Source of the DNA: a virus
Lineage: Duplodnaviria; Heunggongvirae; Uroviricota; Caudoviricetes
Virus record (IMG/VR): IMGVR_UViG_3300037852_000238
DNA length: 64,000 nucleotides
Direction: 5' to 3' (one strand)
Shown here: piece after piece, positions 1 through 64,000 of the stretch
Position numbering within the stretch: the stretch's first letter is position 1
Layout: each line of letters opens with the position of its first letter
Program-made: the position numbers and the translations under genes
The notes under the pieces: generated by a model
What the model was told of the DNA's origin: nothing
The model's input: the letters and a program-made list of their open reading frames with translations, nothing else
Databases searched by the model: none

Positions 1-1
1 C

Positions 2-310
2 AGCATCCCGTACAACCAGGCCGGCAACGGGTTGATCGCCGCGGCGTGCTCCGATGTTATTGCTGCAGGGATCTTTAACGGCATAATCCAGCCCGGTGTG
101 ACCCTCTCTGCGGCACAGGCTGCTGAGGTCAACGCGGCGTCCGGTGGCAACGATATCGCGCCGATTCTTTCCACCCGCGGATGGTATCTTCAGGTCTTGC
201 CGGCCTCTGCTGCAGTGCGGGCAGCGCGTGGTAGTCCGCCGATCAATTTCTGGTGGACCAGCGGGCAGAGCGTGAATCAGATCTCCCTCAACTCTATCCT
301 CGTCCAGTAG
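2..310 (+). CDS. phage structural protein, C-terminal fragment (gene starts upstream of window; possibly tail sheath by position)
   Basis: Open frame from window start to stop at 310; followed by tube/chaperone/tape-measure order. Confidence 0.35.
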   Translation, partial: SIPYNQAGNGLIAAACSDVIAAGIFNGIIQPGVTLSAAQAAEVNAASGGNDIAPILSTRGWYLQVLPASAAVRAARGSPPINFWWTSGQSVNQISLNSILVQ

Positions 311-321
311 CGGAGGCAACA

Positions 322-771
322 ATGCCCACGATCACCTCCGCCAACTCGGTCTTCGTCTTGACAATTCCTAACGTGTTCGGGAACGGCGTGCAGTTGCAAG
401 GGTTCGGTCCAGACGAGGCGTTCGACACCGCCGACGTTGACGCGATCGAGACTCAGGTCGGCGTCGACGGTACCGGCGTTGGCGGCTGGCTGCCGCGCGA
501 GGTCGAGCAGACGATCACGCTGCTGGCCTCCAGCCCGAGCAACGCGGTGTTCGACCAGTGGATCGCGGCGCAGGACGCGATCCAGGACGTTATCTACGCC
601 TCGGGCGTCATCCGGCTGCCGTCGCTCTCGATCCAGTACGCGCTGGCCCAGGGCGTACTGCGCCGTTACAACACAACGCCGAACGCGCGCCGCGTGCTTC
701 AGCCGCGCCGTCAGATGATCCGCTGGCTGCCCCAGCCCGGCTCGCCGGCCGTCACCGTCTCGCCGCTGTAA
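322..771 (+). CDS. putative tail tube / major tail protein (149 aa)
   Basis: ATG with GGAGG RBS upstream; position immediately before chaperone and tape measure; TAATG overlap with next gene. Confidence 0.45.
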   Translation: MPTITSANSVFVLTIPNVFGNGVQLQGFGPDEAFDTADVDAIETQVGVDGTGVGGWLPREVEQTITLLASSPSNAVFDQWIAAQDAIQDVIYASGVIRLPSLSIQYALAQGVLRRYNTTPNARRVLQPRRQMIRWLPQPGSPAVTVSPL

Positions 772-1340
772 TGCGCAAGACCAAAGACGTTACGATCACG
801 CCGGAGACCTGCCCCTCAGCCGAGGGGCGCGACTACGGTAAGACCTTCCGCTTGACCGAGATGTCGGCGTTCGACGCCGAGGAGTGGGGCACGCAGGCGA
901 CGTTGGCTCTGATCCCGCGGCTCTCGCGCGAGGTTTCGCCGGAGATCGCCGAGGAGCTGCGCGAGAACCCCGGCATGGCGCCGGTGTCGCGCGTCGGGCT
1001 CTTGCTCTCCGGCATCTCGTTCCCCGAGACCAAGGCGCTGATGGACCGCCTTATGAAGTGTGTCCAGGTGGTTACCTCGCCGGACGCGCGTATCCCGCCG
1101 CGTGCGCTCAACGGGGCCGGCGCGGAGGACATCGAGGAGGTCGAGACCATCCGCTACCTGCGTGAGGAGGTGCTCCAACTGCACACGGGTTTTACGCTGG
1201 CCGCCAGCCTCTTCTCCTTGCTGGCGGTGGCGGCGACGACCCCGGCCTACGAACCTACGTCAACCTCCCGCAATCCGTCGGCGCCGTTCTCTCCGCCCGC
1301 CTCGCCACGCTCGCCGAGCTCCAGACGGTCTACGGGCTAG
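771..1340 (+). CDS. tail assembly chaperone, unshifted frame-0 product
   Basis: Starts at TAATG overlap; located directly upstream of tape measure; contains slippery heptamer. Confidence 0.5.
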   Translation: MRKTKDVTITPETCPSAEGRDYGKTFRLTEMSAFDAEEWGTQATLALIPRLSREVSPEIAEELRENPGMAPVSRVGLLLSGISFPETKALMDRLMKCVQVVTSPDARIPPRALNGAGAEDIEEVETIRYLREEVLQLHTGFTLAASLFSLLAVAATTPAYEPTSTSRNPSAPFSPPASPRSPSSRRSTG

Positions 1341-1414
1341 AGGACCTCGCGAACATGCTGGAGGTGCTTGCGGTCGACGCGCACAACCAGCGCATCCTGA
1401 TGAAGCAGGACTGA
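771..1414 (+). CDS. tail assembly chaperone, -1 frameshift fusion product (frame 0 to frame 2 at 1187-1193)
   Basis: Heptamer G GGT TTT in X XXY YYZ register; frame-2 ORF is open from 1166 to TGA at 1412-1414, ending 1 nt before tape-measure start, and reads protein-like (…LATLAELQTVYGLEDLANMLEVLAVDAHNQRILMKQD). Confidence 0.5.
1187..1193 (+). other. programmed -1 ribosomal frameshift slippery site GGGTTTT
   Basis: Canonical X XXY YYZ heptamer in chaperone gene upstream of tape measure. Confidence 0.5.
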
Positions 1415-1415
1415 A

Positions 1416-3752
1416 TTGCCGACCATTTTGGACTCGCTTGTAGTCGAGCTTGCGCTTGATCCAACGCGCTTTAACGAGGGCGAGCGCGAGGCGATCCGCT
1501 CGCTGGCGAAGATGCGCGAGTCGGCCGAGCGCGGGGTCGACGCGCTCGGCACCACGACGAAGCGGGGGCTGAAGGATTACCTCGCGTCGTTTGACGAACA
1601 ACTCAAGACCGTCCAGCTCGCGCTTGTCAATCTCGGCGCGCAGTCGCGCCGCTCCGGCGAGACCGTCCGCTCGGGCGCGATGGCTGGGGCCGAGGGTTTC
1701 TCGGCGCTGGCTACAGCGGGCCTGGCGGCCTACGCCGCGCTCAAGACGGTTCAGGAGACGCTCGGCAAGATCGGGCAGACGGTTGGCGGGGCGGTACAGA
1801 CCGGGCGCTCGGCCTTCTTCACCGGGTTGCCGGTCCAGTGGCTCTCGGCCTTCGGTCAGTATGCCTTTGCCACCGGCAACGTGCCGCAGGCCCAGACCGA
1901 GGCGCTGCTCAACCAGTTCCAGCAGCAACGTGAGACCTACAAGCTAACCGGGCAGTACCCCGCGGAGTTTTCCACGCTCTCGCGGTTTTTCGGGATGGGC
2001 GAGGCGGACCTTGCCAACTTGCCGATGCCCGAGTTGCTCCAACGAATTTCCGCGGGATTGCAATCGCGCCGCGGGCCGGAGATCCAGAACCTCCTAAGCC
2101 GGCTCAATCTGGGCCAGCTAGCGCCAACGCTCGCACGCGGCCCGGAGGCACTCCAGCGTGGCGTCGCGGAGCACCTGCCGACGGCGGTGACGCCGGGGCA
2201 ATACGAGGCATTCCAGAAGCTTCAGGAGGCGATCAACAACGTCGAGACCGCGTGGGACGGCCTCGTGCGCCGTGTCATCGAGGCTAACCCGCAATGGTTG
2301 ACCATCGTCACGACCTGGCGCGACTGGCTTGTCCAGTTGCAGTCGACCCCGGAGGGCCTCCGGGCGGTCGAGGCCGCGGCGACGGCCGTCTCGATCGTCA
2401 TCGGGTTCACTATCGTCGCGGCGGTTGAGAAGTTTGTGCTCGCGGTAATCGCAGCCAACGCGCGTATGCTGGCGACGCCGCTCGGGCGCCTTCTCCTGAT
2501 CGGTTATGGCGCCTACGAGGGGGCCAAGGAACTCTACCAGCACCCGTTGCAGCACCTGATCCCCGAGACGCCGGAGCAGTACCGCAAGCGCATCGAGGGA
2601 TATAAGCAAGAGCAGGGGATCGACGACGCCAAGTCTGGTTGGACGTGGTGGAAGCCTTGGACATGGGGGAATACGGTTAAGGATACGCAGGCGGTGCCGG
2701 CTCCCCAGAGTGGTATCTTTCCCGCCGGAAGATTATCGGTCGCGCAGATGCGTGACCTCGCGCTCCAGACCGGGTTCAGCCCGCAGGATGCGCCGACGAT
2801 CGCCGCCATTGCGATGGCCGAGAGCGGTGGGAACCCGAACGCCAGGGGTGCCGCTGGGGAGTACGGGATAACGCAGATCCTACCCGGTTCGACGGGTGCG
2901 CACGTCCAAGCGGCCGAGGCCTACGGCAACCCGCTGCGCGCAATGCAGCTGGCGCACGAGATCTTCCAGTCGGAAGGCTGGAGGGCTTGGTCCGTCTACA
3001 AGAGCGGCGCTTATCAAAGTTATATGGGGGCCGCGGCTCAGGCCGCTCCTGCCGCTGCAGCTCTGGTGACCCCGGCCGCCGGCACCTACGCCGCCGCGCT
3101 GGGTGACAGCATCGCGGTCGGCCTCGCCGCGGCGGGGGCTGGGGGCGGCAGTTACCGCGACGATCCGGCGTTCCGCCGCGACCTCGCGATCGACGCGGTC
3201 TCCGGCCGCACGCCGGCCGAGGTGCTGGCGCAGATCCAAGGATCGGACCTCTCGCGCTGGCGTGGCCGGAACGTGCTGCTGTCCTCCGGGGCCAGTAACG
3301 ACCCGTCGCAGATCGGGCTTGTCGCACAGCAGATCGCTGCGCTGCGCACCGCGGGGGCCAACCCGACGCTGCTCGGCGTCGGGGAAGGTGTGCAGGGTTA
3401 TGGACAGGTCAACAAGCAGCTTGCGGCCATCGCCGCGGGAGCCGGAGCGAACTTCTCGCTCGGTCGTCCGACTTCCACTGGAGCGCTGGAGGGGACCGAG
3501 GGCGGTCGGGTTCATCCCGGTTCTTACGGGACGGATTTACGCGACTTGAACAACAACCTCGCCGTCATCCGCTCCGGAACCGGCGCCCCGCACCGCAGCG
3601 TCACCAACGACAACAGCGTTGACAACGACGTGAACGCGACGATCTACATGACGCCGCCGAACACGGCCGACCCGCGGGCTTGGGGGCACGCCGCGGCGGC
3701 GCAGCTGAAATCTTCGCTGACCGTCACCTCGGCCAATACGGGGCTGGAGTAA
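1416..3752 (+). CDS. tail tape measure protein with lytic transglycosylase (SLT-like) and SGNH/GDSL-like segments
   Basis: 778 aa, Ala/Gln-rich coiled regions; segment GITQILPGSTGAHVQAAEAYGNPLRAMQLAHEIFQSEGWRAWSVYKSGAY resembles SLT lysozyme-like domain; GDSIAVG…SSGASND resembles SGNH hydrolase blocks; TTG start. Confidence 0.85.
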   Translation: MPTILDSLVVELALDPTRFNEGEREAIRSLAKMRESAERGVDALGTTTKRGLKDYLASFDEQLKTVQLALVNLGAQSRRSGETVRSGAMAGAEGFSALATAGLAAYAALKTVQETLGKIGQTVGGAVQTGRSAFFTGLPVQWLSAFGQYAFATGNVPQAQTEALLNQFQQQRETYKLTGQYPAEFSTLSRFFGMGEADLANLPMPELLQRISAGLQSRRGPEIQNLLSRLNLGQLAPTLARGPEALQRGVAEHLPTAVTPGQYEAFQKLQEAINNVETAWDGLVRRVIEANPQWLTIVTTWRDWLVQLQSTPEGLRAVEAAATAVSIVIGFTIVAAVEKFVLAVIAANARMLATPLGRLLLIGYGAYEGAKELYQHPLQHLIPETPEQYRKRIEGYKQEQGIDDAKSGWTWWKPWTWGNTVKDTQAVPAPQSGIFPAGRLSVAQMRDLALQTGFSPQDAPTIAAIAMAESGGNPNARGAAGEYGITQILPGSTGAHVQAAEAYGNPLRAMQLAHEIFQSEGWRAWSVYKSGAYQSYMGAAAQAAPAAAALVTPAAGTYAAALGDSIAVGLAAAGAGGGSYRDDPAFRRDLAIDAVSGRTPAEVLAQIQGSDLSRWRGRNVLLSSGASNDPSQIGLVAQQIAALRTAGANPTLLGVGEGVQGYGQVNKQLAAIAAGAGANFSLGRPTSTGALEGTEGGRVHPGSYGTDLRDLNNNLAVIRSGTGAPHRSVTNDNSVDNDVNATIYMTPPNTADPRAWGHAAAAQLKSSLTVTSANTGLE

Positions 3753-4634
3753 GTGCCCTCGCCGCTCGTCCCGTTCGTCCCGCCGATCCTCCCTTTCGCG
3801 CCGGGCATCCCGGCGCTTTTCGCATCCGCCGGCGTCCCGCCGTCGTTGGCGCTGGCTACGGCCGACGGCCCCGGCATCCTGAGCCTGTTCGGCCAGGAGC
3901 AGTGGGGTATCTTTGATGCTTCCGGCAACCCGGTGCTGACCGTCGATGCCGTGGCCTCGGTGGAGTATGCGCGGGATTATCGCATCTCCGATTATCCGCA
4001 GGAGCAGGGGGCGTTCGAGAGCTACAACAAGGTCCAGGTTCCGTTTCAGGCCAAGGTCGGTTTTCTGCTAAACCAGAGCCGGGTCGCTTTCCTCAACGAG
4101 ATCGAGGCGCAGCTCGCGACGCTCTCGCTGGTCTCGGTGGTGACGCCGGAGGTCAGCTACCCCTCGGCCAACCTGACGCACTACGGCTACCGCCGCGTCG
4201 CGCGCAACGGCGTGACAATGGTCCTGGTCGAGGTGTGGTGCGAGGAGGTTCGCGTGACTGCCTCCACGGACCTCACTGGTGGTGGTGGCACCGCCGGCGG
4301 CGCCACCACGCAAAGCGTCAACGGCGCGACCGCGCTCCAGGGTGGCACGGTTCAGGCCCAGCCGACCACGACGACGCCGACCAACCTGGTGACGGGTCTG
4401 CCGGACCAGACGGTTTCGCCGTCACCGCCGCCCACCTCGCTGACCACGCCGAACGTGGGGCCGGCGTACTATACCGCGGACAACTTGCCGACCGTGCCGA
4501 ATTTCGCGTCGCAGCTGACGCCGCAGCAGCTCTCCGGCGCGACGGCGCAGAGCCAGGCGACGGACGCCGCGCAGGCGCAGGTCACGTCGCCGGACGCGAA
4601 CGGTAATATCACCTGGTCTTTCGTCGGCCCGTAA
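3753..4634 (+). CDS. phage tail protein (Thr/Gly/Pro-rich C-terminus)
   Basis: GTG start adjacent to tape-measure stop; position in tail module. Confidence 0.45.
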   Translation: MPSPLVPFVPPILPFAPGIPALFASAGVPPSLALATADGPGILSLFGQEQWGIFDASGNPVLTVDAVASVEYARDYRISDYPQEQGAFESYNKVQVPFQAKVGFLLNQSRVAFLNEIEAQLATLSLVSVVTPEVSYPSANLTHYGYRRVARNGVTMVLVEVWCEEVRVTASTDLTGGGGTAGGATTQSVNGATALQGGTVQAQPTTTTPTNLVTGLPDQTVSPSPPPTSLTTPNVGPAYYTADNLPTVPNFASQLTPQQLSGATAQSQATDAAQAQVTSPDANGNITWSFVGP

Positions 4635-4635
4635 G

Positions 4636-5106
4636 ATGGCCTCACCTTCCGTCCTGATAACGCCCTCGGGGCAGATCCTTGGTGCGGGCCTCTCGCCGCT
4701 CACCGGCGTGCCGACGACGTTGTTGCTGGCGAACGGCGCCGTTACGCTCAGCACGCCTTCGGTGGTCCCGTTACAGCCGCTCCCGGCGCAACTACTGCGG
4801 GTCTCGCTCGGGGGGCAGGCGACCACTATCAAGGTCTACTTCAAACAGATCACGGTTCCTCTGGCCGCGCAGATCCCGACCGTGCCGCCGCCCTACGGGG
4901 CGATCACCCCGTGTTTCCTCGATCTTTACGTCAACGACGCGCTGGTGATCGGCGGGGTGTTGTGTCAGCATGAGAACTTGATCGTGAGGGATTCATATCT
5001 TGGATTCATCGGTGATCTATCGATGATCGATACACAGGGCTCTGAAGACCCTCAAGTGGCGGGACTTGGTTCGCGCTGGATTTTGAGTTATTGGCCCGAC
5101 TTGTAG
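4636..5106 (+). CDS. phage tail protein, 156 aa
   Basis: Tightly packed between tail genes. Confidence 0.4.
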   Translation: MASPSVLITPSGQILGAGLSPLTGVPTTLLLANGAVTLSTPSVVPLQPLPAQLLRVSLGGQATTIKVYFKQITVPLAAQIPTVPPPYGAITPCFLDLYVNDALVIGGVLCQHENLIVRDSYLGFIGDLSMIDTQGSEDPQVAGLGSRWILSYWPDL

Positions 5107-6030
5107 ATGGTCTCCTCCCCTTATGCCAAGCGCCAGATTGTCCTGACCTTCAAGCTGGGTGCCGCGCAGGTGGCCGGTAACGTCGCTGGGGGGATCGCGG
5201 GGAGCAACACTGGCGCTGCGTCGGGCTTCAGCCAGATGACTGTCTCCGGTTTGCGCACCTTTGTCCAGGTTAGCCAGGCGATGACGCCGCAGCCGTCGCA
5301 GTGCCAGATCAGGGTCTTCGGGCTCACCCTCGACCAGATCAACACGCTGACCAAGACAGGTTCGGTGTTCCAGGTGCGTAACAACCAGGTCGCGGTGCAG
5401 GCCGGGGACGACCAGTCGGGCCTGGCGACGATCTTCAACGGGATCATCTACTGGGCCGTCCCAGAGTTCGGCGAGCAGCCCGAGACCTCGTTCCTGATCA
5501 AGGCCAACCCCGGCGGTACGATCCAGCTCAAGCCGACGCCGGCGGTCTCGTTCCCCAAGTCGGTCGCGGCCGATGTGGCGCTGAAGCAGATACTGCAGCC
5601 AGCCGGCGTGACGCTGGAAGCGAACGGCACGATGCCGACCCTGGCCAGCCCGTACTTCCCCGGCACGGTCTGGCAGCAGGCCATGCGCGCGCTCGCCGCT
5701 GGCGACCTGTTCGGCTATTACGACGGTGTCGCGCAGAAGCTGGCCGTGTGGCCCAAGACCGGCAACCGCTCCACCTCGCCGATCACGATCTCCCCGGCGA
5801 CGGGCATGATTGGCTACCCGGAATACATGGAGAACCAGATCCGCGTGCGCACGCTGTTTGATCCAAGTTTCCAGAACGCGACGCCGGGGACGCAGATCCA
5901 GGTTCAGAGTCAGTTGACCCCGGCCAGCGGCAAGTTTGTGCTAAACGTGGTGGACTACAACCTTTCCTCCGAGGCGCCTGGTGGCCCCTGGGAGATGGTA
6001 CTGACCGCAGCGCCGACCGGGACCGAATAG
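5107..6030 (+). CDS. phage tail/baseplate hub-like protein (307 aa)
   Basis: Position between tape measure and baseplate V/W/J-like genes. Confidence 0.45.
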   Translation: MVSSPYAKRQIVLTFKLGAAQVAGNVAGGIAGSNTGAASGFSQMTVSGLRTFVQVSQAMTPQPSQCQIRVFGLTLDQINTLTKTGSVFQVRNNQVAVQAGDDQSGLATIFNGIIYWAVPEFGEQPETSFLIKANPGGTIQLKPTPAVSFPKSVAADVALKQILQPAGVTLEANGTMPTLASPYFPGTVWQQAMRALAAGDLFGYYDGVAQKLAVWPKTGNRSTSPITISPATGMIGYPEYMENQIRVRTLFDPSFQNATPGTQIQVQSQLTPASGKFVLNVVDYNLSSEAPGGPWEMVLTAAPTGTE

Positions 6031-6696
6031 GTGTCCGACGCTCTCCAGGGTGCGGCCGACTCGCGCTCGGTCTCGACCGACTTCCACGCCAGCCAGTTCC
6101 ACATCCAGCAGGCGCTGGCACAGATCTCGACCGCGACTTTGGTCAAGGTGGTCAAGGCGCCGTACGACAAGAACGGCGCAGCACTGACGCCCGGCGCGGC
6201 GGTACCGATTGGATTTATTGACGTCCAGCCACTCGTCAATCAACTGGACGGGTTCGGCAACGCGACGCCGCACGGCACGGTCTATCGGCTCTCCTACTAC
6301 CGCCATTCTGGTGGCAACGGCGCGTTTATTACTGACCCGGTTGTTGGCGATATTGGCAAGATGGTCGTCGCCGACCGCGACACTTCGGTCGTGCGCTCGA
6401 CCAACGCGGCGGCTAATCCGGGGTCGCGGCGGAAGTTCAGCAAAGAAGATGGTACATATTTCGGAACGACGCAGGGCGCAACGGCGCCGACGCAGTATTT
6501 CGCGTGGCTTGCAAAGGGCTTCAATATAACTGACGCCTACGGGAACACGATGGTCGGAACCCAGAATGGCGTATTGATCAATGGTTGTCTGATCAATAAG
6601 TCAGGTGACGTTATAACTAAAAATGGCAAGAACCTCGATACGCACATCCATACGGGAGTTACTTCTGGCAACTCTAATAGCGGTCCTCCAGTTTAA
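6031..6696 (+). CDS. baseplate assembly/spike protein (gpV / Mu gp45-like)
   Basis: 221 aa; position immediately before W-like and J-like baseplate genes. Confidence 0.45.
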   Translation: MSDALQGAADSRSVSTDFHASQFHIQQALAQISTATLVKVVKAPYDKNGAALTPGAAVPIGFIDVQPLVNQLDGFGNATPHGTVYRLSYYRHSGGNGAFITDPVVGDIGKMVVADRDTSVVRSTNAAANPGSRRKFSKEDGTYFGTTQGATAPTQYFAWLAKGFNITDAYGNTMVGTQNGVLINGCLINKSGDVITKNGKNLDTHIHTGVTSGNSNSGPPV

Positions 6697-6698
6697 CT

Positions 6699-7127
6699 GT
6701 GGATACTTTACTCCTCGGGCTTAATACTTGGGATTTGACGATTGACGCATCGGCTAATATCGCTGTTGCGACGGAGCCTTACGCGGTCGCCCAGGACGTG
6801 GCTTCGGCGTGCCGGACCTTTCTCGGTGAGCCATGGTATTCCAAAAATTTGGGAATCCCGTACTTCCAACAGATCCTTGGCAAACTGCCGCCGGCATCGC
6901 TGGTCAAGGCACTGGAGGAGGCCACCGCGCTGACCGTCCCCGGCGTCGTGTCAGCGACGTGCCTGCTTACCGCCCTCGCCAGGCGTGCTCTGGGCGGCCA
7001 GATCAAGCTTATGCTCGATGACGGTACGGTGGCCGTGGTGAACGCTTCGACGCTCCAGGGGCCGACGCCGTGGTACGTGACGGCGGTTTCGCCGCAGGCG
7101 GCCGGTAGCCAGGCGGGTGGTCCGTAG
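6699..7127 (+). CDS. baseplate wedge protein (gpW / GP46 / gp25-like)
   Basis: 142 aa; size and position typical of gp25/W family preceding J-like protein. Confidence 0.5.
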   Translation: MDTLLLGLNTWDLTIDASANIAVATEPYAVAQDVASACRTFLGEPWYSKNLGIPYFQQILGKLPPASLVKALEEATALTVPGVVSATCLLTALARRALGGQIKLMLDDGTVAVVNASTLQGPTPWYVTAVSPQAAGSQAGGP

Positions 7128-8599
7128 TGTCTTCGCCGTTTCCGCCCAACACCGCATGCCCTTTCCCCACACTCGGGCCGCAGGGCTTCATAGTCCCCTC
7201 CGAGTCCGCGATCCTGGCCGGTGTGATGGCCGACATCAACGCGGCTTTCGGCAACAACCTAAACCCCGCGCTGACGACGCCGCAGGGGCAGCTCGCGTCG
7301 AGCGAGGCGGCGGTCATCGGCGACTCGTTCGCGGTGTTCGCGTGGTTCTGCAACATGGTCGACCCGGCCTACTCGGTCGGGCGCATGCAGGACGCGATCG
7401 GGCGCATCTACTTCATTAAGCGCATCGCGGGGGAGCCGACCGTCCAGCCTTGCGTCTGCGCGGGGCTGGACGGGACCACGGTGCCGAACGGCGCGCTGGC
7501 GCAGGACCCGGCGGGCAACCTTTGGGTGGCCCAGGCGAACGGCACGATCGCCGCCGGTTCGGTGACGCTGAACTTCGCGTGCGCGACGAATGGTCCGACG
7601 CCGGGGCCGCCGAGCCTTATCATCTACCAGGCGGTGTTCGGCCTGGAGAGCATCACGCCAACCGGCCCCGCGGCGCTCGGCCGGTTGGTCGAGACCCCGG
7701 CGCAGTTCGAAGCGCGCCGGGCCGCGTCCACCGGGATAAACTCGCTGGGGCCGCTTAACGCGATCCTGGCGGCGGTGCTCCAGGTGCCCGGCGTGCTCGA
7801 CGCATTGGCGCTGGAGAACGATAACTCGACGAGCCAGACGGTTGGTGGGGTATTGCTCCTTGCTAATTCGATCTTCATCTCTGTGGTCGGCGGCAGCGAC
7901 GCGGCGGTGGCGTTCGCAATCTGGTCGCGTAAGGCGCCGGGGTGCAATTACTCCGGCAATACGACCGTGGTGATCACCGACCCGAACCCGGCCTACCAGC
8001 CGCCGGCACCGACGTACAACGTCTCTTTTGGACGCCCGCCGCTGGTACCGTTCGCGGTTGTCGTGACCCTGAAAAACAGCTCGCAAGTCCCGTCCGATGC
8101 GTTGACGCTCGTCCAGAACGCGGTGATTGCGGCCTTTGCCGGACTAGACGGCGGACCGCGTGCCAAGATCGGTTCGCTGGTCTACGCCAGCCGCTATTAC
8201 GCGCCGGTCGCCGCGCTCGGGAACACCTACAACGGCACCACTGGGCAGGTTACACCGGGGTGGTCCGCGCCGATCGTTTCCATCCAGCTCGGGGTTGACG
8301 CTGCGGCGGCGACGATCACCGGGACGATAAACGGTACGACGCTCGCGGTCTCCGCGGTCTCGTCCGGCACGGTCGCGGTTGGCGACCTGGTCGAGGGCTC
8401 CGGCGTGGCGCCGGGGACGATCATCAACGCACTGGCCGGCGGCACGGGGTTAACCGGCAACTACCTGGTCAACCTCTCGCAGACGACTGGTACCGCTAGC
8501 CAGACAATGAACCTGACTGCGCTGCTCAACGACGTGCCGCTCAACGCGCTGCAGGCGCCGGTGGTGAGCGCGGCTAATATATACTTGAACCTGGTTTAA
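7127..8599 (+). CDS. baseplate J-like protein
   Basis: 490 aa; follows W-like gene, precedes I-like and fiber genes (Mu/P2 order). Confidence 0.6.
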   Translation: MSSPFPPNTACPFPTLGPQGFIVPSESAILAGVMADINAAFGNNLNPALTTPQGQLASSEAAVIGDSFAVFAWFCNMVDPAYSVGRMQDAIGRIYFIKRIAGEPTVQPCVCAGLDGTTVPNGALAQDPAGNLWVAQANGTIAAGSVTLNFACATNGPTPGPPSLIIYQAVFGLESITPTGPAALGRLVETPAQFEARRAASTGINSLGPLNAILAAVLQVPGVLDALALENDNSTSQTVGGVLLLANSIFISVVGGSDAAVAFAIWSRKAPGCNYSGNTTVVITDPNPAYQPPAPTYNVSFGRPPLVPFAVVVTLKNSSQVPSDALTLVQNAVIAAFAGLDGGPRAKIGSLVYASRYYAPVAALGNTYNGTTGQVTPGWSAPIVSIQLGVDAAAATITGTINGTTLAVSAVSSGTVAVGDLVEGSGVAPGTIINALAGGTGLTGNYLVNLSQTTGTASQTMNLTALLNDVPLNALQAPVVSAANIYLNLV

Positions 8600-8601
8600 C
8601 A

Positions 8602-9174
8602 GTGCTCGACGTTGATAAGACGGTAATCAGCCAGTACAGCAACAGTCCTGTACTGACGCAGTTAATTGAAAATTTTAATACTTGTGTCGATCCGACGGTA
8701 GATCTACAACAGTTCTACGATTTAATCTGGAACATAGACACCGCACAGGGGGTCGGTCTCGACATTTGGGGACGAATTGTGGGAATCGGCCGAGTTTTAA
8801 CGGTAACCAGCGGCGTTTACTTAGGCATGACCGGCGCTGGCGGCGCCAGCGGCGAGACCTTCAACACCGGCATCTTCTACTCCGGCCAGACGATCACCAG
8901 CAACTACCGGCTGACCGACGAGGCTTACCGCCTGCTGATCCTGGCCAAGGCGGCGGCCAACATCTCGAACGGTTCGGTCCAGTCGATCAACGCGATCCTG
9001 ATGAACCTTTTCCCCAATCGTGGCAACTGCTACGTGACCGATAATGGCAACATGAGCCTGACTTACACCTTCCAGTTCCCGCTCCAGCCGTTCGAGGTAG
9101 CGATCATCAACACTTCCGGTGTGCTGCCCAAGCCGGCCGGCGTCGCCGCGGGCATCAGCTACCCGATACTCTGA
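8602..9174 (+). CDS. tail protein I-like (Mu gp48 / DUF2313-like)
   Basis: 190 aa; between J-like gene and tail fiber. Confidence 0.45.
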   Translation: MLDVDKTVISQYSNSPVLTQLIENFNTCVDPTVDLQQFYDLIWNIDTAQGVGLDIWGRIVGIGRVLTVTSGVYLGMTGAGGASGETFNTGIFYSGQTITSNYRLTDEAYRLLILAKAAANISNGSVQSINAILMNLFPNRGNCYVTDNGNMSLTYTFQFPLQPFEVAIINTSGVLPKPAGVAAGISYPIL

Positions 9175-10841
9175 TGAACGACTCCCAAATTCCCGCTAAA
9201 TTTGCGGCGATCTTCGCTAACGCCGCCCCGGCCGGGAACGTCACTAGCCCGTTCCCGGTCACGGCGCAATCCGGCGGCCTGGCTTCCCTAAACACCGGCT
9301 TCACGACCGTCAACTTCACGCCGATCGCGGGCGGTGGCGTGCCGCCCTGGGGCAAGGACTTCAACGGCCTGTTGCAGCTCCTGACCGCCTGGGACCAGTG
9401 GTTCCAGGCCGGCGGCCCTATCCCGTACGACGGCGCTTTCCAGACCGCGATCGGCGGCTACCCGAAGAACGCGATCGTCGCTTCGGCCGTCACCTCGGGC
9501 CTGTGGTGGCGCTCGACGGTCGAGAACAACGCGACCAACCCGGACACCGGCGGCGCCGGCTGGGTCACCTGGCCGATCACTTATCCGCTGACCGCGCACG
9601 CTGTCGTAGTGGGCGAGGGCACCAACCCGCTGGCCGCGGTTGGCCCCGGCGCGCAGGGCGTGCCGCTGCTCGGCAACGGCGCCAGTAGTGACCCACAGTT
9701 CGCCGCGCTCAACCTGTCTGGCGGCGCGGCGGTCGTAACTGGTGACCTACCGATCGCGAACGGTGGCACCAACGCTACGTCTTTCGTCTCCGGTGGCGTG
9801 GTCTTCTACGACGGCACGCGGCTGACCCAGAATGCGCCGCTGCTGTTCTGGTCGGTCGGTTCCGGCTTCCTTGGGGTGGGCACCAACGCGCCGACCGCGA
9901 CGCTGCACGTCGCCGGAACCGCGCTGGTGACGGGGACCTTCACGGCGAATAGTACGGCTACGTTCGGTAGCTCCTTGAGCGTCGCCGGCGCCGCCGCTTT
10001 TAGCTCCACGCTTTCGGTCGGTGCGTCGGTAACGTTTAATAGCTCCTTGAGCGTCGCTGGCGCGGCCGTTTTTAGCAGTACCATCTCGGTCGCGTCGTCG
10101 GCCACCCTTAATGGTTCCTTGACGGTCGCCGGTGCGGCCAGCTTGAACTCCACTCTCAACGTCGCCGGCGCGGCGGCGTTGAATTCCACGCTAAGCGTCA
10201 CCGGCGCGACGACGCTCAGCCAGAGCCTGCTGGTCGGAAACGGTGCCACGATTACTGGCGTCGTCGGCTCAGGTTATGGGTTGGAGGTCCTCTCCGGTGG
10301 CATATTCGCCACTGGTAACGTCAACTACGTCGGCACCACGACTGGTTTCGGTCTCGGCGCGATCGGCCCGAGCCCGGTGGTCGAGTGGCAGAACGGCGTC
10401 GGCGGCAACACTTGGGTCGTTCAGCACAATAACGCCGCGTCGCTGACCTTTTCGTTCAATACCCTGGGCAAAGCGACGCTTGACCAGTTCGGTAATTTGA
10501 ACATCCAGGGCACGCTGACCCAGGCCTCGGATCGCGCGCTGAAGGACCGGATCGAACTTCTCGACCCAGTGACGGACGTGATCGCGGCGCTACGCCCGGT
10601 GCGCTGCGTCTACCGCGACGAGCCGGACCGCGAGCGCTGGTCGTTGGTGGCGCAGGAGATCCCCGCCGGCCTGGCGCACGCGGTGCGGCCGATGGAGCAG
10701 TGGCGCGTGGTGCGCGGCGAGGAGCCGGAGCGGCAGGAGGATGTGCTGGGTGTGACCTACAACGATATCGTCGTGGCGCTAGTCCGCGAGGTTCAAGACC
10801 TGCGGCGCGAGCTCGACGCGCTACGGAAAATCGCCGCATGA
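9174..10841 (+). CDS. tail fiber protein with C-terminal intramolecular chaperone (peptidase S74-like) domain
   Basis: 12-aa Ala/Ser/Thr-rich shaft repeats; C-terminus DRALKDRIELLDP…WSLVAQEI…VTYNDIVVALVREVQDLRRELDALR matches the auto-cleaving chaperone domain of fibers/endosialidases. Confidence 0.8.
   Translation: MNDSQIPAKFAAIFANAAPAGNVTSPFPVTAQSGGLASLNTGFTTVNFTPIAGGGVPPWGKDFNGLLQLLTAWDQWFQAGGPIPYDGAFQTAIGGYPKNAIVASAVTSGLWWRSTVENNATNPDTGGAGWVTWPITYPLTAHAVVVGEGTNPLAAVGPGAQGVPLLGNGASSDPQFAALNLSGGAAVVTGDLPIANGGTNATSFVSGGVVFYDGTRLTQNAPLLFWSVGSGFLGVGTNAPTATLHVAGTALVTGTFTANSTATFGSSLSVAGAAAFSSTLSVGASVTFNSSLSVAGAAVFSSTISVASSATLNGSLTVAGAASLNSTLNVAGAAALNSTLSVTGATTLSQSLLVGNGATITGVVGSGYGLEVLSGGIFATGNVNYVGTTTGFGLGAIGPSPVVEWQNGVGGNTWVVQHNNAASLTFSFNTLGKATLDQFGNLNIQGTLTQASDRALKDRIELLDPVTDVIAALRPVRCVYRDEPDRERWSLVAQEIPAGLAHAVRPMEQWRVVRGEEPERQEDVLGVTYNDIVVALVREVQDLRRELDALRKIAA
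9960..10211 (+). repeat. about seven tandem 36-bp (12-aa) coding repeats (N/S-S-T-L-S-V-A-G-A-A-x-F/L) in fiber shaft
   Basis: Direct reading of translated repeats SSLSVAGAAAF / SSTLSVGASVTF / NSSLSVAGAAVF …. Confidence 0.6.
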
Positions 10842-12322
10842 GACGCCTTCTCCTCGCCGCCGCGTTCCTTGTCCTTGCCACTGCCCCGGCCGCGGCGCAG
10901 TCCACGCCGCAGTTTACGGCGGGCGGCCAGGTCTTCGGCTTTTTCGCGCCGAGCTGGAACCAGTTCTTCGGCGCGAAGGTCGACGTGAACGGCGGCACGG
11001 CGCACAACCTGACGCTGACCGGCACGGTCAACGGTGCCAACGCGCAGCTGATCCTGCCGACGTTCTCCTCGATATCTGCGACGCAGAACCTGACGACCTT
11101 GCCGCTCGGCCTGACCGGGTGGATCATCCAGGCCGGCGCGCAGGACGGCGTCATCGCGCGCGCCGAGCTCGACTCGTTCGGCAACACGGGGGTTTTCACC
11201 TGCCGCCGGGCGGACGGGACGAACCTCAACAAGACCGTGTTGGTCAACGGCGACGAGATCTGCTCGATCAACGCCTGGGGCTATAACGGTTCGGCCAGCA
11301 ACGTGGGTTACACTTCCGGTGGCCGCATCAGTTTCTTCGCGACCGGCACGTGGTCGCTGACAAGCACGCCGCTGGAGATCCGTTTCTCGACGACGCCGGT
11401 GGGTAGCGTCACGTTGGTTGACCGTTTCCACGTCGGCCCGGACGGCGGGTTCTACGCCGACGGCGTGACCGGCGGCAGCAAGGGCGCTGGCACCGGGAAC
11501 TTCGCCGGGCTGTACATCAACAACGTCGCGCTCTCGGCGATAAGCACTCCGGTCTCGGGGGCGAACGGCGGAACCGGGATCGCGAACACCGGCTCGACGC
11601 TGAGCCTGAACGGCGCGCACAACTACGGCTTTACGGCCAGCGTCGATACCACTGTGACGCTCCCCGCCGGTTCGTCGTCGACCTTAGCGAGCCTCGCCGG
11701 CACGGAGGCGTTAACTAATAAAACCATAAACGGCCTCACGATCACGACCTCGACCGGTACGTTGACGGTTGCCAACGGTAAGGTCGCGACGATCAACAAC
11801 ACGCTGACCTTCACGGGCACCGACGGCAGCAGCGTCGCCTTCGGCGCGGGTGGGACGATCGGCGGCGTAGGCTACGCCAGCAATGGGCAAGTCCCCGGCG
11901 TTGCCTCTAACACCGCTGCAACCGCCGGCAACTTCGGGGAGATCATCAAATCGGTAGTTACTTCTGGATCGGCGGTTCCCCTAGTAAGCTCTACATCAAA
12001 GACTGTAACATCAATTACATTAACTGCCGGTGAGTGGAATATCACAGGATGTGTATATATTTTGCCCGCAGCTACAACTTCTACTACAACAGAAGCCGTT
12101 TCAATCGGAGATGCCGATAATACTTTTATTACCACTCCTGGACGATACGCCGAACTTACTACATCCGCTGTTGTAACAGGTGGGGTTGAAGACACCTATT
12201 GTGTGCCTGCATATTACCTGTCTCTTTCTGGGAATTCTACTAAATACCTGATTGCTAATGCGGCCTTCTCCGTAAGTACCGCGTCGGCATTCGGTTATAT
12301 ACAAGCTGTTAGGATACACTAA
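10838..12322 (+). CDS. second fiber-like protein with N-terminal Sec-type signal peptide and low-GC C-terminal domain
   Basis: ATGA overlap with fiber 1; MRRLLLAAAFLVLATAPAAAQ signal-like N-terminus; Gly/Thr/Asn-rich beta-helix-like repeats; last ~400 nt markedly AT-rich. Confidence 0.65.
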   Translation: MRRLLLAAAFLVLATAPAAAQSTPQFTAGGQVFGFFAPSWNQFFGAKVDVNGGTAHNLTLTGTVNGANAQLILPTFSSISATQNLTTLPLGLTGWIIQAGAQDGVIARAELDSFGNTGVFTCRRADGTNLNKTVLVNGDEICSINAWGYNGSASNVGYTSGGRISFFATGTWSLTSTPLEIRFSTTPVGSVTLVDRFHVGPDGGFYADGVTGGSKGAGTGNFAGLYINNVALSAISTPVSGANGGTGIANTGSTLSLNGAHNYGFTASVDTTVTLPAGSSSTLASLAGTEALTNKTINGLTITTSTGTLTVANGKVATINNTLTFTGTDGSSVAFGAGGTIGGVGYASNGQVPGVASNTAATAGNFGEIIKSVVTSGSAVPLVSSTSKTVTSITLTAGEWNITGCVYILPAATTSTTTEAVSIGDADNTFITTPGRYAELTTSAVVTGGVEDTYCVPAYYLSLSGNSTKYLIANAAFSVSTASAFGYIQAVRIH

Positions 12323-12324
12323 CA

Positions 12325-12771
12325 ATGGCAATCATTCCCTTGCAAAACGTGACCGCTGACTTCGTTACCGGCACTGACGCAACGAACGGGAACACACTGG
12401 TTATCTTCTGGGGGCCGATGAACGGCGGCGATGAAGGGGAACCTATCTCAGTTTATGCCTTCGACGATCCCTCATGGCAGTTTACCGGAGCGCCAGAAGG
12501 CGGGCAACTGTCGAACCCGAACGTGCCTGTCTCTCCCGACCGCACAGTGACCCTGCTAGGATCGAATGATGGCCACTGCTGGGGGAAGGTCTTTACCCTC
12601 CCCGCCGATCCGGCCGGCATGGCCGCGCGCACTGGCGATCCGCTCCGTGTAGGCTATCCCGATGGCAAGTATATCAGCATCAAGCCCGTCGTGGGCGGCG
12701 CCGTGAATTTAGTTGCTCCCGACTGCGGACTGTTGCTCTTCTGCGCTAAGTCATATGGATCAAGGAGCTAA
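12325..12771 (+). CDS. hypothetical protein (148 aa)
   Basis: ORF immediately after fiber gene. Confidence 0.4.
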   Translation: MAIIPLQNVTADFVTGTDATNGNTLVIFWGPMNGGDEGEPISVYAFDDPSWQFTGAPEGGQLSNPNVPVSPDRTVTLLGSNDGHCWGKVFTLPADPAGMAARTGDPLRVGYPDGKYISIKPVVGGAVNLVAPDCGLLLFCAKSYGSRS

Positions 12772-12772
12772 G

Positions 12773-13279
12773 ATGTTCATAAGGCTAGCGACGACCGCCG
12801 CCATCCTCGTCTTCCTCGCCTTCCCCGCCCTCGCCGACCCTGTCAAGATTTCCGTCGTGCAGGCGCAGGAGGTCGTCGCCGCGGTGAGTGACCTAGACCG
12901 CGTCGAGCGGGTCAAGAAGGTTGACGGGAAAGACGTGACCGTCCACGGCGCGGACCTCACCGTGGCGGTGCGCACGCGGCTGGCGATCGACGTGACGCGG
13001 CTCAAGCCGCTGGTTGATGCCTACGCGGAGGCGCACAACAAGCGCCTGATGGAGCTGAGCGACGGCGGCAAGCGCGAGGTCAAGCCGGATTCACCCGATG
13101 GGATCAAGCTGCAGTACGAGTCCCTGGCCCAGATGAACCGGCGGGACCCTGTCGAGCTGCTGCGCGTCACCCTGGCGGACCTCAGCATGGACGTCAACCC
13201 GATCCCACCGGAGACGCTAGCGCGATTGGCGCCGCTGATTTCCGACCTCGACTCGGTCGAGCCGCAGGCGAAGCAGTAG
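12773..13279 (+). CDS. secreted hypothetical protein (signal peptide MFIRLATTAAILVFLAFPALA)
   Basis: ATG inside listed ORF 12713..13279; hydrophobic N-terminus with AxA site. Confidence 0.45.
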   Translation: MFIRLATTAAILVFLAFPALADPVKISVVQAQEVVAAVSDLDRVERVKKVDGKDVTVHGADLTVAVRTRLAIDVTRLKPLVDAYAEAHNKRLMELSDGGKREVKPDSPDGIKLQYESLAQMNRRDPVELLRVTLADLSMDVNPIPPETLARLAPLISDLDSVEPQAKQ

Positions 13280-13280
13280 C

Positions 13281-13958
13281 GTGACCTTTCGCCCCGACGT
13301 ACTGGCCGAGTTCCTGCGCTCGCCGCTGCCGCCTTCGGCGGTGGCATTCGTGATGGATATTGCATCGGGCGAGATCAACTCGGCCCAGGGCTTCGAGACG
13401 CTGGCCGGCGGTGGCGCGATGACCGCCGCGATGTGCGGCGGCACGCTGTTCGCGCGCTACCCCGTCTGGGACGGCATCCCCGACTCGGCTGGCACCAGCC
13501 ACGGCGCCGGGGCGTTCCAGTGGGAGCGCCGTACCGCGGCGAGCATCACTGCCGGCACCGGCGTCACGACCTTCTACTCGCAGGACCAGATCAACGGCTC
13601 GTGGTGGTGGGCGAAGCTGTGCTACCACGCCGCTACCGAGCGCGACCTCGGCGCGGACCTGGCGGCCGGCTACTTCGACTCGCCGGGGCACGGCCCTGCT
13701 GGCCTCGGCAACCAGTGGGACCGTGGCAAGGTCGCAGGGCCGGGCAGCGACCGCTATGCCGGGTTCCTGGCGCAGGTTAATCAGGGACGTACGACGCCGG
13801 CTTCGCCAGCGCCGCCCGTCGTGCCGCTGACGCCGATCCAGGTCATCCTCGCCGGGGCGAACTTCAAGGACGGCGTGCGCGCGTTTCAGGCAGCGCGCGG
13901 GCTCGGGGTGGACGGCGTGATCGGCCCACACACGCTCGCGGCGCTGAACGCGGGGTGA
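13281..13958 (+). CDS. putative endolysin with C-terminal peptidoglycan-binding (PG_binding_1-like) domain
   Basis: C-terminal FKDGVRAFQAARGLGVDGVIGPHTLAALNAG motif; precedes membrane-protein genes (lysis cassette). Confidence 0.6.
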   Translation: MTFRPDVLAEFLRSPLPPSAVAFVMDIASGEINSAQGFETLAGGGAMTAAMCGGTLFARYPVWDGIPDSAGTSHGAGAFQWERRTAASITAGTGVTTFYSQDQINGSWWWAKLCYHAATERDLGADLAAGYFDSPGHGPAGLGNQWDRGKVAGPGSDRYAGFLAQVNQGRTTPASPAPPVVPLTPIQVILAGANFKDGVRAFQAARGLGVDGVIGPHTLAALNAG

Positions 13959-14233
13959 CCTGGTTCTTCCTTTCTGGCGGCGCTTTCATGGCGTTCGCTG
14001 CGGTCGTCACGCTGCTGATCGCGGCTTCGCTTATCGCGCCGTTCTTCAACGCCGAGCCCGAGCCGCCTCCGCCCGCGCCGGGGCCGCGGCTTGACACGCT
14101 GCCGCGGCGCAACTTCGTCCTTCACCCGCGGACGCCGTATCATCGGCACGTCCTGGTCGAGCGGACGCGCATCGTGCGGTATCGCGGCCAGTACTACGTC
14201 GAGGTCACCGAGTTCGACTATGAGATTGCGTAG
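13955..14233 (+). CDS. single-TM membrane protein (holin/lysis-associated candidate)
   Basis: GTGA overlap with endolysin stop; one hydrophobic helix then charged tail. Confidence 0.35.
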   Translation: MTWFFLSGGAFMAFAAVVTLLIAASLIAPFFNAEPEPPPPAPGPRLDTLPRRNFVLHPRTPYHRHVLVERTRIVRYRGQYYVEVTEFDYEIA

Positions 14234-14242
14234 GAGTCACTT

Positions 14243-14407
14243 ATGTCGCTTGGTCTAACACTCGTCATTATTCTCGTTCTCGCGCTGTTCGGTGGGTTCT
14301 TTCCCATCGGCGGCAACTACGGGTATGGATTCGGGGGAGGGGGCATCGGGGTTGTCGGCATCATCCTGATCATCCTCGTTGTGCTATTGCTCACGGGACG
14401 GTTGTAG
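14243..14407 (+). CDS. DUF3309-like small membrane protein (55 aa, two TM helices around a Gly-rich loop)
   Basis: AGGAG RBS 6 nt upstream; hand translation MSLGLTLVIILVLALFGGFFPIGGNYGYGFGGGGIGVVGIILIILVVLLLTGRL; not in ORF track (<60 aa). Confidence 0.5.
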   Translation: MSLGLTLVIILVLALFGGFFPIGGNYGYGFGGGGIGVVGIILIILVVLLLTGRL

Positions 14408-14829
14408 TGACTGGTCGCGTCTCATTACTCGCTCTGCTTTTTGTCGCCGGCTGTGCGCAGACGCCGGCGACCGCACCGCCGCAGGCGATGCCGCTGCTCC
14501 CGCTGCCGGCTCCGGCCAGGGCACCCATCGTCGAGACGCCTTCCGCGTGCCCACTCGGCCAGGTACTGCGCCGCGTTCGTGTTCGCCATGGCACTTACCA
14601 GACCGCCAGGTGCATCCCTCTCGATCGCCAGGTGCGGGGCGCGGTGCCGCTAGAGGACCCGATCAACGTCGCGTGCAAGGAGCTGGTCGTCGCGGAGCGT
14701 GGGAAGCCTCCTCTCGATAAGCCCGCGCCCGCGGTGGTGTTCTGCGACGACACCAAGCGCTACCACTCGGGCGACCCCGAGGCGGATGCGCGCTGGATAC
14801 ACGGTGAGACCAAGGCACTATCGCGGTAG
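14407..14829 (+). CDS. lipoprotein (lipobox LFVAGC); o-spanin candidate
   Basis: N-terminal signal plus Cys lipobox; inside the lysis cassette. Confidence 0.55.
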   Translation: MTGRVSLLALLFVAGCAQTPATAPPQAMPLLPLPAPARAPIVETPSACPLGQVLRRVRVRHGTYQTARCIPLDRQVRGAVPLEDPINVACKELVVAERGKPPLDKPAPAVVFCDDTKRYHSGDPEADARWIHGETKALSR

Positions 14830-14832
14830 ACG

Positions 14833-15153
14833 ATGGCCGACGCTCCGCGCATCAACGGCTCCGGCGGGTGGGCTATCCCGTTAGCCTCGCTCGTAGTAAC
14901 GGTCCTTGCGCTGATGTTTGCCATGTACGAGTCCTCCAACTCCACTTCAGCTAGCTCGGCGACGGCCTTTCAGAATCTCCAGTCCAGGGTGGCGGTCCTG
15001 GAGAATGAGATCGCCCGCTCGAACCAGGACGCCGGCCAGGATCGCTCGGAATACAGGCAGGGATTCAACGATATCTCCAAGAGATTCGAGTCCGTCCAGA
15101 CAGCAATCGCCGACTTGTATACGAAACTGGCGAGCAAGGCTGACCGCAAATGA
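14833..15153 (+). CDS. N-terminal TM plus coiled-coil protein; i-spanin-like candidate
   Basis: TM helix residues ~14-32, then heptad-like QNLQSRVAVLENEIARSNQ. Confidence 0.4.
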   Translation: MADAPRINGSGGWAIPLASLVVTVLALMFAMYESSNSTSASSATAFQNLQSRVAVLENEIARSNQDAGQDRSEYRQGFNDISKRFESVQTAIADLYTKLASKADRK

Positions 15154-15605
15154 ACTGGAATTGGCCGCTTATCATAAGCTTCGGGGCGGTGATACTTCTG
15201 CAGATCGTCTCGTATTGGTACGACCGGCGACAGTACTCGGTACTTAACAAGCAATTTCAAGAGATGGCGGATCGGGTCAGCATCATTAACGCGGGTTATA
15301 CGCCAATGTTCACGGCGTTACTCAAGGTCGTCGTCCCGGAATTGACGCATTTTCACACGCCCGAAGCCGATGATCTCCTGGCGCGGATCGCCACTCTCAA
15401 AGACGACGAGATGGATCGACTTGAAGTGCTCATGCGCGAGCGGGAGAGCGTGGTGGACCCCCAAATTTCTCCGAAAGAACGCGCGACCGCGCGAGCGCTG
15501 CCGTGGATTGCCCGGCGTGCCCGCGAGGAGGCCCAGGTCGGCCCGGACGTTCGCGTCGTCGTGCAGATGGTCTCGACTTCGTTGGAGGTGCAGGAGCCCA
15601 AGTGA
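15150..15605 (+). CDS. membrane-anchored hypothetical protein (151 aa)
   Basis: N-terminal TM helix; ATGA-coupled to preceding gene. Confidence 0.4.
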   Translation: MNWNWPLIISFGAVILLQIVSYWYDRRQYSVLNKQFQEMADRVSIINAGYTPMFTALLKVVVPELTHFHTPEADDLLARIATLKDDEMDRLEVLMRERESVVDPQISPKERATARALPWIARRAREEAQVGPDVRVVVQMVSTSLEVQEPK

Positions 15606-16081
15606 ACCGCCCAGACTCCCGAAAGATAGTCCTCCCCAACTTCGCCAAGGTTGACGCGACGCTGTGGCGCGGCGGCCGGCCGGACGAGGCCGGCGCGCGC
15701 TGGCTGGTCGCCGAGGGCGTACGCACGGTCGTCAACCTGGAGTGGGAGCAGGAGGACGACGACGTGTTCGGTTACGCGCCCGCGGTTCGCTTCGTGCGGG
15801 TCAAAGATTTTGAGCCGCTGCCCTGGTTCGCGCCGTCGGTGTCGGATCATCACGCCCGGCGGTTTCTCGCCGTCGTGCGCTCCGGTTCTACGCCGGTCTA
15901 CGTCCACTGCCGCTCGGGCGAGAACCGCACCGGCGTCATGGTCGCGGCGTACCAGCTGATCGTGAAGGGCCTGCTGCTCGACGACGTGCTAGATGAGTTT
16001 GACCGCTTCCGCGGCTTCTGGGCGTGGGGTGATTTTCGCTACATCCGCTCGCTCGACGCGCGCCGGTTGAGCTTCCGGTGA
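15602..16081 (+). CDS. protein-tyrosine / dual-specificity phosphatase family protein (CX5R active site)
   Basis: GTG start overlapping previous stop; VHCRSGENRTG = HCx5R P-loop; upstream DxxN-like acid region. Confidence 0.7.
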   Translation: MNRPDSRKIVLPNFAKVDATLWRGGRPDEAGARWLVAEGVRTVVNLEWEQEDDDVFGYAPAVRFVRVKDFEPLPWFAPSVSDHHARRFLAVVRSGSTPVYVHCRSGENRTGVMVAAYQLIVKGLLLDDVLDEFDRFRGFWAWGDFRYIRSLDARRLSFR

Positions 16082-16254
16082 CCCGCCGACCCCGCTACTT
16101 CACGCGCGCCCTCGGCGCCGTGGCGTTGCTATTGGCCGTGGGGAACGGCATCCAGAAGTGCTCGGCCGATTTGGTGGCCGACGCCGACGCCGCGACGGCG
16201 GAGTACTGGCGGCTCTGGGTCGTCGGCGACGTGGCTAAGTGCCCGCGGCCCTAG
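16078..16254 (+). CDS. small hypothetical membrane/secreted protein (58 aa)
   Basis: GTGA overlap with phosphatase stop; hydrophobic core ALGAVALLLAVG. Confidence 0.25.
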   Translation: MTRRPRYFTRALGAVALLLAVGNGIQKCSADLVADADAATAEYWRLWVVGDVAKCPRP

Positions 16255-16466
16255 AGCGACAGCGCCGCGAACGCCGCGCGCAGCTCGGCCAGCCGCGCGC
16301 GGATGAGGTCGCGCAGCTCGGCCGCGACGCCGGCCGGCACCGGCGCGGTCCCGGCGCACCAGCGGCGCACCGCGCGTGCGTCGACGCCGAGCGCCGCCGC
16401 GAGCTGCGGGCGGAACTCGGCGCCGAAGAGCGCGGTGCCGGTCTGGGTTAGGAGGGCGGGGGTCAC
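16251..16466 (-). CDS. small HTH-like protein
   Basis: C-terminal part of listed ORF; AALGVDARAVRRWCAG helix-turn-helix-like; probable GTG start near 16464. Confidence 0.4.
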   Translation of the reverse strand: MTPALLTQTGTALFGAEFRPQLAAALGVDARAVRRWCAGTAPVPAGVAAELRDLIRARLAELRAAFAALSL

Positions 16467-17125
16467 AGCGCTACCACCCGGTTGACGATCGTTTGCCGTT
16501 CGCCGCGGTAATCCGAGTGGTCCTTTACCGTCGCCTTGATCGTCAGCTTCGAGCCTTCCTTGCGGTAGAAGCTCGCCGACTTCGAGACCAGCAAGTTGCC
16601 CGTCGCGTCGCGCATATTGACGATGTAGACGGTCTCGTAGCCGTCGCCGTTGAACTGAATTCGGCCGAACGAGTGGACGCGTTCGACCTCGACCTCCGCT
16701 GTGATGCGGTTCCTGACGGCGCCGACGTAGTCGGACGCCGCACGCTTGGCGGCGCGCTCCGCATCCGTCATGATGCGGTTGCGGACCGCATTTAGCTGGG
16801 CGTCGCTTAGGGCCGCTTCGCGCGCGGCGCGGCGTAGTAGGCTCGCGGCGAACTCGTTGTCCTCGGGCTGAGCGCGGAGCCACGCTAATACGTCGCCGTT
16901 CGCGACCTCAAACGCCTCGCGACGAACCGCCGCTTCAGCGGCAATCTCGGCAGCCTTTACCGCGACGACCGCCAGCTTCTTCGCGTTGCGCTTTTCGGCC
17001 GCGGCGTTCAGCTTCGCCAGCTTCTCCGCCGTGTGGAGCCGCTCCGAGGCGGCGCTGCCGAGGCCGGAGCCGGCGCAGTCGTAGCAGGTATAGCCGGTGT
17101 GGCGCCACTGCTCGCCGCCGCCCAA
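16463..17125 (-). CDS. hypothetical protein (220 aa) with N-terminal CxxC pair
   Basis: Long ORF with protein-like composition opposite the late operon. Confidence 0.5.
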   Translation of the reverse strand: MGGGEQWRHTGYTCYDCAGSGLGSAASERLHTAEKLAKLNAAAEKRNAKKLAVVAVKAAEIAAEAAVRREAFEVANGDVLAWLRAQPEDNEFAASLLRRAAREAALSDAQLNAVRNRIMTDAERAAKRAASDYVGAVRNRITAEVEVERVHSFGRIQFNGDGYETVYIVNMRDATGNLLVSKSASFYRKEGSKLTIKATVKDHSDYRGERQTIVNRVVAL

Positions 17126-17227
17126 GCCACCGCACCGACGACACTTGGCCGTATAGACGTAGAACGGAACGCCTTTCGCGTCTTCGTGATTCGGGTTGCG
17201 GACCTTACTGTGGCGGTTGAAAAGGGC

Positions 17228-17262
17228 GGTCGTTCTTATGCCCTCCGGTCATAAGAACGACC
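17228..17262 (-). terminator. 13-bp perfect stem hairpin (GGTCGTTCTTATG / CATAAGAACGACC, 9-nt loop), weak T-run on minus strand
   Basis: Seen directly; overlaps stop of gene 17236..17442; followed on minus strand by GCCCTTTTC. Confidence 0.3.
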
Positions 17263-17442
17263 AACTTCGGCGATTTCCGTTACACCATCCACCGGCGGAT
17301 AGCGCCGCGCGATGGCGACGTACTCGGCGTCACCAAGCCCGGTGTCGTCTCCGAGGTTCAGGTAGCTGTAAACGTAGCGGCACTCCTCGTCCGGGTCGAC
17401 GGCTAGGAAATAGACGGTTATCGTGGCGATTTCGTGCGTCAT
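17236..17442 (-). CDS. hypothetical protein (68 aa)
   Basis: ATG with GGAGGG RBS; first gene downstream of motif copy 1. Confidence 0.45.
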   Translation of the reverse strand: MTHEIATITVYFLAVDPDEECRYVYSYLNLGDDTGLGDAEYVAIARRYPPVDGVTEIAEVGRSYDRRA

Positions 17443-17491
17443 CTCGGTCCCTCCAAGGGCGGGTCGGCCCAGCGCCAACCCCAACGATCAC

Positions 17492-17525
17492 TAACTTACG
17501 CGCTTTACTCAGCGGAGTAAATAGC
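17492..17525 (-). promoter_or_regulatory. copy 1 of 34-nt two-box motif TAACTTACGCGC-N13-GTAAATAGC
   Basis: Five same-orientation, same-spacing copies in the window, all 5' of minus-strand genes; on minus strand reads TTTACT-N17-TAAGTT. Confidence 0.55.
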
Positions 17526-17539
17526 AAAAAGGAGCCAAC

Positions 17540-18163
17540 GTGGAAAAAAGATTGACCCGCCGCTGGCTGCTGGCCGGCGCCTCGACGGTTGCGCTGGCGG
17601 GGTGCGCGCAGCCCCTAGTAGGCCCACCGGGACCAAGCCCTGTACCGCCGAGCAACACCCTCGGTCAGTATCTCGCTGCGATCATCTCCGGGCTCTCCGG
17701 CGAACTCGGAGCGTTAGGGCAGGTCGTCGGGATCACTCCGGCGGCCGTGGCGCAGATCTCTGACATTACCACCAAGCTGTTATCCGGGCAGCAGGTAAGC
17801 GCCGCCGAAGTGGTCGGAGCGGTTAACACGATCGTCGGCATCCTGGCGCCGCTCGGCGAGGCCGCGCTGGGGCCGTACGGTCTGGCACTCGCTGCAGCCG
17901 TAGCGTTGCTTCCGCTCGTCGAGCGGCTTGCAGGGCTTCCGGTTGCTGCGTCGCTACCATTACGCGCCGCGGCGCTTATGGACGAGCAGCAGGCGCTCAA
18001 TATATTGCGCCGAGCAGCTTCCGGATCACTGTCCGTGACCCCTGTTCCAGCCCCCGGCGCTTCTGCGCGCTTCCCCTCGCGCCGCCAGTGCGTCAGCTCG
18101 CGCACCGGGGCGATGTTTACGCCGCGGCACGCCAACGCGCGGTGCAAGATCCCGGTGCAATGA
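17540..18163 (+). CDS. lipoprotein (lipobox LAGC), 207 aa
   Basis: GTG start with AAAGGAG RBS; signal peptide plus Cys. Confidence 0.55.
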   Translation: MEKRLTRRWLLAGASTVALAGCAQPLVGPPGPSPVPPSNTLGQYLAAIISGLSGELGALGQVVGITPAAVAQISDITTKLLSGQQVSAAEVVGAVNTIVGILAPLGEAALGPYGLALAAAVALLPLVERLAGLPVAASLPLRAAALMDEQQALNILRRAASGSLSVTPVPAPGASARFPSRRQCVSSRTGAMFTPRHANARCKIPVQ

Positions 18164-18351
18164 AATCTCCGTCATTTGGCGCGCTCCCCCCTCCAAATTT
18201 GGAGTGGCAAATAGGTAAATCTGTGGCTGAAATATCGCTGATAGTACGTCTGGAACGAGTGCTTCAGTTTATGGATCGGCCAACAAGCCCGGCGGGAGAA
18301 TTGCTTCGGGAGATAATTGAAGAACGTAAGTGCTCGCCTGCGACCCGCTGA
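18160..18351 (+). CDS. small hypothetical protein (63 aa), low-GC
   Basis: ATGA overlap with lipoprotein stop; AT-rich relative to genome. Confidence 0.35.
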   Translation: MKSPSFGALPPPNLEWQIGKSVAEISLIVRLERVLQFMDRPTSPAGELLREIIEERKCSPATR

Positions 18352-18575
18352 CCTACATCAGTGTCGACGCCCCGGCCTGGGCTCGCGTCAGGATCGCCGC
18401 GGCGCGCTACGTGACGATCGACGCCGACGCCGGCTGGGCTACCTCGCGCGGCTTCGCGTTCGCCTGGGCGTACGACCCGCGCGCCGGGGTGCTAACGATT
18501 CGGGTTGACGACCGGCCGCCCTCCGTGCCTTGTGAGTCGATCGCGACGGTTATTGGCGGGGCGTTGAGCCGCTAG
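18330..18575 (+). CDS. hypothetical protein (81 aa)
   Basis: ORF with typical codon composition; overlaps previous gene end. Confidence 0.3.
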   Translation: MLACDPLTYISVDAPAWARVRIAAARYVTIDADAGWATSRGFAFAWAYDPRAGVLTIRVDDRPPSVPCESIATVIGGALSR

Positions 18576-18703
18576 GAAGCCGTTACGCGCGCGGAAGCGG
18601 TTTTAGGCTAGGGTAACTACGCCCGCGGCCGTTCCGCGCACCTACGGGTTCCCTAGGGGCTCTAGGTTGGCCTTTCTATGAACGAGAGGGAGTTAAGCGT
18701 AAG

Positions 18704-18889
18704 ATGAACCCACGTTGCCCTCATTGCGGCAAGTTTATGAACCTGGGGTGGAATGCCGGCATGATCGTTTGGCAATGCCCCAGCGCGGGTCTTGGTTGGT
18801 CGGACGGGGTGCATCCCGTTTCGATTACGACTACAAGCACCACTGGCAACAGCTTCGCGGGTCTGCCTTACAAGCAACAAACGCAATAG
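18704..18889 (+). CDS. small zinc-ribbon-like protein (CPHCG…WQCP)
   Basis: GAGGGAG RBS upstream; two Cys pairs. Confidence 0.45.
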   Translation: MNPRCPHCGKFMNLGWNAGMIVWQCPSAGLGWSDGVHPVSITTTSTTGNSFAGLPYKQQTQ

Positions 18890-18900
18890 GGGGAACCCCG

Positions 18901-19707
18901 ATGCCCCTCCACCGACAATATGGCCGGCGTCCGCGCCGCTTCAACCCGAATATCCCTCACATGTCGTCCCTCCGCATGATGCGCGGCCGCGCGCCGCTGC
19001 CGCCGATCCCGGACTCCGCCGACTACGGCGCCAAGCTGCCGGCGGATGTTGGCATGCTGATGAACGATTCGTTGGGCGACTGCACGTGTGCTGGCGTCCT
19101 CCACGCCATCCAGACGTGGACCGCGAACGCGGGCACGATCGCCCCGGTAACGGACGCCAACGCGCTGGTGCTGTATGAGGCCTGGGCGGGGTATAATCCG
19201 GGCGCGCCGCGCGCGACCGACGGGACCAACCCGACCGACGCCGGGGCGGACGAGCAGACGATCCTGACCGACTGGGCGACGGAGGGCTTCTACCTGACGG
19301 CCGGCGGGCCGGTAGACCGCCTCGCGGCCTTCGTCGAGCTCGACCCGCGCAACCAGGGCGACGTGCGGCGGGCCATCTACACGGGCGCTGTGGTGTATAT
19401 TGGATTCAACGTGCCAAAGAGCCTGGAGAACACCGACCCGGCGCCGTTCTCCTGGGACGTGGTGCCGGGGCAGACGCAGTCGGTGGGCGGGCACTGCGTT
19501 ATCCTAAATTCCTACACCCTGAGCGACTTCGGCCTCGTGAGCTGGGGATTGAAGTACCGCATGACCAACGCCTTCTTTTCGACTTTTTGCGACGAGGCTT
19601 ATGCCCTGGTCAGTACGGACTGGATCGCGGCCGGCGGCGCGACGCCGCTCGGCATGTCGCTCGCCGACCTGGAGAAGCAGATGGGGGCGCTGCGCCGCGC
19701 CGCCTAG
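18901..19707 (+). CDS. papain-like (C1-like) cysteine peptidase candidate
   Basis: LGDCTCAGVLHAI (Cys nucleophile context like QGxCGSCWAF) and VGGHCVILNSY (His context like GGHAV); start chosen at ATG 18901 with GGGGGA RBS. Confidence 0.55.
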   Translation: MPLHRQYGRRPRRFNPNIPHMSSLRMMRGRAPLPPIPDSADYGAKLPADVGMLMNDSLGDCTCAGVLHAIQTWTANAGTIAPVTDANALVLYEAWAGYNPGAPRATDGTNPTDAGADEQTILTDWATEGFYLTAGGPVDRLAAFVELDPRNQGDVRRAIYTGAVVYIGFNVPKSLENTDPAPFSWDVVPGQTQSVGGHCVILNSYTLSDFGLVSWGLKYRMTNAFFSTFCDEAYALVSTDWIAAGGATPLGMSLADLEKQMGALRRAA

Positions 19708-19733
19708 CTACACGCACCTTAGAGCGCTTCCAA

Positions 19734-19765
19734 CGCCCCGCCTCGCGCGGGGCGTTTTGCGTTTT
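19734..19765 (+). terminator. rho-independent terminator (8-bp GC stem, TTTTGCGTTTT tail) at convergence point
   Basis: CGCCCCGC-ctcgc-GCGGGGCG followed by T-run; lies between convergent genes. Confidence 0.7.
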
Positions 19766-20796
19766 CACTTCCACCCGTTAGGCTGATCCACGACCACCGT
19801 CGAGCCGGCGCGGTCGACCGCGACCGGCACCTCGATCGGGTCACCCAGCGCCACCTTGACGGCCGCGCGGCGCTCGGGCTCGACGACGAGCAGAAAGAAT
19901 CCCCCGCCGCCCGCACCGAGCAGTTTTCCACCGACCGCGCCCGCGGCCCGCGCGCGCCCGTACAGCGCGTCTACGGCGGCGGGCGCGACGCCGGGGGCCA
20001 GCCCGCGCTTAACGCGCCAGGCGGCGTCCAGGAGCGCCCCCAGCTCCGTCACGGGGCATCGGGGGTCGGTCAGGATCGCCTCGGCGTCGTTAACCATCGC
20101 CGCGAGTGCGGCCAGCCCACGCGCATTCTCGTTGATGCGCGCGATCTTCACCGCTTCGACCTCGGCCGCGACCCGCGTCGTGCCGGTGTAGACCAGCATC
20201 AGGTGGGCTAGTATTTCAACCTTACGGCTTGGAGAAATCTCTAACGGATGGATTCCGATAATGTTCGGCTTAAAGCCGGCCTCGATCTCCTCCGGCGTCG
20301 CTCCGAACTGTAACCGATTGAAACCTCCGAACGCCGCGAAGACCTGATCCTGCGACCCCACTGCCTCGCCGATCAGCGCCTGCTCCACGTGGATCGCGTC
20401 GCTCGCCAGCTCCTCCGGCGAGAGCCGGCGGCCGTCCAGCGTCGCCGCGGCGTTGAGCAGCCCCACGGTGAAGGCCGACGACGAGCCCATCCCACTCATG
20501 TGCGGGATGTCGCCGGCGTGGTGGAGCTCGTAGCCCTGGCCGGGCGCGCCGACCGCGCGCAGCACCTCGCGGGCGGCGGGGTGCGCGATCTCGTCGACCT
20601 CGCGCACCAGCTCGGTGCGCGACCACACGATGCGGTGGCGGTGAGCGAAGTAGGGTGGCAGGCGGCGCAGCGAGATCCAGCAGTATTGCGCGAGTGCGAA
20701 GCCGAGCGTGGCGCCGCCGTGGGCGCGGTAGTGCGCGGGCAGGTCGGAGCCGCCGCCGGCGAGGCTGATGCGGTGCGGTGTTCGGGTGATGATCAA
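19765..20796 (-). CDS. hddA: GHMP-family sugar kinase, D-glycero-alpha-D-manno-heptose 7-phosphate kinase (HddA)-like
   Basis: GHMP motif PHMSGMGSSSAF; Gly-rich C-terminal GGKLLGAGGGGF; size 343 aa. Confidence 0.75.
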   Translation of the reverse strand: MIITRTPHRISLAGGGSDLPAHYRAHGGATLGFALAQYCWISLRRLPPYFAHRHRIVWSRTELVREVDEIAHPAAREVLRAVGAPGQGYELHHAGDIPHMSGMGSSSAFTVGLLNAAATLDGRRLSPEELASDAIHVEQALIGEAVGSQDQVFAAFGGFNRLQFGATPEEIEAGFKPNIIGIHPLEISPSRKVEILAHLMLVYTGTTRVAAEVEAVKIARINENARGLAALAAMVNDAEAILTDPRCPVTELGALLDAAWRVKRGLAPGVAPAAVDALYGRARAAGAVGGKLLGAGGGGFFLLVVEPERRAAVKVALGDPIEVPVAVDRAGSTVVVDQPNGWK

Positions 20797-20801
20797 GGTA
20801 T

Positions 20802-21023
20802 TTAACGCTGATAAATTGGGTTCTTTTTCTCAAACTCTTTACGGCGAGCAACGCAAATGCGAACTCGCTCAACGATCCTTAAATCAAAAGGCGCCACGCT
20901 CGTTGGATCAGAGTTAAATTCGGCGTTGATTAAATCGAGTAAGATGTGGGCTTCTTCGTCATTTTTCCAGCTATCTTCCATTTCTCGCTGCCGCTTGCTA
21001 CTCATTCTTGGAGTTTTATCCAT
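20802..21023 (-). CDS. small low-GC hypothetical ORF inserted between hddA-like and hddC-like genes
   Basis: AT-rich island (approx 20800-21020) inside GC-rich operon; 73-aa ORF. Confidence 0.3.
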   Translation of the reverse strand: MDKTPRMSSKRQREMEDSWKNDEEAHILLDLINAEFNSDPTSVAPFDLRIVERVRICVARRKEFEKKNPIYQR

Positions 21024-21028
21024 CTAAG

Positions 21029-21616
21029 TTATGGTGCCTCCCGCTCCGCCCGCGCCAGACCCTCCGGCGAACCGATATCCCAGAACGCGCGGCAGCAGCC
21101 CACCGGCAGCGCGCCCCATGTGGGCTGCCGCCGGTCCAGCCACGCGCGCGGTAGCAGGTGCACGCCAGACTCGACGTGGGCCAACCCTACCGGGGCCACC
21201 GCGACCAACCCGACGGGCACGCGCTGGGAGGTGTAGACCGTCAGCAGGGTCCGCCAGTCCAGATCCACCAGCGTGTCGCCGTTGACGACGGCGACGGGGT
21301 CGGAGAGTTTGGAGAATGCCTCTGCGATGCTGTTCAGCGCGTGTGGGATCGAGCGCGGCTCGGGCTCCTCCCAGTTTACCGTCGGCATCGAGGTTATCAT
21401 CCTCGGAAGCGCGCGCCGGATTTGCTCCGCCCCATAGCCCAACGCCAGCACTGCGCACTGGAACCCGGCCGCGGCGAGCTGGCGCAGTAGTGCCTCGGCG
21501 AACGGCCGGTCGCGGAAGGGCGCGAGGAACTTCGGCACGCCGGGTGGTAATGCCGGCGCTAGGCGCGTGCCTTGGCCGCCGCAGAGGATTATCACATCTA
21601 GGTCAGCGGGGGTCAC
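21029..21616 (-). CDS. sugar-1-phosphate nucleotidyltransferase (heptose-1-P guanylyltransferase HddC-like)
   Basis: N-terminal IILCGGQGTRLAP…PKFL signature of NTP-transferase family; GTG start overlapping next gene. Confidence 0.7.
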   Translation of the reverse strand: MTPADLDVIILCGGQGTRLAPALPPGVPKFLAPFRDRPFAEALLRQLAAAGFQCAVLALGYGAEQIRRALPRMITSMPTVNWEEPEPRSIPHALNSIAEAFSKLSDPVAVVNGDTLVDLDWRTLLTVYTSQRVPVGLVAVAPVGLAHVESGVHLLPRAWLDRRQPTWGALPVGCCRAFWDIGSPEGLARAEREAP

Positions 21617-21903
21617 GGCTTGACCAGCTTGACGACCTTCTCCCGCTCGGGTTCGTCGACCCAGTTCAGGAAGGCTCGGACCCCGGCGTAATCGTCGAAG
21701 ATCTTGGCCGGCGCGCCCTCGTCGCCGGGCTTCAGCATCAGTAACCGGAGATCCACGACGTAGCAGCCGAACTTGTTCGGTTCGCCCGTGCTCGGGTTCA
21801 GCGCGCGGACCAGGTAAAGGTGGCGGGTCTGGCGCCGCTCGAAGCGCGCGAGCTGCCAGTAGTCGTCCGGCATATCGAGCATCAGGTAGAGGCCGATCAT
21901 CGG
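21613..21903 (-). CDS. hypothetical protein (about 96 aa; internal ATG start chosen)
   Basis: C-terminal portion of listed ORF is protein-like; the N-terminal extension is not. Confidence 0.35.
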   Translation of the reverse strand, partial: PMIGLYLMLDMPDDYWQLARFERRQTRHLYLVRALNPSTGEPNKFGCYVVDLRLLMLKPGDEGAPAKIFDDYAGVRAFLNWVDEPEREKVVKLVKP

Positions 21904-23406
21904 AGCAAGTCCCTGTCTAAAGTGTAGGAAAGCATCTTCTCCACCTCCGCCACGGCGCCGGGGCCGAACCGCGCGCGGAGCATCGCGCGGTACTCGGGGG
22001 AGGAGAAGTAAGTGACGTGGGCGGCGTCGCGGAAGCGGAGGATGTCGGCGGCCGAGAGGTGTGCGTTGCGCAGCGGCACCGTGTGCCGGTTGTGCTGCGA
22101 GTACGCCGCCCAGCTCGGTGGCAGATCCTCCGGCCGCTCGCGCGCGACCCGGTCGTAGAGCGGCGAGCCGGGGTACGGCATGGCGCAGTAGAAGTTGGCC
22201 CACTCCGCGTTGAGGCGCTGGGCCAGCGCAAGCGTCTCGCGCATCGACGCTTCGGTGTCGTCGGGCAGCCCGAAGATGTAATTGCCGATAACGTTAATGT
22301 CGGCGCGGCGGATCGCCAACACGGTCGTCTCAATCCCGAGGTTGCCGTCGCCGCGTAAGGCTTTGTTGGTTCCAGCGCGGACCTCGCTCGACCCCGACTC
22401 GATCCCGAGCGCCAGCCAACGGATGCCGGCCGCGCGCATCAGCGGCAGATCCTCCTCGCGCACGGTATCGGTGCGGGCGTAGGCCCAGACGTTGATGTCG
22501 TTACCAATACCAGAATCGACTAGCCATTGGCAGACCGCACGATAATGATTTTTTGATAAAACAAAAAGTTCGTCTACGATCTTGAATGTCCGTACACCAC
22601 GTTCGCGGTAGAGCCAGACCATCTCCTCGACGACCGCCGCGGGCGAGCGGCGGCGGTAGCGGTTCGTGTGCTGAAAGACGTTGATCATGCAGAAGTCGCA
22701 CGTGTAACTGCATCCGAGTGACGTATACACCGCCGCGTAGGGCGACGACCGCGGCCAACCGTCCAGGCACTGCCAGTTGTGGGCGCGGTAACGCGATGGC
22801 TCGGGCAGTAGGTCCCACGTGCGGCCGTGGAGGTCGCGGTCAAGGTCAAGTGGTGGAGCGAGGGGGTTGCGAACGATCTCGGCGCTCCGCCAAACCAGAC
22901 CGGGGATCTCGCCGAGTTTGAAGATGTAGCTACCTCTTTCGGGGTCATCTTTCGAGGGTGACTCCCCTAACCGTAAAAGGGCATCTAGGGTTATCGGTCC
23001 TTCACCGTCGATGACAAAATCACATGGCTCCTCGCGAAGTGTTTGTTCGGGTAGGGCGGAAGGGTGGTTGCCGAGAAGGATTACTTTCGAATGGTCCTTA
23101 TGATTTAAACCTATTTCCCAAGCCACCGCCCGCGCACCCGGTAGAGCCTGCGTGCTGGCGCTGGGCTGGTGGCCGTGGACACAGATCGCAACGACCCGCG
23201 GCCGTAGGAGCGCGACCTTGGCAGCGATCTCCGCCGCGCTCAACCCTTCCACCTCCTGGTCGACGATTGTGACCGACCACCCGCGGTCGCGCAGGTAGCC
23301 GGCGATCAACCGGGGCCATAGTGGTGGCTCGCGCGCGACGAGCTCACCGCCGAGCGGGCCGTATATGCCGTGGACGCCTCCGGGATGTATCAGAACGATA
23401 TCAGTC
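21897..23406 (-). CDS. B12-binding domain radical SAM protein (class B, likely C-methyltransferase)
   Basis: N-terminal B12-binding-like Rossmann segment; CSYTCDFC = CX3CX2C radical SAM motif; GTG start VTDIVLIHPGG. Confidence 0.75.
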
Positions 23407-24190
23407 ACACGAACATCTCCTTCTCCACCGCTGCGCAGATCGTGTGGCCGATCGCCAGGTGGATCTCCTGGATGACCGGCGTCTCGTCGCTCGGGGCGCG
23501 GATCAGGACGGCGACATGCTCGGAGTGCTCCCGTAGGACGTGGCCGCCGTCCGCGCCGGTCATCGCAATCACCTTCATCCCGCGCGCGAAGGCGGTGTCG
23601 ATCGACCGCAAGACGTTCGGGCTCCTGCCCGACGTGCTTATCACCACTAGAACGTCGCCGGAGTTTCCCAGGCCCGCTATCCACCGGGCGAAGGTCCAGT
23701 CGTACCCGTAGTCGTTCCCGAGTGCGGTCAAGGTCGCCGGCTCGGTCAGCGCGATCGCCGCCAGCGGCGCCCGATCCCGCGCGTAGCGCTCGACGAGCTC
23801 GGCCGCCAGGTGCGCCGCCAGTGCCGCGGAGCCGCCGTTGCCGCAGAGCAAGACCTTTCCGCCAGCGCGGAGAGCGGTGGTGATTAGCTGGGCCGCGTTG
23901 TCTACGGAAGTGAGGTAATCGACGTCGACTGCGAGGCGATTGAATGCGGTCATAAAGTCGTTAATATGCTTATTCATGCCTTCAGGTACCTCACGCTTTA
24001 GTGCATCAATTATAGCGCCCGCAGCTTTACCGACCTCGGTTGAGCGGTCTAAATTGGCGGTCATCCGTAATACGAACTCGGCGTTGCCGCCGAGCAATAT
24101 TCGGCGTATCTGTTCCTTCTTGCTCATCCGTTGAAAGTCTTCGTACATCGCTTCTTCAAGGCTCGGAAACGGCATCACACATTCCCCCAC
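23405..24190 (-). CDS. gmhA: SIS-domain phosphoheptose isomerase (GmhA-like); possible shorter start at MNKHI
   Basis: GGKVLLCGNGGSAA…ISTSGRS…GMKVIAMTG SIS motifs; AT-rich N-terminal extension. Confidence 0.7.
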   Translation of the reverse strand: MGECVMPFPSLEEAMYEDFQRMSKKEQIRRILLGGNAEFVLRMTANLDRSTEVGKAAGAIIDALKREVPEGMNKHINDFMTAFNRLAVDVDYLTSVDNAAQLITTALRAGGKVLLCGNGGSAALAAHLAAELVERYARDRAPLAAIALTEPATLTALGNDYGYDWTFARWIAGLGNSGDVLVVISTSGRSPNVLRSIDTAFARGMKVIAMTGADGGHVLREHSEHVAVLIRAPSDETPVIQEIHLAIGHTICAAVEKEMFV

Positions 24191-25125
24191 TGGTGCCGTG
24201 GAAACGCCGCGTAGAGCTTGAGCAACTCATCAATCCCCTCCACCAGCCCGCGTCGCGCGCGGAAGCCGGCCGCGGCCAGCCGCTTGTTGGAGACGAGATA
24301 ATCGCGGGCATCAGGATCGCGCCCCTCGACCTCGAACCAACGGAACCCCGGCACCCGCGTGCGGATCGCCTCGCACAGCCCGCGTTTGGTGATGTTGGCT
24401 TCGTCGTTGCCGAGGTTGAAGATGCGCTCCGCGCTCGGAAGACCTTTCCAGATTACGCGCGGTGGATCGATCGCCCATAAGATTGCGTCCGCCACGTCCC
24501 TGACGTGCACGAAGTTCCGCCGGGCCGCACCGTCATACAGCGCTACCGCCTCGCCGCGCGCGGCCTTCAGCACGAAGTCGTTGACCAGTAAGTCGGTTCT
24601 CATCCGCGGACTAGCACCCATGACGGTCGCCAACCGAAACACCACCGCGTTCGGGTGCTCCAACACCACGGCCTCGCCCTCGCACTTGGTCCGCGCATAT
24701 AGCGACAGCGGCCGCTGCGGCGCGTCCTCGGTCAGCGGCTCGGCGCCGCCGGTGCCGTAGGCGGAGTTGGTGTTGGGGTAGATTAGGAGCTGGCGCGGCG
24801 AGAGCAGGCCGACGAGCGTGCGCACGGCGTCCCGGTTGGTTGAGACGGCAGCAGCGGAGTCAGCGTCACACGCCGGTGCGCCGACGATCGCGGCTAGATT
24901 CACCACCGCGTCCGCACGGGCCACCAGCGGGCGCAGTGTCATGGCGTCCCGCATGTCGCCTCGCACCAGTTCGAACCGCGGGTCGGCGCAGCACGCGGCC
25001 AGCGCGAGAGCCTGGTTGTAGCGGAGGTTGTCGACGATGGTGACGCTATATCCTCTGTCGAGCATCATTCGGGCCATGACGCTCCCCAGATACCCCGCGC
25101 CGCCGAGCAGAAGGACGTGATCCAT
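24175..25125 (-). CDS. NAD-dependent epimerase/dehydratase (SDR) family protein
   Basis: LLLGGAGYLGS Rossmann motif; 316 aa. Confidence 0.8.
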   Translation of the reverse strand: MDHVLLLGGAGYLGSVMARMMLDRGYSVTIVDNLRYNQALALAACCADPRFELVRGDMRDAMTLRPLVARADAVVNLAAIVGAPACDADSAAAVSTNRDAVRTLVGLLSPRQLLIYPNTNSAYGTGGAEPLTEDAPQRPLSLYARTKCEGEAVVLEHPNAVVFRLATVMGASPRMRTDLLVNDFVLKAARGEAVALYDGAARRNFVHVRDVADAILWAIDPPRVIWKGLPSAERIFNLGNDEANITKRGLCEAIRTRVPGFRWFEVEGRDPDARDYLVSNKRLAAAGFRARRGLVEGIDELLKLYAAFPRHQWGNV

Positions 25126-25413
25126 TTATTCCCCCGTGACTCCGAACGAGCCCTTCGACGGTGGCCGCGTCGGTAACGCCGCCTCCCGCCCCGTCAACGG
25201 CCTTCGCGGCCGGCGGAACAACCGCCGCTTCGCCCGGTACGCGGCCGGTAGGCAGTCCCAGCAGCGCCACTCGCCCCGGTACGCGAACAGCCGCCAGCCG
25301 TCACGGTGCGTCCGGCCGCAGGCGCAGGTGGGGGTCACCGGGCGAGGTACCACAATAGTTGACCGAAAGCGAATCCCGCAAACGGGGCCACCAAAGGTAG
25401 CGCCCGTAACCAT
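25126..25413 (-). CDS. small Cys-rich hypothetical protein
   Basis: Abuts SDR gene; CxC…CxxC. Confidence 0.3.
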   Translation of the reverse strand: MVTGATFGGPVCGIRFRSTIVVPRPVTPTCACGRTHRDGWRLFAYRGEWRCWDCLPAAYRAKRRLFRRPRRPLTGREAALPTRPPSKGSFGVTGE

Positions 25414-25446
25414 AAAGGTCGCCGGGTGAGTCGTTTCAGTTCAACC

Positions 25447-26589
25447 TCATAATACCTCCCTCATAACAGCCACCGCCTTCTCGATAAGTTCCGGTATCGG
25501 CCACGGCGCGCAACCCAGGAACATGCCTCGCTCATGCACGAGATCGGCCCGCGGCGTCTTCTGGTCACGCCATGGCACGCCGTATGGATGCTTTAGGAAC
25601 GATCCGCCCGTCGGCGGCCGGCTGTCGATCCCGGCCATGGCCAGCGCTCGCGCCAACGGCGCACGGCGCGTGGGGTCGAGGACCTCAAATGCGAGGCCGA
25701 ACGGTGACGGGGTTCCGCGTTGCTGCTGGTGCTGTATCGGCGCTTCGAGCGTGCAGGCAATGAAATGAGATATGTTTCGGCGCCTGGCAAAAATCATCTC
25801 GTCGAGCCGTTTTAATTGTTTGCGGGCGACCGCGCAATGCGCCTCGACCGGTCTTACATTGTAGCCGAATAGACTGAACGAATAACGCCCCTCGAATTCC
25901 TCCCGCCCCCAGCCCTCGTTCCCGTGGTTGCGCAGCAGGCGGCAGAGCCGCGCCAGCTCGTCGTCGTCGGTGAGTATCCAGCCGAGTTCGACGGCACTAA
26001 TTTGGTGGGAGTAGAAGCCCGAGCCGGTCGAGAGGTCGCCGAACGTGCCGGTCAGTCGGCCTTCCGACGTCCGCCCGCCGATTGATTCGCAATTGTCCTC
26101 AAGGAGTAGCTGCTTTTGCCAGCGGGAGGTCGCGCAACGCCAATCACTTAGGTGGCCAGGACTTCCCAAGATCGACGCGATGACGGTTAGCGGCTCGCTC
26201 CTCGTAAGCGGCGCGTTCCAGGTATCATCCACGTCGATGATCGTTGGCCAATAACGGTGCTGTAGGGCCGGGCTATAGGTTGTTGACCATGCGACTCCGG
26301 GCGCGACGAAGCGTCCCTCGTAAGGACCTTCTTCCTCGTTGATGTATCCTTCATCGACATGCCAATGCCTGATCGCCGCCACCGCCACCAGGTTCGCGCT
26401 CGACCCCGAGTTTACGGCGATAGCGTGCCGCCGGCCATGGTAGGCCGCGATCTCTTCCTCGAACGCCTCGGTCTCAGGTCCCATGGTCAGCCGGCCAGAG
26501 CGCAGCACGCGCTCGTACGCGGCCCATTCGGTGGAGCCGTCATACGGTTTCCACGACGAGAATGCAGCGGGAAAGAGCCAATCTTTCAT
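25447..26589 (-). CDS. DegT/DnrJ/EryC1/StrS-family PLP/PMP sugar aminotransferase or 3-dehydratase
   Basis: Fold-type I sugar aminotransferase blocks (SGSSANLVAV, EDNCESIGG, LRNHG); residue at canonical Lys position unclear (FYSHQIS). Confidence 0.75.
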   Translation of the reverse strand: MKDWLFPAAFSSWKPYDGSTEWAAYERVLRSGRLTMGPETEAFEEEIAAYHGRRHAIAVNSGSSANLVAVAAIRHWHVDEGYINEEEGPYEGRFVAPGVAWSTTYSPALQHRYWPTIIDVDDTWNAPLTRSEPLTVIASILGSPGHLSDWRCATSRWQKQLLLEDNCESIGGRTSEGRLTGTFGDLSTGSGFYSHQISAVELGWILTDDDELARLCRLLRNHGNEGWGREEFEGRYSFSLFGYNVRPVEAHCAVARKQLKRLDEMIFARRRNISHFIACTLEAPIQHQQQRGTPSPFGLAFEVLDPTRRAPLARALAMAGIDSRPPTGGSFLKHPYGVPWRDQKTPRADLVHERGMFLGCAPWPIPELIEKAVAVMREVL

Positions 26590-26894
26590 TATTTTGGCTC
26601 GAAGAACTTAGCGTCGGGGCCGCAAGCACCTTCTGGCCTCCGAAGATCTCTAGGATCTTGGTAGGTGAAGTACGTCCTGCCACTAATTATGCTTTCGGTT
26701 TTGCGGAGGAGCTCTGTCCGGTGGCAGCGAAACCCGATGAATTCGCCACTGATATTCTCGAAGGCGTTGCAGTCCTGGCAACCCTTCGTCGTTTTCGCGG
26801 GAGGTGGGCGGTTATCTTTGACCGCGGTTCTTTGTATAATACTGGGCTCCGTGACTCGACGCTTTAGGAATTTAAACATCGTATCTCTCCGCAT
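26589..26894 (-). CDS. low-GC hypothetical protein (101 aa)
   Basis: AT-rich island 26590-26880. Confidence 0.3.
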   Translation of the reverse strand: MRRDTMFKFLKRRVTEPSIIQRTAVKDNRPPPAKTTKGCQDCNAFENISGEFIGFRCHRTELLRKTESIISGRTYFTYQDPRDLRRPEGACGPDAKFFEPK

Positions 26895-27399
26895 GTTCGA
26901 TCAGCATCGACGACCCCCCGTGCGCCAGCGCCGCGCGGTAAGCCGGCACTACGGCCGCGGCGTCCGTTAGGTCAAACACCAGCACAGTGCGCAGCATCTG
27001 CTGCAGGTGCCACACGAAATTCGGCCCGGTCAGGTGCTGCGGGCCGGGGTCAAGCGGCCGGTCGTGAGCGACCGCGACCCGGATCAGGACGCGCGGCCGG
27101 TAGCCCATCAGCGGCAGCGCGTCGAGGTGGTTCACGAGCTGGTCCATGCAGCGCATCAGGAAGGACGCGCGTGGGTAGCACGACACCACTGGCCGCCCCG
27201 AGGCCAACGAAAGGCCGATGGCCATTCCGAGTTGAAGCTCCTCGCATACAGGCATCTCAACAAGCGCGGCGTCCGGCAGATGATCCAGCGTCCCGCGCAG
27301 CGCCGTGCCGCCGGCCAGGACCGACTGCCCGATTATCGGCGCACCGGCCGCGGCGCACAGCGACATCGCCTCGCGGAGGGCGGCGGCATAGGTCATCGG
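26872..27399 (-). CDS. thiamine-diphosphate enzyme beta-like subunit (transketolase C-terminal / E1 beta-like)
   Basis: Internal ATG start MTYAAALREA; transketolase C-terminal-like blocks. Confidence 0.65.
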   Translation of the reverse strand, partial: PMTYAAALREAMSLCAAAGAPIIGQSVLAGGTALRGTLDHLPDAALVEMPVCEELQLGMAIGLSLASGRPVVSCYPRASFLMRCMDQLVNHLDALPLMGYRPRVLIRVAVAHDRPLDPGPQHLTGPNFVWHLQQMLRTVLVFDLTDAAAVVPAYRAALAHGGSSMLIEHAERYDV

Positions 27400-27590
27400 A
27401 ACGCGCCGAGAAGATTGGCTATGTGAAGTCCGGCGCCGACAGTAACTAACACGCCGAGAACAATTGCGAGTAGGAGCCACCACCCGCCGCGCTCGACCGC
27501 CATAAGTATCGGTGAAACGCAGAACACCGCGAGGATGGCGAGACGCGATACGGACCAAGCGGCGTTTCTAATCATCGAAACCATCCAACG
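27393..27590 (-). CDS. small two-TM membrane protein
   Basis: Hydrophobic segments LAILAVFCVSPILMAV and WLLLAIVLGVLVTVGAGL. Confidence 0.3.
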   Translation of the reverse strand, partial: RWMVSMIRNAAWSVSRLAILAVFCVSPILMAVERGGWWLLLAIVLGVLVTVGAGLHIANLLGAFR

Positions 27591-27708
27591 ACCATGTCGA
27601 TAAACTGGATCACGTCCATCGTTAACCAGACGATAACGACGCGGCCGGCCCAGGCAAGCTCGCGCGGCGTCAGCGACTGACCGGAGAGGATGCGGTGGAG
27701 GGTGTCCA

Positions 27709-28344
27709 TCAGAAATCGATCCAGGTTCCTGCACCGCTATGAGGCCATTCGAGCTTGTAGGTATAAGCTACCGTACGTGCTTCGTCGCTTTCGAACCACA
27801 TGCCATTTGACGTCATTTGCCACCAGTTATTACGATCTGGATCTGATGCCCATTGCCGACCCCAGACGTGTTCTGTGTCTGTCTTCACTGACAGCCCATT
27901 GTCCTCGACCACGAACGTGATTGGCAGATTATGCCCGCAGGCGTACTCCCGACACTCGTAGAATAAGCCTGACCTTGCTGCACTATCTCCGACGAAGCAG
28001 TGCACATGCCGCACCAGCCCGCTGGCCGCCAGCCCCACCGCAATCGGGCACGCCCCGGCGACGATCGCCGACGCCAGGAAGCGATGTTCCGGGAAGCACA
28101 GCGCGATCGAGCGCCCGGCGCGGATCGCGGCCATGACCTCGGCGGGGGGACAACCGGCGAGCAAACAATGATAATGACTCCGCCAGGTTGAGACCACCCA
28201 ATCCCCCGGCTGGAAGCGCTCGGCGAAGTAGCGCAGCAGCGGCGCCTCGTTCCCCCCGCTGAGGTGCACCGGTGCACGGATCTCCCCGCGGTTGTACATC
28301 GCCGCAACCTCGGCCTCGAACTCGATTAGCTCCTCGGCGGTCAC
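27709..28344 (-). CDS. thiamine-diphosphate enzyme alpha-like subunit (dehydrogenase E1 alpha / transketolase N-terminal-like)
   Basis: E1-alpha-like blocks (GGNEAP, HCFVGDSAARSG…NNG-like segment). Confidence 0.65.
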   Translation of the reverse strand: MTAEELIEFEAEVAAMYNRGEIRAPVHLSGGNEAPLLRYFAERFQPGDWVVSTWRSHYHCLLAGCPPAEVMAAIRAGRSIALCFPEHRFLASAIVAGACPIAVGLAASGLVRHVHCFVGDSAARSGLFYECREYACGHNLPITFVVEDNGLSVKTDTEHVWGRQWASDPDRNNWWQMTSNGMWFESDEARTVAYTYKLEWPHSGAGTWIDF

Positions 28345-28550
28345 CGCGGCCCCTCGATCGGCGTCGCCAGCGCCTTACACCTATCCCGCCAAGCGTAAAG
28401 CTGCTCCAGCCGAGCCTCCGGCGCGGCCCGGTCGCGCGGCTCGCCGCGCCGCATGACCTCGCCGATCATGCGCTCGGCGATGGCCCGGAAGTGCGCCGCG
28501 TGGCGGCGGAGATCGGCGGGGGTCACGGTACCGTTCTCACGTTCCGACAC
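28341..28550 (-). CDS. hypothetical protein (69 aa)
   Basis: ATGA-coupled to E1-alpha-like gene. Confidence 0.35.
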   Translation of the reverse strand: MSERENGTVTPADLRRHAAHFRAIAERMIGEVMRRGEPRDRAAPEARLEQLYAWRDRCKALATPIEGPR

Positions 28551-28996
28551 GGGTACAGCTCGTGCTGCACCACGGCCTCGCGCAGCGTCTCGAAGTCGGC
28601 GCGGGTTAATTGAATGCTGTAATCTTTGATCTTAACGAAAACCAACCATTCGGTGTGATCGACGTTAGGCGGTAGGTCGCGCACGGCGAAGTCCTCAGTC
28701 ATCCTTTTAACTCCTCCATTATCGCCCGCGCCGCCGCGTCCGGGTCCGGCGCGCGCCAGATCGGCCGGCCGACGACGACGTAGTCGGCGCCCGCGGCGCG
28801 GGCCCTCCTCCGCGGCGAGCTTGAAGATCGACCCGCCGTCCTTGAAGGTCAGCTTGAGGTAGTCGAGCAGTCCCTCCCTCCGCCTGATCCGGGTCACGTG
28901 CCTCACTATACCCGTCGTCGGCGTCCCGTCGTACCTGAACGCCCGGACCACGTCGCCGGGTTTGTACGGGCATCCGACCGGAACCTCGTCTGTCAT
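28523..28996 (-). CDS. hypothetical protein (possibly two genes or N-terminal over-extension)
   Basis: Protein-like ends flank a low-complexity GC-driven middle. Confidence 0.3.
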
Positions 28997-29221
28997 CGCC
29001 CACACCTGTCGCAGCGCCCGCGGAAGACCGGCCGGCCGTCGGCGCGGACGACGAGGACGTCGGTCCCGTCCGGTCCGGGGAAGCGGTCGATCGATCTGGA
29101 GGAGCGCCAATCGACGGCCGCCTCGTAGGCGGCCGTCGCCTGGACGTACAAAGCGTCCTCGCAGGGTTGGGAGGACGGGAAGGTTGCGGCGACGACGCCG
29201 GCGACGACTAGGTTCCACATA
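28993..29221 (-). CDS. hypothetical protein (about 75 aa)
   Basis: Internal ATG MWNLVVAGVV. Confidence 0.3.
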
Positions 29222-29621
29222 ATGTCACCCCTCCGTGCGCTGCTAAGGCTATGATGCACATCGCGAGCGCCGGGTTTCTCCCTGTCACGCTGTGCTCCCT
29301 AAGTCCCTGCTCGTAAGACTGTCGCAACGAGACACGGAAGGAGTCGTCTCCGAGATCCTCGATTATCCACCTCCAACCCTTCGGAACGATCGTTCGGGCG
29401 GCGTCAAGCGAGGTCGTATAGCGCGGACAACTTTGATAAGCCGTGGAGCCGCAGGCATCGCAGGGATAGTCCCTGCTATATCGCTCGATTACAGCCTTCC
29501 ACTCTTCCGTAGTCAACACCCCCGCATCCCAGCTAGTCGCGGCGTAGATCTCAGCGTCAAGCTCCCGAGAGCCTTTCGTAGCCGCGCTGAGCCGCGCGAG
29601 TAGATCTCCTATAGATTTCAT
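29208..29621 (-). CDS. hypothetical protein (137 aa)
   Basis: ATG MKSIGDLL; ATGA coupling to upstream gene. Confidence 0.4.
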   Translation of the reverse strand: MKSIGDLLARLSAATKGSRELDAEIYAATSWDAGVLTTEEWKAVIERYSRDYPCDACGSTAYQSCPRYTTSLDAARTIVPKGWRWIIEDLGDDSFRVSLRQSYEQGLREHSVTGRNPALAMCIIALAAHGGVTLCGT

Positions 29622-29857
29622 TGTCTCAAATCCTTCGGGTTCTCGCCGTCGAACCCCGGCCCGACGTAGGCGCACTCGGTAGAGCCGCCGTCGCCGTGGG
29701 CGAGCCAGGTCCAGCCGCGCGCGGCGCACTCGTAGCGGCCGAGGTCGGGCTCGACGCCGTCTGCGAGGCGACTGACGTAGCAGCGCCGCCCGCCGAGGAC
29801 GACGAACCGGCGCTCCCGCCCGGCGCGCTGGAAGTCCTCGTAGGTCACCTGAGCCAC
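29618..29857 (-). CDS. hypothetical protein (79 aa)
   Basis: GTG start VAQVTYEDF; rest of listed ORF is GC-shadow. Confidence 0.35.
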   Translation of the reverse strand: MAQVTYEDFQRAGRERRFVVLGGRRCYVSRLADGVEPDLGRYECAARGWTWLAHGDGGSTECAYVGPGFDGENPKDLRQ

Positions 29858-30246
29858 TCCCCGAGGACGAAGAACGCCGAGACCCAGTCGGGGCGTTGGC
29901 CCTCTCGGCTCCGGTCGTAGAGGACCAGGCCGCGAATGTCCCAATGATCGGTGCCGCAGTCCTGTTCCATCGACGCCGCTTTCTCTAGAGAGTTGCCGGT
30001 CGTTAGCACGTCGTCGGCGATTAGGACGATCGTCGCGTCGGTCCGCTCGTACCTCCGCAGAGCCTCCGCGAACCGAGCCCCGGCGCCCGATCCGGCGGCG
30101 ATAACGTGCCTGAACTTGATGCGCGCAGCGGCGACCGCGGCGAACGCCGCCAGGTCCGCGTCGGTGTACGCGTCGCACTCGATCTTGAACGGCAGCCGAA
30201 CGCCCGAGTGCGAGGTGAATGGACGCGGGTCGATGAGGCCGGTCAC
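29845..30246 (-). CDS. phosphoribosyltransferase (type I PRTase) domain protein (133 aa)
   Basis: TIVLIADDVLTTGNSL PRPP-binding motif; GTG start. Confidence 0.6.
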   Translation of the reverse strand: MTGLIDPRPFTSHSGVRLPFKIECDAYTDADLAAFAAVAAARIKFRHVIAAGSGAGARFAEALRRYERTDATIVLIADDVLTTGNSLEKAASMEQDCGTDHWDIRGLVLYDRSREGQRPDWVSAFFVLGEWLR

Positions 30247-30710
30247 TCCGGCACCTCCATCCACTCGGTCGGCGCGAGGCCGCGGTCGGCGAGCGCGTCG
30301 CCGTGGACGTCGCGCCACGGGTCGAGCGGCCGGTACTCCGCATTGTGATAGGCGAGGATCACGTCGTGCTCGACGCCCACCATCCCGGAGGGACCGCGGA
30401 CGAGGACATAGCGGTTCGGCTCGCCGAAGCCGGACCTTGGCGCCGTCTCGATTGGGCGCCAACTGGTCGGCGCGAGCTCGTACGCTATCCGCTTCTCTGG
30501 CCCGCACTTCCAGGTCCGGTCATAGGCGTCGTCGAAGGAGTGGCGGCCAGCCGCCGCCTCCTCCGTTGCGTAACCCGAGCCGCCGGCGCGCCAGTACGCG
30601 CCGTGCTCGAACGAGCGGATCAGGACCAGCCGGTCGCGGAGGGCGTCGAACGCGGCGTGGCCGCGCTCTCGCCTCTCGCCCGTCTCTGGGTCGTAGAGCT
30701 TCAGGAACAT
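30243..30710 (-). CDS. DUF551-like phage protein
   Basis: WRPIETAPRSGFGEPNRYVLV block typical of DUF551. Confidence 0.45.
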   Translation of the reverse strand: MFLKLYDPETGERRERGHAAFDALRDRLVLIRSFEHGAYWRAGGSGYATEEAAAGRHSFDDAYDRTWKCGPEKRIAYELAPTSWRPIETAPRSGFGEPNRYVLVRGPSGMVGVEHDVILAYHNAEYRPLDPWRDVHGDALADRGLAPTEWMEVPE

Positions 30711-30889
30711 TGTGTTGGCCTCGCGTCATAACCCAGCGGATGGCACTCCGCGGGCGGACAATTGCACACCGGGTAGCCCATGATCCTGCCCCAAAAGTGA
30801 AGGCGGTTTCGGCAGTAAACCTGCCACGCGTATATCGGCCGGTTGGGACGGGACCGGCTTCGTAATAGGTTATCTAACCAGCGAGTCAC
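30701..30889 (-). CDS. small Cys-rich hypothetical protein
   Basis: 62-aa ORF, CNCPPAEC. Confidence 0.3.
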   Translation of the reverse strand: MTRWLDNLLRSRSRPNRPIYAWQVYCRNRLHFWGRIMGYPVCNCPPAECHPLGYDARPTQCS

Positions 30890-31107
30890 GATCGCCGCTC
30901 CGGGTTAATGTCCGCCGGCTCTTCCTCCGGCACCGGCACGCCGCCGACCAGCCCGCCGCCTGCGTCGTCGATCGCCGCGCCAAGCTCGGCCGGCCACAGC
31001 GCCACCAGATAGGCGTAGCGCCAGGCCGGCGCCGCGGCGCGCTCGGCGTGGTTGACCGCCGCGCCGAAGCCGACGAGCAGGTAGAGGGCGAGGAGGAGGC
31101 GGATCAC
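30886..31107 (-). CDS. small membrane protein
   Basis: N-terminal TM MIRLLLALYLLVGFGAAV. Confidence 0.35.
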   Translation of the reverse strand: MIRLLLALYLLVGFGAAVNHAERAAAPAWRYAYLVALWPAELGAAIDDAGGGLVGGVPVPEEEPADINPERRS

Positions 31108-31391
31108 TCAACAGCCTCCAGTGCCGCAGCCACCATATCCGGTGTGATGTCCTCCGCGCGCGTGACGTTGTAAAACGTCACGCTATCGCCGATGCCGAAG
31201 ATCTTGTCAAAGAGTGGCTCTTCGAGCCCGAGCCAGTCCGGCCATCTTCCGTCGTCGTCTTCCGGCCCGATGGCAGCTAGCTCGCAGAAGGCGCATCTAC
31301 TCACCAGTCTAAAGTTCCAGGGCAGTCGCCCCGGCGCTGGGTTGCGTAGCGCCGCGGCCAGCCGCGCGCGGTTTTCGGCGGGGGTTGTCAT
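31104..31391 (-). CDS. paralog 1 of small TPxMVAxAL-family protein
   Basis: Shares ALRNP…W.F…C…IFGI…FYNV…TPDMVAAAL blocks with genes at 34213 and 60371. Confidence 0.5.
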   Translation of the reverse strand: MTTPAENRARLAAALRNPAPGRLPWNFRLVSRCAFCELAAIGPEDDDGRWPDWLGLEEPLFDKIFGIGDSVTFYNVTRAEDITPDMVAAALEAVE

Positions 31392-32602
31392 GGTTTCGCC
31401 CCTGGCACCTTTGCGCCCGGTTGCAGACTGCCGATGAAATCGGTGATGAGGCTGCTTACACCGCCTAGCAAGGTCACGCTGGTGGGCAGGTGACGATCCC
31501 AGCCCGAGATCGCGTCGATGCGCGCCTTCTCCTGGAGGGTCGAGATAACCGGTGCTATGTGCTCGGCGGCGAAGCGCGTATTGATCGCGTCGCTGACCTC
31601 CTTCGGATAGGTGAAGCCGCCGGCCCAGCCGACGTACTCGATCGTGATGCCGAAAGTCAGGAAGAATTTGACCGCCTCCCCCTGAATGGCGTCCAGGACG
31701 GCGTTGCCGCTCGCCGCTAAATCCTCGATCGTGTGCTCGTTGATGTGCCGGCAGACGCGGCTCTGGATCTCCCCGCGGCCCCACCCACCCATGACCTGCG
31801 CCAAGGACTTACCCTGGAAGACCGAGGTAAAGATCACCTGCGGGTCGGAGGCGTCGCCTGCCGGCTGGTTGACGCCAAAGTAGAAGAGGAAACGCGCGGC
31901 GTCCTCCTCGGTCACGCTGGCGGCCAGGGACATTTCGGCCGAAACCTCGATGTTATCCTTGGAATGGCAGGGGAAGGATTGGTCGATCGCGGCATCGGTG
32001 CCGCGACCCTTCTTCGTCCACTCGTGGAAGAACGGCGCCCGGTCGACGACGATCAGCCGCCCCGTCGGAATGTACTTGTCCCATCCCATGTAGGTCGAGC
32101 CGGATAGCTTGACGTGCGGGATGATGAAGAACTTACCCGGCACCTTGTTCGCCTTCAGGAAATCCTCGGACTCCATCTGCGCCTGGTTGGCCTTCGTGTC
32201 GCCCATGCCGGGCACCCAGAACGCCGTGTGGTTGGGCAGGATGCCGTAGGCCTCGGTCGTGTCAGTCGAATTGTAGAAGGCATAAGCCGGCGCGGTGCAG
32301 ACACATATGCCCAGCGCGGCCAGGAGACCGGCCGTAATCTCCCGCTTGAGGGCGAGTACGCCGCGGCGTAGGTATTTCCACCAGATCGCCAGGATGAGCA
32401 GGAAGGTCACTGCCGTCACGACGGCGCCGATGCCGCTGAACGCCCTCATCCCCAGGACCGCGAGCACGGCGTTGGCGTCGCTGTTGGTCAGCTGGAGCGC
32501 CGCGGCGTTGCTTGCCCCGATCACAGCCACGGGCATGAGGAACGCTTGTAGCCAGCCGGCAAGCCCCAGGACCAGCACTGTGATAATCAACCGACCTATC
32601 AT
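31388..32602 (-). CDS. membrane protein with SPFH/band-7-like domain candidate
   Basis: Three N-terminal TM helices; KDNIEVSAEMSLAASVTEEDA resembles SPFH core. Confidence 0.45.
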   Translation of the reverse strand: MIGRLIITVLVLGLAGWLQAFLMPVAVIGASNAAALQLTNSDANAVLAVLGMRAFSGIGAVVTAVTFLLILAIWWKYLRRGVLALKREITAGLLAALGICVCTAPAYAFYNSTDTTEAYGILPNHTAFWVPGMGDTKANQAQMESEDFLKANKVPGKFFIIPHVKLSGSTYMGWDKYIPTGRLIVVDRAPFFHEWTKKGRGTDAAIDQSFPCHSKDNIEVSAEMSLAASVTEEDAARFLFYFGVNQPAGDASDPQVIFTSVFQGKSLAQVMGGWGRGEIQSRVCRHINEHTIEDLAASGNAVLDAIQGEAVKFFLTFGITIEYVGWAGGFTYPKEVSDAINTRFAAEHIAPVISTLQEKARIDAISGWDRHLPTSVTLLGGVSSLITDFIGSLQPGAKVPGAKP

Positions 32603-32611
32603 CTCACCCTC

Positions 32612-33691
32612 CTAGAACTGTGTTTCTTCGTCCTTCAGCTTGAAGCCGTTGACCGCGTCGAGCAGCGCTTTCGCCAGGTCGTCGATCTCATCGTCGTCCA
32701 CGGAGTCGGCGATCGAGGCGATGCGATTATCGTTATTGTCCCGAAGGTCGATGCCGTCCTTGTACCACGGCCGCGGCCACCGCGCGAAGGGGTCCGCGCG
32801 CGCCGGCGCCGGCTCGGGGACGTGGGTCACGTAGTAGCGCAGCGCGCTCGGGCTGGCCGCGCCCTTACGGCGTGCCATCACTGCCTTGAACGCCTCGGAG
32901 GGCGCGGTCCACGCGTAATCCCAGTCCAGGTGCTCCTGCTCCCAGGAGCCCTTCGGCGCCGCGACGACACGCTCGATCAGCGCCTCGTCGTCCGAGACAG
33001 CCACGGCCGCGGCGACCAGGTGGTGCACGCGGTAGGTCAGCGACAGCGTGCGGTCCTCGGTGAGCGCCTGCTCCTCCAGTAGGTCGTAGGTCAGCAGCGC
33101 GGGCTTGTCGCCGAGGTCGCGCACCCGCACGCCGCGGTAGTAGAGGTGCGCCGCGGGGTGGTCGAGCACGCGTAGGCTCTCGGTTTCTAGTGCCGCTGGG
33201 CCGGCTTCCGGCGGCAGGAAGATCTCCTCGCGCGCCGCGTGCGCCGCCAGCAGGTCGGGGTGGGAGACGACGATGCGGGTGAAGTTCTCCTCGCCGCAGA
33301 CGGCTCCAAAGGCGCCAGTCGAGATATACGTCTGTCCGCCCTCGTCCTTCGTGTTCGCCTCCAGCTCGCGGTAGAGCATCCACGGTTCCCAGTGCCGGCC
33401 GAGCGCCGTGGTGAACGGCAGCTCCAAAGAGGAGAAGCGGCCGTCGTCCATGACAATGGTCTCGACCTCACGATCGCGGAACTCGACCGGCACCGCGCGG
33501 AAGCGGTAAGTTGTCGCCCCGACATGCATCACCGGCGGCGCATCGAGGCGCACTAAGCCGGCGATTGCGTATTTGAGGCCGGTGCCAAAGCGCCCGAGCG
33601 GCGAGACCGCGTTGGGCTTCGCCGACGCCCCGAACAGCGTCAGTGCCCGCAGGTCCAGCGCGCCTGGCGTTTCGAAGACGAGGGAGGTCAT
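32612..33691 (-). CDS. hypothetical protein (359 aa)
   Basis: Long ORF; LGRFGTGLKYAIAGL resembles a GHKL G-box but no full ATPase signature seen. Confidence 0.5.
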   Translation of the reverse strand: MTSLVFETPGALDLRALTLFGASAKPNAVSPLGRFGTGLKYAIAGLVRLDAPPVMHVGATTYRFRAVPVEFRDREVETIVMDDGRFSSLELPFTTALGRHWEPWMLYRELEANTKDEGGQTYISTGAFGAVCGEENFTRIVVSHPDLLAAHAAREEIFLPPEAGPAALETESLRVLDHPAAHLYYRGVRVRDLGDKPALLTYDLLEEQALTEDRTLSLTYRVHHLVAAAVAVSDDEALIERVVAAPKGSWEQEHLDWDYAWTAPSEAFKAVMARRKGAASPSALRYYVTHVPEPAPARADPFARWPRPWYKDGIDLRDNNDNRIASIADSVDDDEIDDLAKALLDAVNGFKLKDEETQF

Positions 33692-33978
33692 GGGAACGCG
33701 CTCCGCGGTGGCTTACCCTTCGGCGCTTCTTGCTGACCGGTCATTAATCTTTGGACGCAATGCTCGGCTTTGCCGCGGCTGCCATAGGTCGCCAGCAGGC
33801 GCCACCAACCCGCCCCGGCGTTCTCGAAGACTCGGAATAGTGGTCGTGGTCCCGTGCCGGCGATGAAGATGGGTACGGCGGAGAACCGACCCGCCGGCTG
33901 GCGCTTTAATGCCGCAGCGGCGTTCGCCTTCGCGGCCACGTCCTCGGCGTGCTTTCGGGCCTCGGTTATGTGTTTCAC
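33688..33978 (-). CDS. hypothetical protein (96 aa)
   Basis: ATGA-coupled. Confidence 0.35.
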   Translation of the reverse strand: MKHITEARKHAEDVAAKANAAAALKRQPAGRFSAVPIFIAGTGPRPLFRVFENAGAGWWRLLATYGSRGKAEHCVQRLMTGQQEAPKGKPPRSAFP

Positions 33979-34202
33979 CTCAGCCTCCTCACCGCCGCCA
34001 CGAGCGGCACCGGCGCCGCGCCGTCGAGCACCCAGCGCAGCCGGCCGAGCGCGCGGGCGACGACCTCTGGAGCAGTGGTGCTCAGGTGAAGATCGCCGTA
34101 GTGGAGTTCAATCACAGCCACAAGCTCCAGCACCCGACTCGCGCGAGGTCGCGCCGGTAGTAACGCCACGCGGCCTCCCACCAGGAGGCGCGGCACTGCC
34201 AT
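33975..34202 (-). CDS. hypothetical protein (75 aa)
   Basis: Coupled ORF; weak. Confidence 0.2.
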   Translation of the reverse strand: MAVPRLLVGGRVALLPARPRASRVLELVAVIELHYGDLHLSTTAPEVVARALGRLRWVLDGAAPVPLVAAVRRLR

Positions 34203-34212
34203 TCGACGAAGG

Positions 34213-34527
34213 TCATCGCCCGATCGCCCCCAATGCGTCGGCGACCATAGCCGGAGTTACCTCGCGGCGATGTCCCACGTTGTATAGCTGCCTGTAGGGA
34301 GCTTCGATGTCGTCCAAGAAGTATATTCCAAAGATTCCACTGAATTGCCAGCGGGTTAACCCGAGATCTTCACGAGCATCGAATCCTAAACCCCTAGCGT
34401 CGTTAAGAGCGCAGCGGCGGCCGCTGGCGAAGTCCCATGCCACGCGATCGGTCGCCGGGTTGCGCAGCGCCTGGGCGAGCAAGGAGCGATTGAGCGCGGC
34501 GTCGTTGTGCTTGGGGTCGAAGGGCAT
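34213..34527 (-). CDS. paralog 2 of small TPxMVAxAL-family protein
   Basis: ALRNPATDRVAWDF…IFGIYF…LYNV…VTPAMVADAL. Confidence 0.5.
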   Translation of the reverse strand: MPFDPKHNDAALNRSLLAQALRNPATDRVAWDFASGRRCALNDARGLGFDAREDLGLTRWQFSGIFGIYFLDDIEAPYRQLYNVGHRREVTPAMVADALGAIGR

Positions 34528-34539
34528 CTGTTGTTCCTC

Positions 34540-34920
34540 CTAGAAGCAAGTATCACAGCTACAGTGGCTCCGCCGCCCGCTGGCGCACCGCGGGCTCGCG
34601 TCGTGCGGCGGGTGGTGCCGGTTGCCGGCCGCGCGCTCGGCGTCGCAGTAGGCGCACGTCCCCGGCGCGACCTTATGGCGATGGCCGACGGCGCCGACGC
34701 ACGATTCGTCGCAGCGGTCTAGCTTGCGGAAACAGTCGCAAGGAAAGGAGCGGGCCGGGTCGTTGCCGGAGCCGGGCGCCACGACGGACGTTCGATCCCT
34801 ATGCTTTCCCGGAGTCGCGGACCCGGCCCTAGCCGCAGCGCGCCTCTTCCATCGATCGGCACCGGGAGCCGTTTGGTCGGCTGACCGATCGGCCGTCGCG
34901 CGCTGTGGGGTCTCAGCCAC
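34540..34920 (-). CDS. Cys/His-rich hypothetical protein
   Basis: Multiple CxxC/CxC; composition otherwise Arg/Ala-rich (could be GC shadow). Confidence 0.3.
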   Translation of the reverse strand: MAETPQRATADRSADQTAPGADRWKRRAAARAGSATPGKHRDRTSVVAPGSGNDPARSFPCDCFRKLDRCDESCVGAVGHRHKVAPGTCAYCDAERAAGNRHHPPHDASPRCASGRRSHCSCDTCF

Positions 34921-35323
34921 TGCTGTCTACCTCGTAAGTCCAGCCGCACTTCGAGCAGCGATAGCGGTTTAAGCAATTTCCAGTTGTCGCAACGTGCTCG
35001 ATAGCATGCTCGCAGAGGAAGAACTTGTAGAATTTCGGCTCGTACGTCCGGCCGTGGTCGCGCGACGCTGCGGTGATCGCGAAGCCGGCGTCCCCGGCAC
35101 CGAATAGCAGGTGGACCGACTGTATCCACGCCGGCTCGCCCTCCAGCGGAATGACGAATAGGCGGAACTCGCGGCGCTCGGAGAAGCCGTATCTCGCGAA
35201 CTCAGCCCAGAACTCGCTGGGCTCGATTCGCGTCAGGTTCGGCGGCGGATCGTTATAGCTGCCCCACTTGGCGCGGTGCGCCGCGCGCTCGGCGGCCGGG
35301 AGGGAGTTAGGGAGGTTTGTCAC
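34913..35323 (-). CDS. hypothetical protein with C-terminal zinc ribbon (CxxRYRCSKC)
   Basis: 136-aa protein-like ORF. Confidence 0.4.
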   Translation of the reverse strand: MTNLPNSLPAAERAAHRAKWGSYNDPPPNLTRIEPSEFWAEFARYGFSERREFRLFVIPLEGEPAWIQSVHLLFGAGDAGFAITAASRDHGRTYEPKFYKFFLCEHAIEHVATTGNCLNRYRCSKCGWTYEVDSSG

Positions 35324-35553
35324 GACCGAAGCTCCGGGTACCAGTTACGCCAATCCTCGTGGGCCATCCTGGCCGTCTCGAAAGCGGTCTCGTACCACTC
35401 GATGGTGTTAAGAGGGGCGGTGTCGCTGGCGTTCGTCTCGGCTGAGCACTCGACGTGCCACCGCAGATCGCCGTACTCGCTGCGACCGGCGACCGAAACG
35501 TCGATCGCCGCGATGTAAGCTTCGTAGCGGCTGCGGGCTTCAGTCTGCGTCAT
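35320..35553 (-). CDS. hypothetical protein (77 aa)
   Basis: ATG MTQTEAR with GAGGAG RBS; directly downstream of motif copy 2. Confidence 0.4.
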   Translation of the reverse strand: MTQTEARSRYEAYIAAIDVSVAGRSEYGDLRWHVECSAETNASDTAPLNTIEWYETAFETARMAHEDWRNWYPELRS

Positions 35554-35580
35554 CGCGAGTCTCCTCGGTTTCAACGCGCC

Positions 35581-35614
35581 TAACTTACGCGCTTCCCACG
35601 GCGGAGTAAATAGC
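35581..35614 (-). promoter_or_regulatory. copy 2 of 34-nt two-box motif
   Basis: TAACTTACGCGC-N13-GTAAATAGC. Confidence 0.55.
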
Positions 35615-35622
35615 TAATTTCG

Positions 35623-36165
35623 TCACCCGAGCGATTTCCTCCGCTCCGCCTCCCCGGCCCGCCAGCCGGCCAGCCAGTTGAACCGCCACACGCGGCGGAA
35701 GCCGCCGCGGCCGGGCGTGATCGCGTAGGGGCACGACGACGACGGCTCCCCGGCCAGGCCGGCGACCCGGCCGCGCTCATAGGCGCCGCGTAGCTGCGCC
35801 GAGCCGGCGTGAGGCCGCGCGGCGGGCAGCAGTGCCGCGTAGCCCCGCGCGCGCCAGTACTCGATCAGGTAATCCCGGCCGGGGCACGCCCGGCGTTCCC
35901 ATAGGCTAACGGTCATCTTGGCCACGCCGAGGTCGGCCGCGACCTGCGCCTGGGTCAGCCCGGCGCGCAGCCGCGCCAGCGTACAAACCTCGCCGGGGTC
36001 CAGCCGCAAACGCGCTGCGTCGCTTAGCGCTGCGTCGGCCTCGTCGGCGGTCATCGTCGGTAGCCGATCGCCGAGCCGGCCGCCGCGCGCGCGGCGCAGC
36101 GCCAGGCGCAGCCGCTCGCCCGCGGTCGGCGCTGCGGCAGTGGGGAGGGGGAGGAGGTCGTTCAT
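35623..36165 (-). CDS. XRE-type helix-turn-helix transcriptional regulator
   Basis: LTQAQVAADLGVAKMTVSLWERR HTH. Confidence 0.6.
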   Translation of the reverse strand: MNDLLPLPTAAAPTAGERLRLALRRARGGRLGDRLPTMTADEADAALSDAARLRLDPGEVCTLARLRAGLTQAQVAADLGVAKMTVSLWERRACPGRDYLIEYWRARGYAALLPAARPHAGSAQLRGAYERGRVAGLAGEPSSSCPYAITPGRGGFRRVWRFNWLAGWRAGEAERRKSLG

Positions 36166-36171
36166 CGAATC

Positions 36172-36369
36172 CTAACCGATGGTCCCATTTTGGTACAACG
36201 TATAGACAACGTTCCCGGTCCCTTGCCGCAAGATAGACGCCTCAGCAGCGCTTACCTGGCGGTAGTGCTGCCCGTACTCGTCTATCAGGATATCGCCTTC
36301 GCCCGCGGTGGTCTGCGGGCCGGGGATGCGCTGGACGATCCGACGCGTGAAAAGAGGTTGAGATGCCAT
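36172..36369 (-). CDS. hypothetical protein (65 aa)
   Basis: Compact ORF. Confidence 0.35.
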   Translation of the reverse strand: MASQPLFTRRIVQRIPGPQTTAGEGDILIDEYGQHYRQVSAAEASILRQGTGNVVYTLYQNGTIG

Positions 36370-36530
36370 TACAGATCCTTCCCATCCGGCTTCACGCAGG
36401 CCGCCGTCTCCGCCCGCATCTCGATGTAGCCGACGTTAATCATGATCGCGCCAGAGAGCAGCCGGTCGGTCGCGAAGCCCGCGGCGAACACGACGCAGAA
36501 CCCGAGGAAGAGGAGGAGGGTTTTCATCTT

Positions 36531-37145
36531 TCAGAGCCTTTCAAACCTTCCATCTTCAAATTCGTCAGCCGCGCGAATCCATAAACTGCCGTCCACATCG
36601 TCGCGGTAAACGACCATGTCCAAGCCCTCTTCGAGCGTGCCAACGCCATAGCTGCTCTGTAGCTTACCGCGGCCGATCTCGGTATAGGTCGAGCCACGCT
36701 TTTTGTGCCGCCACCTATTAAAGCCGCGAACCTCTCGCCCTGCGGGCTCGCGGTTCGCGTCGCGCGGCGCCAGCACGTCGAGCGCGGCGCGGACGGGGAA
36801 CGGGCCGGGCAGCGCGAACAGCGGCGCGTTGCTGCGTCCGTCGAACAGCGCGCGGGCGCCGGGGGCGTCGTAGGCCACCCACTCGTCGCCACGGCGGCCG
36901 AGCAGGGTCCAGCGGCCGCCGGCGCGGATCTCCTCCTCGCCCCAGATTAATTGATCGAGCGTGAACGCCTCCGGTGCCCTTCCTGAGCGCGGGAAGAGCT
37001 TGGCCTCGATCCACCCACTCACGCCCCTCAGCGTGTAGTGCCAGTCGGGCCACCCAATTTCCAACCGATGCTCGACACGCAGCATCCGGCCGAACGGGCC
37101 GAGGTGCTCGCGGAGGGCGCGGTTGACTTGGTTTGACTCGGTCAT
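36531..37145 (-). CDS. hypothetical protein with DUF1653-like C-terminus
   Basis: GSTYTEIG…MVVYRDDVDGSLWIRAADEFEDGRF. Confidence 0.5.
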   Translation of the reverse strand: MTESNQVNRALREHLGPFGRMLRVEHRLEIGWPDWHYTLRGVSGWIEAKLFPRSGRAPEAFTLDQLIWGEEEIRAGGRWTLLGRRGDEWVAYDAPGARALFDGRSNAPLFALPGPFPVRAALDVLAPRDANREPAGREVRGFNRWRHKKRGSTYTEIGRGKLQSSYGVGTLEEGLDMVVYRDDVDGSLWIRAADEFEDGRFERL

Positions 37146-37399
37146 GATGCTGATGAGTTGTTAGTTGGGGTGGTACCGTTTTTACTTGATAAAGCGACGT
37201 TCTTCTTAACGATTTCCGGTATTCTATCGCCTATAACAGCGCCTAACATCATTGGCCAAATGATTCCACAAAGTAACGATATAAGCATAGGATAAGGAGC
37301 CCAAGATGGCAGGCGAGTAGGGTCGTTTCCGCATTGTAGAGCGAAACCGATGCCGATGCTCGCGTAGATTGCTATAAGCCACGTCACCACGCCTCGCAC
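37142..37399 (-). CDS. low-GC small membrane protein (85 aa)
   Basis: AT-rich island 37150-37340; two TM helices. Confidence 0.4.
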   Translation of the reverse strand: MRGVVTWLIAIYASIGIGFALQCGNDPTRLPSWAPYPMLISLLCGIIWPMMLGAVIGDRIPEIVKKNVALSSKNGTTPTNNSSAS

Positions 37400-37698
37400 T
37401 CCCCCATCGACGACATGCCCAGCCCGGCCTCGGCCCAGGGGCGCGCGGCGATGAACCAGGTTCGCCGCGCTGGCTCCGCGATCGTGCCGCGAGCGTAGTA
37501 GTCGGGCGGGACGCCGCGCTCGGCCGCCGGCGCGCGGTAACGCTTCGCGTTGGGACCGAAATGGCGCCGGTCGAGGCCGCGGAGCCTATTGGCGCAAGCG
37601 GCGCCGCATGTCTTGCGCTTCTCGAAGTTAACGCGCTGCTCGCCCGCGCGGCGGACCAGCGGGCGGGCGCAACCCGCCGCGGCGCAGAGGCGGGTCAC
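37384..37698 (-). CDS. hypothetical Cys-containing protein
   Basis: 104-aa ORF, CAAAGC…CGAAC. Confidence 0.3.
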   Translation of the reverse strand: MTRLCAAAGCARPLVRRAGEQRVNFEKRKTCGAACANRLRGLDRRHFGPNAKRYRAPAAERGVPPDYYARGTIAEPARRTWFIAARPWAEAGLGMSSMGECEAW

Positions 37699-37997
37699 CC
37701 ACCGGCCCTCGCCGCGGCGCGGTCAAGTAGCGCCAGCACCGACTCGACGCTGGTCTGGCGGTCGTTCCAGCGCGTAACCGGCCGACCTTCCCCAACTTCT
37801 TGGGAGATAAAGCTACGCGCCGCGCGAAAGCGGTCTCCGTCATAGTCGGTGGCTCTGCCGAGCGCGACTAGGATACAACGACCGTTGCCTAGCTCGATTT
37901 GACGTTGATCGTTGGACCACCCTTCCTCTATCAACAGCCGTCGAGTAGCGAACAAGTCGCGTTGGACCTGGGTCAGGGGCGTCGCGTCATAGGGCAT
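37695..37997 (-). CDS. hypothetical protein (100 aa)
   Basis: Protein-like composition. Confidence 0.4.
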   Translation of the reverse strand: MPYDATPLTQVQRDLFATRRLLIEEGWSNDQRQIELGNGRCILVALGRATDYDGDRFRAARSFISQEVGEGRPVTRWNDRQTSVESVLALLDRAAARAGG

Positions 37998-38086
37998 TAT
38001 TTATCTCCAGGTCGCCACGAGGAGCAGCAGGACGACGGTCGCGGCGAAGACGATCAGCGCGAGGGCGGGGTCTCGGGTGATAACGG

Positions 38087-38566
38087 TCATCGGAGATGCC
38101 CCTCGATCCAGGCGCGGACGCGTGCGAACCGCTGCTCCGGCGTCTCCTCGCGCCAAGTTCCCTCGTCGTTCTCGTACATGATCTCGCAGGCGAGTGCGTT
38201 GGGGATAGCTAGGTCTGCGACGACCCGATCTCGGTTTACTTCGGCGTCAGAGGGCGGAAGAGTGAGGTACCAGCTAAAACCTTCCGTCATGTTTATCCAC
38301 TCACCGAAGTAGGGGTCATCTCGATCCATCCAAGTGGTTACGTCGAGCCCGCGCGAGCGAGCGACGGCGCCCAGCGCGCAGACCTCGCCCTCGGTAGAAA
38401 AGTCGTTCTTGATCAGTCGCGGGGCCGGCAGCGCGGCAAGCGCGGCCAGCATCTCACGCAGAAACGCCTGGCCGCGCCGGCCGCGGATCGCACTCGCCAC
38501 AGCGCCGCGCCAGCAGATGGAGCACCAGTTATCATCAGTCTCTCCGGTGTAGCCGGAGCGGGACAT
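38087..38566 (-). CDS. hypothetical protein (159 aa)
   Basis: Protein-like ORF. Confidence 0.45.
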   Translation of the reverse strand: MSRSGYTGETDDNWCSICWRGAVASAIRGRRGQAFLREMLAALAALPAPRLIKNDFSTEGEVCALGAVARSRGLDVTTWMDRDDPYFGEWINMTEGFSWYLTLPPSDAEVNRDRVVADLAIPNALACEIMYENDEGTWREETPEQRFARVRAWIEGHLR

Positions 38567-38959
38567 TTACCCCTCCTTCGCGTTCCACGGTTTGAACGCC
38601 AGTAGCCGTTCTGGTGTAAGTGCGGCCCAGTCGCCGTCGAAGGTCAGCGCGCGATCGTCGATCGTCAGGAAGGCTGGGGGCTTTTCGTGGGCGAAATCGA
38701 AGTCGTCTACCGCGATCGGCGTCGGGTTCTCGTATTCGTTACGGATCTGGTCGCCCAGCCACGTCTTCATCTCGGCGACGCCGTTCAGCTCCTTCGATCG
38801 CGATGAGTAGATTACCAGGTGGAAGCGCTCCTTGGCGCGGATCGCCCACTCGAAGAAGCCGGGAACGACGGGGTCATAGATCGAACCGTCCTGCCAGCCA
38901 CGGGAATAGGCGTGGATACAGCCATCAAAATCGAGATATAAGATTGGTTTTGCCATCAA
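38567..38959 (-). CDS. HAD-superfamily phosphatase-like protein (DxDG motif)
   Basis: LYLDFDGCIH motif I of HAD hydrolases; 130 aa. Confidence 0.55.
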   Translation of the reverse strand: MMAKPILYLDFDGCIHAYSRGWQDGSIYDPVVPGFFEWAIRAKERFHLVIYSSRSKELNGVAEMKTWLGDQIRNEYENPTPIAVDDFDFAHEKPPAFLTIDDRALTFDGDWAALTPERLLAFKPWNAKEG

Positions 38960-39222
38960 TCTAACCCCGCAGCTTTCCTGAGTTTATCCATCCAATGCAT
39001 TAGTATTTTTGGGGCTGGAATCATCTCTAGCGCCCGCCGCAGGTCCGTCTCGTCGACGATGACCTCGTTGCATTCCTGGATCGCCTCCATGACGCGGTTC
39101 GCCGCTGGGTCGCACGAGCAGAACGGCCAGTCGCAGTCCTCCGGGTTGGCCTTGGCGCGGCAGGTGAACCGGGGCGCGGTCATGGGTTCGATTTGCGTTA
39201 GGTCGAAATGTTTGTCGCTCAT
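38956..39222 (-). CDS. hypothetical protein (88 aa)
   Basis: Coupled ORF. Confidence 0.4.
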   Translation of the reverse strand: MSDKHFDLTQIEPMTAPRFTCRAKANPEDCDWPFCSCDPAANRVMEAIQECNEVIVDETDLRRALEMIPAPKILMHWMDKLRKAAGLD

Positions 39223-39521
39223 CTCGCCGCAATACTCCCATCGGACAGAACCTCAACCTCGCGTTCGGCCGGGTCGTTTAAGATCGCCTCCAGCTCGGCG
39301 ACCGTTGGCTTACCACCTTCCTTGTAGTCAGGCCGCGCCAGTTCCCTCAATGCGAACTCCAATAGCTCGCGGAGCTCTAGCTCGTTGTCCACGATCACCA
39401 AAGCCATGTCGCCGTCCGTCGCGTTAGCAGCGCCGATCAGCATGAGCGCTTCGAGAAGCGCGGCCGCGCCGCGCAATCGGCGAGCGCGAAGGCTCCTCGT
39501 GTATCGTGTCTTGTCCATCAC
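39219..39521 (-). CDS. hypothetical protein (100 aa)
   Basis: Coupled ORF. Confidence 0.4.
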   Translation of the reverse strand: MMDKTRYTRSLRARRLRGAAALLEALMLIGAANATDGDMALVIVDNELELRELLEFALRELARPDYKEGGKPTVAELEAILNDPAEREVEVLSDGSIAAR

Positions 39522-39928
39522 CTCACCCTCCCTCCACTATGCCGCTCCGCCGCCCGCTCCGCGGCATCGCGCACGACCTCGCGTTGGCGTGGCGAGAGCG
39601 CGCGGCCGTCGCGGTACTGGGCCTCGATCGACAGCAGCACGTCGCGGAACGAACCCGACGACGAGTCGAGTGCTAGCTGGAGGTCGTCGTCGAAGTCGTT
39701 ATCAACGGAATCGTCCGCCGCGCGGAACGATTTCGTTGAACCCGGACCTTCATCGAGAGGTTCGGCCGCCGCGATCACCTTCACCGTCTTGCTCAGGATC
39801 AGGTTCCAGTCCACGTCGCACTGCTTCAGCAGCGCGTTGACCCGGCGCAGCGCCGCTAATGCCTCGGCGTCGACCGGGGAGGTGGTGAGGGCGAGCAGCT
39901 TCTTAAGAAGCTGAAATTCCTGGAGCGT
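39518..39928 (-). CDS. hypothetical protein (GTG start, about 136 aa)
   Basis: GTGA overlap. Confidence 0.4.
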   Translation of the reverse strand, partial: TLQEFQLLKKLLALTTSPVDAEALAALRRVNALLKQCDVDWNLILSKTVKVIAAAEPLDEGPGSTKSFRAADDSVDNDFDDDLQLALDSSSGSFRDVLLSIEAQYRDGRALSPRQREVVRDAAERAAERHSGGRVR

Positions 39929-40236
39929 CACGCCACCTCCTCCGAGTCGACCCGGACCGAGCGGAGCTCGTCGAATTGCGCACAATACTCCGCCTCGGCC
40001 GCGGCCAACTCGTCCGGGCGGCAGGCCACCGTGCGGTGGCCCAGCTCGTAACCGGTGTCGGCGTCGCGGGCGATTTGGCGGTACGAACGAACGGCGCCGT
40101 CAGGCGGTGGTCGGTCGTCACTTATCTCACCGACCAGGTCTGCCAGGTCCGGCACCAGCTCCAGCGCGCGGGTGCGCGCGGCCGGCGTCGCGGTGCGGTA
40201 AAGGGCGACCATTGCTGTAGCTTCGTGGAGGGTCAC
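39928..40236 (-). CDS. hypothetical protein (about 102 aa)
   Basis: GTG start overlapping ribonucleotide reductase stop. Confidence 0.35.
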   Translation of the reverse strand: MTLHEATAMVALYRTATPAARTRALELVPDLADLVGEISDDRPPPDGAVRSYRQIARDADTGYELGHRTVACRPDELAAAEAEYCAQFDELRSVRVDSEEVA

Positions 40237-43200
40237 CCGCAGCCCTCCTCGTAATCGCAGACCTCGCAGTTTACGCAAGTCCCGGTAGTTCGCGCCAACG
40301 CGCCGCAGCGCGGGCAGGTGCGGCCAGTGAGGCTAGAGCGCGCCTCTTTAAGTGCGGCGTGCTCCATGCCGATAATGCCCTGACCGACGACGAACTCGGT
40401 CTGCGGCGCCGGCGTGTTTGCTAGCCGCTCCTCGCCGAGAAACGTAATACCCAGCTCGCGGCCGACGAGGTCGCCGATTGATGAGACGATCTTGATCCGG
40501 TTGTGACCCTCGACGATCCCGGCCGGTTCGAATTTGGTCCCAGTGAAGCGGTCGACGAACTCGCGGACCGGCACGCCGTACTGGAGCCCGACCGAGACGG
40601 CCATGGCGAACAGTCCGGCCATGCCGCGCAAGGTCGAGCCCTCGTGGCCGAGCTCAAAGTAGACCTCGCCGAGCCTGCCGTCGGGGTAGTGGTTCATCGT
40701 CATGAACACGGACTGCCCGTGGTCGCCTATCTTGACCTTCTGCGTCCGGCCCTCGCGGCGCCACGGGAGGTACTCGCGGACGCCCCTCGGTAGGCTGGTG
40801 TCGTGACCGTTCGAGTACATCCGAAGGGTCTCTTCGTCGGCCGCCGGCCTCGACCACTCACCGTTCAACTTCGGCGCGCCGGCGCCGACGCTCAGCGGCT
40901 GCGTCAGCTTAGACCCGTCGCGATAGACCGCCACGGCCTTCAGCCCGAACCGGTGGGCCTCGCGGAGGGCGCGCGACACGTCCTCGACAGTCGCGTCGGC
41001 CGGCAGGCCGATCGTCTTCGAGACCGCGCCCGAGAGGAACGGCTGGACCGCGGCGACCATCCGGACGTGGCCCATCGGGGCGATCGAGCGGCCGCCCTCG
41101 CGCGCCGGGAAGGCGCAGTCGAAGACCGCCTCGTGCACGGGGTCCACGTACCCGGTAAAGCTCCTGACCGAGTCGACGAGCTGCGGAAGGTATCCCTCCG
41201 CCTCGACGAACGACACGATCTTCTCGATCGCGCGCTCGTCGTACCCGAGCCGCCTAAGCGCCTCCGGCACTGCTCGGTTCACGATCGTCATGTCCTCACC
41301 GCCGCCGGCGAGCCTCTTGCGCTTGACGAGCCCGAGGTCCGGCTCGACGCCGGTCGTGTCGCAGTCCATGACGAACGATATCGTCCCGGTCGGCGCGAGC
41401 AGGCTCACCTGAGCGTTGCGGAAGCCGGACGCGCTCCGCTGCACGTCCTCCCAGGCGTTGCGGGCGCGCTCCCACAACTCGGAGCCGTCGCGGGCGACCT
41501 CGTACGGCCTCACGGTCAACCCCTCGTAGCCGATCGAGATGTCCGGACGACCGGCGCCGCAGGCGCGGGCGTGGTTCCGCAGCACGCGCCACATCCCCTC
41601 GGCGTTGGTCCCCCAGCGCGGGAACGGGCCGAGCCGCGGGTCGGCGGCCATCTCGGCGCTCGTCCGGTAGGCGACGCCGGTCATCAGCGCGGTCAGCCCG
41701 GCGGCGAGCGCGCGGCCCTCGTCCGAGTCGTAGGGGATCGCCAGGCGCATCAGCAGCCCGCCGAGGTCGGCGTAACCGAGGCCGATCGTCCGGTACTTGA
41801 TATTGGTCTCGGCGATCGAGCGGCCGGGGAACGAGCCCATCGAGTTCGAGATGTCGAGAATGACCGTCCAGATCCGGAGCGCGTGCTCGTAGGCGTCGAG
41901 GTCGAGCGAGCCGACCGGGAGGAGGAAGGCAGTGAGCCGGAGCGAGGCGAGGTTGCACGCAGTGTCGTCGAGCCACTGGTACTCTCCGCACGGATTGCTT
42001 GAGAGGATCTCTCCGTCGGCGCGACACGTATTCCACTCGTTGATCGTGTTGCCGAACTGGAGCCCGGGATCGCCCGAGGCCCAGGCGGCGCGACAGACTG
42101 AGTCCCAGAGTCCCTTGGCGTTGACTGATCGGACGACCTCGCCGGTCGTCCGGGCGGTCAGGTCCCAGTTCAGCGTTGACGGGTCGCGGGCGCTCAGCTC
42201 CATGAACCGGTTCATCACGCGGATCGAGTTGTTTGCGTTCTGGGCGCTGATGGTCCGGATCGCCTCGCCCTCCCAGTCGATCGGGAGCTCGTCGGGGACG
42301 ATCCCGACGCGGGCGCGGTCGATCACGGCCTCGGGGACGCCGGCTGCGCGAGCGTCGGAGATTGCCTCCATAGACGCCAGCGCGTAACGTAGCGGGTCTT
42401 CAGACAAGCTCGCGGTCGTCTCCGCTACCGTCGCTGCGCGCTCGCGCAGGACGCGCGATCCGACGGCGAGCGCGGCGGCCTTCGCCTCCTCGCGGACCTT
42501 CCACCCGACGAACTCGACGACCTCCGGGTGGTCGGCGTCGAGGACGACCATCTTCGCGGCGCGGCGCGTCGTCCCGCCGGACTGGATCGACCCGGCGTTC
42601 CGGTCGAATACCTCCAGGAACGAGATCAGCCCCGAGGCGACGCCGCCGCCGGAGAGCCGCTCGTCCTTGCTCCTGAGCTTAGAGAAGTTCGACCCGGCGC
42701 CCGAGCCGAACTTGAAGATCCGCGCCTCGCGCGAGAGCAAATCGGCGATCCCGCCCTCGTCGACGAGGTTGTCGGCGATCGAGTTGATGAAGCACGCGTG
42801 GACCTGCGGGCGCTCGTAGGAGTTCTCGACCGTGCGCGGACCGTCGCCGTCGTCGACCCACTGCCCGCCCTCACCCTCGATCCCGTAGGCCCAGTGGAGT
42901 CCGGTGTTGAACCACTGGGGCGAGTTCGGCGCCGCGACCTGGCGCGCGAGCATCAGGTAGATTTCATCGTAGAAGGCGCGCGCGTCCTCCTCGCCGTCGA
43001 AGTACCCGCCGCGCCAGCCCCAGTAGGTCCAACAGCCTGCCATCCGGTGGAAGACCTGCCGCGCGGAGGTCTCGGGGCCGCGATCTGCGTTGACGCTGGT
43101 CGCAGCACAGGGCCAGAGGAACTCGGGCACCCCGACCGATCCGATCGCCTGGAGCCGCACTGGCACCCCCGCCTTCCGGAGGTACTTGTCGTGAATGATG

Positions 43201-43325
43201 CGCGCCGCGTTGTCGGACCAAGCCTCTGGCACCTCGACCGTTCCACTCGGCACCGTCGCGATACGCCATGCGACCTGGTCCTCAGCCGACTTGCCGGCGA
43301 CCGAGTAGCGGCGCTCAAATTTCAT
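40233..43325 (-). CDS. nrdJ: class II (adenosylcobalamin-dependent) ribonucleotide reductase
   Basis: 1030 aa; conserved class II ribonucleotide reductase blocks (active-site Cys regions, long alphaproteobacterial-type architecture); C-terminal Cys-rich tail. Confidence 0.85.
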   Translation of the reverse strand: MKFERRYSVAGKSAEDQVAWRIATVPSGTVEVPEAWSDNAARIIHDKYLRKAGVPVRLQAIGSVGVPEFLWPCAATSVNADRGPETSARQVFHRMAGCWTYWGWRGGYFDGEEDARAFYDEIYLMLARQVAAPNSPQWFNTGLHWAYGIEGEGGQWVDDGDGPRTVENSYERPQVHACFINSIADNLVDEGGIADLLSREARIFKFGSGAGSNFSKLRSKDERLSGGGVASGLISFLEVFDRNAGSIQSGGTTRRAAKMVVLDADHPEVVEFVGWKVREEAKAAALAVGSRVLRERAATVAETTASLSEDPLRYALASMEAISDARAAGVPEAVIDRARVGIVPDELPIDWEGEAIRTISAQNANNSIRVMNRFMELSARDPSTLNWDLTARTTGEVVRSVNAKGLWDSVCRAAWASGDPGLQFGNTINEWNTCRADGEILSSNPCGEYQWLDDTACNLASLRLTAFLLPVGSLDLDAYEHALRIWTVILDISNSMGSFPGRSIAETNIKYRTIGLGYADLGGLLMRLAIPYDSDEGRALAAGLTALMTGVAYRTSAEMAADPRLGPFPRWGTNAEGMWRVLRNHARACGAGRPDISIGYEGLTVRPYEVARDGSELWERARNAWEDVQRSASGFRNAQVSLLAPTGTISFVMDCDTTGVEPDLGLVKRKRLAGGGEDMTIVNRAVPEALRRLGYDERAIEKIVSFVEAEGYLPQLVDSVRSFTGYVDPVHEAVFDCAFPAREGGRSIAPMGHVRMVAAVQPFLSGAVSKTIGLPADATVEDVSRALREAHRFGLKAVAVYRDGSKLTQPLSVGAGAPKLNGEWSRPAADEETLRMYSNGHDTSLPRGVREYLPWRREGRTQKVKIGDHGQSVFMTMNHYPDGRLGEVYFELGHEGSTLRGMAGLFAMAVSVGLQYGVPVREFVDRFTGTKFEPAGIVEGHNRIKIVSSIGDLVGRELGITFLGEERLANTPAPQTEFVVGQGIIGMEHAALKEARSSLTGRTCPRCGALARTTGTCVNCEVCDYEEGCG

Positions 43326-43660
43326 GGTTTTCCCCTCTCGATCCAGTGCTGCGCTGTGAATACCTCGTCCTCCCCAAACGCTTTCTCCCCGGTCTGCCGC
43401 AGCATCCAGGTGAGGTAATTCTTGGGCACCCTAGACCAGGGCAACCCGGCATGCTTGCCGAAGTGGCAGCGCGCGAGCAGCGCTGGACTCTCCGAGACCC
43501 GCACCATATCTTCAACTGTGAGTCCCGCCTCCAGTAGCGCGCCGAAAACGAACGCGGTCGTGGCGGCGTCGTACAGCGCCGAGTGCGGCGCGAGCGCGGT
43601 CAGCCCCTCCGCCTCGAAAAACGCGCGAACCACCTGACGAACGCTAATCATATTATCCAT
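43322..43660 (-). CDS. DnaQ-like 3'-5' exonuclease C-terminal fragment (Exo III motif plus KxxGxPxSxxPxxYLxWxL tail only)
   Basis: HSALYDAATTA motif (Exo III) and HAGLPWSRVPKNYLTWMLRQ; Exo I/II motifs absent in 112 aa. Confidence 0.45.
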   Translation of the reverse strand: MDNMISVRQVVRAFFEAEGLTALAPHSALYDAATTAFVFGALLEAGLTVEDMVRVSESPALLARCHFGKHAGLPWSRVPKNYLTWMLRQTGEKAFGEDEVFTAQHWIERGKP

Positions 43661-43661
43661 A

Positions 43662-43868
43662 TTATGTTGCCTCTAACTTACGCTGGCAGTCAGAGCAGCG
43701 ATGCTTCCCGGCGGCGAGCGGAACCCATCCGGCAGATCTGCTGCGTTCGTCTATGTCGCGGGGAAGGTAAGACCCGTCGGGCCTTCGCGGGCCTATCCCG
43801 GCGGTCCAAACGTTGCCGCAGTGCGGCTCATCGCAGATGATGCTTATACGTGGAGCCTGGACCGTCAT
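43662..43868 (-). CDS. small zinc-ribbon protein
   Basis: CDEPHC…CSDC. Confidence 0.4.
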   Translation of the reverse strand: MTVQAPRISIICDEPHCGNVWTAGIGPRRPDGSYLPRDIDERSRSAGWVPLAAGKHRCSDCQRKLEAT

Positions 43869-44059
43869 CCCACCACCCGATCGTAGAACCCCGTCCGCAC
43901 TAGATCCGCCAGCCGCTCGCGGGCCGCGGCGTCATCGAGCAGGTGCATGCCGTTCAGCTTGATCGGCGGGCCGCCGGGGCGCGCGGCGAGTTCGTAGACG
44001 GGCTCGGAGGCGACGTCCCAGACGCGCAGGCGGAGGCCGTTGCCCTCCAGGAGCTTCAC
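43865..44059 (-). CDS. hypothetical protein (64 aa)
   Basis: Coupled ORF. Confidence 0.3.
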   Translation of the reverse strand: MKLLEGNGLRLRVWDVASEPVYELAARPGGPPIKLNGMHLLDDAAARERLADLVRTGFYDRVVG

Positions 44060-44349
44060 GTCGCCACCTCGTTAGACCCACCGTCGATCGTCACGAAATC
44101 CGGTCGGCGGTTAGCCTCACCGACGACGTAGTAAGCGTTGCCGCCGAAGCGGTCTATCTCCTCGCCAAATTCGGGGAAGCTCGCCGCGTTCTCCGTACAG
44201 CCCGTGATCTCCTGATTGTAGTCGGTAAATGCGACCTCGGCGCCGGAGGGCTCATGGACGATGATCCATAGGTGATCGCGGAAGTTCATGATACCGGGAA
44301 CGTTGCCCTTGTATTTGGCGATTAAACGGTTGGCTTCGTTTTGGGTCAT
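44056..44349 (-). CDS. hypothetical protein (97 aa)
   Basis: Protein-like. Confidence 0.4.
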   Translation of the reverse strand: MTQNEANRLIAKYKGNVPGIMNFRDHLWIIVHEPSGAEVAFTDYNQEITGCTENAASFPEFGEEIDRFGGNAYYVVGEANRRPDFVTIDGGSNEVAT

Positions 44350-44831
44350 CTTTCGTATCTCACCGGCGTGGGCTCCGGTCCCTGGCCGCTGTACTTGCCC
44401 CGGTAGGGTGCTTCAGTCGGTTCGTCCAGCCACTCAAATTTGACCTGGCACAGCGGGTCCCCTTCCTCGTACTCGGCCGGCTCGTCGCCTAGGTTGGCCA
44501 GCTCGACCGTGAGGAATCCGCTCCAACCGGGATCGAGGTGCGTGTTGAACGCCGAGACGAACACCCGCGCCCAGGAGGACTTGTCGAGCACCGAGCCGCA
44601 GATGTCGGTGGGGAAGACGAACCGCTCCAGCGTGACCGCGAGCCGGCATTGGCCGACCGGGATCAGCAGCGGGTGCGCGATGCGGCAGTCGTAGGTACAC
44701 GCTGACAGGCCGTAGCTGCGGCCGCGGATTACGCCGCGCTCGGTGAAGGGCGTCAACAGGGCGTCCTCGCGCCAGGCACCATTTGGGTGTATACAAGCCT
44801 TGCGAACGGACTGGGCCGAGAGGACGGACAT
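44346..44831 (-). CDS. dCTP deaminase / dUTPase-fold family protein
   Basis: LDPGWSGFLTVELANLGDEP resembles IDPGFRGEITLEL block of dCTP deaminases. Confidence 0.6.
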   Translation of the reverse strand: MSVLSAQSVRKACIHPNGAWREDALLTPFTERGVIRGRSYGLSACTYDCRIAHPLLIPVGQCRLAVTLERFVFPTDICGSVLDKSSWARVFVSAFNTHLDPGWSGFLTVELANLGDEPAEYEEGDPLCQVKFEWLDEPTEAPYRGKYSGQGPEPTPVRYER

Positions 44832-44835
44832 CGCG

Positions 44836-46821
44836 TTACCTTACGCTATTCCGGGCGTGAAGTAAATCGACTCCGAGGTCTTCGGCGAGGTGCACGGTCT
44901 CCTCGCAATAGCGCAAGTAATCGATGTCTGGCGGCAGCTCATTGGTGATTTCAAGGAGGGGGCGGCTCCCCTCCGTCTTGGCCACGCGGCGCTTACCGTC
45001 GAGGATCGGCGCGCCGTCAGTTGAATAATAGTAGCGCACGGCGCGGCCCAGCGGGTGTCCACGCCAGGTGCCACCGCCGCCAACCTTTATCACCGTGACG
45101 AACGCGCGCGGGTCGCGGCAACCGCGAATCGTGTCCTCCAGCGGTGCGCCATCTTTGACATAACGGAGGATGGCCTCACTGCACACCGTCATCTGAGGAT
45201 TCTTCATCATCTGCCCGCGTAGGTCGCCCTCGGTCCAGGGGTCCGAGATCCATCCCTTGCGCTTGACCTTGCCGTCCTCGCGCAGTGCGAGGTACGTGTT
45301 GACCGAGCTGTTGTAGATCGCGCGGTAGGAGGTTTCCTCGACCGCGAAGCCGGTTTCCGTTTCCCAGCCGCGCAAAAGGGCGGATAATTCATCCGCTTTG
45401 TTGCGCGAGCAATAAAATAACACCCCATCCGTATTAGCCGACACCACCGGCACCCCGGCCGCCTCGGCGCGCTCGATCAGCATCAAAATTGATAATTGAC
45501 CTGTCAAAGTTGTCGAAATCAGCAGGTGTGGAGCGTAAAGCGGCGAGTATTGCGACCCGAGCTTCCCGTACACCCCATTGAGTGCGATGCGTCCACCGTC
45601 GGCGCGGACCTTGTCGCCGGCCGCCTTGGCCGCCAGGCGCTCCTTGATCAACTTACCGTAGATATCCAGGAACGCTGGGCCGAGGGCCTTGGGGTAGAGC
45701 CCGAGCTTCACGATGATATTAGGGTACTGTGACGCGACGTCGCAATCTATCAACTGATGCTCGGCGTCGGAACGCAGCGCGCGGTGGGCCTCAGTTGAGT
45801 GCAGGCCACCGATGCCGAGCGTGTACGTCGCGGCGCCGATCCGCACGCTAAAGCCCTTCAGCGCCGCGGCCTCGATCTTGCCGAAGGCATTGACGTAGAA
45901 ATCGGTCGCGGTGAAGCGCTCCAATACCGCGACCAGGCGCGGGTCCTCGAACCGAATAAACGGCGGCGCGGTGTAGCGGAAGCCGGCGCGCTCCGGCCCA
46001 GGCTTCTCGACGCGGCGGCCGAGCGCCGCCTCCGCGCGCTTCTTGACGATCGCTTCGCCGATCTGCGCGTCGCTCTTAGAGCGCAGGTCGATCCGGTACT
46101 CGCGCGATAAGGCGATTCGAAGCTCGATCGGCTCGCGCAGCGCGGCGTATAGCCCCTCCGTCGCGTCGAGGTCGTTAAAGCAGTACAGCGTCGCGAAATT
46201 CATCTGTTCGCGAGTGAGCCAGGTGTCTTCCGGGTAGGGCAGGTCCACCATGAACCGGCCATGGAGCCGGCCATGAAGCATCTTCAGCCCTTGTCGCACC
46301 GAGGGATTGGGCTCGATCAGGTCGATATGGTTGTACCGCGGCAGCCGTAGGCCTAGTTCCTTTTCGACAGTCCAGGGCTTCATATCGTGTTTAACGATCT
46401 GATCGCTGGCGGCCTTGAGCCGCGCGTTATCGGCGCTGGCCAGCGCGAGCGCGAGAATCGGCATGTCGTAGGCCAGCCCGTTGAACGAGATCAGCAGGTT
46501 GCTCTGGAGGACGGCCTGCAGTCCCGCGCGGTCGAGTCGGGAGCGCTCGCTCAGCTCGAAAGCTAGTCGCTTGCCGTCTTCGAATCGCTTGAAACAGACG
46601 ACGAAAAAATTGCGGAAGACTTCAACATCGATCCCGACGGCAGAGCGCGAGTCGTGGTTCCAAGCAGCCTCGTCGAAGACGAGCCGTTCTTCGCCTGCGG
46701 CTCGTAACAGCTCGGCGTGATGCGCGCGGAAAGGGTCGTGGAAGCCCTGGCGCGCGGCCGGAGGTGGCGGAGGTGCACTCCACCGCGGCGAAAACAGGCC
46801 GAGCTGTAGAGCGTTGGTCAT
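44836..46821 (-). CDS. family B DNA polymerase
   Basis: Motif A DVASQYPNII (DxxSLYPSII), motif B ALNGVYGKLGS (KxxxNSxYG), motif C SANTDGV (YGDTDS-like). Confidence 0.75.
   Translation of the reverse strand: MTNALQLGLFSPRWSAPPPPPAARQGFHDPFRAHHAELLRAAGEERLVFDEAAWNHDSRSAVGIDVEVFRNFFVVCFKRFEDGKRLAFELSERSRLDRAGLQAVLQSNLLISFNGLAYDMPILALALASADNARLKAASDQIVKHDMKPWTVEKELGLRLPRYNHIDLIEPNPSVRQGLKMLHGRLHGRFMVDLPYPEDTWLTREQMNFATLYCFNDLDATEGLYAALREPIELRIALSREYRIDLRSKSDAQIGEAIVKKRAEAALGRRVEKPGPERAGFRYTAPPFIRFEDPRLVAVLERFTATDFYVNAFGKIEAAALKGFSVRIGAATYTLGIGGLHSTEAHRALRSDAEHQLIDCDVASQYPNIIVKLGLYPKALGPAFLDIYGKLIKERLAAKAAGDKVRADGGRIALNGVYGKLGSQYSPLYAPHLLISTTLTGQLSILMLIERAEAAGVPVVSANTDGVLFYCSRNKADELSALLRGWETETGFAVEETSYRAIYNSSVNTYLALREDGKVKRKGWISDPWTEGDLRGQMMKNPQMTVCSEAILRYVKDGAPLEDTIRGCRDPRAFVTVIKVGGGGTWRGHPLGRAVRYYYSTDGAPILDGKRRVAKTEGSRPLLEITNELPPDIDYLRYCEETVHLAEDLGVDLLHARNSVR
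44837..44870 (-). promoter_or_regulatory. degenerate copy 5 of 34-nt two-box motif (TACCTTACGCTA-N13-GTAAATCGA)
   Basis: Same spacing and orientation; directly 5' of dCTP-deaminase-like gene. Confidence 0.4.
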
Positions 46822-47372
46822 GACCGCCAACGCCGCTCCGGCGCGGCGAAAGTCGGGGTCGCCTCGTGGCCCCAACTTTCCCACCCCGGCCGCTGCTGTC
46901 GCGCAAAGAGTTCTAGGTACGGCCCCGCGAGCAAGGACTCGATCCGCTCGTACGCCTCCTCGGGCTTACGCGAGTGCTCTCGGCGTGGGGCCGTAATCAA
47001 CTTGCGAACCGAAGCCGAGCGCCGGCGCGGGTTGCCGCGCGTCGCCAGCAAGCACGGCTCCGGGTTCGTCCGGGTCCAGTGCCCCAGCCCCATAAACGGC
47101 GAGCCGTCGCGGTTTGTTTTCACCCAATAGAAGCCGACGGTCTTATAGGTAAACCCCCAGGCCGTGATCACATCGAACGCGACGTGAAGCATCGGGTCTA
47201 TCGCCCAGAGTAGAAGCACGCAATCGGGCGCCGCGCGCTCGGCTACCTGGAGGGCCTTTATATCGTCGAGCGACATAGTGTCGTACCACGCGTCGGCGCA
47301 GCGCCCGCGGCCGCGCGCGGACCACGTGCGGAAGTGCCAGGGCGGATCGGCGTAGATTACTGCCGCGGTCAT
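46818..47372 (-). CDS. MT-A70-family DNA N6-adenine methyltransferase
   Basis: IYADPPW motif; 184 aa. Confidence 0.85.
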   Translation of the reverse strand: MTAAVIYADPPWHFRTWSARGRGRCADAWYDTMSLDDIKALQVAERAAPDCVLLLWAIDPMLHVAFDVITAWGFTYKTVGFYWVKTNRDGSPFMGLGHWTRTNPEPCLLATRGNPRRRSASVRKLITAPRREHSRKPEEAYERIESLLAGPYLELFARQQRPGWESWGHEATPTFAAPERRWRS

Positions 47373-47830
47373 TCCGGCCGCAGATCCTGCGCCGGGTCGA
47401 ACCCACGGGGGTTATCTTGGCCGTTGGATGTCCGCGGCTGGGCCGGCCGCGCGACAATACCCTGCTGCATCATGTAGGCTTCGACCAGGAGCAAGTATCG
47501 CCGCAAGTCGCGTATCTCAGCCAATACCGTGCCGTCCTCGCCGCCGGGACCTTCCTCGATCTTGGCGAAGATATCTTCGGCGGTGTAGCTGTTGCGGAGA
47601 TGTTGAATATCTTCCGGGGTACCTGAATCGACTTGAAAAGCTCGCGGCGCAGGCGGCCGGCTCAGCATCGCGATCATACGGTCCATCTTGCGGCGCAGCA
47701 TGAAGTACGCCGACCGGCCGCCGGCCGCCTTCCAGGAGCCGCCATAGGAGCGGTCCTTCACCTTTAGGTAACGTACGTCCTCGGCGGCGATCTCGCTGAG
47801 GCGATCGTGGTAGGCGAAATCTTCGGTCAT
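47369..47830 (-). CDS. DUF1599-like phage protein
   Basis: RSYGGSWKAAGGRSAYFMLRRKMDR block. Confidence 0.4.
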   Translation of the reverse strand: MTEDFAYHDRLSEIAAEDVRYLKVKDRSYGGSWKAAGGRSAYFMLRRKMDRMIAMLSRPPAPRAFQVDSGTPEDIQHLRNSYTAEDIFAKIEEGPGGEDGTVLAEIRDLRRYLLLVEAYMMQQGIVARPAQPRTSNGQDNPRGFDPAQDLRPE

Positions 47831-48237
47831 TTGAAATTCCCCTTCGCTTTTTCGATCAGAACTTCGCCGTCATCAACGTAGCCCGTAAGCCGTTCGGCGA
47901 GGTCGTCCCAGCTTTCGCCTGGCCGCTGGCCGTAGATCCGCTTGCCTTGTATCTGCGCCCACAAGATTTCGCGGGCGGTGGAGAAGCCGACGTAGCCATC
48001 CCCTAGTACCAGGATCGCGTCGCTGTTTTGTATTCTCTGAAAATATAGGAGATCCGCAAGTATTTTGTCGAGCCCGTCGTCAGACCAGTTCTCGTTGGGC
48101 TGGCGGTGCTGCGGCAGGACGGCGAGCGAGAAGCACAGGATGCCGCGGCGGGATAACTCCCTCTGGGCGTCGATGAAGGATTGTTCGAATTTGGTCGATC
48201 CGCAGAGGGTTATTATCATTGCCGGCACACCCGACAT
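47827..48237 (-). CDS. nucleoside 2-deoxyribosyltransferase-like (Rossmann) protein candidate
   Basis: MIITLCGSTKF…AILVLGDG pattern; weak. Confidence 0.35.
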   Translation of the reverse strand: MSGVPAMIITLCGSTKFEQSFIDAQRELSRRGILCFSLAVLPQHRQPNENWSDDGLDKILADLLYFQRIQNSDAILVLGDGYVGFSTAREILWAQIQGKRIYGQRPGESWDDLAERLTGYVDDGEVLIEKAKGNFK

Positions 48238-48932
48238 TGCATTTCGGAAATAGGGTCACGCGTATCGCGCGGCACCCAGCCAGTTTCAAATTTGGCGCGC
48301 AGGTCTTTGAGAGATGTCGGTTGCGTGTCGCGGCCTGGCGAGCGGAATGTGTATCCCGTTAGCGCCTCAAGTTCCTCGCCCCATAGGTAAGCGGTGAGAT
48401 TGTATTTCCACAACTCCCACCATTCGATCAGGCGCTGGAAAAAGCACAGCATACAGTCGGTGCGCTTCGGGATGATTATGCCGTGTTCATCGTTGAACCG
48501 GATAACGTCGGATTTGCACATCCCCGCGTCGCGCAGCGGAAATACCATCTCGACGTTCGGGACTTGCTGGTAGTCGCCGCCCTCCCGTTCCTCTTCGTCA
48601 GCACGTAGGCCAACGTAGAAGCGCGCCGGTGAGTGTTGAGAGAGGTAATCGGCGAACGGCTCGATCTTGAGGACGCGCGTACACCAGCGCTGCCGCCAGT
48701 TGGGCAGGGCTTTCCATTTCTTTATCAATCCGTCAAAACCGCCAGGGTACATGATCGGGATGATCGGCCCGAGCCTCGTGGCCAACTCCCGCATGTGGGC
48801 GAACCACTCAGGCGGCTCATTGCCTGTCGGCGTACAGATCCGCGTGAACTCAATTTTTGGATCCTGTTCGGCCAGCATAACGGCCATCGCCACACTGTCT
48901 TTACCGCCCGAAATAGCGACGATGTGGTTCAC
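48216..48932 (-). CDS. phosphoadenosine-phosphosulfate reductase-family (PP-loop ATP pyrophosphatase) protein
   Basis: VAISGGKDS PP-loop; GTG start overlapping upstream stop. Confidence 0.75.
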   Translation of the reverse strand: MNHIVAISGGKDSVAMAVMLAEQDPKIEFTRICTPTGNEPPEWFAHMRELATRLGPIIPIMYPGGFDGLIKKWKALPNWRQRWCTRVLKIEPFADYLSQHSPARFYVGLRADEEEREGGDYQQVPNVEMVFPLRDAGMCKSDVIRFNDEHGIIIPKRTDCMLCFFQRLIEWWELWKYNLTAYLWGEELEALTGYTFRSPGRDTQPTSLKDLRAKFETGWVPRDTRDPISEMQCRVCRQ

Positions 48933-49783
48933 GCCGTAGGCCTCCACCGCCGCCCCGTACCCTCGCCGGTACGGATGCGCTCGTATTTGTCCCATTCGCA
49001 AAGGTTGTGCTCGGTCTCTAGGAGGTTGGGAAGACCAGACGCTTGCTGGATTTCCCGGAGCGCGTCGCGGGCTTTCGGCGCCAGTCGCATATCCTCTTTG
49101 GTTGGCTGAAAACCGAGGGCTCCATATATCTTGTTGCGCCACTCGCTGCCGGTGCGGTCGCTCCAGTGGTCGCTCTTTACGTATTTTTCCTGAAGGCGAC
49201 TGATCCCTCGAATAGCACCCAGGCCGAGCATGCACCGTTCTTGCTCGTCTTCATAAGGGCCGTAGAGCCAGCGGAGATCCTGCGCGGTTTGGTAGGCAAC
49301 GAAGGCGCCGACGCCGAGCCAGCCGCGGATGGATTGGCAAGTCAACTCGGCTCTCTCTCGCCTTTGGAAGTCGTTCCGACGCGCCGCTTTGTTAGCTCTT
49401 ACGATCACGTCGGCTATACCCGGAAGGTAGAACAGGCCGCCTTTGACCGAGATCTTGTAGGCCAGCGAGTTGATCGCGGGCTCGGGCAACGCCTTCAACA
49501 CCTCGTCGCGCGTTTCGGGCCAGCCCGCAGCGGCCAGCGCTTCGAGTGACTCGACCCGATTATAGATGCGGAAGCCCAGGGCGGCGCTCAGACGGTATTG
49601 CTCCGGCAGGCCCAGGATTATCCTCTTAGCCTCCCGCGACGTACGGTCATCGTCTCGAATCACACAGCAGAACTTGTGCTTCTGTAATATCGGGTCGGTG
49701 GACCAGGGGACAGGCTCGCCGGCCTGACGGCGGTCGAAGATGGCTTGGCGCTCGCGGACGTAGGAGACGAATTGCTGGATCAC
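48929..49783 (-). CDS. paralog A of a phage protein family tentatively related to alpha-glutamyl/putrescinyl thymine pyrophosphorylase (aGPT-Pplase)
   Basis: Shares N-terminal block F..Y..ER.AIF.RR.AG.P.PW(S/T).D.IL.K..FC.V.R.DDR with gene 51078..51944; assignment from memory of thymidine-hypermodification clusters. Confidence 0.45.
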   Translation of the reverse strand: MIQQFVSYVRERQAIFDRRQAGEPVPWSTDPILQKHKFCCVIRDDDRTSREAKRIILGLPEQYRLSAALGFRIYNRVESLEALAAAGWPETRDEVLKALPEPAINSLAYKISVKGGLFYLPGIADVIVRANKAARRNDFQRRERAELTCQSIRGWLGVGAFVAYQTAQDLRWLYGPYEDEQERCMLGLGAIRGISRLQEKYVKSDHWSDRTGSEWRNKIYGALGFQPTKEDMRLAPKARDALREIQQASGLPNLLETEHNLCEWDKYERIRTGEGTGRRWRPTA

Positions 49784-50061
49784 AACGTTTGAACCTCCTC
49801 GATAATCTTACCGCAAGAGGAACAGGCGGTTCCTTTGAAACAATCGGCAAAACTTCCTGGACCGGCACGCTTGTCTACTCGATTATATTGGAAAGTTTGG
49901 CCGTGATCACAAAAGAACGGATGTTTGATTCGATAATCGGGCGTCTCTTTTGCAAAGTCCCAATCTTCCGGATGCCAGTTCTCTTTATCAAAAGAGCGGA
50001 CCGCGGGCACTGTAGCGTAGACCTCGTGGAAAAGGCCGTTTCGGGGAAGCCTCCATCTCAT
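49780..50061 (-). CDS. small Cys-rich (zinc-binding) protein
   Basis: 93 aa; CDH…C…CSSC; coupled on both sides. Confidence 0.45.
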   Translation of the reverse strand: MRWRLPRNGLFHEVYATVPAVRSFDKENWHPEDWDFAKETPDYRIKHPFFCDHGQTFQYNRVDKRAGPGSFADCFKGTACSSCGKIIEEVQTL

Positions 50062-51077
50062 AGCAATCTCTCCTCCGCCATCTCGCGCTTACGCCGAGCC
50101 TGCCATGTCACCTGCCGGCGCTGGAGCCACTCGGTCGCCGCGCGCCGCCAGTCCGTCGCTTCGCATTCGGAAATGATCTCCAGCGCGTTGACGTAAGCGT
50201 GCCGCTTGTGGGCTAAGTGCGCGAACCACATCGGCTTGGCAACGCGCGCGAACCAGCGGTTTACGAACCCGTACGCCCGCGGGTCTTCCAGGAACAAGGC
50301 CAAGTCTCGGTCCCAAGCGGCGGGATCGTCAACAACGGGGTAAGGGGTTACCTCACCCCGCGCGTAGGGGCAAGGTGCCGGGTCGGCGGAGGCTAGGGGG
50401 CGGAGCTTGTTGTACAGATCCAGGTACGCGTGCCAATTCGTCGAGACCTGGTAGTAGGTGCCGATCTCTAGGCCGAGCTGGGCGGCAACATACTCCTGGA
50501 GGAACGCGAAGTGCACTGCATTTGCGCCATAGGCGCCGAGGCAGATGTCATTCGACCGGCAGTTGACCTGCATCTGTAGCCGGCCCGCGAGGTTCCAGAA
50601 GATTGCCTGTTGATTACAGGGCACATCTTTTAACGCCTCATCTGTCCGCAGATCAGTTCGCGGGTCCCACATCTGGAGTATCGCGCGTCGACTCGCTACG
50701 TTCTGGCGTAACAACGTCACCACGCGTTCGATCTGGTCGAATTCAAATTGATGACGCCACCGGTAGCCGTAGGCCCCCTGCAACGTGACGCCGTCGTCGG
50801 AGAAATCCTTGAACCTTGGCAGAAACTGCTCCAAGAAGGCTAGGTCTTTCCGACCAGCAAGCATGTGTAGCGCTTCAAACAGATGGAAAAACGGGTTAGC
50901 GTCGCGCAACGACTCGAACAGCACGCGCTCCGCCGGCCGCGAATAGACCGTCGTCACCGGCTCAGGAAGTACGATTACGTCCCCGGCGCGCGAGGGCGAG
51001 GGCTGGCCGCGGGCGGCGAGCTCGTTTAGGGCGAGGGGGAGGGCTTGATTTACGTTCCGGCAGCGGATTACGAACAA
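50058..51077 (-). CDS. thymidylate synthase-family pyrimidine hydroxymethylase (dUMP hydroxymethylase-like)
   Basis: PCNQQAIFW (ThyA PCHxxxQF nucleophile) and RSNDICLGAYGANAVHF (ThyA RSxDxxLGxPFNIAS); 339 aa with non-canonical N- and C-terminal regions. Confidence 0.7.
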   Translation of the reverse strand: MFVIRCRNVNQALPLALNELAARGQPSPSRAGDVIVLPEPVTTVYSRPAERVLFESLRDANPFFHLFEALHMLAGRKDLAFLEQFLPRFKDFSDDGVTLQGAYGYRWRHQFEFDQIERVVTLLRQNVASRRAILQMWDPRTDLRTDEALKDVPCNQQAIFWNLAGRLQMQVNCRSNDICLGAYGANAVHFAFLQEYVAAQLGLEIGTYYQVSTNWHAYLDLYNKLRPLASADPAPCPYARGEVTPYPVVDDPAAWDRDLALFLEDPRAYGFVNRWFARVAKPMWFAHLAHKRHAYVNALEIISECEATDWRRAATEWLQRRQVTWQARRKREMAEERLL

Positions 51078-51944
51078 CTAAACCTCCCTAGGACGGTATA
51101 GGGCGCGGGGGCGGCCTTCGCCGTTTTGAACACGCAAGTACTTTTCCACCTCACACATCACGTTCCCAGAATCCAGCCAGTCAAAATTTACTTGGCTCTC
51201 TTTAATTAGTAAAGGGTAAACCTCTCGTAACTCCTCTAAAGCTTGCTTTTGACTTAACGGTCGTTTGACTGGACGCTCGTGAAGCCGATTTAATCCACGG
51301 AGCGTCCCTGGACCCGAGGCGAACCAGGTGTTACGGTCTGGTGCGTCGGCGAGTATCGGAGTAAACGCCATGTCGATAATCGCTTGAAAAGCCATAAACG
51401 GACCCCAACCGCAATAAAGCATCAAGGCGGCATGTGCCTTTTGTAATGATTCAGTGAAACTTAACGAAAGAAACTGGCGATCCCTCCACAATCGGCCGAG
51501 GACGATTTCCGCGATATAGCGCGCCTTAGACCAAACGAACCACGGTACACGTTTGTCGCTTTCCGCCCTAATCATGTAGGCACCAGTGTGCCATTTCTCG
51601 CCGCGCTTTGATATCGCCTCGATTACCTCCGTCACAGCCTCCGGCCGAAAGCGCCGAACCGTTGGCCAAGCGCGCGCGTCGATCAACGCTTGGAGCGTCG
51701 TCGGCCAGTTGATCTGCCGCGCCGCGCAACACATCCACCAGAGGTGCGGGTGGTCAGCATAGGGCTCGCGGATGTTGGCCTTAATCCACCGCGTCACGCG
51801 GTCGTCCTCACGGCGAACATTGCAGAAAGAGTACTTCCGCAAGATTAGGTCGTCGGTCCATGGCCAGAGGTCGTGATTTACCTCTTTGCTGATACGGATG
51901 GCTTCGCGCTCCTTGATCCAGTAGATGAATGGATCGAGGTTCAC
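51078..51944 (-). CDS. paralog B of the aGPT-Pplase-like family
   Basis: Same N-terminal block as 48929..49783. Confidence 0.45.
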   Translation of the reverse strand: MNLDPFIYWIKEREAIRISKEVNHDLWPWTDDLILRKYSFCNVRREDDRVTRWIKANIREPYADHPHLWWMCCAARQINWPTTLQALIDARAWPTVRRFRPEAVTEVIEAISKRGEKWHTGAYMIRAESDKRVPWFVWSKARYIAEIVLGRLWRDRQFLSLSFTESLQKAHAALMLYCGWGPFMAFQAIIDMAFTPILADAPDRNTWFASGPGTLRGLNRLHERPVKRPLSQKQALEELREVYPLLIKESQVNFDWLDSGNVMCEVEKYLRVQNGEGRPRALYRPREV

Positions 51945-52390
51945 GACCGCCTCATAACAACACCGAGAGCGTGAAGCGGATAAACGCTTAAACCGAACCC
52001 AAATAGCGCCGAGCCGTGACTAGCGGCCTCCTGTCGTCGATTCTCTCGCAAAACTCCGAAACGCAATCGGGCATTAATGAAAAGAACATCGTCACAATCC
52101 GCAAGAGCGCGCTGGAAGATCCGCGTCTCAGTGCCGGCTGGGATTAGGAGAATGACCCTCCGTTGGCGACCTTCGGTTATACACCTCTCTACCCATCGCT
52201 CCCGCGCCTTAGCGTAAGGAGGGTTGACGAACACCGTCTCAGCGTTCCAGGGGAGGGTCGCGCCGTCCTCGGGCGGCGTATAGAATCGCTCGGCGCCCGT
52301 CGGATTGTCCGGCTCCGTACAAGGATCGAGCCCGATCTGACCGCCAAAGAGCGCGCGGACTGGCTCTAAGACGTAAGCGGGCGTCAACAT
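51941..52390 (-). CDS. phage-type DNA N6-adenine methyltransferase (Dam-like, NPPY)
   Basis: VFVNPPYAKA motif IV; internal ATG start chosen. Confidence 0.65.
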   Translation of the reverse strand: MLTPAYVLEPVRALFGGQIGLDPCTEPDNPTGAERFYTPPEDGATLPWNAETVFVNPPYAKARERWVERCITEGRQRRVILLIPAGTETRIFQRALADCDDVLFINARLRFGVLRENRRQEAASHGSALFGFGLSVYPLHALGVVMRRS

Positions 52391-52452
52391 CGCTTGACGA
52401 ACGTGCGACTCTGGTCGGTAGCGCTTCCCGTTGTCAAAGCGATGAGAGGCGA

Positions 52453-53007
52453 TCACCCCATCACCTCCCGCAGTATCTCCACCGCGTGATCGCCGGGCAG
52501 CGTCAAGACCCGCTCCCCCGCCGCGGCGGCCTTTCGCCGGGTTGCGTCGATCGATTTCACCTTGTCCGCGACGAGCTGCTCCTTGATCGTTTTCCCGCCG
52601 TTCCGGGCCTGTATGCGCGCCAGGCAAACCGCGAGCGGCGTGTCGAGGTACGCCCACAGATAATCCTGGCCGGCGGTGCGGAGCTCCTCGGACAGGGTCA
52701 GGTAGCCCGAAAAGAGAGTCGAGATGATGACGCCCTCGAACAGGACGTGGCGCGCGCGGCGGGCGGCAAGGCGGACGGACTCTTTGACGAGAGCTTGAGT
52801 TGGGATCGCGTCGCAGCCGCCACAGGGGGTGCGGTAGGGGCCGATCACGATTAGGTCCCCGGCCTCATAGCCCATGACGGAGCGCGGGGCGCCTTTCGCC
52901 GTGGTGTAGGGGGCCAGGGCGATCTCGCACGTCCCCGGCGTGGCTAGGAAGGCTCGGGCGATTGCGCTCTTGCCGCTGCCGTTGCATCCTCTGATATTTA
53001 CAATCAT
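52453..53007 (-). CDS. P-loop nucleotide/DNA kinase (5-hmdU DNA kinase-like candidate)
   Basis: Walker A IRGCNGSGKS; paralogous to next gene. Confidence 0.55.
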   Translation of the reverse strand: MIVNIRGCNGSGKSAIARAFLATPGTCEIALAPYTTAKGAPRSVMGYEAGDLIVIGPYRTPCGGCDAIPTQALVKESVRLAARRARHVLFEGVIISTLFSGYLTLSEELRTAGQDYLWAYLDTPLAVCLARIQARNGGKTIKEQLVADKVKSIDATRRKAAAAGERVLTLPGDHAVEILREVMG

Positions 53008-53579
53008 GGTGCCGACACCCATTCCACGATCCGCGCGACGGCGTCCTCGGCGGACATTCGCTTGACCCATAAGCCGCGATCACCAAAATGACGAACCTGG
53101 CGCAAGCCGCGACCGTAATGGTCCTGAATGCTATCTAGCGTCGCTGGGCTCAGCGGGCGCGGGTCATTAACCGCGGCACGGCGAGCAAGCATGTTAGTTT
53201 GGCTCTGCTCGATCGACGTGTTGAGAATCACGAACCGATAAACGGTCCGCGGTGCGAAATTGGAGCACCCGAGATCAACCCAGCGCTGGTGAGCCCCGTG
53301 AACCCGAATGCCCTCGAACAGTACATGCTTACCGGCGGAGTGCTGCCGCTTCACGATCTCGATAACTTGATCCATATCCTTAAACGTGTCACAGCCGCCC
53401 GTGTTGGCCTCATCGTATTTGCCGATCAGGAAAGTTGGCGCAGGCGCCGCGAGGTCGTAGCCCTCGATTTTCTTGCCGTCGGTCCACATGACGGGCGGTC
53501 CAGCCGGGAAGCGCGCTAGCGCCTGGCGCATGACCCAGCTTTTGCCGCTGGCGTTTCCGCCGCGAACGTTGATTATCAC
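53004..53579 (-). CDS. P-loop nucleotide/DNA kinase paralog
   Basis: Walker A VRGGNASGKS. Confidence 0.55.
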   Translation of the reverse strand: MIINVRGGNASGKSWVMRQALARFPAGPPVMWTDGKKIEGYDLAAPAPTFLIGKYDEANTGGCDTFKDMDQVIEIVKRQHSAGKHVLFEGIRVHGAHQRWVDLGCSNFAPRTVYRFVILNTSIEQSQTNMLARRAAVNDPRPLSPATLDSIQDHYGRGLRQVRHFGDRGLWVKRMSAEDAVARIVEWVSAP

Positions 53580-54370
53580 GCCACGTTCTCCGGTAGACAG
53601 CGCTCTAGCCGCTCGGCGAGCGGCCCCCAGCCGGCGAGTCCGTGGCGAATTTCACGGATGTCTTTACCGATGGAGTAATGGCCGCCGAGAGATGACAACC
53701 ACTTACAACACACGGTTTCGGTTTCCTGTGAACCACACGGACGATCGTAACGCGGTGGCGCCTTGAACCCAGAGAAATGCTGAAGCATATGCTCGTAGGC
53801 CCCCGGCGGCAGCCTTCCCAGCGCGGCCCGCGGCGACTCATACATCATCGGGATCGACGGCGAGAACGAGACCCTCGCGCCATAGACCCGCTCCATTACG
53901 TCGGCAATCTTGAACGCGATCCACGGGCCGAACATCGGCCAGCGGACAACCGCGGCTATGAGATCGTCGGCGTTATCTATCCGCGCCAAATCTCGAACGC
54001 GCTCCTCGGCCGAGATTACTGAGAGCCAATTAATTGCCTCGACGCACTTTTGCCCGCGAAAGTGCCGACGTTCGGTTGCCCGAGGCCAGCGTGAGCCGAG
54101 CGGCGAAGGCGTTTGGTTCTCCGCCGCGTGACTCATCCATTGCCAATAATCCGGCCCCTCGTGCTCCGACAACCAGGCGCTCGCGCCTAGGTGATAATAG
54201 CAGAAATAGGTAAGCAACAGCCGACAGAGCTGCGGCTCGGGGATCTGCGCGCCAGCCACCGCGATATAGACCGGGTCTAGGTCGCCGGTGGTAATGAGGC
54301 GCTCGCCGAACGCAATACAGGCGTCGAGGGCGTCGTCCTGTTCGAAGCCGATGGTTTGAAGATCGATCAA
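53576..54370 (-). CDS. hypothetical protein in modification cluster (264 aa)
   Basis: Protein-like ORF. Confidence 0.45.
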   Translation of the reverse strand: MIDLQTIGFEQDDALDACIAFGERLITTGDLDPVYIAVAGAQIPEPQLCRLLLTYFCYYHLGASAWLSEHEGPDYWQWMSHAAENQTPSPLGSRWPRATERRHFRGQKCVEAINWLSVISAEERVRDLARIDNADDLIAAVVRWPMFGPWIAFKIADVMERVYGARVSFSPSIPMMYESPRAALGRLPPGAYEHMLQHFSGFKAPPRYDRPCGSQETETVCCKWLSSLGGHYSIGKDIREIRHGLAGWGPLAERLERCLPENVA

Positions 54371-54684
54371 TTCAGGTGACTCCGGCGGAACGCCTCGAAT
54401 ATCAAGACATCCGAGTAAAAGTTGTCGGCGGTCTTCTTTTTGAAATTCCCTCTCATCATCTTGGGATATGCCTTATCTAAAGCCATCCCCACGGACATCA
54501 ACACCACCAGGCGGTCTCTATGCGAGAGGCCGGCGACGTACTCCTGGGCGTCCTTCAAAGCGCGTGGGTCGACGAGCAGCTCGGTGTCACGAAATCGTAT
54601 CTTGATGCCTTGAGACCGTAGTTGCTCCATCAACTCCGGCAGCTCGGCCTCCGGGATGGCCGGGTCGTGACGGATGTCTGACAT
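54367..54684 (-). CDS. hypothetical protein (105 aa)
   Basis: Internal ATG MSDIRHDP; TGATG overlap with radical SAM stop. Confidence 0.35.
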   Translation of the reverse strand: MSDIRHDPAIPEAELPELMEQLRSQGIKIRFRDTELLVDPRALKDAQEYVAGLSHRDRLVVLMSVGMALDKAYPKMMRGNFKKKTADNFYSDVLIFEAFRRSHLN

Positions 54685-56069
54685 CAGAAGCCAACCTCCT
54701 CGGTGGGAACCACGCCGTCGAAGGGGCGGCGCAGGTCGCTGATCTTGAGTGCCTTGGCGGCACCAAGCAGAGTCGAGCCGCACTGGCCCTTGCCGTCGGT
54801 CGAGGTGTCGGCGCAGGAGAGGCAGCCTGATGGGGGGCAGGTGGAGAGTGGTTGGAAATGGTCGCCGATGCGGGTGAACCAGGGGACGCGACGCCCGTGA
54901 CACTGGTCGCTGGTGATGAACTCTGGGCCCATACTGATCCAGCGGCCGTCGTTCCTTTTGGTATATTCGTAGCAAAGCGAACTGGTTATTCCGACCTCTT
55001 TACACTTTTTGTAGTAACGGGCGTGCCCTTCGCGTCGGTACTCCTCAGAGACCGTGATCTGGTTGCCCGCCTGGTGCTCGACCATGAGATTACGAAAGAT
55101 TTGCATGCGGTTGCCGCCAAACTTTTCGACGAGCCGCTCAACCATGACTTTGGCTGAGCCATGGTTACTTTCCACAAACTTGAAGATCGCGTGGTGAACG
55201 CCGGCTGTGGCGAGGAGTTCGATCAACTCCTCGATGTCGTCGTGCGTGACGACGCCAGGGATCATGGGGTTCACTTGGATGCTTATGTAGATCCCGCGGC
55301 GGCGCGCCTCTCGGATCTGGTCAAAGTGGTCGGCGAGGCTAGCCGCTCCTGGCGAAAGCCTCCGCCAGTCATCCTCGTGTGGCGTGTTGATCGAGCGCTG
55401 CATATAGGAATACTTGTTCTTCGACAGAATGTCCATAGCCCAGTCGGGGTATAGCTTCCGCGAGAGGAAGAATACTGGGAGACCGGCCTCGGTGAACGCT
55501 TCGGCGGCGCCCTGAGAGTTGTGATACAACTCTTCGATGGACTGAAATGGATCAGTGAATGGGGTGATGTAGCCGGCTTGGGCGATCGTCATCTGCGCGA
55601 GATGCTTGCGGATAAAGCCGCCGTAGTTCAGAGGCACGGTCACGAGGCCCGTGTGGCGATAACCGTAAGGTGAGTTCAGGACGTAACAGAATGAAGTGCA
55701 GCCGACTCCACAGTAGCCGCCGTATGGCTCAAGCAGGATTGCGTCCGTCATGCAGGGCCGGTCGCGTTCCCCGCGGCGAGCGCTGTCGCCCTTGGAGGAG
55801 TACCATCCTTGAGGTGGCTTTGGATTAACGCCGCGAATGTGGGGTACGGGGTCGAGGTAGACGGTCGTCTCACGCATATTCTCGGGCTTTGCACCACGAA
55901 TGACCGCAACCCGCATCTCGCGCTGGCGCATCTCACGGCCGAGGAAAGGATCAAACTTGGTTTCTACGGGGCCGAGAGAATCCCGCGCCTCGGGGTCGTT
56001 ATGATAGAAGTACTGGTAGGCCTTCTTCTGAGCCTCTTCTTGGTCAATCCAGTCGGTCTCATTCTGCAT
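54684..56069 (-). CDS. radical SAM protein (SPL/DNA-repair-photolyase-like)
   Basis: Cys cluster GGYCGVGCTSFC; 461 aa. Confidence 0.65.
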   Translation of the reverse strand: MQNETDWIDQEEAQKKAYQYFYHNDPEARDSLGPVETKFDPFLGREMRQREMRVAVIRGAKPENMRETTVYLDPVPHIRGVNPKPPQGWYSSKGDSARRGERDRPCMTDAILLEPYGGYCGVGCTSFCYVLNSPYGYRHTGLVTVPLNYGGFIRKHLAQMTIAQAGYITPFTDPFQSIEELYHNSQGAAEAFTEAGLPVFFLSRKLYPDWAMDILSKNKYSYMQRSINTPHEDDWRRLSPGAASLADHFDQIREARRRGIYISIQVNPMIPGVVTHDDIEELIELLATAGVHHAIFKFVESNHGSAKVMVERLVEKFGGNRMQIFRNLMVEHQAGNQITVSEEYRREGHARYYKKCKEVGITSSLCYEYTKRNDGRWISMGPEFITSDQCHGRRVPWFTRIGDHFQPLSTCPPSGCLSCADTSTDGKGQCGSTLLGAAKALKISDLRRPFDGVVPTEEVGF

Positions 56070-56859
56070 GGCTTCTCTCCACTCGGCGTCTTTCGACCCA
56101 ACGGTAAAAACCCGCGCGCGCGGCTGCTACCTGTTCAGGTGAACGAAGCCTTCTACGGTGTTCAGGGCTTGTGGCTGCCTTCAGCAATCGCTCTAGGTTT
56201 TCGGGCGATCGCAGCGCCTCTTTCCTCTCCGGGGACCTCAGTCTACTGAGGTTTTCCTCGCTAGTCACCCACGCCAACTGAGCCTTTTTTCTAGACTCAG
56301 AGTGTCGGAGGGTCTCTCTTTGAGCCGCCGCTTCCGGGGTATCGTTGTACGCTGCGAGATTCGGAAGACGAGAGGGAGCCTCGTTTAAGCGCTCCAGATT
56401 TTCCGCTGACCTTAACCTCTCCAGCGTCTCTGGGGTCGTCATTCTGTCGGCGTGGCCGGCAAGTCTTTCTGGCGTCCACGCGGAACGCATTTTTTCTTTG
56501 GTCTTATCCGAGTGGTGCGTGCCAAGACGGAATCTTTTTCCTTTCATTCTTTGACGAGTAAGTTCGCGGTGTATATCTCTTAATCGTCTATATTTAAACC
56601 GCGACCGTCGTCCCATGTATCTTTTTGTTCCGAACATACAAATAGCCGCCACAGCCATCGCGCCGCCATAGATCTTGGCCAACAAAATATGAGCAAACAA
56701 ATGCTCTTCTGGAATTAACCTTATAATGTTAGACGGCTCGTTTCCACCACCAAAGTAACGCGGCACAATATGATGTCTCTCGAACCGCTCCAGCCCACCC
56801 TGCTTTCCAAGTCGATCGGCGATGAACTCACGATAGACGCGGGCATAATTCACGGTCAA
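56059..56859 (-). CDS. HNH homing endonuclease with NUMOD3-like repeats (low-GC insertion)
   Basis: HHIVPRYFGGGNEPSNIIRLIPEEHLFAH HNH motif; repeated short helical segments (K..RLRSPE..E.LR); TTG start; AT-rich 56450-56760. Confidence 0.7.
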   Translation of the reverse strand: MTVNYARVYREFIADRLGKQGGLERFERHHIVPRYFGGGNEPSNIIRLIPEEHLFAHILLAKIYGGAMAVAAICMFGTKRYMGRRSRFKYRRLRDIHRELTRQRMKGKRFRLGTHHSDKTKEKMRSAWTPERLAGHADRMTTPETLERLRSAENLERLNEAPSRLPNLAAYNDTPEAAAQRETLRHSESRKKAQLAWVTSEENLSRLRSPERKEALRSPENLERLLKAATSPEHRRRLRSPEQVAAARAGFYRWVERRRVERSHAE

Positions 56860-57020
56860 GCTTCCTTTTTGGTCATCTCGCGGATTATTTCGACGCCTTC
56901 CGCGCGATCGTCGACCGGAATAAGCATGCCATTGCCTACGACGTAGTAACCATCGCGACGGCGTTCTACTCTCAACGGACCATCAAGATTAAACTTGACG
57001 CCATCTGTAAATTCAACCAC
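56856..57020 (-). CDS. small hypothetical protein (54 aa, GTG start)
   Basis: Hand translation; RBS-like GGTGAGGGG adjacent; stop overlaps HNH start. Confidence 0.3.
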   Translation of the reverse strand: MVEFTDGVKFNLDGPLRVERRRDGYYVVGNGMLIPVDDRAEGVEIIREMTKKEA

Positions 57021-57023
57021 CCC

Positions 57024-57857
57024 TCACCCCACATTCCAAAAGAGCACATCCCCGGCACCGTACCACTCGCGGCCGTAACTCATCCACCAACGATAACATT
57101 TGAGATCGTAGTAGGAATTACACGGCCAAGGCGGCGTTGGTCCCGGCCGCGCCTCGTCCTTGTACTCGTAGCCCTCGTCAACGATCTCGACCTCCAAGCC
57201 GCCAAGCGACTCGCCCACCATCTTGTCGATATAGGTCCGGACCGCGCCGGCCGGCCGCGAGTAACCGAGATGGACGATTACGCGGAACACGCTCCGGTGC
57301 CGTAGGAAGCCGCGTATCACTCCGGCGGCGATCGTCCCAGAGCTCGCGCTTACCAGCACCGTATCCACGTCCGGCGGCAACGCCGTGCGCGCTACCTCGC
57401 GCGCGGTCTCGGCGACCGTCTCGGACAGCTTTAGAGCGTTCGGAAACATGTAGCCGCCGCGGCCGGCAATGTCGGCCTTGGCGCGATGATACAACACCGC
57501 CGAGCGCCCGGCGGGCAACACGTGAAGCTCGGCCCCGAGCCGCTCGGCCGCGGCCTGTTGCGGCTTGAGCCAAGGTTCCTCGTGCTTGCGAACTGGATAG
57601 TACAGATGACACCGCTTGCCGAGAAGCGCGCAGGCTCGCGCGACGGCCCATCCCCCCTGACTGTGCGCCGTGTCGAGCACCCCAATGACACTCTCCGGGC
57701 GAGCAAGGGCGTGCGCCCACACCCCACGGGTCTTAGAGAAATTAGGGCCGCCCGGACAAGACAGATCCTCGCGCTTGACCCAGAGCCCCAGCGCGGGGTG
57801 ATGTTCTAGGGAGGTGGAGGTCACGCACATCGGCGTGACCTCCGTGGTGTCGAGCAT
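57024..57857 (-). CDS. PLP-dependent enzyme of tryptophan-synthase-beta superfamily (ACC deaminase / D-cysteine desulfhydrase-like)
   Basis: Fold-type II PLP blocks (SxGGWAVARACALLG, Gly-rich SASSGTIAAG). Confidence 0.65.
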   Translation of the reverse strand: MLDTTEVTPMCVTSTSLEHHPALGLWVKREDLSCPGGPNFSKTRGVWAHALARPESVIGVLDTAHSQGGWAVARACALLGKRCHLYYPVRKHEEPWLKPQQAAAERLGAELHVLPAGRSAVLYHRAKADIAGRGGYMFPNALKLSETVAETAREVARTALPPDVDTVLVSASSGTIAAGVIRGFLRHRSVFRVIVHLGYSRPAGAVRTYIDKMVGESLGGLEVEIVDEGYEYKDEARPGPTPPWPCNSYYDLKCYRWWMSYGREWYGAGDVLFWNVG

Positions 57858-58418
57858 TTATGCGGCGGCGGCGGTCGAGCGGGCCGCGTCGATCTTGGCC
57901 TGGAGCTCGGCAATCTTGCGCTCACCGGCGTCATATTTCTCGAACGACGACGTGTGCTCCTTGGCCTTCAAGCCGAGGTTGATCGCCTCGCGGGCAACCG
58001 CGTTGTAGCGGTCCATCTGCTCGCGACCGCTGGTGCGGCCTTCGACGGGCTTGCGGCCGCGTTTGGCAGGCTCCGTCGCATTGATCTGCTCTTCCGACAT
58101 CTTACTCTCCTTCGCGATTGTGGCAACAACCGGCAACACCGCCATAAGCCGCTTCGCACCGACCTTCCTGTCGGCAAACTTCTTGACCCCGCTGTTAGTA
58201 AGCCCGTTGAACACCGCGAGCAGCGGCCCGAGCGCGCGGGCGTCCTCCTCGGTCTCGACGACGTAGGAGCAGCCGCCAGCGTGGTGGCCGGTCGGGACGC
58301 CGACGTGGTAGGGCGAGCCGGGCCGAGCGGCGGCGAGAGCGGCGGCGCGGTCCGGAAACTGGGTAGCAGCGAGCCGGTCGCTGGGGTCGATGCCGTAGGC
58401 GATCAGGTAGGCGGTCAT
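57858..58418 (-). CDS. hypothetical protein (186 aa)
   Basis: First gene downstream of motif copy 3. Confidence 0.45.
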   Translation of the reverse strand: MTAYLIAYGIDPSDRLAATQFPDRAAALAAARPGSPYHVGVPTGHHAGGCSYVVETEEDARALGPLLAVFNGLTNSGVKKFADRKVGAKRLMAVLPVVATIAKESKMSEEQINATEPAKRGRKPVEGRTSGREQMDRYNAVAREAINLGLKAKEHTSSFEKYDAGERKIAELQAKIDAARSTAAAA

Positions 58419-58458
58419 CGTCTTTCTCCCTCTAGGGTCGGTCCAATCCGACGGGAGC

Positions 58459-58492
58459 TAACTTACGCGCTTTCATCAGCGAGGTAAATAGC
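58459..58492 (-). promoter_or_regulatory. copy 3 of 34-nt two-box motif
   Basis: TAACTTACGCGC-N13-GTAAATAGC. Confidence 0.55.
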
Positions 58493-58581
58493 AAAGATGG
58501 GCGTCGCCCCGAATTTTTCCACCGCATCGGGGCCACCGCGGCTTGGACGGCGCGACGCTGAGGGGGCGCCGCGCTGCTGGA

Positions 58582-59565
58582 TCAGAACGGCACTTCGTCG
58601 TCGGTCTTGGCGGCCGAGTCGTAGTCCGCCTTAACCTGGCCGGCGCGGTACTCAGTGCGGAACTGGCGCGCCAGTTCGTAGAGCGAGTCGGTACGCTTGA
58701 CCATGCTCGGCACTGGCCCGGCGGGGTCGGCCAGCTTCAAGTCGTAATTAAAGAACGTACCTTTCTTATTGGTCTGACTGACCGTGCGGAGCCGCCAGCG
58801 GTAGGCGTAGGGCTGCAGCGCGGTGGGCGGTTTGCCCTTCTCCAGCTCGTAGCGCCACGAGGTGTGACGGGTCCACCAGCCCTGGTAGACCGGCAGCTGG
58901 GTCGACGTGAACGCGACGATGACGCGCTGGGCGTTAGCCGCCGTCAGGGTCGGCGCGCCGTACAGCGCGTAAACCTGGCCGGTCTCGACCAACTCGACCT
59001 CCTCACCCGTATCGGCCAGCGTCGGCGCGTCGTCGGTCCACCGCCCGTCGCGCTTGCGCGGGAAGCGGAAGCGCCCGCTCTGGCCGTACTTCTTGACCAT
59101 CCGCGCCTTGGTTTCCTCGACCAGCGGGTCGTCCGGCGAAAAGATGCCGCGGAAACCGCCACCCTCGTCGCGCGGGATCCACGCCCCGTAGTGATAATCC
59201 TTGGCACAGATCACCAGCTCGACACCCTCGCCGTTCGGCGGTACCGCGCGGTACAGTTCCTGGGTCGCCGTATTATAGAGCATCCCCGGCCGCGCCGCCT
59301 CCAGCCAGGCCGGCTCGCCCTCGACGCACTGAGGCGAGAGCGCCTGCAGGATGCGGAGGAACGGAGTGACCTGCTCCTCGATACGCGAACTCTCGTCCGC
59401 GTCGAGCGCGTCGCCCTCGACGACGGCGAGCGCGGTGCCGGGCTCCTCCCTCTCGGGGCTTAGTCGCGGAATCGCGCGCTCGGGGGCGGCGACCTTGTGG
59501 TCGACGGTGTGGTCCACCACCGCGGCGCCGCGCGGGGCGTCTTCAAAGCCAACATCTGAGGTCAT
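58582..59565 (-). CDS. hypothetical protein (327 aa)
   Basis: CAGGAG RBS; protein-like. Confidence 0.5.
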   Translation of the reverse strand: MTSDVGFEDAPRGAAVVDHTVDHKVAAPERAIPRLSPEREEPGTALAVVEGDALDADESSRIEEQVTPFLRILQALSPQCVEGEPAWLEAARPGMLYNTATQELYRAVPPNGEGVELVICAKDYHYGAWIPRDEGGGFRGIFSPDDPLVEETKARMVKKYGQSGRFRFPRKRDGRWTDDAPTLADTGEEVELVETGQVYALYGAPTLTAANAQRVIVAFTSTQLPVYQGWWTRHTSWRYELEKGKPPTALQPYAYRWRLRTVSQTNKKGTFFNYDLKLADPAGPVPSMVKRTDSLYELARQFRTEYRAGQVKADYDSAAKTDDEVPF

Positions 59566-59745
59566 GGGTTCTCCTGGGTTTATGCTTCGGGATCTGGCTC
59601 GTCGGTTACATAGATACGGTTCTCGCCGGGGATGAACCGGCGAACCTCGTAGGTATTACCCACATGGCCGCCGTATCTCCGGTGGATGTAAGTAAACACC
59701 TCGCATTCTCCGTCAGGATCGGCATCTCGATCAATTCGTGAGTTT

Positions 59746-60378
59746 TTACTCGTCCTCCCCCAACAACCCCTTAAGCTCTACCTTCCGCGGCTGGCGTGAG
59801 CCGACCTGCGCGTAGACCGTGCGGTTTACCTTGAGGGTCGCCAGCTCGTCGGGGTCGACGATGTGCCGCTCCGAGGCCAATGCGCCGGACTTGCCCTGGT
59901 GGCAGTAGCGCTCCAGGGTACAACGCTTAAACGAGTTCGCCGCCGGGTCGGCGCGGACGGTCTCGTAAATCCGCCGGGCGGCCTCCATATCGCCGGCCGG
60001 CAGCTCCACGGTGACGACGGTCGAGATCAGCTCCTCGGCGCCGTGCGCCGAGAGCCAATCTAGGCCGGCCGCGTCGCGCTCCTCCGTCAGCTTGCCCGAA
60101 GAATACGAGTCGAGCAGGCGGAGTTGCCGCCCGGCGATCGTGATCTTGCTCGGCGCGGCGTAGCCGGAAGCGGCCAGCGCGCGCGGTAGGTCCACCTCGG
60201 CCGTCTGGCGGCGCGCCGCTAACGCGGCGCGCAGCGCGGTGGTAGCGGCGATTACTTCCTGGGTCTGTTCCTCCAGGCGGCTGGCGAGGGTAGCGACAGA
60301 CGCCAAGTCCGCGTCCGTGGGCGCGTCAAGCGCGTCGAGGCCGTCTTCGGCGACGGGCTCGACGCTTAAATCAACCAC
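59746..60378 (-). CDS. hypothetical protein (210 aa, coiled-coil-rich N-terminus)
   Basis: Protein-like. Confidence 0.45.
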   Translation of the reverse strand: MVDLSVEPVAEDGLDALDAPTDADLASVATLASRLEEQTQEVIAATTALRAALAARRQTAEVDLPRALAASGYAAPSKITIAGRQLRLLDSYSSGKLTEERDAAGLDWLSAHGAEELISTVVTVELPAGDMEAARRIYETVRADPAANSFKRCTLERYCHQGKSGALASERHIVDPDELATLKVNRTVYAQVGSRQPRKVELKGLLGEDE

Positions 60379-60703
60379 CGACCTTCTCCAACTCGTCCGC
60401 GACCATCGCGGGGGTTACGTTACTGATATAGCGGCCATACGGATTTCCGACGGCGTAGAACACTCTATCGGCGTCCTCCTCCGTGATCCCGAAGAACCTG
60501 GCAACCCGCTCCTCGGGGGTGACGTCGGCGTCGATGCTCCGCGGCCAGAGGATCTGCGCCAGGCCGAGCGCGCAGCCGACCGTGCCGCACCCGCGCTTCT
60601 CATAGACCGTACCGAAGTCCCACTCGAACCGCGCGGGCAGCGGCGCTCGAAGCGCGGCGACCAGGCGGGCGCGGCGCTCGGCCGGGGTGGTTCGTTTGGT
60701 CAT
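60371..60703 (-). CDS. paralog 3 of small TPxMVAxAL-family protein
   Basis: ATG with GGAGG RBS; ALRAPLPARFEWDF…FFGI…FYAV…VTPAMVADEL. Confidence 0.5.
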   Translation of the reverse strand: MTKRTTPAERRARLVAALRAPLPARFEWDFGTVYEKRGCGTVGCALGLAQILWPRSIDADVTPEERVARFFGITEEDADRVFYAVGNPYGRYISNVTPAMVADELEKVGG

Positions 60704-60867
60704 GGTTTTGCCTCCGCGAGATGTTGTTTGCGCTCCGCCAACCAACGCTCGAACTCGGCAGTCCTCCGGAGGAACATCGAAAATCTGCTTTAGCCCGACG
60801 AGGGCCTCGCTGTCCGACCATCCCGCGTCAAAGGTTCCACCACAGCTCTCGCAAAAGTAAATGTTGC

Positions 60868-61092
60868 TCACCGCAGCGCCTCCGGCTCGCCAAACTCCAG
60901 ATCGATGCCAGAGACCTCGAACTCCTGCGAAATGCCGTCGTCCCGGCTCCAGACGCCCGTGACGTAGCCCCGTATAACAACGGGCACGCGAACCTTCTCG
61001 GGCTTCTCAAGGAGCTTCCGCAGCTTAGCACGGCCTCGCTTAACGTCGAGGAGGGTGAAGGTGCTCTTGAACGTGCTGAGCGTAGCATTCAT
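60868..61092 (-). CDS. hypothetical protein (74 aa)
   Basis: ATG with GGAGG RBS; ATGA coupling. Confidence 0.4.
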   Translation of the reverse strand: MNATLSTFKSTFTLLDVKRGRAKLRKLLEKPEKVRVPVVIRGYVTGVWSRDDGISQEFEVSGIDLEFGEPEALR

Positions 61093-61286
61093 CGTTTTTC
61101 CTCCGGCGATAGCCACTCCAGGTCCTTCCGCGCCGTCGCCTTGCTATTGAAGTCACTGCCGTATCGCACAAAGATGGAGTGAGCATTAATCGAGGTAATG
61201 ACACCCTGCTCAAGCTTACCGCCCGGATAGCGGTTGCCGGTGTAGACCACGCTGCGGCCGATATCCTCGTCGATGGGTTCTATCAT
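61089..61286 (-). CDS. hypothetical protein (65 aa)
   Basis: GGAG RBS; downstream of motif copy 4. Confidence 0.4.
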   Translation of the reverse strand: MIEPIDEDIGRSVVYTGNRYPGGKLEQGVITSINAHSIFVRYGSDFNSKATARKDLEWLSPEEKR

Positions 61287-61484
61287 CTCTCCTTCAACCT
61301 CCGCCGGACTTCGTCGAACGACAGCACTCGCACCGGCCGCGCGCGGCGCGCTGGCGCTGGATCGAGGAGTGGTGGCGCATGCGGCCGGACATCGTTACCC
61401 TCCGCGGTGGCGGGGCGTTACCCCGCCTGGCCGCATGGTAGCCTCCGTAGGGACCTATCTGTACCCTTCAAGGTCGAACCCGAT

Positions 61485-61518
61485 TAGCTTACGCGCGAGG
61501 GCGGCGGAAGTAAATAAT
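61485..61518 (-). promoter_or_regulatory. copy 4 of 34-nt two-box motif (TAGCTTACGCGC-N13-GTAAATAAT)
   Basis: Same spacing and orientation. Confidence 0.5.
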
Positions 61519-61523
61519 AAAAG

Positions 61524-61754
61524 TTACGCCGACGCGCGTTCGTTTAAATTATTGATTACGGTCATTGCCATCTCGTAGGATTCATACGTCTGCCCGGCAT
61601 CTGCCGCTGACTCAATGACTTCCCATTTAACCTTTGGAATACGCGACCACCACTTTCTATAAGCAGTTCCGAGTCGCAAGCGACCGTCGCCGCCGATTTG
61701 AAGTAATCGAACCTCCTCACCGCCTTGGAAATAGACTAAACCGTAAAGGATCAT
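61524..61754 (-). CDS. hypothetical protein (76 aa), lower GC
   Basis: ORF. Confidence 0.35.
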   Translation of the reverse strand: MILYGLVYFQGGEEVRLLQIGGDGRLRLGTAYRKWWSRIPKVKWEVIESAADAGQTYESYEMAMTVINNLNERASA

Positions 61755-62082
61755 TGTTCTTCCTTCTCACTAAGTCCTAACACGACGTACCCCGGCTCGA
61801 TCCCGAGCTGGCCGCCGGTCAGCACGTAGGTGATCCGGCGGCGGAGGTCGTAATACGTGGGATCCATCGTAACGTAACGGCTACCGATGCGATCTCCAGT
61901 AAGGGCGACGCCACCAAGGGTCTTTAAGTCAAAATCATACGGCGGCTCGGCTAACGCCCTTCGCAACACTAGCATATCGCCCTTCTGGAAGCCGCGGTCG
62001 TCGCGACGGACCTCGAAGGTCTTGTCGCCGCGCTCGACGGCGTACCAATGCGGGGCGAGGGTCTTAAGGACGTGTTCGGTCA
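61751..62082 (-). CDS. DUF3850 / ASCH-like domain protein (GTG start)
   Basis: GDKTFEVRRDDRGFQKGDMLVLRRA block. Confidence 0.4.
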
Positions 62083-62349
62083 CAACAACCCTCCGTAGTA
62101 CTCTTCCCACCGCTCGTCCCAGTACGCGTCGTTCTCGGCGCGACAGGGCGGACAGAGCGTCACCATGTTCGGATCGTCCGCGTCGCCCGGCCCGCCGTCG
62201 TACCGGTACATGGTACGTTGATGATAGCGGATGACGCCGGAGGTCGCGCCGCAGGCCTGGCACCCGCGGCCCCCCTCGCGCGCGATCTCGGCGCGGCGGG
62301 CGCGGAGCGCGGGGAGGTCGTCCAGGACGCTGGGCCGGGTCACAGCCAT
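62080..62349 (-). CDS. small HNH/zinc-finger-like protein
   Basis: CQAC … VTLCPPCRAEND. Confidence 0.4.
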   Translation of the reverse strand: MAVTRPSVLDDLPALRARRAEIAREGGRGCQACGATSGVIRYHQRTMYRYDGGPGDADDPNMVTLCPPCRAENDAYWDERWEEYYGGLL

Positions 62350-63947
62350 TTCGAGGCGGGGTCCCCCTGTATGAGTTCCGCCACCGACCGCTTGGCGCGC
62401 AGCGCGTTGATCACGTCAACATCTCTTGTATCAGCGGCAACAATGTCAACGATGCCCGTTGAGAACGTCCGGTCTAAGCTCTCCGCCCGGTCCTCATCCT
62501 GCAGCCGGTCGCGCAGCTTGAACGAGTTGGAGTAGAAGATCAGCGTCTCGGCGCGCGTCAAGTCGTGCCCGCGCGAGAGGCCCGAGGAACCCGTCGCGAC
62601 GATCGTGTCCACCTCGCCGGCCTTAAACGCCAGGTAATTCGCCTCGCACGTCGCGTTGGGCAGCGAGCCGTCGTAGCGGAGAGCAGTGCGGCCGAGCGCG
62701 CGGACCCGCTCCAGCGCGTCGGTCACGTCCTGCCGGTAGCAGCACCACACGACCGCCGGACCGCGGCTAGCGCGCAGCTCCTGCTCCATCGCGTCAAGGG
62801 CGGGTGAGGTCTTGTCGATCCGCTCCAGCTCGGTCCACGCGACGGCGATGCCGATCCCCTCGCAGGTCGGACAGTCCTCGCCGAGCAACGCGCCGGAGCC
62901 GGCGCAGGTCGGGCAGGTCTTGCCCTGCCGCTCGGGTGGGTAGTAGTTGCGCGCAGCCATCTGCAGCCGGCACATGCGCCGGAGCACCTCGCCGACCGTG
63001 ACCTCGCCGCGGCTTAGCTCGGCGACATATTCATCTCGCAGCCGGTCGTAGACCGCGCGCTGGCGCGGGGTTAACTCGAAATAGCGAAATTGATACGTGG
63101 GCTCGGGCGCGTTCGACACGTCGCGTCGCCGTACCCGATCGCCGAACCGCGCTAAACGGCGCTCCAAGTGATCCAGGTTGCGGTAGCCCTGGACGATGTC
63201 ATACTCCTGCGGTTTCCACTCACCGTCGACGATCTTGCCCTGTCGATAATTCGTCCCCTTGACGCGGCGCGTGATCTCCACGCCGTCGACCTCGACCGTC
63301 TCCTCCTCGTAGGCGGTGTAGAACTCCTTGAAGATAGCCTTGTCGCGGAAGCCGAGCAGGCCAGGGAGCAGGAAGTTCGTCGGGTGATATAAATCATTCG
63401 GGCCTTCTGCTGCCGGCGTCCCGTCGAGGATCGCGCGAAACACGGCCGGGCGGCGGCCAAGAGCTAAAAAACGCTGAGTACGGGCGCTCCAGTTTGCGGC
63501 GAACGACGCTTCATCACCGACGATTGCCGCGCGGCGCTTGGCAAGAAACTTCTCAATATATTTCCAACCGCGATCGGTCGTTAATGTATCACAGTGAACT
63601 GAGAGAACCGCGAGGCCATTGAACACCAATAGTTCGGCGGCCTTCTCCTTAAACCATTTGGTTCCAGCCTTGCCTGTCTCCCAAACGAGGACTGTCGATG
63701 GAATATTAGCGGGGATGTCCTTTTCCGCTTCATCTCTCCAGACGCGATTCACTCCGTTGGGAGCCGACACAATAAGTAAAGCGTTAAGTTGATTAAGTAA
63801 ATAACGGTAACAAGTAATATCATATACGACCTTTGTCTTGCGCACTCTCTGTTCCCAGAATAATGCCCAATATTGCTCGTCCTTGAAACGCTCGAACGCG
63901 CGCGCCTGGTGCGGCATCATCGGGCGGCCGGGGGTGAAGGTGGTCAT
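62340..63947 (-). CDS. SNF2/DEAD-like superfamily-2 helicase
   Basis: Motif II VGDEASF; helicase C-terminal blocks; internal CxxC pairs (zinc insert). Confidence 0.75.
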   Translation of the reverse strand: MTTFTPGRPMMPHQARAFERFKDEQYWALFWEQRVRKTKVVYDITCYRYLLNQLNALLIVSAPNGVNRVWRDEAEKDIPANIPSTVLVWETGKAGTKWFKEKAAELLVFNGLAVLSVHCDTLTTDRGWKYIEKFLAKRRAAIVGDEASFAANWSARTQRFLALGRRPAVFRAILDGTPAAEGPNDLYHPTNFLLPGLLGFRDKAIFKEFYTAYEEETVEVDGVEITRRVKGTNYRQGKIVDGEWKPQEYDIVQGYRNLDHLERRLARFGDRVRRRDVSNAPEPTYQFRYFELTPRQRAVYDRLRDEYVAELSRGEVTVGEVLRRMCRLQMAARNYYPPERQGKTCPTCAGSGALLGEDCPTCEGIGIAVAWTELERIDKTSPALDAMEQELRASRGPAVVWCCYRQDVTDALERVRALGRTALRYDGSLPNATCEANYLAFKAGEVDTIVATGSSGLSRGHDLTRAETLIFYSNSFKLRDRLQDEDRAESLDRTFSTGIVDIVAADTRDVDVINALRAKRSVAELIQGDPASKWL

Positions 63948-64000
63948 TCCTTCACCAACCTAACGACGCGGTCCTCTGGCGGCGTCCTCACCGTTAGCTG

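Follow-up and report, generated by a model that had tools for sequence, protein, structure and literature searches.

Gene content of the rightward run

The window, meaning the whole 64,000-nucleotide stretch of tailed-phage DNA analysed here, contains five rightward open reading frames (ORFs) that start divergently from a leftward gene and run up to a convergent GHMP-kinase gene (Table 1). All features described for this block in the initial annotation are present on reading the sequence: an ORF with Tat and lipobox signals, small ORFs, a Cys/His peptide, a 268-aa protein and a terminator. The block had also been placed after the structural genes. It does not follow them directly: the tail fibres are separated from position 17540 by a lysis cassette, a phosphatase gene and two leftward genes. 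The candidate lysis cassette, located 4 kb upstream of the peptidase gene, encodes a PG_binding_1-domain protein, two membrane proteins, a lipobox protein and a TM-plus-coiled-coil protein. No close relatives of the phage were found in IMG/VR via the GHMP kinase, and the 220-aa leftward protein was matched at 39% identity or less. Flanking repeats or att-like sites around the block amounted to imperfect, GC-rich chance matches, and an Rfam search of positions 16500-20500 gave no match.

Table 1. Features of the rightward run and its borders (positions in the window).
Feature	Position	Strand	Description
Intergenic region	17485-17539	+	Between divergent genes 17236-17484 (-) and 17540 (+); AGGAG at 17530-17534, 5 nt upstream of the GTG start at 17540
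Lipoprotein ORF	17540-18163	+	207 aa, orphan; gene in public metagenome annotation
Low-GC ORF	18160-18351	+	63 aa from internal ATG; ATGA overlaps lipoprotein stop
81-aa ORF	18330-18575	+	Orphan; GC3 0.88; gene in public annotation
Intergenic spacer	18576-18703		128 nt; GAGGGAG ribosome-binding site before 18704
Cys/His peptide	18704-18889	+	61 aa; CPHC...C...H; GC 0.56
Peptidase gene	18901-19707	+	268 aa; phrog_19005 family
Codons Gly8-Arg12	18922-18936	+	N-terminal motif
Codon Asn55	19063-19065	+
Codon Cys61	19081-19083	+
Codon His198	19492-19494	+
Codon Glu232	19594-19596	+
Intrinsic terminator	19732-19766	+	Hairpin 19732-19756, T-rich tail; between peptidase and GHMP-kinase genes
GHMP-kinase gene	19765-20796	-	Convergent with peptidase gene

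A promoter is presumed within 17485-17539 because the gene orientation calls for one. A sigma-70 scan of this interval found none, although the sigma-70 consensus may not represent the promoter type of the host, and RNA structure in the interval is not significant (z = -0.2). The spacer 18576-18703 likewise has no significant structure (fold z = -1.8) and no Rfam family. At the opposite end, the hairpin consists of a 10-bp stem (8 G-C) and a 5-nt loop, followed by TTTTGCGTTTTC. The local fold has an energy of -27.5 kcal/mol (z = -4.9), and none of 200 shuffles folds as well. It is situated in the 57-nt gap between the convergent peptidase and GHMP-kinase genes, in agreement with the earlier description of a strong intrinsic terminator where the two transcription directions converge. 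The genes of the block are presumably co-transcribed.

The product of the first ORF begins MEKRLTRRWLLAGASTVALAGC, combining a twin-arginine stretch, a hydrophobic region and an LAGC lipobox. Hydropathy and sequence thus predict a Tat-like (TRRWLL) lipoprotein signal with the lipobox cysteine at Cys22. The lipobox pattern [LVI][ASTVI][GAS]C can be read directly from the sequence as MEKRLTRRWLLAGASTVALAG-C22. The mature part is rich in Ala, Gly and Leu and contains a hydrophobic stretch at approximately residues 108-135; the GC3 of the ORF is 0.74. Searching 5.8 billion proteins returned the lipoprotein itself alone, and there was no match in phage GenBank. A role as spanin or lysis protein was considered and rejected as unnecessary, because a candidate spanin pair is present in the upstream lysis cassette. 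Comparison of the lipoprotein profile with a lipobox-plus-helical family adjoining some peptidase homologues was insignificant (probability 1.7%).

Two of the ORFs are low in GC. The ORF at 18160-18351 (GC 0.51, GC3 0.45) is atypical, as is that of the Cys/His peptide, whereas the 81-aa ORF is host-like in GC3. For 18160-18351 there is no family match, no phage match and no gene call in the public annotation, and its coding status is doubtful. The 81-aa ORF displays a strong coding signal, and again only itself was recovered among 5.8 billion proteins. The 61-aa peptide belongs to a small family with members of 56-61 aa. All four family sequences keep Cys5, Cys8, Cys25 and His37, which are putative zinc ligands, and the motif CP[HY]CG...WNAG..VW.CP...HP is also retained. 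Three small homologue clusters (P0125, P0128 and P0132) were detected with E values from 2.5e-7 to 9e-5, and these homologues are located among small phage-like ORFs, not adjoining peptidases. Pfam, NCBIfam and PADLOC searches with the five ORFs returned nothing except sub-threshold matches of the 61-aa ORF to zinc-ribbon models (Pfam) and an L37ae model (NCBIfam). Neither the lipoprotein ORF nor the peptidase (Pfam at E <= 0.1) was matched in these collections.

Fold and proposed catalytic centre of the 268-aa protein

Two alternative gene models have an incorrect 5' end: a 330-aa mechanical ORF starting from TTG at 18715, and a public call of 243 aa (P0001). Conservation starts at residue 5 of the 268-aa form, and the corrected model brings back the conserved N-terminus of the peptidase. 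The gene has a host-like GC3 of 0.88. The protein is matched over its full length by phrog_19005, a family of unknown function (E = 3.1e-34, residues 5-266 against profile positions 3-257 of 260). Hydropathy reveals neither a signal peptide nor a hydrophobic N-terminal region.

An AF2 model of the protein (pLDDT 95.1, pTM 0.92) displays a papain-like two-lobe fold. Foldseek ranks xylellain first among PDB structures (3OIS; E = 1.7e-10, TM 0.63), ahead of procathepsins K and B, Lpg2622 and papain; the search yielded 115 PDB matches at E <= 0.001, the best 50 of which are all C1-family enzymes. The family profile also finds 3OIS by sequence (E = 3.8e-5) in an alignment spanning both the Cys and the His motif, with GDCT opposite GSCT and GGHAV..SWG opposite GGHAV..NSWG. 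In the phage protein, the corresponding segments are LGDCTCAG, which contains Cys61, and GGHCV, which contains His198. The call of a papain-like peptidase therefore stands, supported by the papain-fold model, the sequence match to xylellain and the invariance of Cys61 and His198. Given the confident model, the opposite outcome that had been envisaged, no peptidase fold together with a virion-protein assignment, did not arise. The Peptidase_C1 HMM that had been suggested as a check (PF00112) does not detect the protein. It is a divergent Peptidase_C1 relative that lies outside Pfam C1 membership.

The predicted catalytic residues follow the C1 order, Cys (Cys61) before His (His198), and both align with the corresponding xylellain motifs. 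Asn55, Cys61, His68, His198 and Glu232 are invariant in 114 of 114 family sequences. Asn55 lies six residues before the cysteine (N-D-x-L-G-D-C), a spacing at which C1 enzymes have the oxyanion-hole Gln. The position of the triad Asn, residue 213, is opposite the xylellain Asn in the HMMER alignment and is hydrophobic in 109 of the 114 sequences (Ile in 88, Val in 16 and Leu in 5), with the subsequent S-W-G kept. In the proposed active site, Cys61 would open a helix and His198 would belong to the beta-barrel lobe, with Asn55 located where papain has its oxyanion-hole Gln. The Asp231-Glu232 pair, of which Glu232 is invariant, may take over the role of the lost triad Asn. The protein is presumably proteolytic, and this activity could be weak or altered because the canonical triad Asn is missing.

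Xylellain, a cysteine protease of Xylella fastidiosa, thus ranks first by structure, and no other protein gave a significant match by sequence. Both enzymes are short, have a single domain and lack a long propeptide of the classical kind. They differ in that identity is only ~14% and the phage protein is missed by PF00112. The phage family has Asn in place of the oxyanion Gln and Ile, Val or Leu in place of the Asn of the N-S-W-G triad motif, and its His68 and Asp231-Glu232 pair, invariant or nearly so, are family-specific. With papain and cathepsin zymogens (procathepsins K, B and L; procaricain), the model shares the two-lobe fold, with a predicted placement of Cys on a helix and His on a barrel, and the start of the mature domain has P-x-x-x-D-[YW] ... 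N/Q-x5-C in common. Zymogen structures rank high in the fold search, consistent with the N-terminal extension of the phage peptidase. However, this extension covers ~30 residues compared to a prodomain of ~100, and the phage peptidase lacks the signal peptide and disulfide pattern of these zymogens, being cytoplasmic and of prokaryotic or viral origin. Uncharacterised phage Peptidase_C1 proteins in BFVD, such as A0A6J5TCZ4 (uncultured Caudovirales phage) and A0A873WLH1 (Streptomyces phage Shady), also adopt the papain fold, with TM ~0.5-0.6 to our model. Identity to these is 12-15% and, judging by their names, they are recognised by the Peptidase_C1 model, whereas the present family is not. 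Papain-fold peptidases had already been noted in tailed phages; to our knowledge, none has a known role.

A single gene in phages and soil bacteria

The peptidase has 291 relatives in IMG/VR and 98 among GTDB species genomes, of which 80 loci, from at least 7 phyla, were retrieved. The family is large and has no name, and its gene moves on its own among phages and soil bacteria. Neighbourhoods of the homologues are heterogeneous across loci. About half of 59 non-redundant viral peptidase loci are situated at strand switches, some copies are standalone chromosomal genes, and in the temperate Komagataeibacter phage phiKX2 the peptidase gene is ~2 kb from the integrase and a tRNA. A radical-SAM neighbour of some homologues was considered as a functional link and rejected: it is confined to closely related Terriglobales loci (80-86% identity) and was taken as lineage synteny. 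Horizontal acquisition of xylellain-type short C1A peptidases by Myoviridae and Siphoviridae has been described (PMC10380794).

The remaining genes of the block do not share this distribution. When the block and flanking proteins were compared by tblastn with 170 homologue loci, the only matches were fragments of the same phage. CxxC ORFs occur upstream of homologues at 5 of 147 loci, all of them unrelated. The idea of a coherent functional module is not borne out, given that the lipoprotein and the 81-aa ORF are orphans and other block genes are absent beside the 170 loci. Judged by these comparisons, the block is a loose set of unrelated orphan genes and not a conserved module. The label moron-like, which had been applied to the whole block, is plausible for the peptidase gene taken alone because this gene is mobile and its context varies. 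A terminator of the kind expected for a moron, the hairpin and T tract described above, closes the unit at its 3' end.

We favour, at a probability of roughly 60%, the reading that this is a solitary accessory, moron-like gene encoding a cytoplasmic, xylellain-like papain-fold cysteine peptidase, with the proposed catalytic and N-terminal-motif roles. The peptidase gene would be the last member of a rightward series of ORFs that are otherwise unrelated orphans (the lipoprotein, one or two tiny ORFs and the small Cys/His protein), and the strong terminator would close this run where the leftward sugar-nucleotide and replication genes meet it. The peptidase may benefit the phage or its host.

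The N-terminal motif and possible roles of the gene

The extreme N-terminal segment is invariant in the family, as x-[LFY]-G-R-x-P-R..DPR[IV]PH, and precedes the part that aligns with mature papain. The version in the phage 268-aa protein, QYGRRPRR, is weak or degenerate compared to the consensus FKLGRLPR. The segment may act as a short pro- or pseudo-substrate segment in the style of xylellain. Leite et al. (2013) reportedly found that in that enzyme a segment preceding the mature domain blocks the active site. Xylellain is not described as having the distinctive KLGR-type motif at its N-terminus.

In 16 bacterial genome loci, all outside the window, a PNP_UDP_1 (PF01048) partner gene is located directly upstream of the peptidase gene. 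At 12 of these 16 loci, an [FY]KLGRL motif occurs in the C-terminal tail of the partner, 6-17 residues from the stop. The tail of a 13th partner (locus L119) ends in a truncated FKLGRT, and the tail motif is also present at locus L097, where the partner is a 109-aa remnant. The two motif copies differ at synonymous sites: at locus L149, all 8 amino acids are identical, against 19 of the 24 nucleotides. Because the motif is common to the peptidase N-terminus and the PNP_UDP_1 tails, these sequences suggest that [FY]KLGRL is a recognition site of the peptidase family, bound or cleaved by the enzyme. Within the window, a search revealed no PNP partner and no convincing case of another protein with a terminal KLGR-type motif.

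A more ambitious proposal, which we consider unlikely, is that the family reads [FY]-K-L-G-R-L-[PA]-R and that the bacterial PNP_UDP_1 pairs are a nucleosidase system under protease control that has not been described before, possibly acting as an abortive-infection effector. Phages with a solitary copy would then have hijacked the peptidase to process the host effector, or other proteins with the motif, incorrectly, making the present gene a counter-defence or takeover protease that cleaves or sequesters KLGR-type host proteins. The motif shared by partner tail and peptidase N-terminus, kept by selection at the peptide level, is in line with this scheme, and phage copies always occur without a PNP partner. 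Furthermore, PNP-domain ATP nucleosidases are known immune effectors (bioRxiv 10.1101/2023.01.24.525353). However, neither the peptidase nor the PNP partner has a significant PADLOC match, the pair could equally be metabolic, and the motif of the phage protein itself is degenerate. For the bacterial pairs only, an analogy may be drawn with bacterial gasdermins that have an adjacent protease: a protease gene lies beside an effector-like gene whose C-terminal tail has a short conserved motif. In contrast to the gasdermin systems, the partner here is a PNP_UDP_1 enzyme and not a pore former, the motif is also found on the protease, the partner is absent from the window, and any cleavage would be hypothetical.

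The block could instead be a lysogenic-conversion or exclusion module, in which the peptidase would cooperate with the lipoprotein and the small proteins from within a prophage, for example by modifying the envelope. Lipoproteins are classic moron and exclusion products, and the genes all point the same way, overlap or lie close together, and have a single strong terminator in common. The position at a transcription boundary and the low GC of two ORFs would also fit. We nevertheless regard such a module as quite unlikely, given the orphan status of the lipoprotein and the 81-aa ORF, the 170 homologue loci without any other block gene and the negative sigma-70 scan. In addition, the peptidase would not meet a periplasmic lipoprotein, as it has no export signal.

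It is improbable that the peptidase is a lysis accessory, i.e. a cell-wall endopeptidase that cleaves peptidoglycan stem peptides to aid the endolysin. Endolysin-type neighbours (Amidase_2, GH25, Phage_lysozyme and PG_binding_3; GH108-like by eye only) occur at ~6 of the 59 viral loci, the peptidase gene of MW202816 overlaps the end of an amidase gene, and one BFVD fold relative is annotated as peptidoglycan-binding. Most homologues, however, are not close to lysis genes and many are chromosomal, while the phage already has its candidate lysis cassette. The peptidase lacks a signal, SAR or wall-binding domain, and its fold is two-lobed and C1-like, not CHAP or NlpC/P60. We give very little credence to the idea that the papain fold is an inactive scaffold, such as a binding protein. 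The loss of the triad Asn and the failure of curated C1 models to detect the protein would fit it, but Cys/His dyads suffice in many clan CA enzymes, and the strict invariance of Cys61, His198 and Asn55 across 114 sequences from many phyla is the pattern expected from purifying selection on catalysis.

For the window itself, the solitary peptidase gene is a modest result: an accessory enzyme encoded at a transcription boundary, with orphan ORFs around it. The family to which it belongs is abundant in phages and bacteria of soils and bogs, yet goes undetected by Pfam, NCBIfam and PADLOC. The eight-residue motif on the enzyme N-terminus and on the tail of a conserved nucleosidase-like partner in bacteria provides a concrete, testable handle on specificity. 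If this motif is a cleavage or docking site, hundreds of uncharacterised family members gain a substrate and an assay, and the motif may also reveal a protease-controlled nucleosidase pair.

Fold and conserved Cys/His centre of the 268-aa peptidase

The 268-aa peptidase gave no match in Pfam, NCBIfam or PADLOC, so that the curated Peptidase_C1 model does not recognise it; phrog_19005, a family of unknown function, matches it over its full length (E = 3e-34). When 5.8 billion proteins were searched with a word index, 347 relatives came up, none of which carries a protein name. An AlphaFold model built from an alignment of 56 relatives has a pLDDT of 95.1 and a pTM of 0.92. The best Foldseek match of this model in the PDB is xylellain (3OIS; E = 1.7e-10, TM 0.63), followed by procathepsins K, B and L, Legionella Lpg2622 and papain. 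In all, 115 matches reach E <= 0.001, of which the best 50 are C1-family enzymes throughout. Furthermore, the profile of the 56-sequence alignment finds 3OIS from sequence alone (E = 3.8e-5), placing the family GDCT opposite xylellain GSCT and GGHAV..[IV]SWG opposite GGHAV..NSWG.

Seven residues are invariant in 114 family sequences: Asn55, Cys61, His68, Gly115, Gly168, His198 and Glu232. The papain-like peptidase proposed in the initial annotation is thus borne out by the C1-type fold of the model together with a conserved Cys/His centre, and we put the probability that the window protein has both at about 0.9. While the likeness to xylellain extends to the fold and the Cys and His motifs, the Asn of xylellain NSWG is replaced by [IV] in the family, and in 109 of 114 sequences the residue aligned with the papain triad Asn is Ile, Val or Leu. 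Hence two hallmarks of C1A proper, the triad Asn and a match to the curated model, are absent from the window peptidase. No hydrophobic N-terminal region was found. Taken from sequence and model, the enzyme is a divergent clan-CA peptidase of the cytoplasm, probably active and C1-like in its working. The phage "Peptidase_C1" proteins of BFVD share its fold, and acquisition of xylellain-type short C1A peptidases by Myoviridae and Siphoviridae has already been recorded (PMC10380794).

The correct start of the gene is ATG 18901, which yields the 268-aa form. It is preceded by a GGGGGA ribosome-binding site, GC3 rises from 0.56 to 0.88 at this point, and family conservation begins at residue 5. 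The longest mechanical ORF (TTG 18715, 330 aa) is too long at its 5' end and runs through the region of the 61-aa gene, while the public call (P0001, 243 aa, starting at Met26) loses the invariant N-terminal motif of the family. The segment LPPxPxxxDY...NDxLGDC is the counterpart of the beginning of mature papain-type domains, so that the ~30 residues before it form an N-terminal extension.

The block and its surroundings

The window (G+C ~66%) is a segment of a large tailed-phage genome, and the same DNA is found in JGI metagenome contigs, the longest of which measures 104 kb. Tail and baseplate genes are followed by what looks like a lysis cassette, the spanin-like genes of which are in reversed order compared to the usual arrangement. 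A 37%-identical relative of the window's 151-aa N-terminal-TM protein (15150-15605) lies ~2.3 kb upstream of a peptidase homologue on one IMG/VR contig (L016:3378-3698). Between the lysis genes and the block lie a phosphatase gene, two small ORFs and two leftward genes. A hairpin overlapping the 3' end of the second leftward gene looks like a terminator serving that single small gene. To the right of the block all genes are leftward, comprising a sugar-nucleotide cluster, a class II ribonucleotide reductase and an SNF2 helicase; the sugar-nucleotide pathway converges on the block's terminator, and its target could be DNA or a glycan.

Coordinates of the block, its neighbours and the upstream partners of bacterial homologues
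Feature	Location	Strand	Remarks
Tape-measure protein with SLT domain, baseplate proteins, tail fibres	1416-12322	+	Baseplate: Pam3 gp18-like plug, gp41-like hub, GpV apex, Baseplate_J, DUF2612
Lysis-like cassette	13281-15153	+	Five genes
Gene 1	13281-13958	+	C-terminal PG_binding_1 domain, catalytic part unrecognised
Gene 2	13955-14233	+	Small TM protein
Gene 3	14243-14407	+	Small TM protein, DUF3309
Gene 4	14407-14829	+	Proline-rich lipobox protein, o-spanin-like
Gene 5	14833-15153	+	N-terminal TM segment and coiled coil, i-spanin-like
151-aa protein	15150-15605		N-terminal TM
DSP-type protein tyrosine phosphatase	15503-16081	+	PTP-NADK, Tc-R-P, Y_phosphatase2 models, E down to 8e-17
Leftward gene	16463-17125	-	Matches phrog_3628 and related families
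Leftward 82-aa gene	17236-17484	-
Hairpin	17228-17262		Near-perfect, 16 bp, 3-nt loop; then GCCCTTTT on the - strand
61-aa Cys/His peptide	18704-18889
268-aa peptidase	18901-19707	+
Sugar-nucleotide pathway	19765-26589	-	GHMP kinase, nucleotidyltransferase, B12-binding radical SAM, NAD epimerase/dehydratase, DegT aminotransferase
Partners with tail motif	~5870-5990 in most loci		L092, L108, L113, L167, L133, L132, L134, L124, L155, L148, L149, L152
13th partner	L119		Ends in truncated FKLGRT
Partners without tail motif	L143, L116, L094
Partner remnant (17th locus)	L097		109 aa only, tail motif still present

All elements named by the initial annotation were read from the sequence at their given positions, including the strong terminator where the two transcription directions converge. 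The latter, located in the 57 nt that separate the peptidase and GHMP-kinase genes, has a stem of 10 pairs (8 G-C) and a T tract; its local fold of -27.5 kcal/mol has z = -4.9, and 0 of 200 shuffles fold as well. A sigma-70 scan of 17485-17539 found no promoter, and a separate promoter for the block is only implied, by gene orientation. No + strand terminator was found by scan between 16451 and 17540, and read-through from the late operon into the block could therefore occur.

The 207-aa lipoprotein and the 81-aa ORF each found only themselves among the 5.8 billion proteins and nothing among GenBank phages, and the 63-aa ORF (GC3 0.45) may be non-coding. The 61-aa Cys/His peptide is supported, by sequence comparison, as a genuine small-protein family: three clusters of relatives (P0125, P0128, P0132; loci L184-L186) of 56-61 aa share the motif CP[HY]CG...WNAG..VW.CP...HP, with Cys5, Cys8, Cys25 and His37 conserved. 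On short metagenome contigs, these homologues stand in rows of very small ORFs, not beside peptidases. No other block gene was found beside any peptidase homologue, no repeats bounding the block were found, and Rfam gave no match for it. The block is accordingly no conserved module, but a series of unrelated accessory ORFs with one terminator in common; comparison with other genomes does not bear out the coherent module first suggested, nor lend support to its reading as lysogenic conversion.

Family distribution and a motif shared with a bacterial partner

IMG/VR contains 291 peptidase relatives, and 98 stretches of GTDB species-representative genomes encode one. The 80 GTDB loci retrieved (36-47% identity) derive mostly from bog and soil assemblies and span Acidobacteriota, Alpha- and Betaproteobacteria, Verrucomicrobiota, Planctomycetota, Spirochaetia, Desulfobaccales and others. 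ORFs were called in 91 loci and their neighbours clustered, which revealed no recurring partner of the peptidase in phages. Pfam matches on 150 neighbours are scattered (endolysin types, portal, terminase, DUF2213, antirepressors, sulfo-/glycosyltransferases, methyltransferases). By crude ORF calling, the gene has the same direction as both neighbours in 27 of 59 non-redundant viral loci and lies at a strand switch in 29. The gene comes after an amidase in phage MW202816, where its annotation reads "cysteine protease and beta"; in temperate phage phiKX2 it has an integrase and a tRNA close by, and certain bacteria have it as an isolated gene on the chromosome. Such varied contexts are typical of an accessory gene that is mobile on its own.

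The C-terminus is extended in some homologues (P0072, P0074, P0086, P0092, P0101; P0010, P0082, P0094; L056:5998-7590), by polybasic tails (e.g. RRHRHHRRKMKRQR), by coiled-coil stretches of ~110 aa, or by 270 aa with a DUF4214 domain at the end. Five Terriglobales loci (L093, L095, L112, L128, L005) encode a radical SAM protein and a 200-aa lipoprotein-like protein after the peptidase, at 76-88% identity, which is probably lineage synteny. Other homologues have as neighbours helical proteins of one family (L063:6677-7801, L075:6787-7968, L045:2059-2814, L068:4857-5660), some of which contain TM segments and a lipobox-like GC motif; the similarity of this family to the window lipoprotein is insignificant. 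A putative endolysin, GH108-like as judged by eye, lies immediately downstream of the helical protein in L063 and two ORFs further in L075.

Directly upstream of the peptidase, 16 of the 80 genome loci (Alphaproteobacteria, Caballeronia, Acidobacteriota, Desulfobaccales) encode a conserved 350-390-aa protein of the PNP_UDP_1 phosphorylase superfamily (PF01048, E down to 1e-10). This partner was never found beside phage copies. PADLOC returned nothing significant for it, and a study of ATP nucleosidase effectors with a PNP domain makes no mention of a protease of this kind (bioRxiv 10.1101/2023.01.24.525353). In 12 of the 16 loci the partner carries the motif G-[FY]-K-L-G-R-L-[PAST]-[PR] 6-17 residues before its stop. 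In the peptidase family the same motif makes up the very N-terminus, where it is invariant, with consensus M-K-[LFY]-G-R-[LK]-[PA]-R-x-[FHY]-[DN]-P-R-[IV]-P-H (Gly8 in 110, Arg9 in 103 and Arg12 in 106 of 114 sequences). When 170 loci were scanned in six frames with a strict pattern, non-self matches fell almost exclusively at -116 to -82 nt from the peptidase start. The partner and peptidase copies differ at synonymous positions, those of L149 sharing 8/8 residues and 19/24 nucleotides; the peptide is therefore under selection, and a recent duplication of the DNA does not account for the two copies. L162:5878 and L153:1281, two loci without the PNP partner, show tandem motifs: the peptidase has a GFKLGRLSP tail motif fused to it in frame, ~34 residues before its own KLGR motif.

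We infer from these sequences that the shared motif would be what the peptidase binds or cleaves. The N-terminus of xylellain is a pro- or pseudo-substrate segment, and by analogy that of the peptidase would serve likewise. The window peptidase motif, QYGRRPRR, keeps just the invariant G-R-x-P-R core, and no other window protein was found with a convincing terminal copy. Our best estimate of the peptidase's role in this phage is that of a solitary enzyme, accessory or serving takeover, with short-motif specificity; of the by-products of its analysis, the pairing by shared motif in bacteria is the most interesting.

Follow-up and report, generated by a model that had tools for sequence, protein, structure and literature searches.

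A conserved phage gene cassette for a putative tailored GDP-heptose

The cassette and its phage setting

Positions 19765-28344 of the window, the 64-kb stretch of DNA analysed here, carry the eight intact enzyme genes of a predicted heptose-sugar cassette, all on the minus strand, in a tailed phage of ~103 kb. The same phage is represented by a Logan contig of 103,149 bp, and the cassette sequence is recovered in four independent assemblies. The genes encode a GmhA, an HddA-like kinase, an HddC-like nucleotidyltransferase, an SDR, a DegT-family enzyme, a radical SAM enzyme with a B12-binding domain, and the two subunits of a split ThDP enzyme. Seven enzyme types had been named on this strand in the initial annotation, and Pfam and NCBIfam searches find every one of them in place. 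The catalytic motifs are intact across the cassette enzymes. The NCBIfam scores all lie far under the equivalog cut-offs; hence, the proteins are divergent, and their substrate assignments follow best-hit logic.

The phage setting claimed earlier is borne out by the surrounding genes. Tail sheath, tube, tape-measure, and baseplate genes occupy 1-12 kb of the window, and further genes encode a class II RNR, a DNA polymerase whose nearest relatives are from alphaproteobacterial phages, and a 5-hmdU hypermodification kit. The cassette, flanked by these tail, replication, and DNA-modification genes, is situated at the end of the early/replication operon and outside the head module. A GC-rich, terminator-like hairpin with a T-run (19732..19756, no strand assigned; 10 pairs, 8 of them G-C) separates the convergent late (plus-strand) and cassette (minus-strand) units. 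The GC content of the cassette genes matches that of the phage. Three AT-rich stretches exist within the cassette, at 20797-21028 (43% GC), 23978-24190 (53%), and 26590-26871 (53%), against 64% for the window.

Predicted heptose activation genes

The sedoheptulose-7-phosphate isomerase GmhA is encoded at 23405..24175 on the minus strand (ORF listed as 23405-24190), scoring 94.7 bits on SIS_2, 184 bits on the NCBIfam phosphoheptose isomerase PRK13936, and 153 bits on the B. pseudomallei GmhA 5lu7, and its His, Glu, Gln, and His positions correspond to those of the GmhA chain in the alignment. The homology is confined to residues ~86-260 of the 261-aa ORF, and the AT-rich 5' ~200 nt may be non-coding. 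The HddA-like GHMP sugar kinase, of the heptose-7-phosphate 1-kinase type (19765..20796, minus strand; GHMP_kinases_N and _C), contains an SGMGSSSA motif. Its best NCBIfam score is on HddA (99 bits), with fucokinase at 85 bits, and its best solved relatives are the heptose kinases 3k85, 4n3o, and 4usk, at ~91 bits. The HddC-like sugar-1-phosphate (guanylyl)transferase of 195 aa (21029..21616, minus strand; NTP_transferase/NTP_transf_3), whose GGQGTRL loop requires a GTG start at 21616, matches HddC best in NCBIfam (44 bits) and scores about equally on mannose-1-P guanylyltransferase. Its solved relatives, at ~36 bits, are human GMPPB and the Y. pseudotuberculosis '6-deoxy-D-mannoheptose pathway protein' (5xhw/6jq8). 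The 43%-GC spacer that separates the nucleotidyltransferase gene from the kinase gene contains a 73-aa ORF without a family match (20802..21023, minus strand; GC 0.43), and the same junction in two viral relatives, L007 and L171, holds lysozyme-like or GIY-YIG genes.

The cassette contains no GmhB gene. A weak candidate for a GmhB-type phosphatase is a HAD-like protein of 129 aa (38567..38956, minus strand) with an N-terminal DFDGC motif, which scores 21 bits on HAD_SAK_2, under the gathering score, and 37 bits on phrog_1238, a family labelled 'phosphoheptose isomerase'. A PDB sequence search with this protein gave no informative match, and its ORF is not kept near the cassette in viral relatives.

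Tailoring enzymes

The SDR (24175..25125, minus strand; Epimerase, 123 bits) retains the YxxxK motif and matches PDB 6vo6/6vo8 with 251 bits (E 1.4e-73, 309 residues aligned), the next match reaching 83 bits. We take 6vo6 to be C. jejuni Cj1427, the GDP-heptose C4-dehydrogenase, and the phage SDR is accordingly described as Cj1427-like.

The DegT-fold enzyme (25447..26589, minus strand; DegT, 143 bits) is a ColD-type PMP-dependent sugar 3-dehydratase. Its best solved relative is ColD/WbdK 2gms (155 bits, E 2e-44), nearer than the E1/RfbH-type 3bcx (86 bits). Whether the Schiff-base Lys is replaced had been left to alignment, and the outcome is a dehydratase: ColD His188 aligns with the His of 'GFYSHQ', and a ColD-type His is found in 86 of 94 cassette homologs. 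An aminotransferase is rejected on this replacement, and no Lys-type aminotransferase is present, leaving the 'amino' sugar of the initial annotation unsupported. PMP-dependent 3-deoxygenation of a 4-keto sugar nucleotide, on a DegT fold with His for Lys, is shared with the GDP-colitose enzymes ColD/ColC and with E1 (RfbH) of the CDP-3,6-dideoxyhexose pathway. However, the inferred phage substrate is a heptose, 4-keto and not necessarily 6-deoxy, and the cassette is without a ColC-type final reductase.

The ThDP enzyme is divided into two minimal subunits. The E1-alpha-like subunit of 211 aa (27709..28344, minus strand; E1_dh 42.7 bits, TIGR03182 84 bits) consists of the diphosphate-binding domain only, in which GDS..(27 residues)..EDN aligns with the ThDP motif of PDH and 2-oxo acid dehydrogenase E1 alpha and is conserved in 76 homologs; viral copies have a median of 203 aa and bacterial ones of 321 aa. 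The E1-beta-like subunit of 174 aa (26872..27396, minus strand; Transket_pyr 21 bits, under the gathering score) consists of the pyrimidine-binding domain only, without the transketolase-C domain; its ORF spans 26872-27558, the true start lying at ~27396. The Glu of P-V-x-E, within its PVCEE motif, is invariant in 16 viral homologs. In viral loci carrying E1 beta, the gene adjoins that of the short E1 alpha, and L007 lacks both. To our knowledge, every E1 characterised so far is longer than these subunits, and such short forms have no known activity.

The initial annotation had likened the pair, by enzyme type, to AviB1/AviB2 and proposed a two-carbon branch. This agrees with the literature, in which E1-type alphaKADH2 enzymes attach C2 branches to deoxy-keto sugars (PMC12247030) and the two-subunit E1 alpha/beta type is reported to be dedicated to building C2 branches from pyruvate (PMC9306805, PMC12247030). 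As in the phage, YerE (yersiniose) and the alphaKADH2 pairs (aldgamycin, kosinostatin, KbDH-alpha/beta) are ThDP enzymes beside a 3-dehydratase making a 3-deoxy-4-keto sugar. Compared with the alphaKADH2 pairs, the phage alpha is about two-thirds and the beta about half the usual length, and the phage-type subunits occur in virus and Gram-negative glycan loci, whereas the pairs belong to actinomycete antibiotic clusters.

The radical SAM enzyme with a B12-binding domain (21897..23309, minus strand, within the ORF 21897-23684; 470 aa by the JGI call) scores 54 bits on B12-binding and 51 bits on Radical_SAM, has its Cys triad in CSYTCDFC, and yields a high-confidence model. It belongs to a very large family (7,994 of 8,000 scored candidates at E<=1e-50) that carries only a generic name, and it reaches no family cut-off. 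B12-domain radical SAM enzymes acting on sugars include the diol dehydratase AprD4, the GenK/Fom3-type C-methylases, and the HpnJ/Cds-type carbocycle formers; the nearest structures of the phage enzyme include a diol dehydratase as well as methylases. C-methylation, as proposed initially, thus stands as one of three candidates, beside AprD4-like diol dehydration and C-C ring closure.

Two small ORFs accompany the tailoring genes. The 95-aa protein at 21613..21900 (minus strand) has no Pfam or PHROG family and is conserved in type-A phages, where it follows downstream of the radical SAM gene; copies 60-63% identical adjoin that gene in L007 and lie one small ORF away in L172. The 95-aa Cys-rich ORF at 25126..25413 (minus strand), which is among the genes called in JGI contig L006, has no Pfam or PHROG match and no homolog in other viral loci.

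Distribution in viruses and bacteria

The gene set is found again in 97 loci of more than 12 kb, of which 83 have the kinase, 77 the SDR, 73 DegT, and 64 E1 alpha. Across viral contigs with 40-57% identity to the window in the radical SAM protein, the set is kept in near-constant order. In a neighbour-joining tree, most viral radical SAM sequences, including that of the window, group together. In type-A relatives, the cassette lies among replication genes, such as RNR in L172, VapE and PIF1 in L173, and DNA methylases in L183. In the type-B phage L180, the tailoring genes are located between the major head protein and the neck protein, and in several type-B loci they adjoin PF13524 glycosyltransferase-like genes. 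The AT-rich junctions are the sites of GIY-YIG, TnpB, or lysozyme-like inserts in relatives. The low-GC inserts reported initially are real as spacers (43% and 53%), but the 'recent mosaic assembly' read from them is not supported, given the gene set conserved across viral contigs. Recent assembly of the cassette is rejected on this set, its order, and the viral radical SAM grouping.

Nor is the pathway confined to phages: homologous clusters, in Azospirillum, Magnetospirillum, Alteromonas, and others, are common on bacterial chromosomes and plasmids, with glycosyltransferases. The Alteromonas hispanica cassette is part of a flagellin-glycosylation island that also encodes flagellin, PseB/C/F, a GT2, and two PF13524 proteins. 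In S. magneticus pDMC1, it accompanies two GT2 genes and a carrier-dependent glycosyltransferase annotated for protein O-glycosylation.

The absence of GmhB and of a transferase, the AT-rich spacers, and the shortened ThDP subunits would fit decaying or neutral host DNA without function in the phage. Such decay is highly improbable, as every catalytic motif is intact, the short subunits are conserved over distant viral loci (identity to the window 42-57% for E1 alpha and 36-51% for E1 beta), the genes match the phage in GC and recur in the four assemblies, and viral copies targeted by inteins and homing endonucleases stay intact.

GmhA is encoded within 10 kb in just 10 of the 97 loci, and on the plasmids of Azospirillum lipoferum 4B and A. 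ramasamyi neither ColD nor E1 genes accompany those for the radical SAM enzyme and the kinase. Together with the fucokinase score of the kinase and the near-equal mannose-1-P guanylyltransferase score of the transferase, these counts would suit a substrate other than heptose, namely a fucose-like sugar or hexose, with GmhA as an unrelated passenger. We regard this as improbable: GmhA belongs to the cassette in L007 and L171 as well as in the window, and could elsewhere be supplied by the LPS core pathway of bacterial hosts; three heptose kinases are the best solved relatives of the kinase; and 6vo6 is the only close solved relative of the SDR.

Proposed pathway

The evidence supports the initial proposal that a genuine phage carries a nucleotide-heptose pathway together with tailoring enzymes. 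In our best explanation, the cassette is the conserved phage form of one that is widespread in bacteria, as yet uncharacterised, and makes a tailored GDP-heptose. By homology, GmhA would convert sedoheptulose-7-P to D-glycero-D-manno-heptose-7-P, the HddA-like kinase would phosphorylate C1, and a phosphatase from outside the cassette, host GmhB or perhaps the 38.6-kb HAD-like ORF, would remove the 7-phosphate. The HddC-like transferase would then form GDP-heptose, the Cj1427-like SDR would oxidise C4, and the ColD-type PMP enzyme would remove the C3 hydroxyl, yielding GDP-3-deoxy-4-keto-heptose. Cj1427 and the HS:5 C3-dehydratase of Campylobacter form this compound in vitro (PMC10680097). A C2 unit is probably added to it; more tentatively, the minimal E1 alpha/beta would decarboxylate pyruvate and transfer the C2 unit to the keto sugar, creating a quaternary C4 with an acetyl branch. 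After this addition, the radical SAM enzyme may act in one of its three candidate modes.

The activation logic and the first two tailoring enzyme types are shared with the C. jejuni GDP-heptose pathways (GmhA/HddA/GmhB/HddC, Cj1427, HS:5 C3-dehydratase; Raushel/Holden; PMC10680097), whose in vitro product is the intermediate inferred here. However, those pathways include GmhB, end in epimerases and C4-reductases without a ThDP or radical SAM enzyme, and belong to a capsule locus with transferases.

Candidate acceptors

As first reported, no glycosyltransferase is recognised near the cassette: no such family occurs at E<1e-3 anywhere in the 64-kb window or in the 10 kb beyond each window end on the Logan contig (~82 of 103 kb surveyed in total), and glycosyltransferase-like families of other phages have no homolog within the window. 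A missing phage glycosyltransferase is exactly what would be predicted if the host surface (LPS, capsule, or flagellin glycan) were remodelled during infection via host glycosyltransferases already using the sugar, whether to block superinfection or to stop progeny adsorbing to debris. The homologous cassettes common in Rhodospirillales and other Proteobacteria beside host glycosyltransferases, and the alphaproteobacterial affinity of the phage DNA polymerase, point the same way. However, the surveyed 82 kb shows no flippase, ligase, Gtr-type, acetyltransferase, or lysogeny genes, glycosyltransferase-like genes are carried in the head module of type-B phages, pointing to a phage acceptor, and the viral radical SAM sequences form an old separate group, unlike recent host captures; we consider host-surface use rather unlikely.

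The thymidine-modification kit is located at 48-58 kb and is complete for 5-hmdU, with a TS-like gene, two P-loop 5-hmdU DNA kinases, two HMUDK_hel, and ADDT. The sugar nucleotide could thus serve as a donor for hypermodifying 5-hydroxymethyl-dU DNA, with either an unrecognised DNA glycosyltransferase or a pyrophosphorylase/ADDT-type enzyme joining the sugar, or an amine made from it, to the base. DNA glycosyltransferases are often invisible to Pfam, and the cassettes of type-A relatives lie among replication genes. Furthermore, phages encode a UDP-arabinose pathway for arabinosyl-hydroxy-cytosine DNA with their own sugar-phosphate isomerase, 1-kinase, and nucleotidyltransferase for a rare sugar nucleotide (PMC13326640), as here; unlike the window phage, that pathway works on a pentose with a KdsD-type isomerase, encodes an HAD phosphatase and DNA glycosyltransferases, and has no tailoring enzymes. 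We hold DNA as acceptor to be unlikely. The DegT enzyme is a dehydratase, so an ADDT-type reaction would have no sugar amine to use; type-B phages carry the genes in the head module; and the bacterial homologs belong to loci for envelope or flagellin glycans rather than for DNA modification. In a weak comparison, limited to the best 120 ADDT homologs and using bp totals as contig fingerprints, none is on a contig matching the four type-A relatives in length (112,028; 109,299; 95,558; and 67,968 bp); therefore, the cassette seems to travel without the thymidine kit.

We assign a probability of about 0.6 to the whole reading, a phage version of the bacterial tailored-GDP-heptose cassette whose product is a glycosyl donor, likeliest for protein glycosylation. 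A protein glycan, possibly on the virion, is the leading guess for the acceptor; the transferase in this last, conjectural step may lie outside the surveyed DNA, be unrecognisable, or belong to the host.

Several observations stand against this explanation, namely the lack of GmhB, the short ThDP subunits, the mixed radical SAM structures, the position outside the head module, the lack of a glycosyltransferase in ~82 of 103 kb, and the scarcity of nearby flagellin, which just 3 of the 97 loci have within 10 kb. Protein use is favoured by the head-module siting in L180, the PF13524 neighbours in type-B loci, the A. hispanica flagellin island, and the pDMC1 transferase annotated for protein O-glycosylation. 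In the mycobacteriophages Che8 and Myrna, which glycosylate their virions, sugar genes lie amid head and tail genes, a placement like that in the type-B relatives; the mycobacteriophages bring transferases of their own and draw on ordinary nucleotide sugars of the host, whereas the window phage encodes the sugar pathway and no recognised transferase.

Predicted conversion of a heptose to a 3-deoxy-4-keto sugar

The eight genes of the cassette (window 19765–28344, minus strand) encode a ThDP-dependent E1 alpha/beta pair, a DegT/ColD-like enzyme, an SDR, a GmhA-like SIS protein, a radical SAM protein, an HddC-like nucleotidyltransferase, and an HddA-like GHMP kinase. All of the domains that the initial annotation named in this region were recovered by Pfam and NCBIfam, every NCBIfam score lying far below the equivalog cut-off. 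The SIS protein aligns with the solved GmhA of B. pseudomallei (5lu7, 153 bits), including the active-site His, Glu, Gln, and His, and is predicted to be a true GmhA, i.e., a sedoheptulose-7-P isomerase; its score on the NCBIfam GmhA model, 184 bits against a cut-off of 276, therefore marks it as a divergent member. The best solved relatives of the GHMP kinase are three heptose kinases at approximately 91 bits, with NCBIfam scores of 99 bits for HddA (cut-off 600) and 85 bits for fucokinase. The nucleotidyltransferase (21029–21616) has HddC as its top NCBIfam model (44 bits against a cut-off of 300), and its best solved relatives, at 36 bits, are human GMPPB, a GDP-mannose pyrophosphorylase, and HddC, a protein of the Yersinia 6-deoxy-manno-heptose pathway. 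The public call of this gene in the JGI contig of the same phage (169 aa) begins past the GGQGTRL nucleotide-binding loop, which is kept only with a GTG start at 21616, giving 195 aa and a 4-nt overlap with the upstream stop.

In the proposed pathway, GmhA would turn sedoheptulose-7-P into heptose-7-P, the kinase would convert the latter into the 1,7-bisphosphate, a phosphatase from outside the cassette would yield heptose-1-P, and the transferase would form GDP-heptose. No GmhB, the HAD phosphatase acting on the 7-phosphate, is present within 19.7–28.4 kb or in the cassettes of the relatives. A 129-aa HAD-like protein with a DFDGC motif (38567–38956, minus strand) matches phrog_1238 at 37 bits, a family labelled "phosphoheptose isomerase", and a PDB sequence search with it gave no informative match; as the only, and weak, candidate, it may supply the absent phosphatase for the heptose bisphosphate or else be a nucleotidase with no part in the pathway.

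The SDR matches PDB 6vo6/6vo8 over 309 residues with 251 bits (E = 1.4e-73), with YxxxK aligned, and the next best match reaches 83 bits. The PDB file of 6vo6 bears a generic name only; we take this entry to be Cj1427, a GDP-heptose C4-dehydrogenase that works by an alpha-ketoglutarate ping-pong mechanism. The phage protein is thus predicted to be a Cj1427-type GDP-heptose C4-dehydrogenase, an extended SDR with the Tyr/Lys pair, which would oxidise GDP-heptose to its 4-keto form. For the DegT homolog, ColD is closest (155 bits, versus 86 bits for the E1, or RfbH, type), and the alignment position of ColD His188, pinpointed by the mutant chains H188N and H188K, is occupied by His both in the phage protein and in 86 of the 94 homologs from cassettes. 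The enzyme is accordingly assigned, by alignment, as a putative PMP-dependent 3-dehydratase and not an aminotransferase, and the amino sugar suggested in the initial annotation, which had left open whether the catalytic Lys is replaced, gives way to a deoxy sugar. Pfam detects no gene in the cassette for an E3-like reductase, the partner of the E1/RfbH type, which carries a [2Fe-2S] cluster. The ColD-like enzyme would then produce the 3-deoxy-4-keto form. These six predicted steps are supported by close homology and published enzymology, Raushel's group having obtained GDP-3-deoxy-4-keto-heptose (m/z 616.08) in vitro with Cj1427 and the HS:5 C3-dehydratase (PMC10680097).

Tailoring enzymes and the possible product

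The ThDP proteins keep the diphosphate-binding motif GDS...EDN in alpha and the activating Glu in PVCEE of beta; 76 E1 alpha homologs share a conserved GD[GMS]...E[ND]N motif, and the Glu of P-V-x-E is invariant in 16 viral beta subunits. The two subunits, the ThDP motif in alpha, and the activating Glu in beta are shared with enzymes of the alphaKADH2 or AviB1-AviB2 type, but there E1 alpha has approximately 320 aa and beta, carrying a transketolase C-terminal domain, approximately 330 aa, whereas the phage subunits are far shorter (alpha 211 aa, beta 174 aa). The homologs in bacterial cassettes are full length, with a median of 321 aa for alpha and approximately 330–370 aa for beta. The solved-structure comparison of E1 alpha took in PDH-type E1 chains only. 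E1-type alphaKADH2 pairs add pyruvate-derived C2 units in aldgamycin, kosinostatin, and kibdelomycin biosynthesis (PMC12247030), and YerE acts on CDP-3,6-dideoxy-4-keto-glucose (PMC9306805). Because a ThDP enzyme beside a 3-dehydratase is the hallmark of C4-branched sugars, the seventh step would place an acetyl unit on C4. If this reading is right, the phage encodes a minimal two-subunit ThDP carboligase of approximately 385 residues in total, a potentially useful biocatalyst.

The radical SAM protein combines an N-terminal B12-binding domain with a CX3CX2C core and its Cys triad, features of class B (cobalamin-dependent) enzymes, and its structure model, built with 27 homologs, reaches a pLDDT of 90. 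Its best NCBIfam models are BchE (128 bits; cut-off 481) and HpnJ (107; 578), both C–C bond formers, and it lies below the cut-offs of these and of the other named class B subfamilies scored, AprD4 (62; 500) and PhpK (65; 600), the latter standing for the GenK/PhpK-type methylases. The family is very large: with a betaproteobacterial homolog as query, at least 7,994 among 8,000 scored candidates have E ≤ 1e-50.

These activities would fit the biosynthesis of a caryose-type nonose (4,8-cyclo-3,9-dideoxy-nonose), either carbocyclic or branched at C4, which the phage would attach to its own virion or DNA by means of a novel type of transferase; to this reading as a whole we assign a probability of roughly one in ten. 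Seven heptose carbons and a pyruvate-derived C2 unit would give the nine carbons, ColD would supply the 3-deoxy position, C4 oxidation and ThDP-dependent addition would create the quaternary C4 and the C9 methyl, and the BchE/HpnJ-like radical SAM enzyme would close the C7–C8 bond. The biosynthesis of caryose is reported as unknown, and radical SAM enzymes have been proposed as carbocycle formers for related sugars (PMC9092360); for bradyrhizose, an 11-gene cluster has been described (PMC4743980). A search toward the caryose producer with a Burkholderiales-MAG radical SAM query gave no link either way, its best 120 matches all being MAG or metagenome proteins. For caryose and similar sugars, the cassette would offer a specific pathway candidate. 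If the broader reading as a heptose-tailoring pathway is right, the cassette defines a large sugar-tailoring cluster family without a name, whose product is probably a novel heptose derivative of a deoxy, carbon-branched, or carbocyclic kind. Erwiniose, an octose, was considered as a C7-methylated heptose and dropped, its origin in PMC9306805 being a CDP-hexose and a C5 keto acid joined by a YerE-like enzyme.

Phage context

The window has a GC content of 64% and densely packed genes. Its first part (1–19.7 kb, plus strand) contains the end of the tail sheath gene and the genes for the tube protein, a 778-aa tape-measure protein with a lytic transglycosylase domain, E217/Pam3-type baseplate proteins, fibres, and a lysis/end block. 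The remainder (19.7–64 kb, minus strand) carries early and replication functions, including a class II ribonucleotide reductase, a family A-like DNA polymerase, MT-A70, a dCTP-deaminase-like protein, and a full 5-hydroxymethyl-dU hypermodification kit. Independent assemblies of this phage exist as JGI contigs of 104,458 bp and 5.8 kb and as Logan contigs of 103,149 and 27,982 bp. Therefore, in agreement with the initial annotation, the setting is a genuine, myovirus-like phage of approximately 103 kb, neither a host LPS locus nor a chimeric assembly. Its DNA polymerase has at most 47% identity to that of any deposited phage, Rhodobacter phages being nearest, and the host is probably an alphaproteobacterium. 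The cassette forms the 3′ end of a leftward transcription unit, and a strong hairpin at 19732–19756 parts it from the convergent late genes.

A dual-specificity/Tyr-phosphatase-like protein (15602–16081, plus strand; PTP-NADK, 57 bits) is encoded between the tail fibres and the cassette. On the minus strand, a 133-aa ORF (29845–30246) contains a PRPP-binding-type motif, VLIADDVLTTGNS, with a Pribosyltran score of 20.6 bits, below the gathering score; the relative L007, a 112-kb contig, has an OMP-decarboxylase gene. Three paralogs of approximately 100 aa (31104–31391, 34213–34527, and 60371–60703, minus strand) share "..ALRNP..W.F" and "VTPAMVAD" motifs, and their homologs adjoin the cassette in L007 and L171, with a DUF6197 protein at a similar spot in L172. 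A PHROGs search assigned no function to the small ORFs of the cassette and its surroundings. Past the right end of the window, the many small ORFs of the same phage (L186, 1–10000) are accompanied by genes for a GcrA-domain protein of 424 aa and for an Nmad5 (nucleotide-modification-associated) protein.

Viral relatives and age of the cassette

With the radical SAM protein as seed, scans yielded 5 loci from viruses, 80 from metagenomes, and 80 from genomes. Among 50,697 phage records, megablast gave no match to the region, tblastn of the radical SAM protein against phages matched solely Streptomyces phage SF3 (26% identity), and tblastn of the DegT protein matched only cyanophage genes (25–28% identity); the cassette is therefore absent from cultured phages. 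A single-sequence kinase scan of viral contigs also gave no match.

Two viral arrangements exist. Type A, which includes the activation genes, comprises the window, L007, L171 (68 kb), L172 (109 kb), and L173 (95.5 kb), with the order E1 alpha, E1 beta, ColD-like enzyme, SDR, GmhA where present, radical SAM protein, transferase, and kinase. L007 is devoid of the E1 pair, L172 and L173 are devoid of GmhA, and the SDR and transferase genes of L172 lie downstream of the kinase. Type B consists of the five tailoring genes only and comprises the contigs L005, L174–L180, and L183, and, more distantly, L001–L004. Type A cassettes are interspersed with small ORFs, GIY-YIG genes, TnpB, and an HNH intein within the radical SAM gene. 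GIY-YIG and TnpB genes are situated between the cassette genes of several relatives, and the HNH-type intein (Pfam Intein_splicing and HNH_3) splits the radical SAM gene in L171 (10001–12475) and L005 (10112–12418).

By neighbour joining, the radical SAM sequences of viruses other than L001–L004 cluster with metagenomic contigs bearing short E1 beta genes. This grouping points to a long residence of the cassette in phages, which argues against the recent mosaic assembly read earlier from its low-GC inserts; the AT-rich spacers of the window (20797–21028, 43% GC) match junctions that hold mobile or accessory genes in the relatives. If the reading as a heptose-tailoring pathway is right, a lineage of approximately 100-kb phages has long kept a complete rare-sugar pathway, implying an important use on the virion, the DNA, or the host surface. 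In the 121-kb relative L183 (15245–21233), an RmlD-like reductase, a GLF (pyranose/furanose mutase-type) flavoenzyme, and a second B12 radical SAM gene (608 aa) stand beside the cassette.

Bacterial counterparts

The gene set travels together: by tblastn of the window proteins, the 97 loci of more than 12 kb include 83 with the kinase, 77 with the SDR, 73 with the DegT protein, 64 with E1 alpha, at least 56 with the transferase, and 10 with GmhA. The hosts include Azospirillum, Magnetospirillum, many Rhodospirillales, Bryobacterales, Alteromonas, Marinomonas, and Betaproteobacteria. On plasmid pDMC1 of Solidesulfovibrio magneticus, the RefSeq order is two GT2 genes, radical SAM protein, NUDIX, kinase, E1 alpha, transketolase-C protein, GDP-L-fucose synthase, DegT, epimerase/dehydratase, nucleotidyltransferase, a carrier-dependent glycosyltransferase, and a SIS protein. 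The cassette of Alteromonas hispanica is part of a flagellin-glycosylation island, whose other genes encode two glycosyltransferase-like proteins of PF13524, a GT2, homologs of PseB/PseC/PseF, and a flagellin. A literature search found no paper describing the cluster.

The interpretation of the initial annotation is mostly right, and the corrections are a deoxy in place of an amino sugar, an ancient in place of a recent origin, and abundant bacterial counterparts with transferases. The cassette belongs to two known kinds of system, nucleotide-heptose tailoring and phage-borne sugar pathways, and is not categorically new.

Acceptor and use of the sugar

The initial annotation recognised no glycosyltransferase in or near the cluster, and no glycosyltransferase family is detected in the 64-kb window or within 10 kb to its left and right in the Logan contig, which together cover approximately 82 of the 103 kb of the genome. 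One of these flanks carries head genes, the other small early genes. Families of Gtr/Oac-type seroconversion modules, which are usual in temperate phages (a glycosyltransferase and a flippase or acetyltransferase), are likewise absent from the window and 10 kb past each end. Among the type B relatives, PF13524 glycosyltransferase-like genes (37.8 bits) accompany the tailoring genes in L174 and L176–L179, as they do in the more distant L001–L004, and a second glycosyltransferase-like family, without a Pfam match, accompanies them in L005, L174, L175, L177, and L180. Profile HMMs of both families found no homolog in the window (best E-value approximately 1). Relatives of both also accompany the cassette in several bacterial loci. 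In L180, the tailoring genes are flanked by those for the head protease and the minor and major head proteins on one side and by that for a neck protein on the other. These features of the type B relatives, together with the flagellin context in Alteromonas, favour the view that the sugar generally serves to glycosylate proteins, possibly virion proteins; for the phage of the window, this is an extrapolation. A serious alternative is that the phage feeds host transferases, thereby altering the cell surface.

The sugar could also be tied to the DNA, since the complete thymidine-hypermodification kit (48216–57857, minus strand) provides 5-hmdU machinery. It comprises a PAPS-reductase-like protein, two HMUDK_hel proteins, a thymidylate-synthase-like protein of the dUMP hydroxymethylase type, two P-loop 5-hmdU DNA kinases, ADDT (amino acid:DNA transferase), and a PALP-fold PLP enzyme, in a layout resembling the phage M6/ViI-type pathways. 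No transferase for DNA glycosylation was recognised in the surveyed sequence, where many ORFs belong to no family and outside which approximately 21.8 kb of the genome lies. A link between the cassette and the kit looks unlikely by a weak test, in which none of the best 120 ADDT homologs is on a contig with the length of one of the four type A relatives. The kit also holds a 461-aa protein with a CxxxCxxC-like motif and no Pfam match. In L180 (2410–3972), an N-terminal NUDIX domain is fused to the head maturation protease, and NUDIX genes also occur inside bacterial cassettes.
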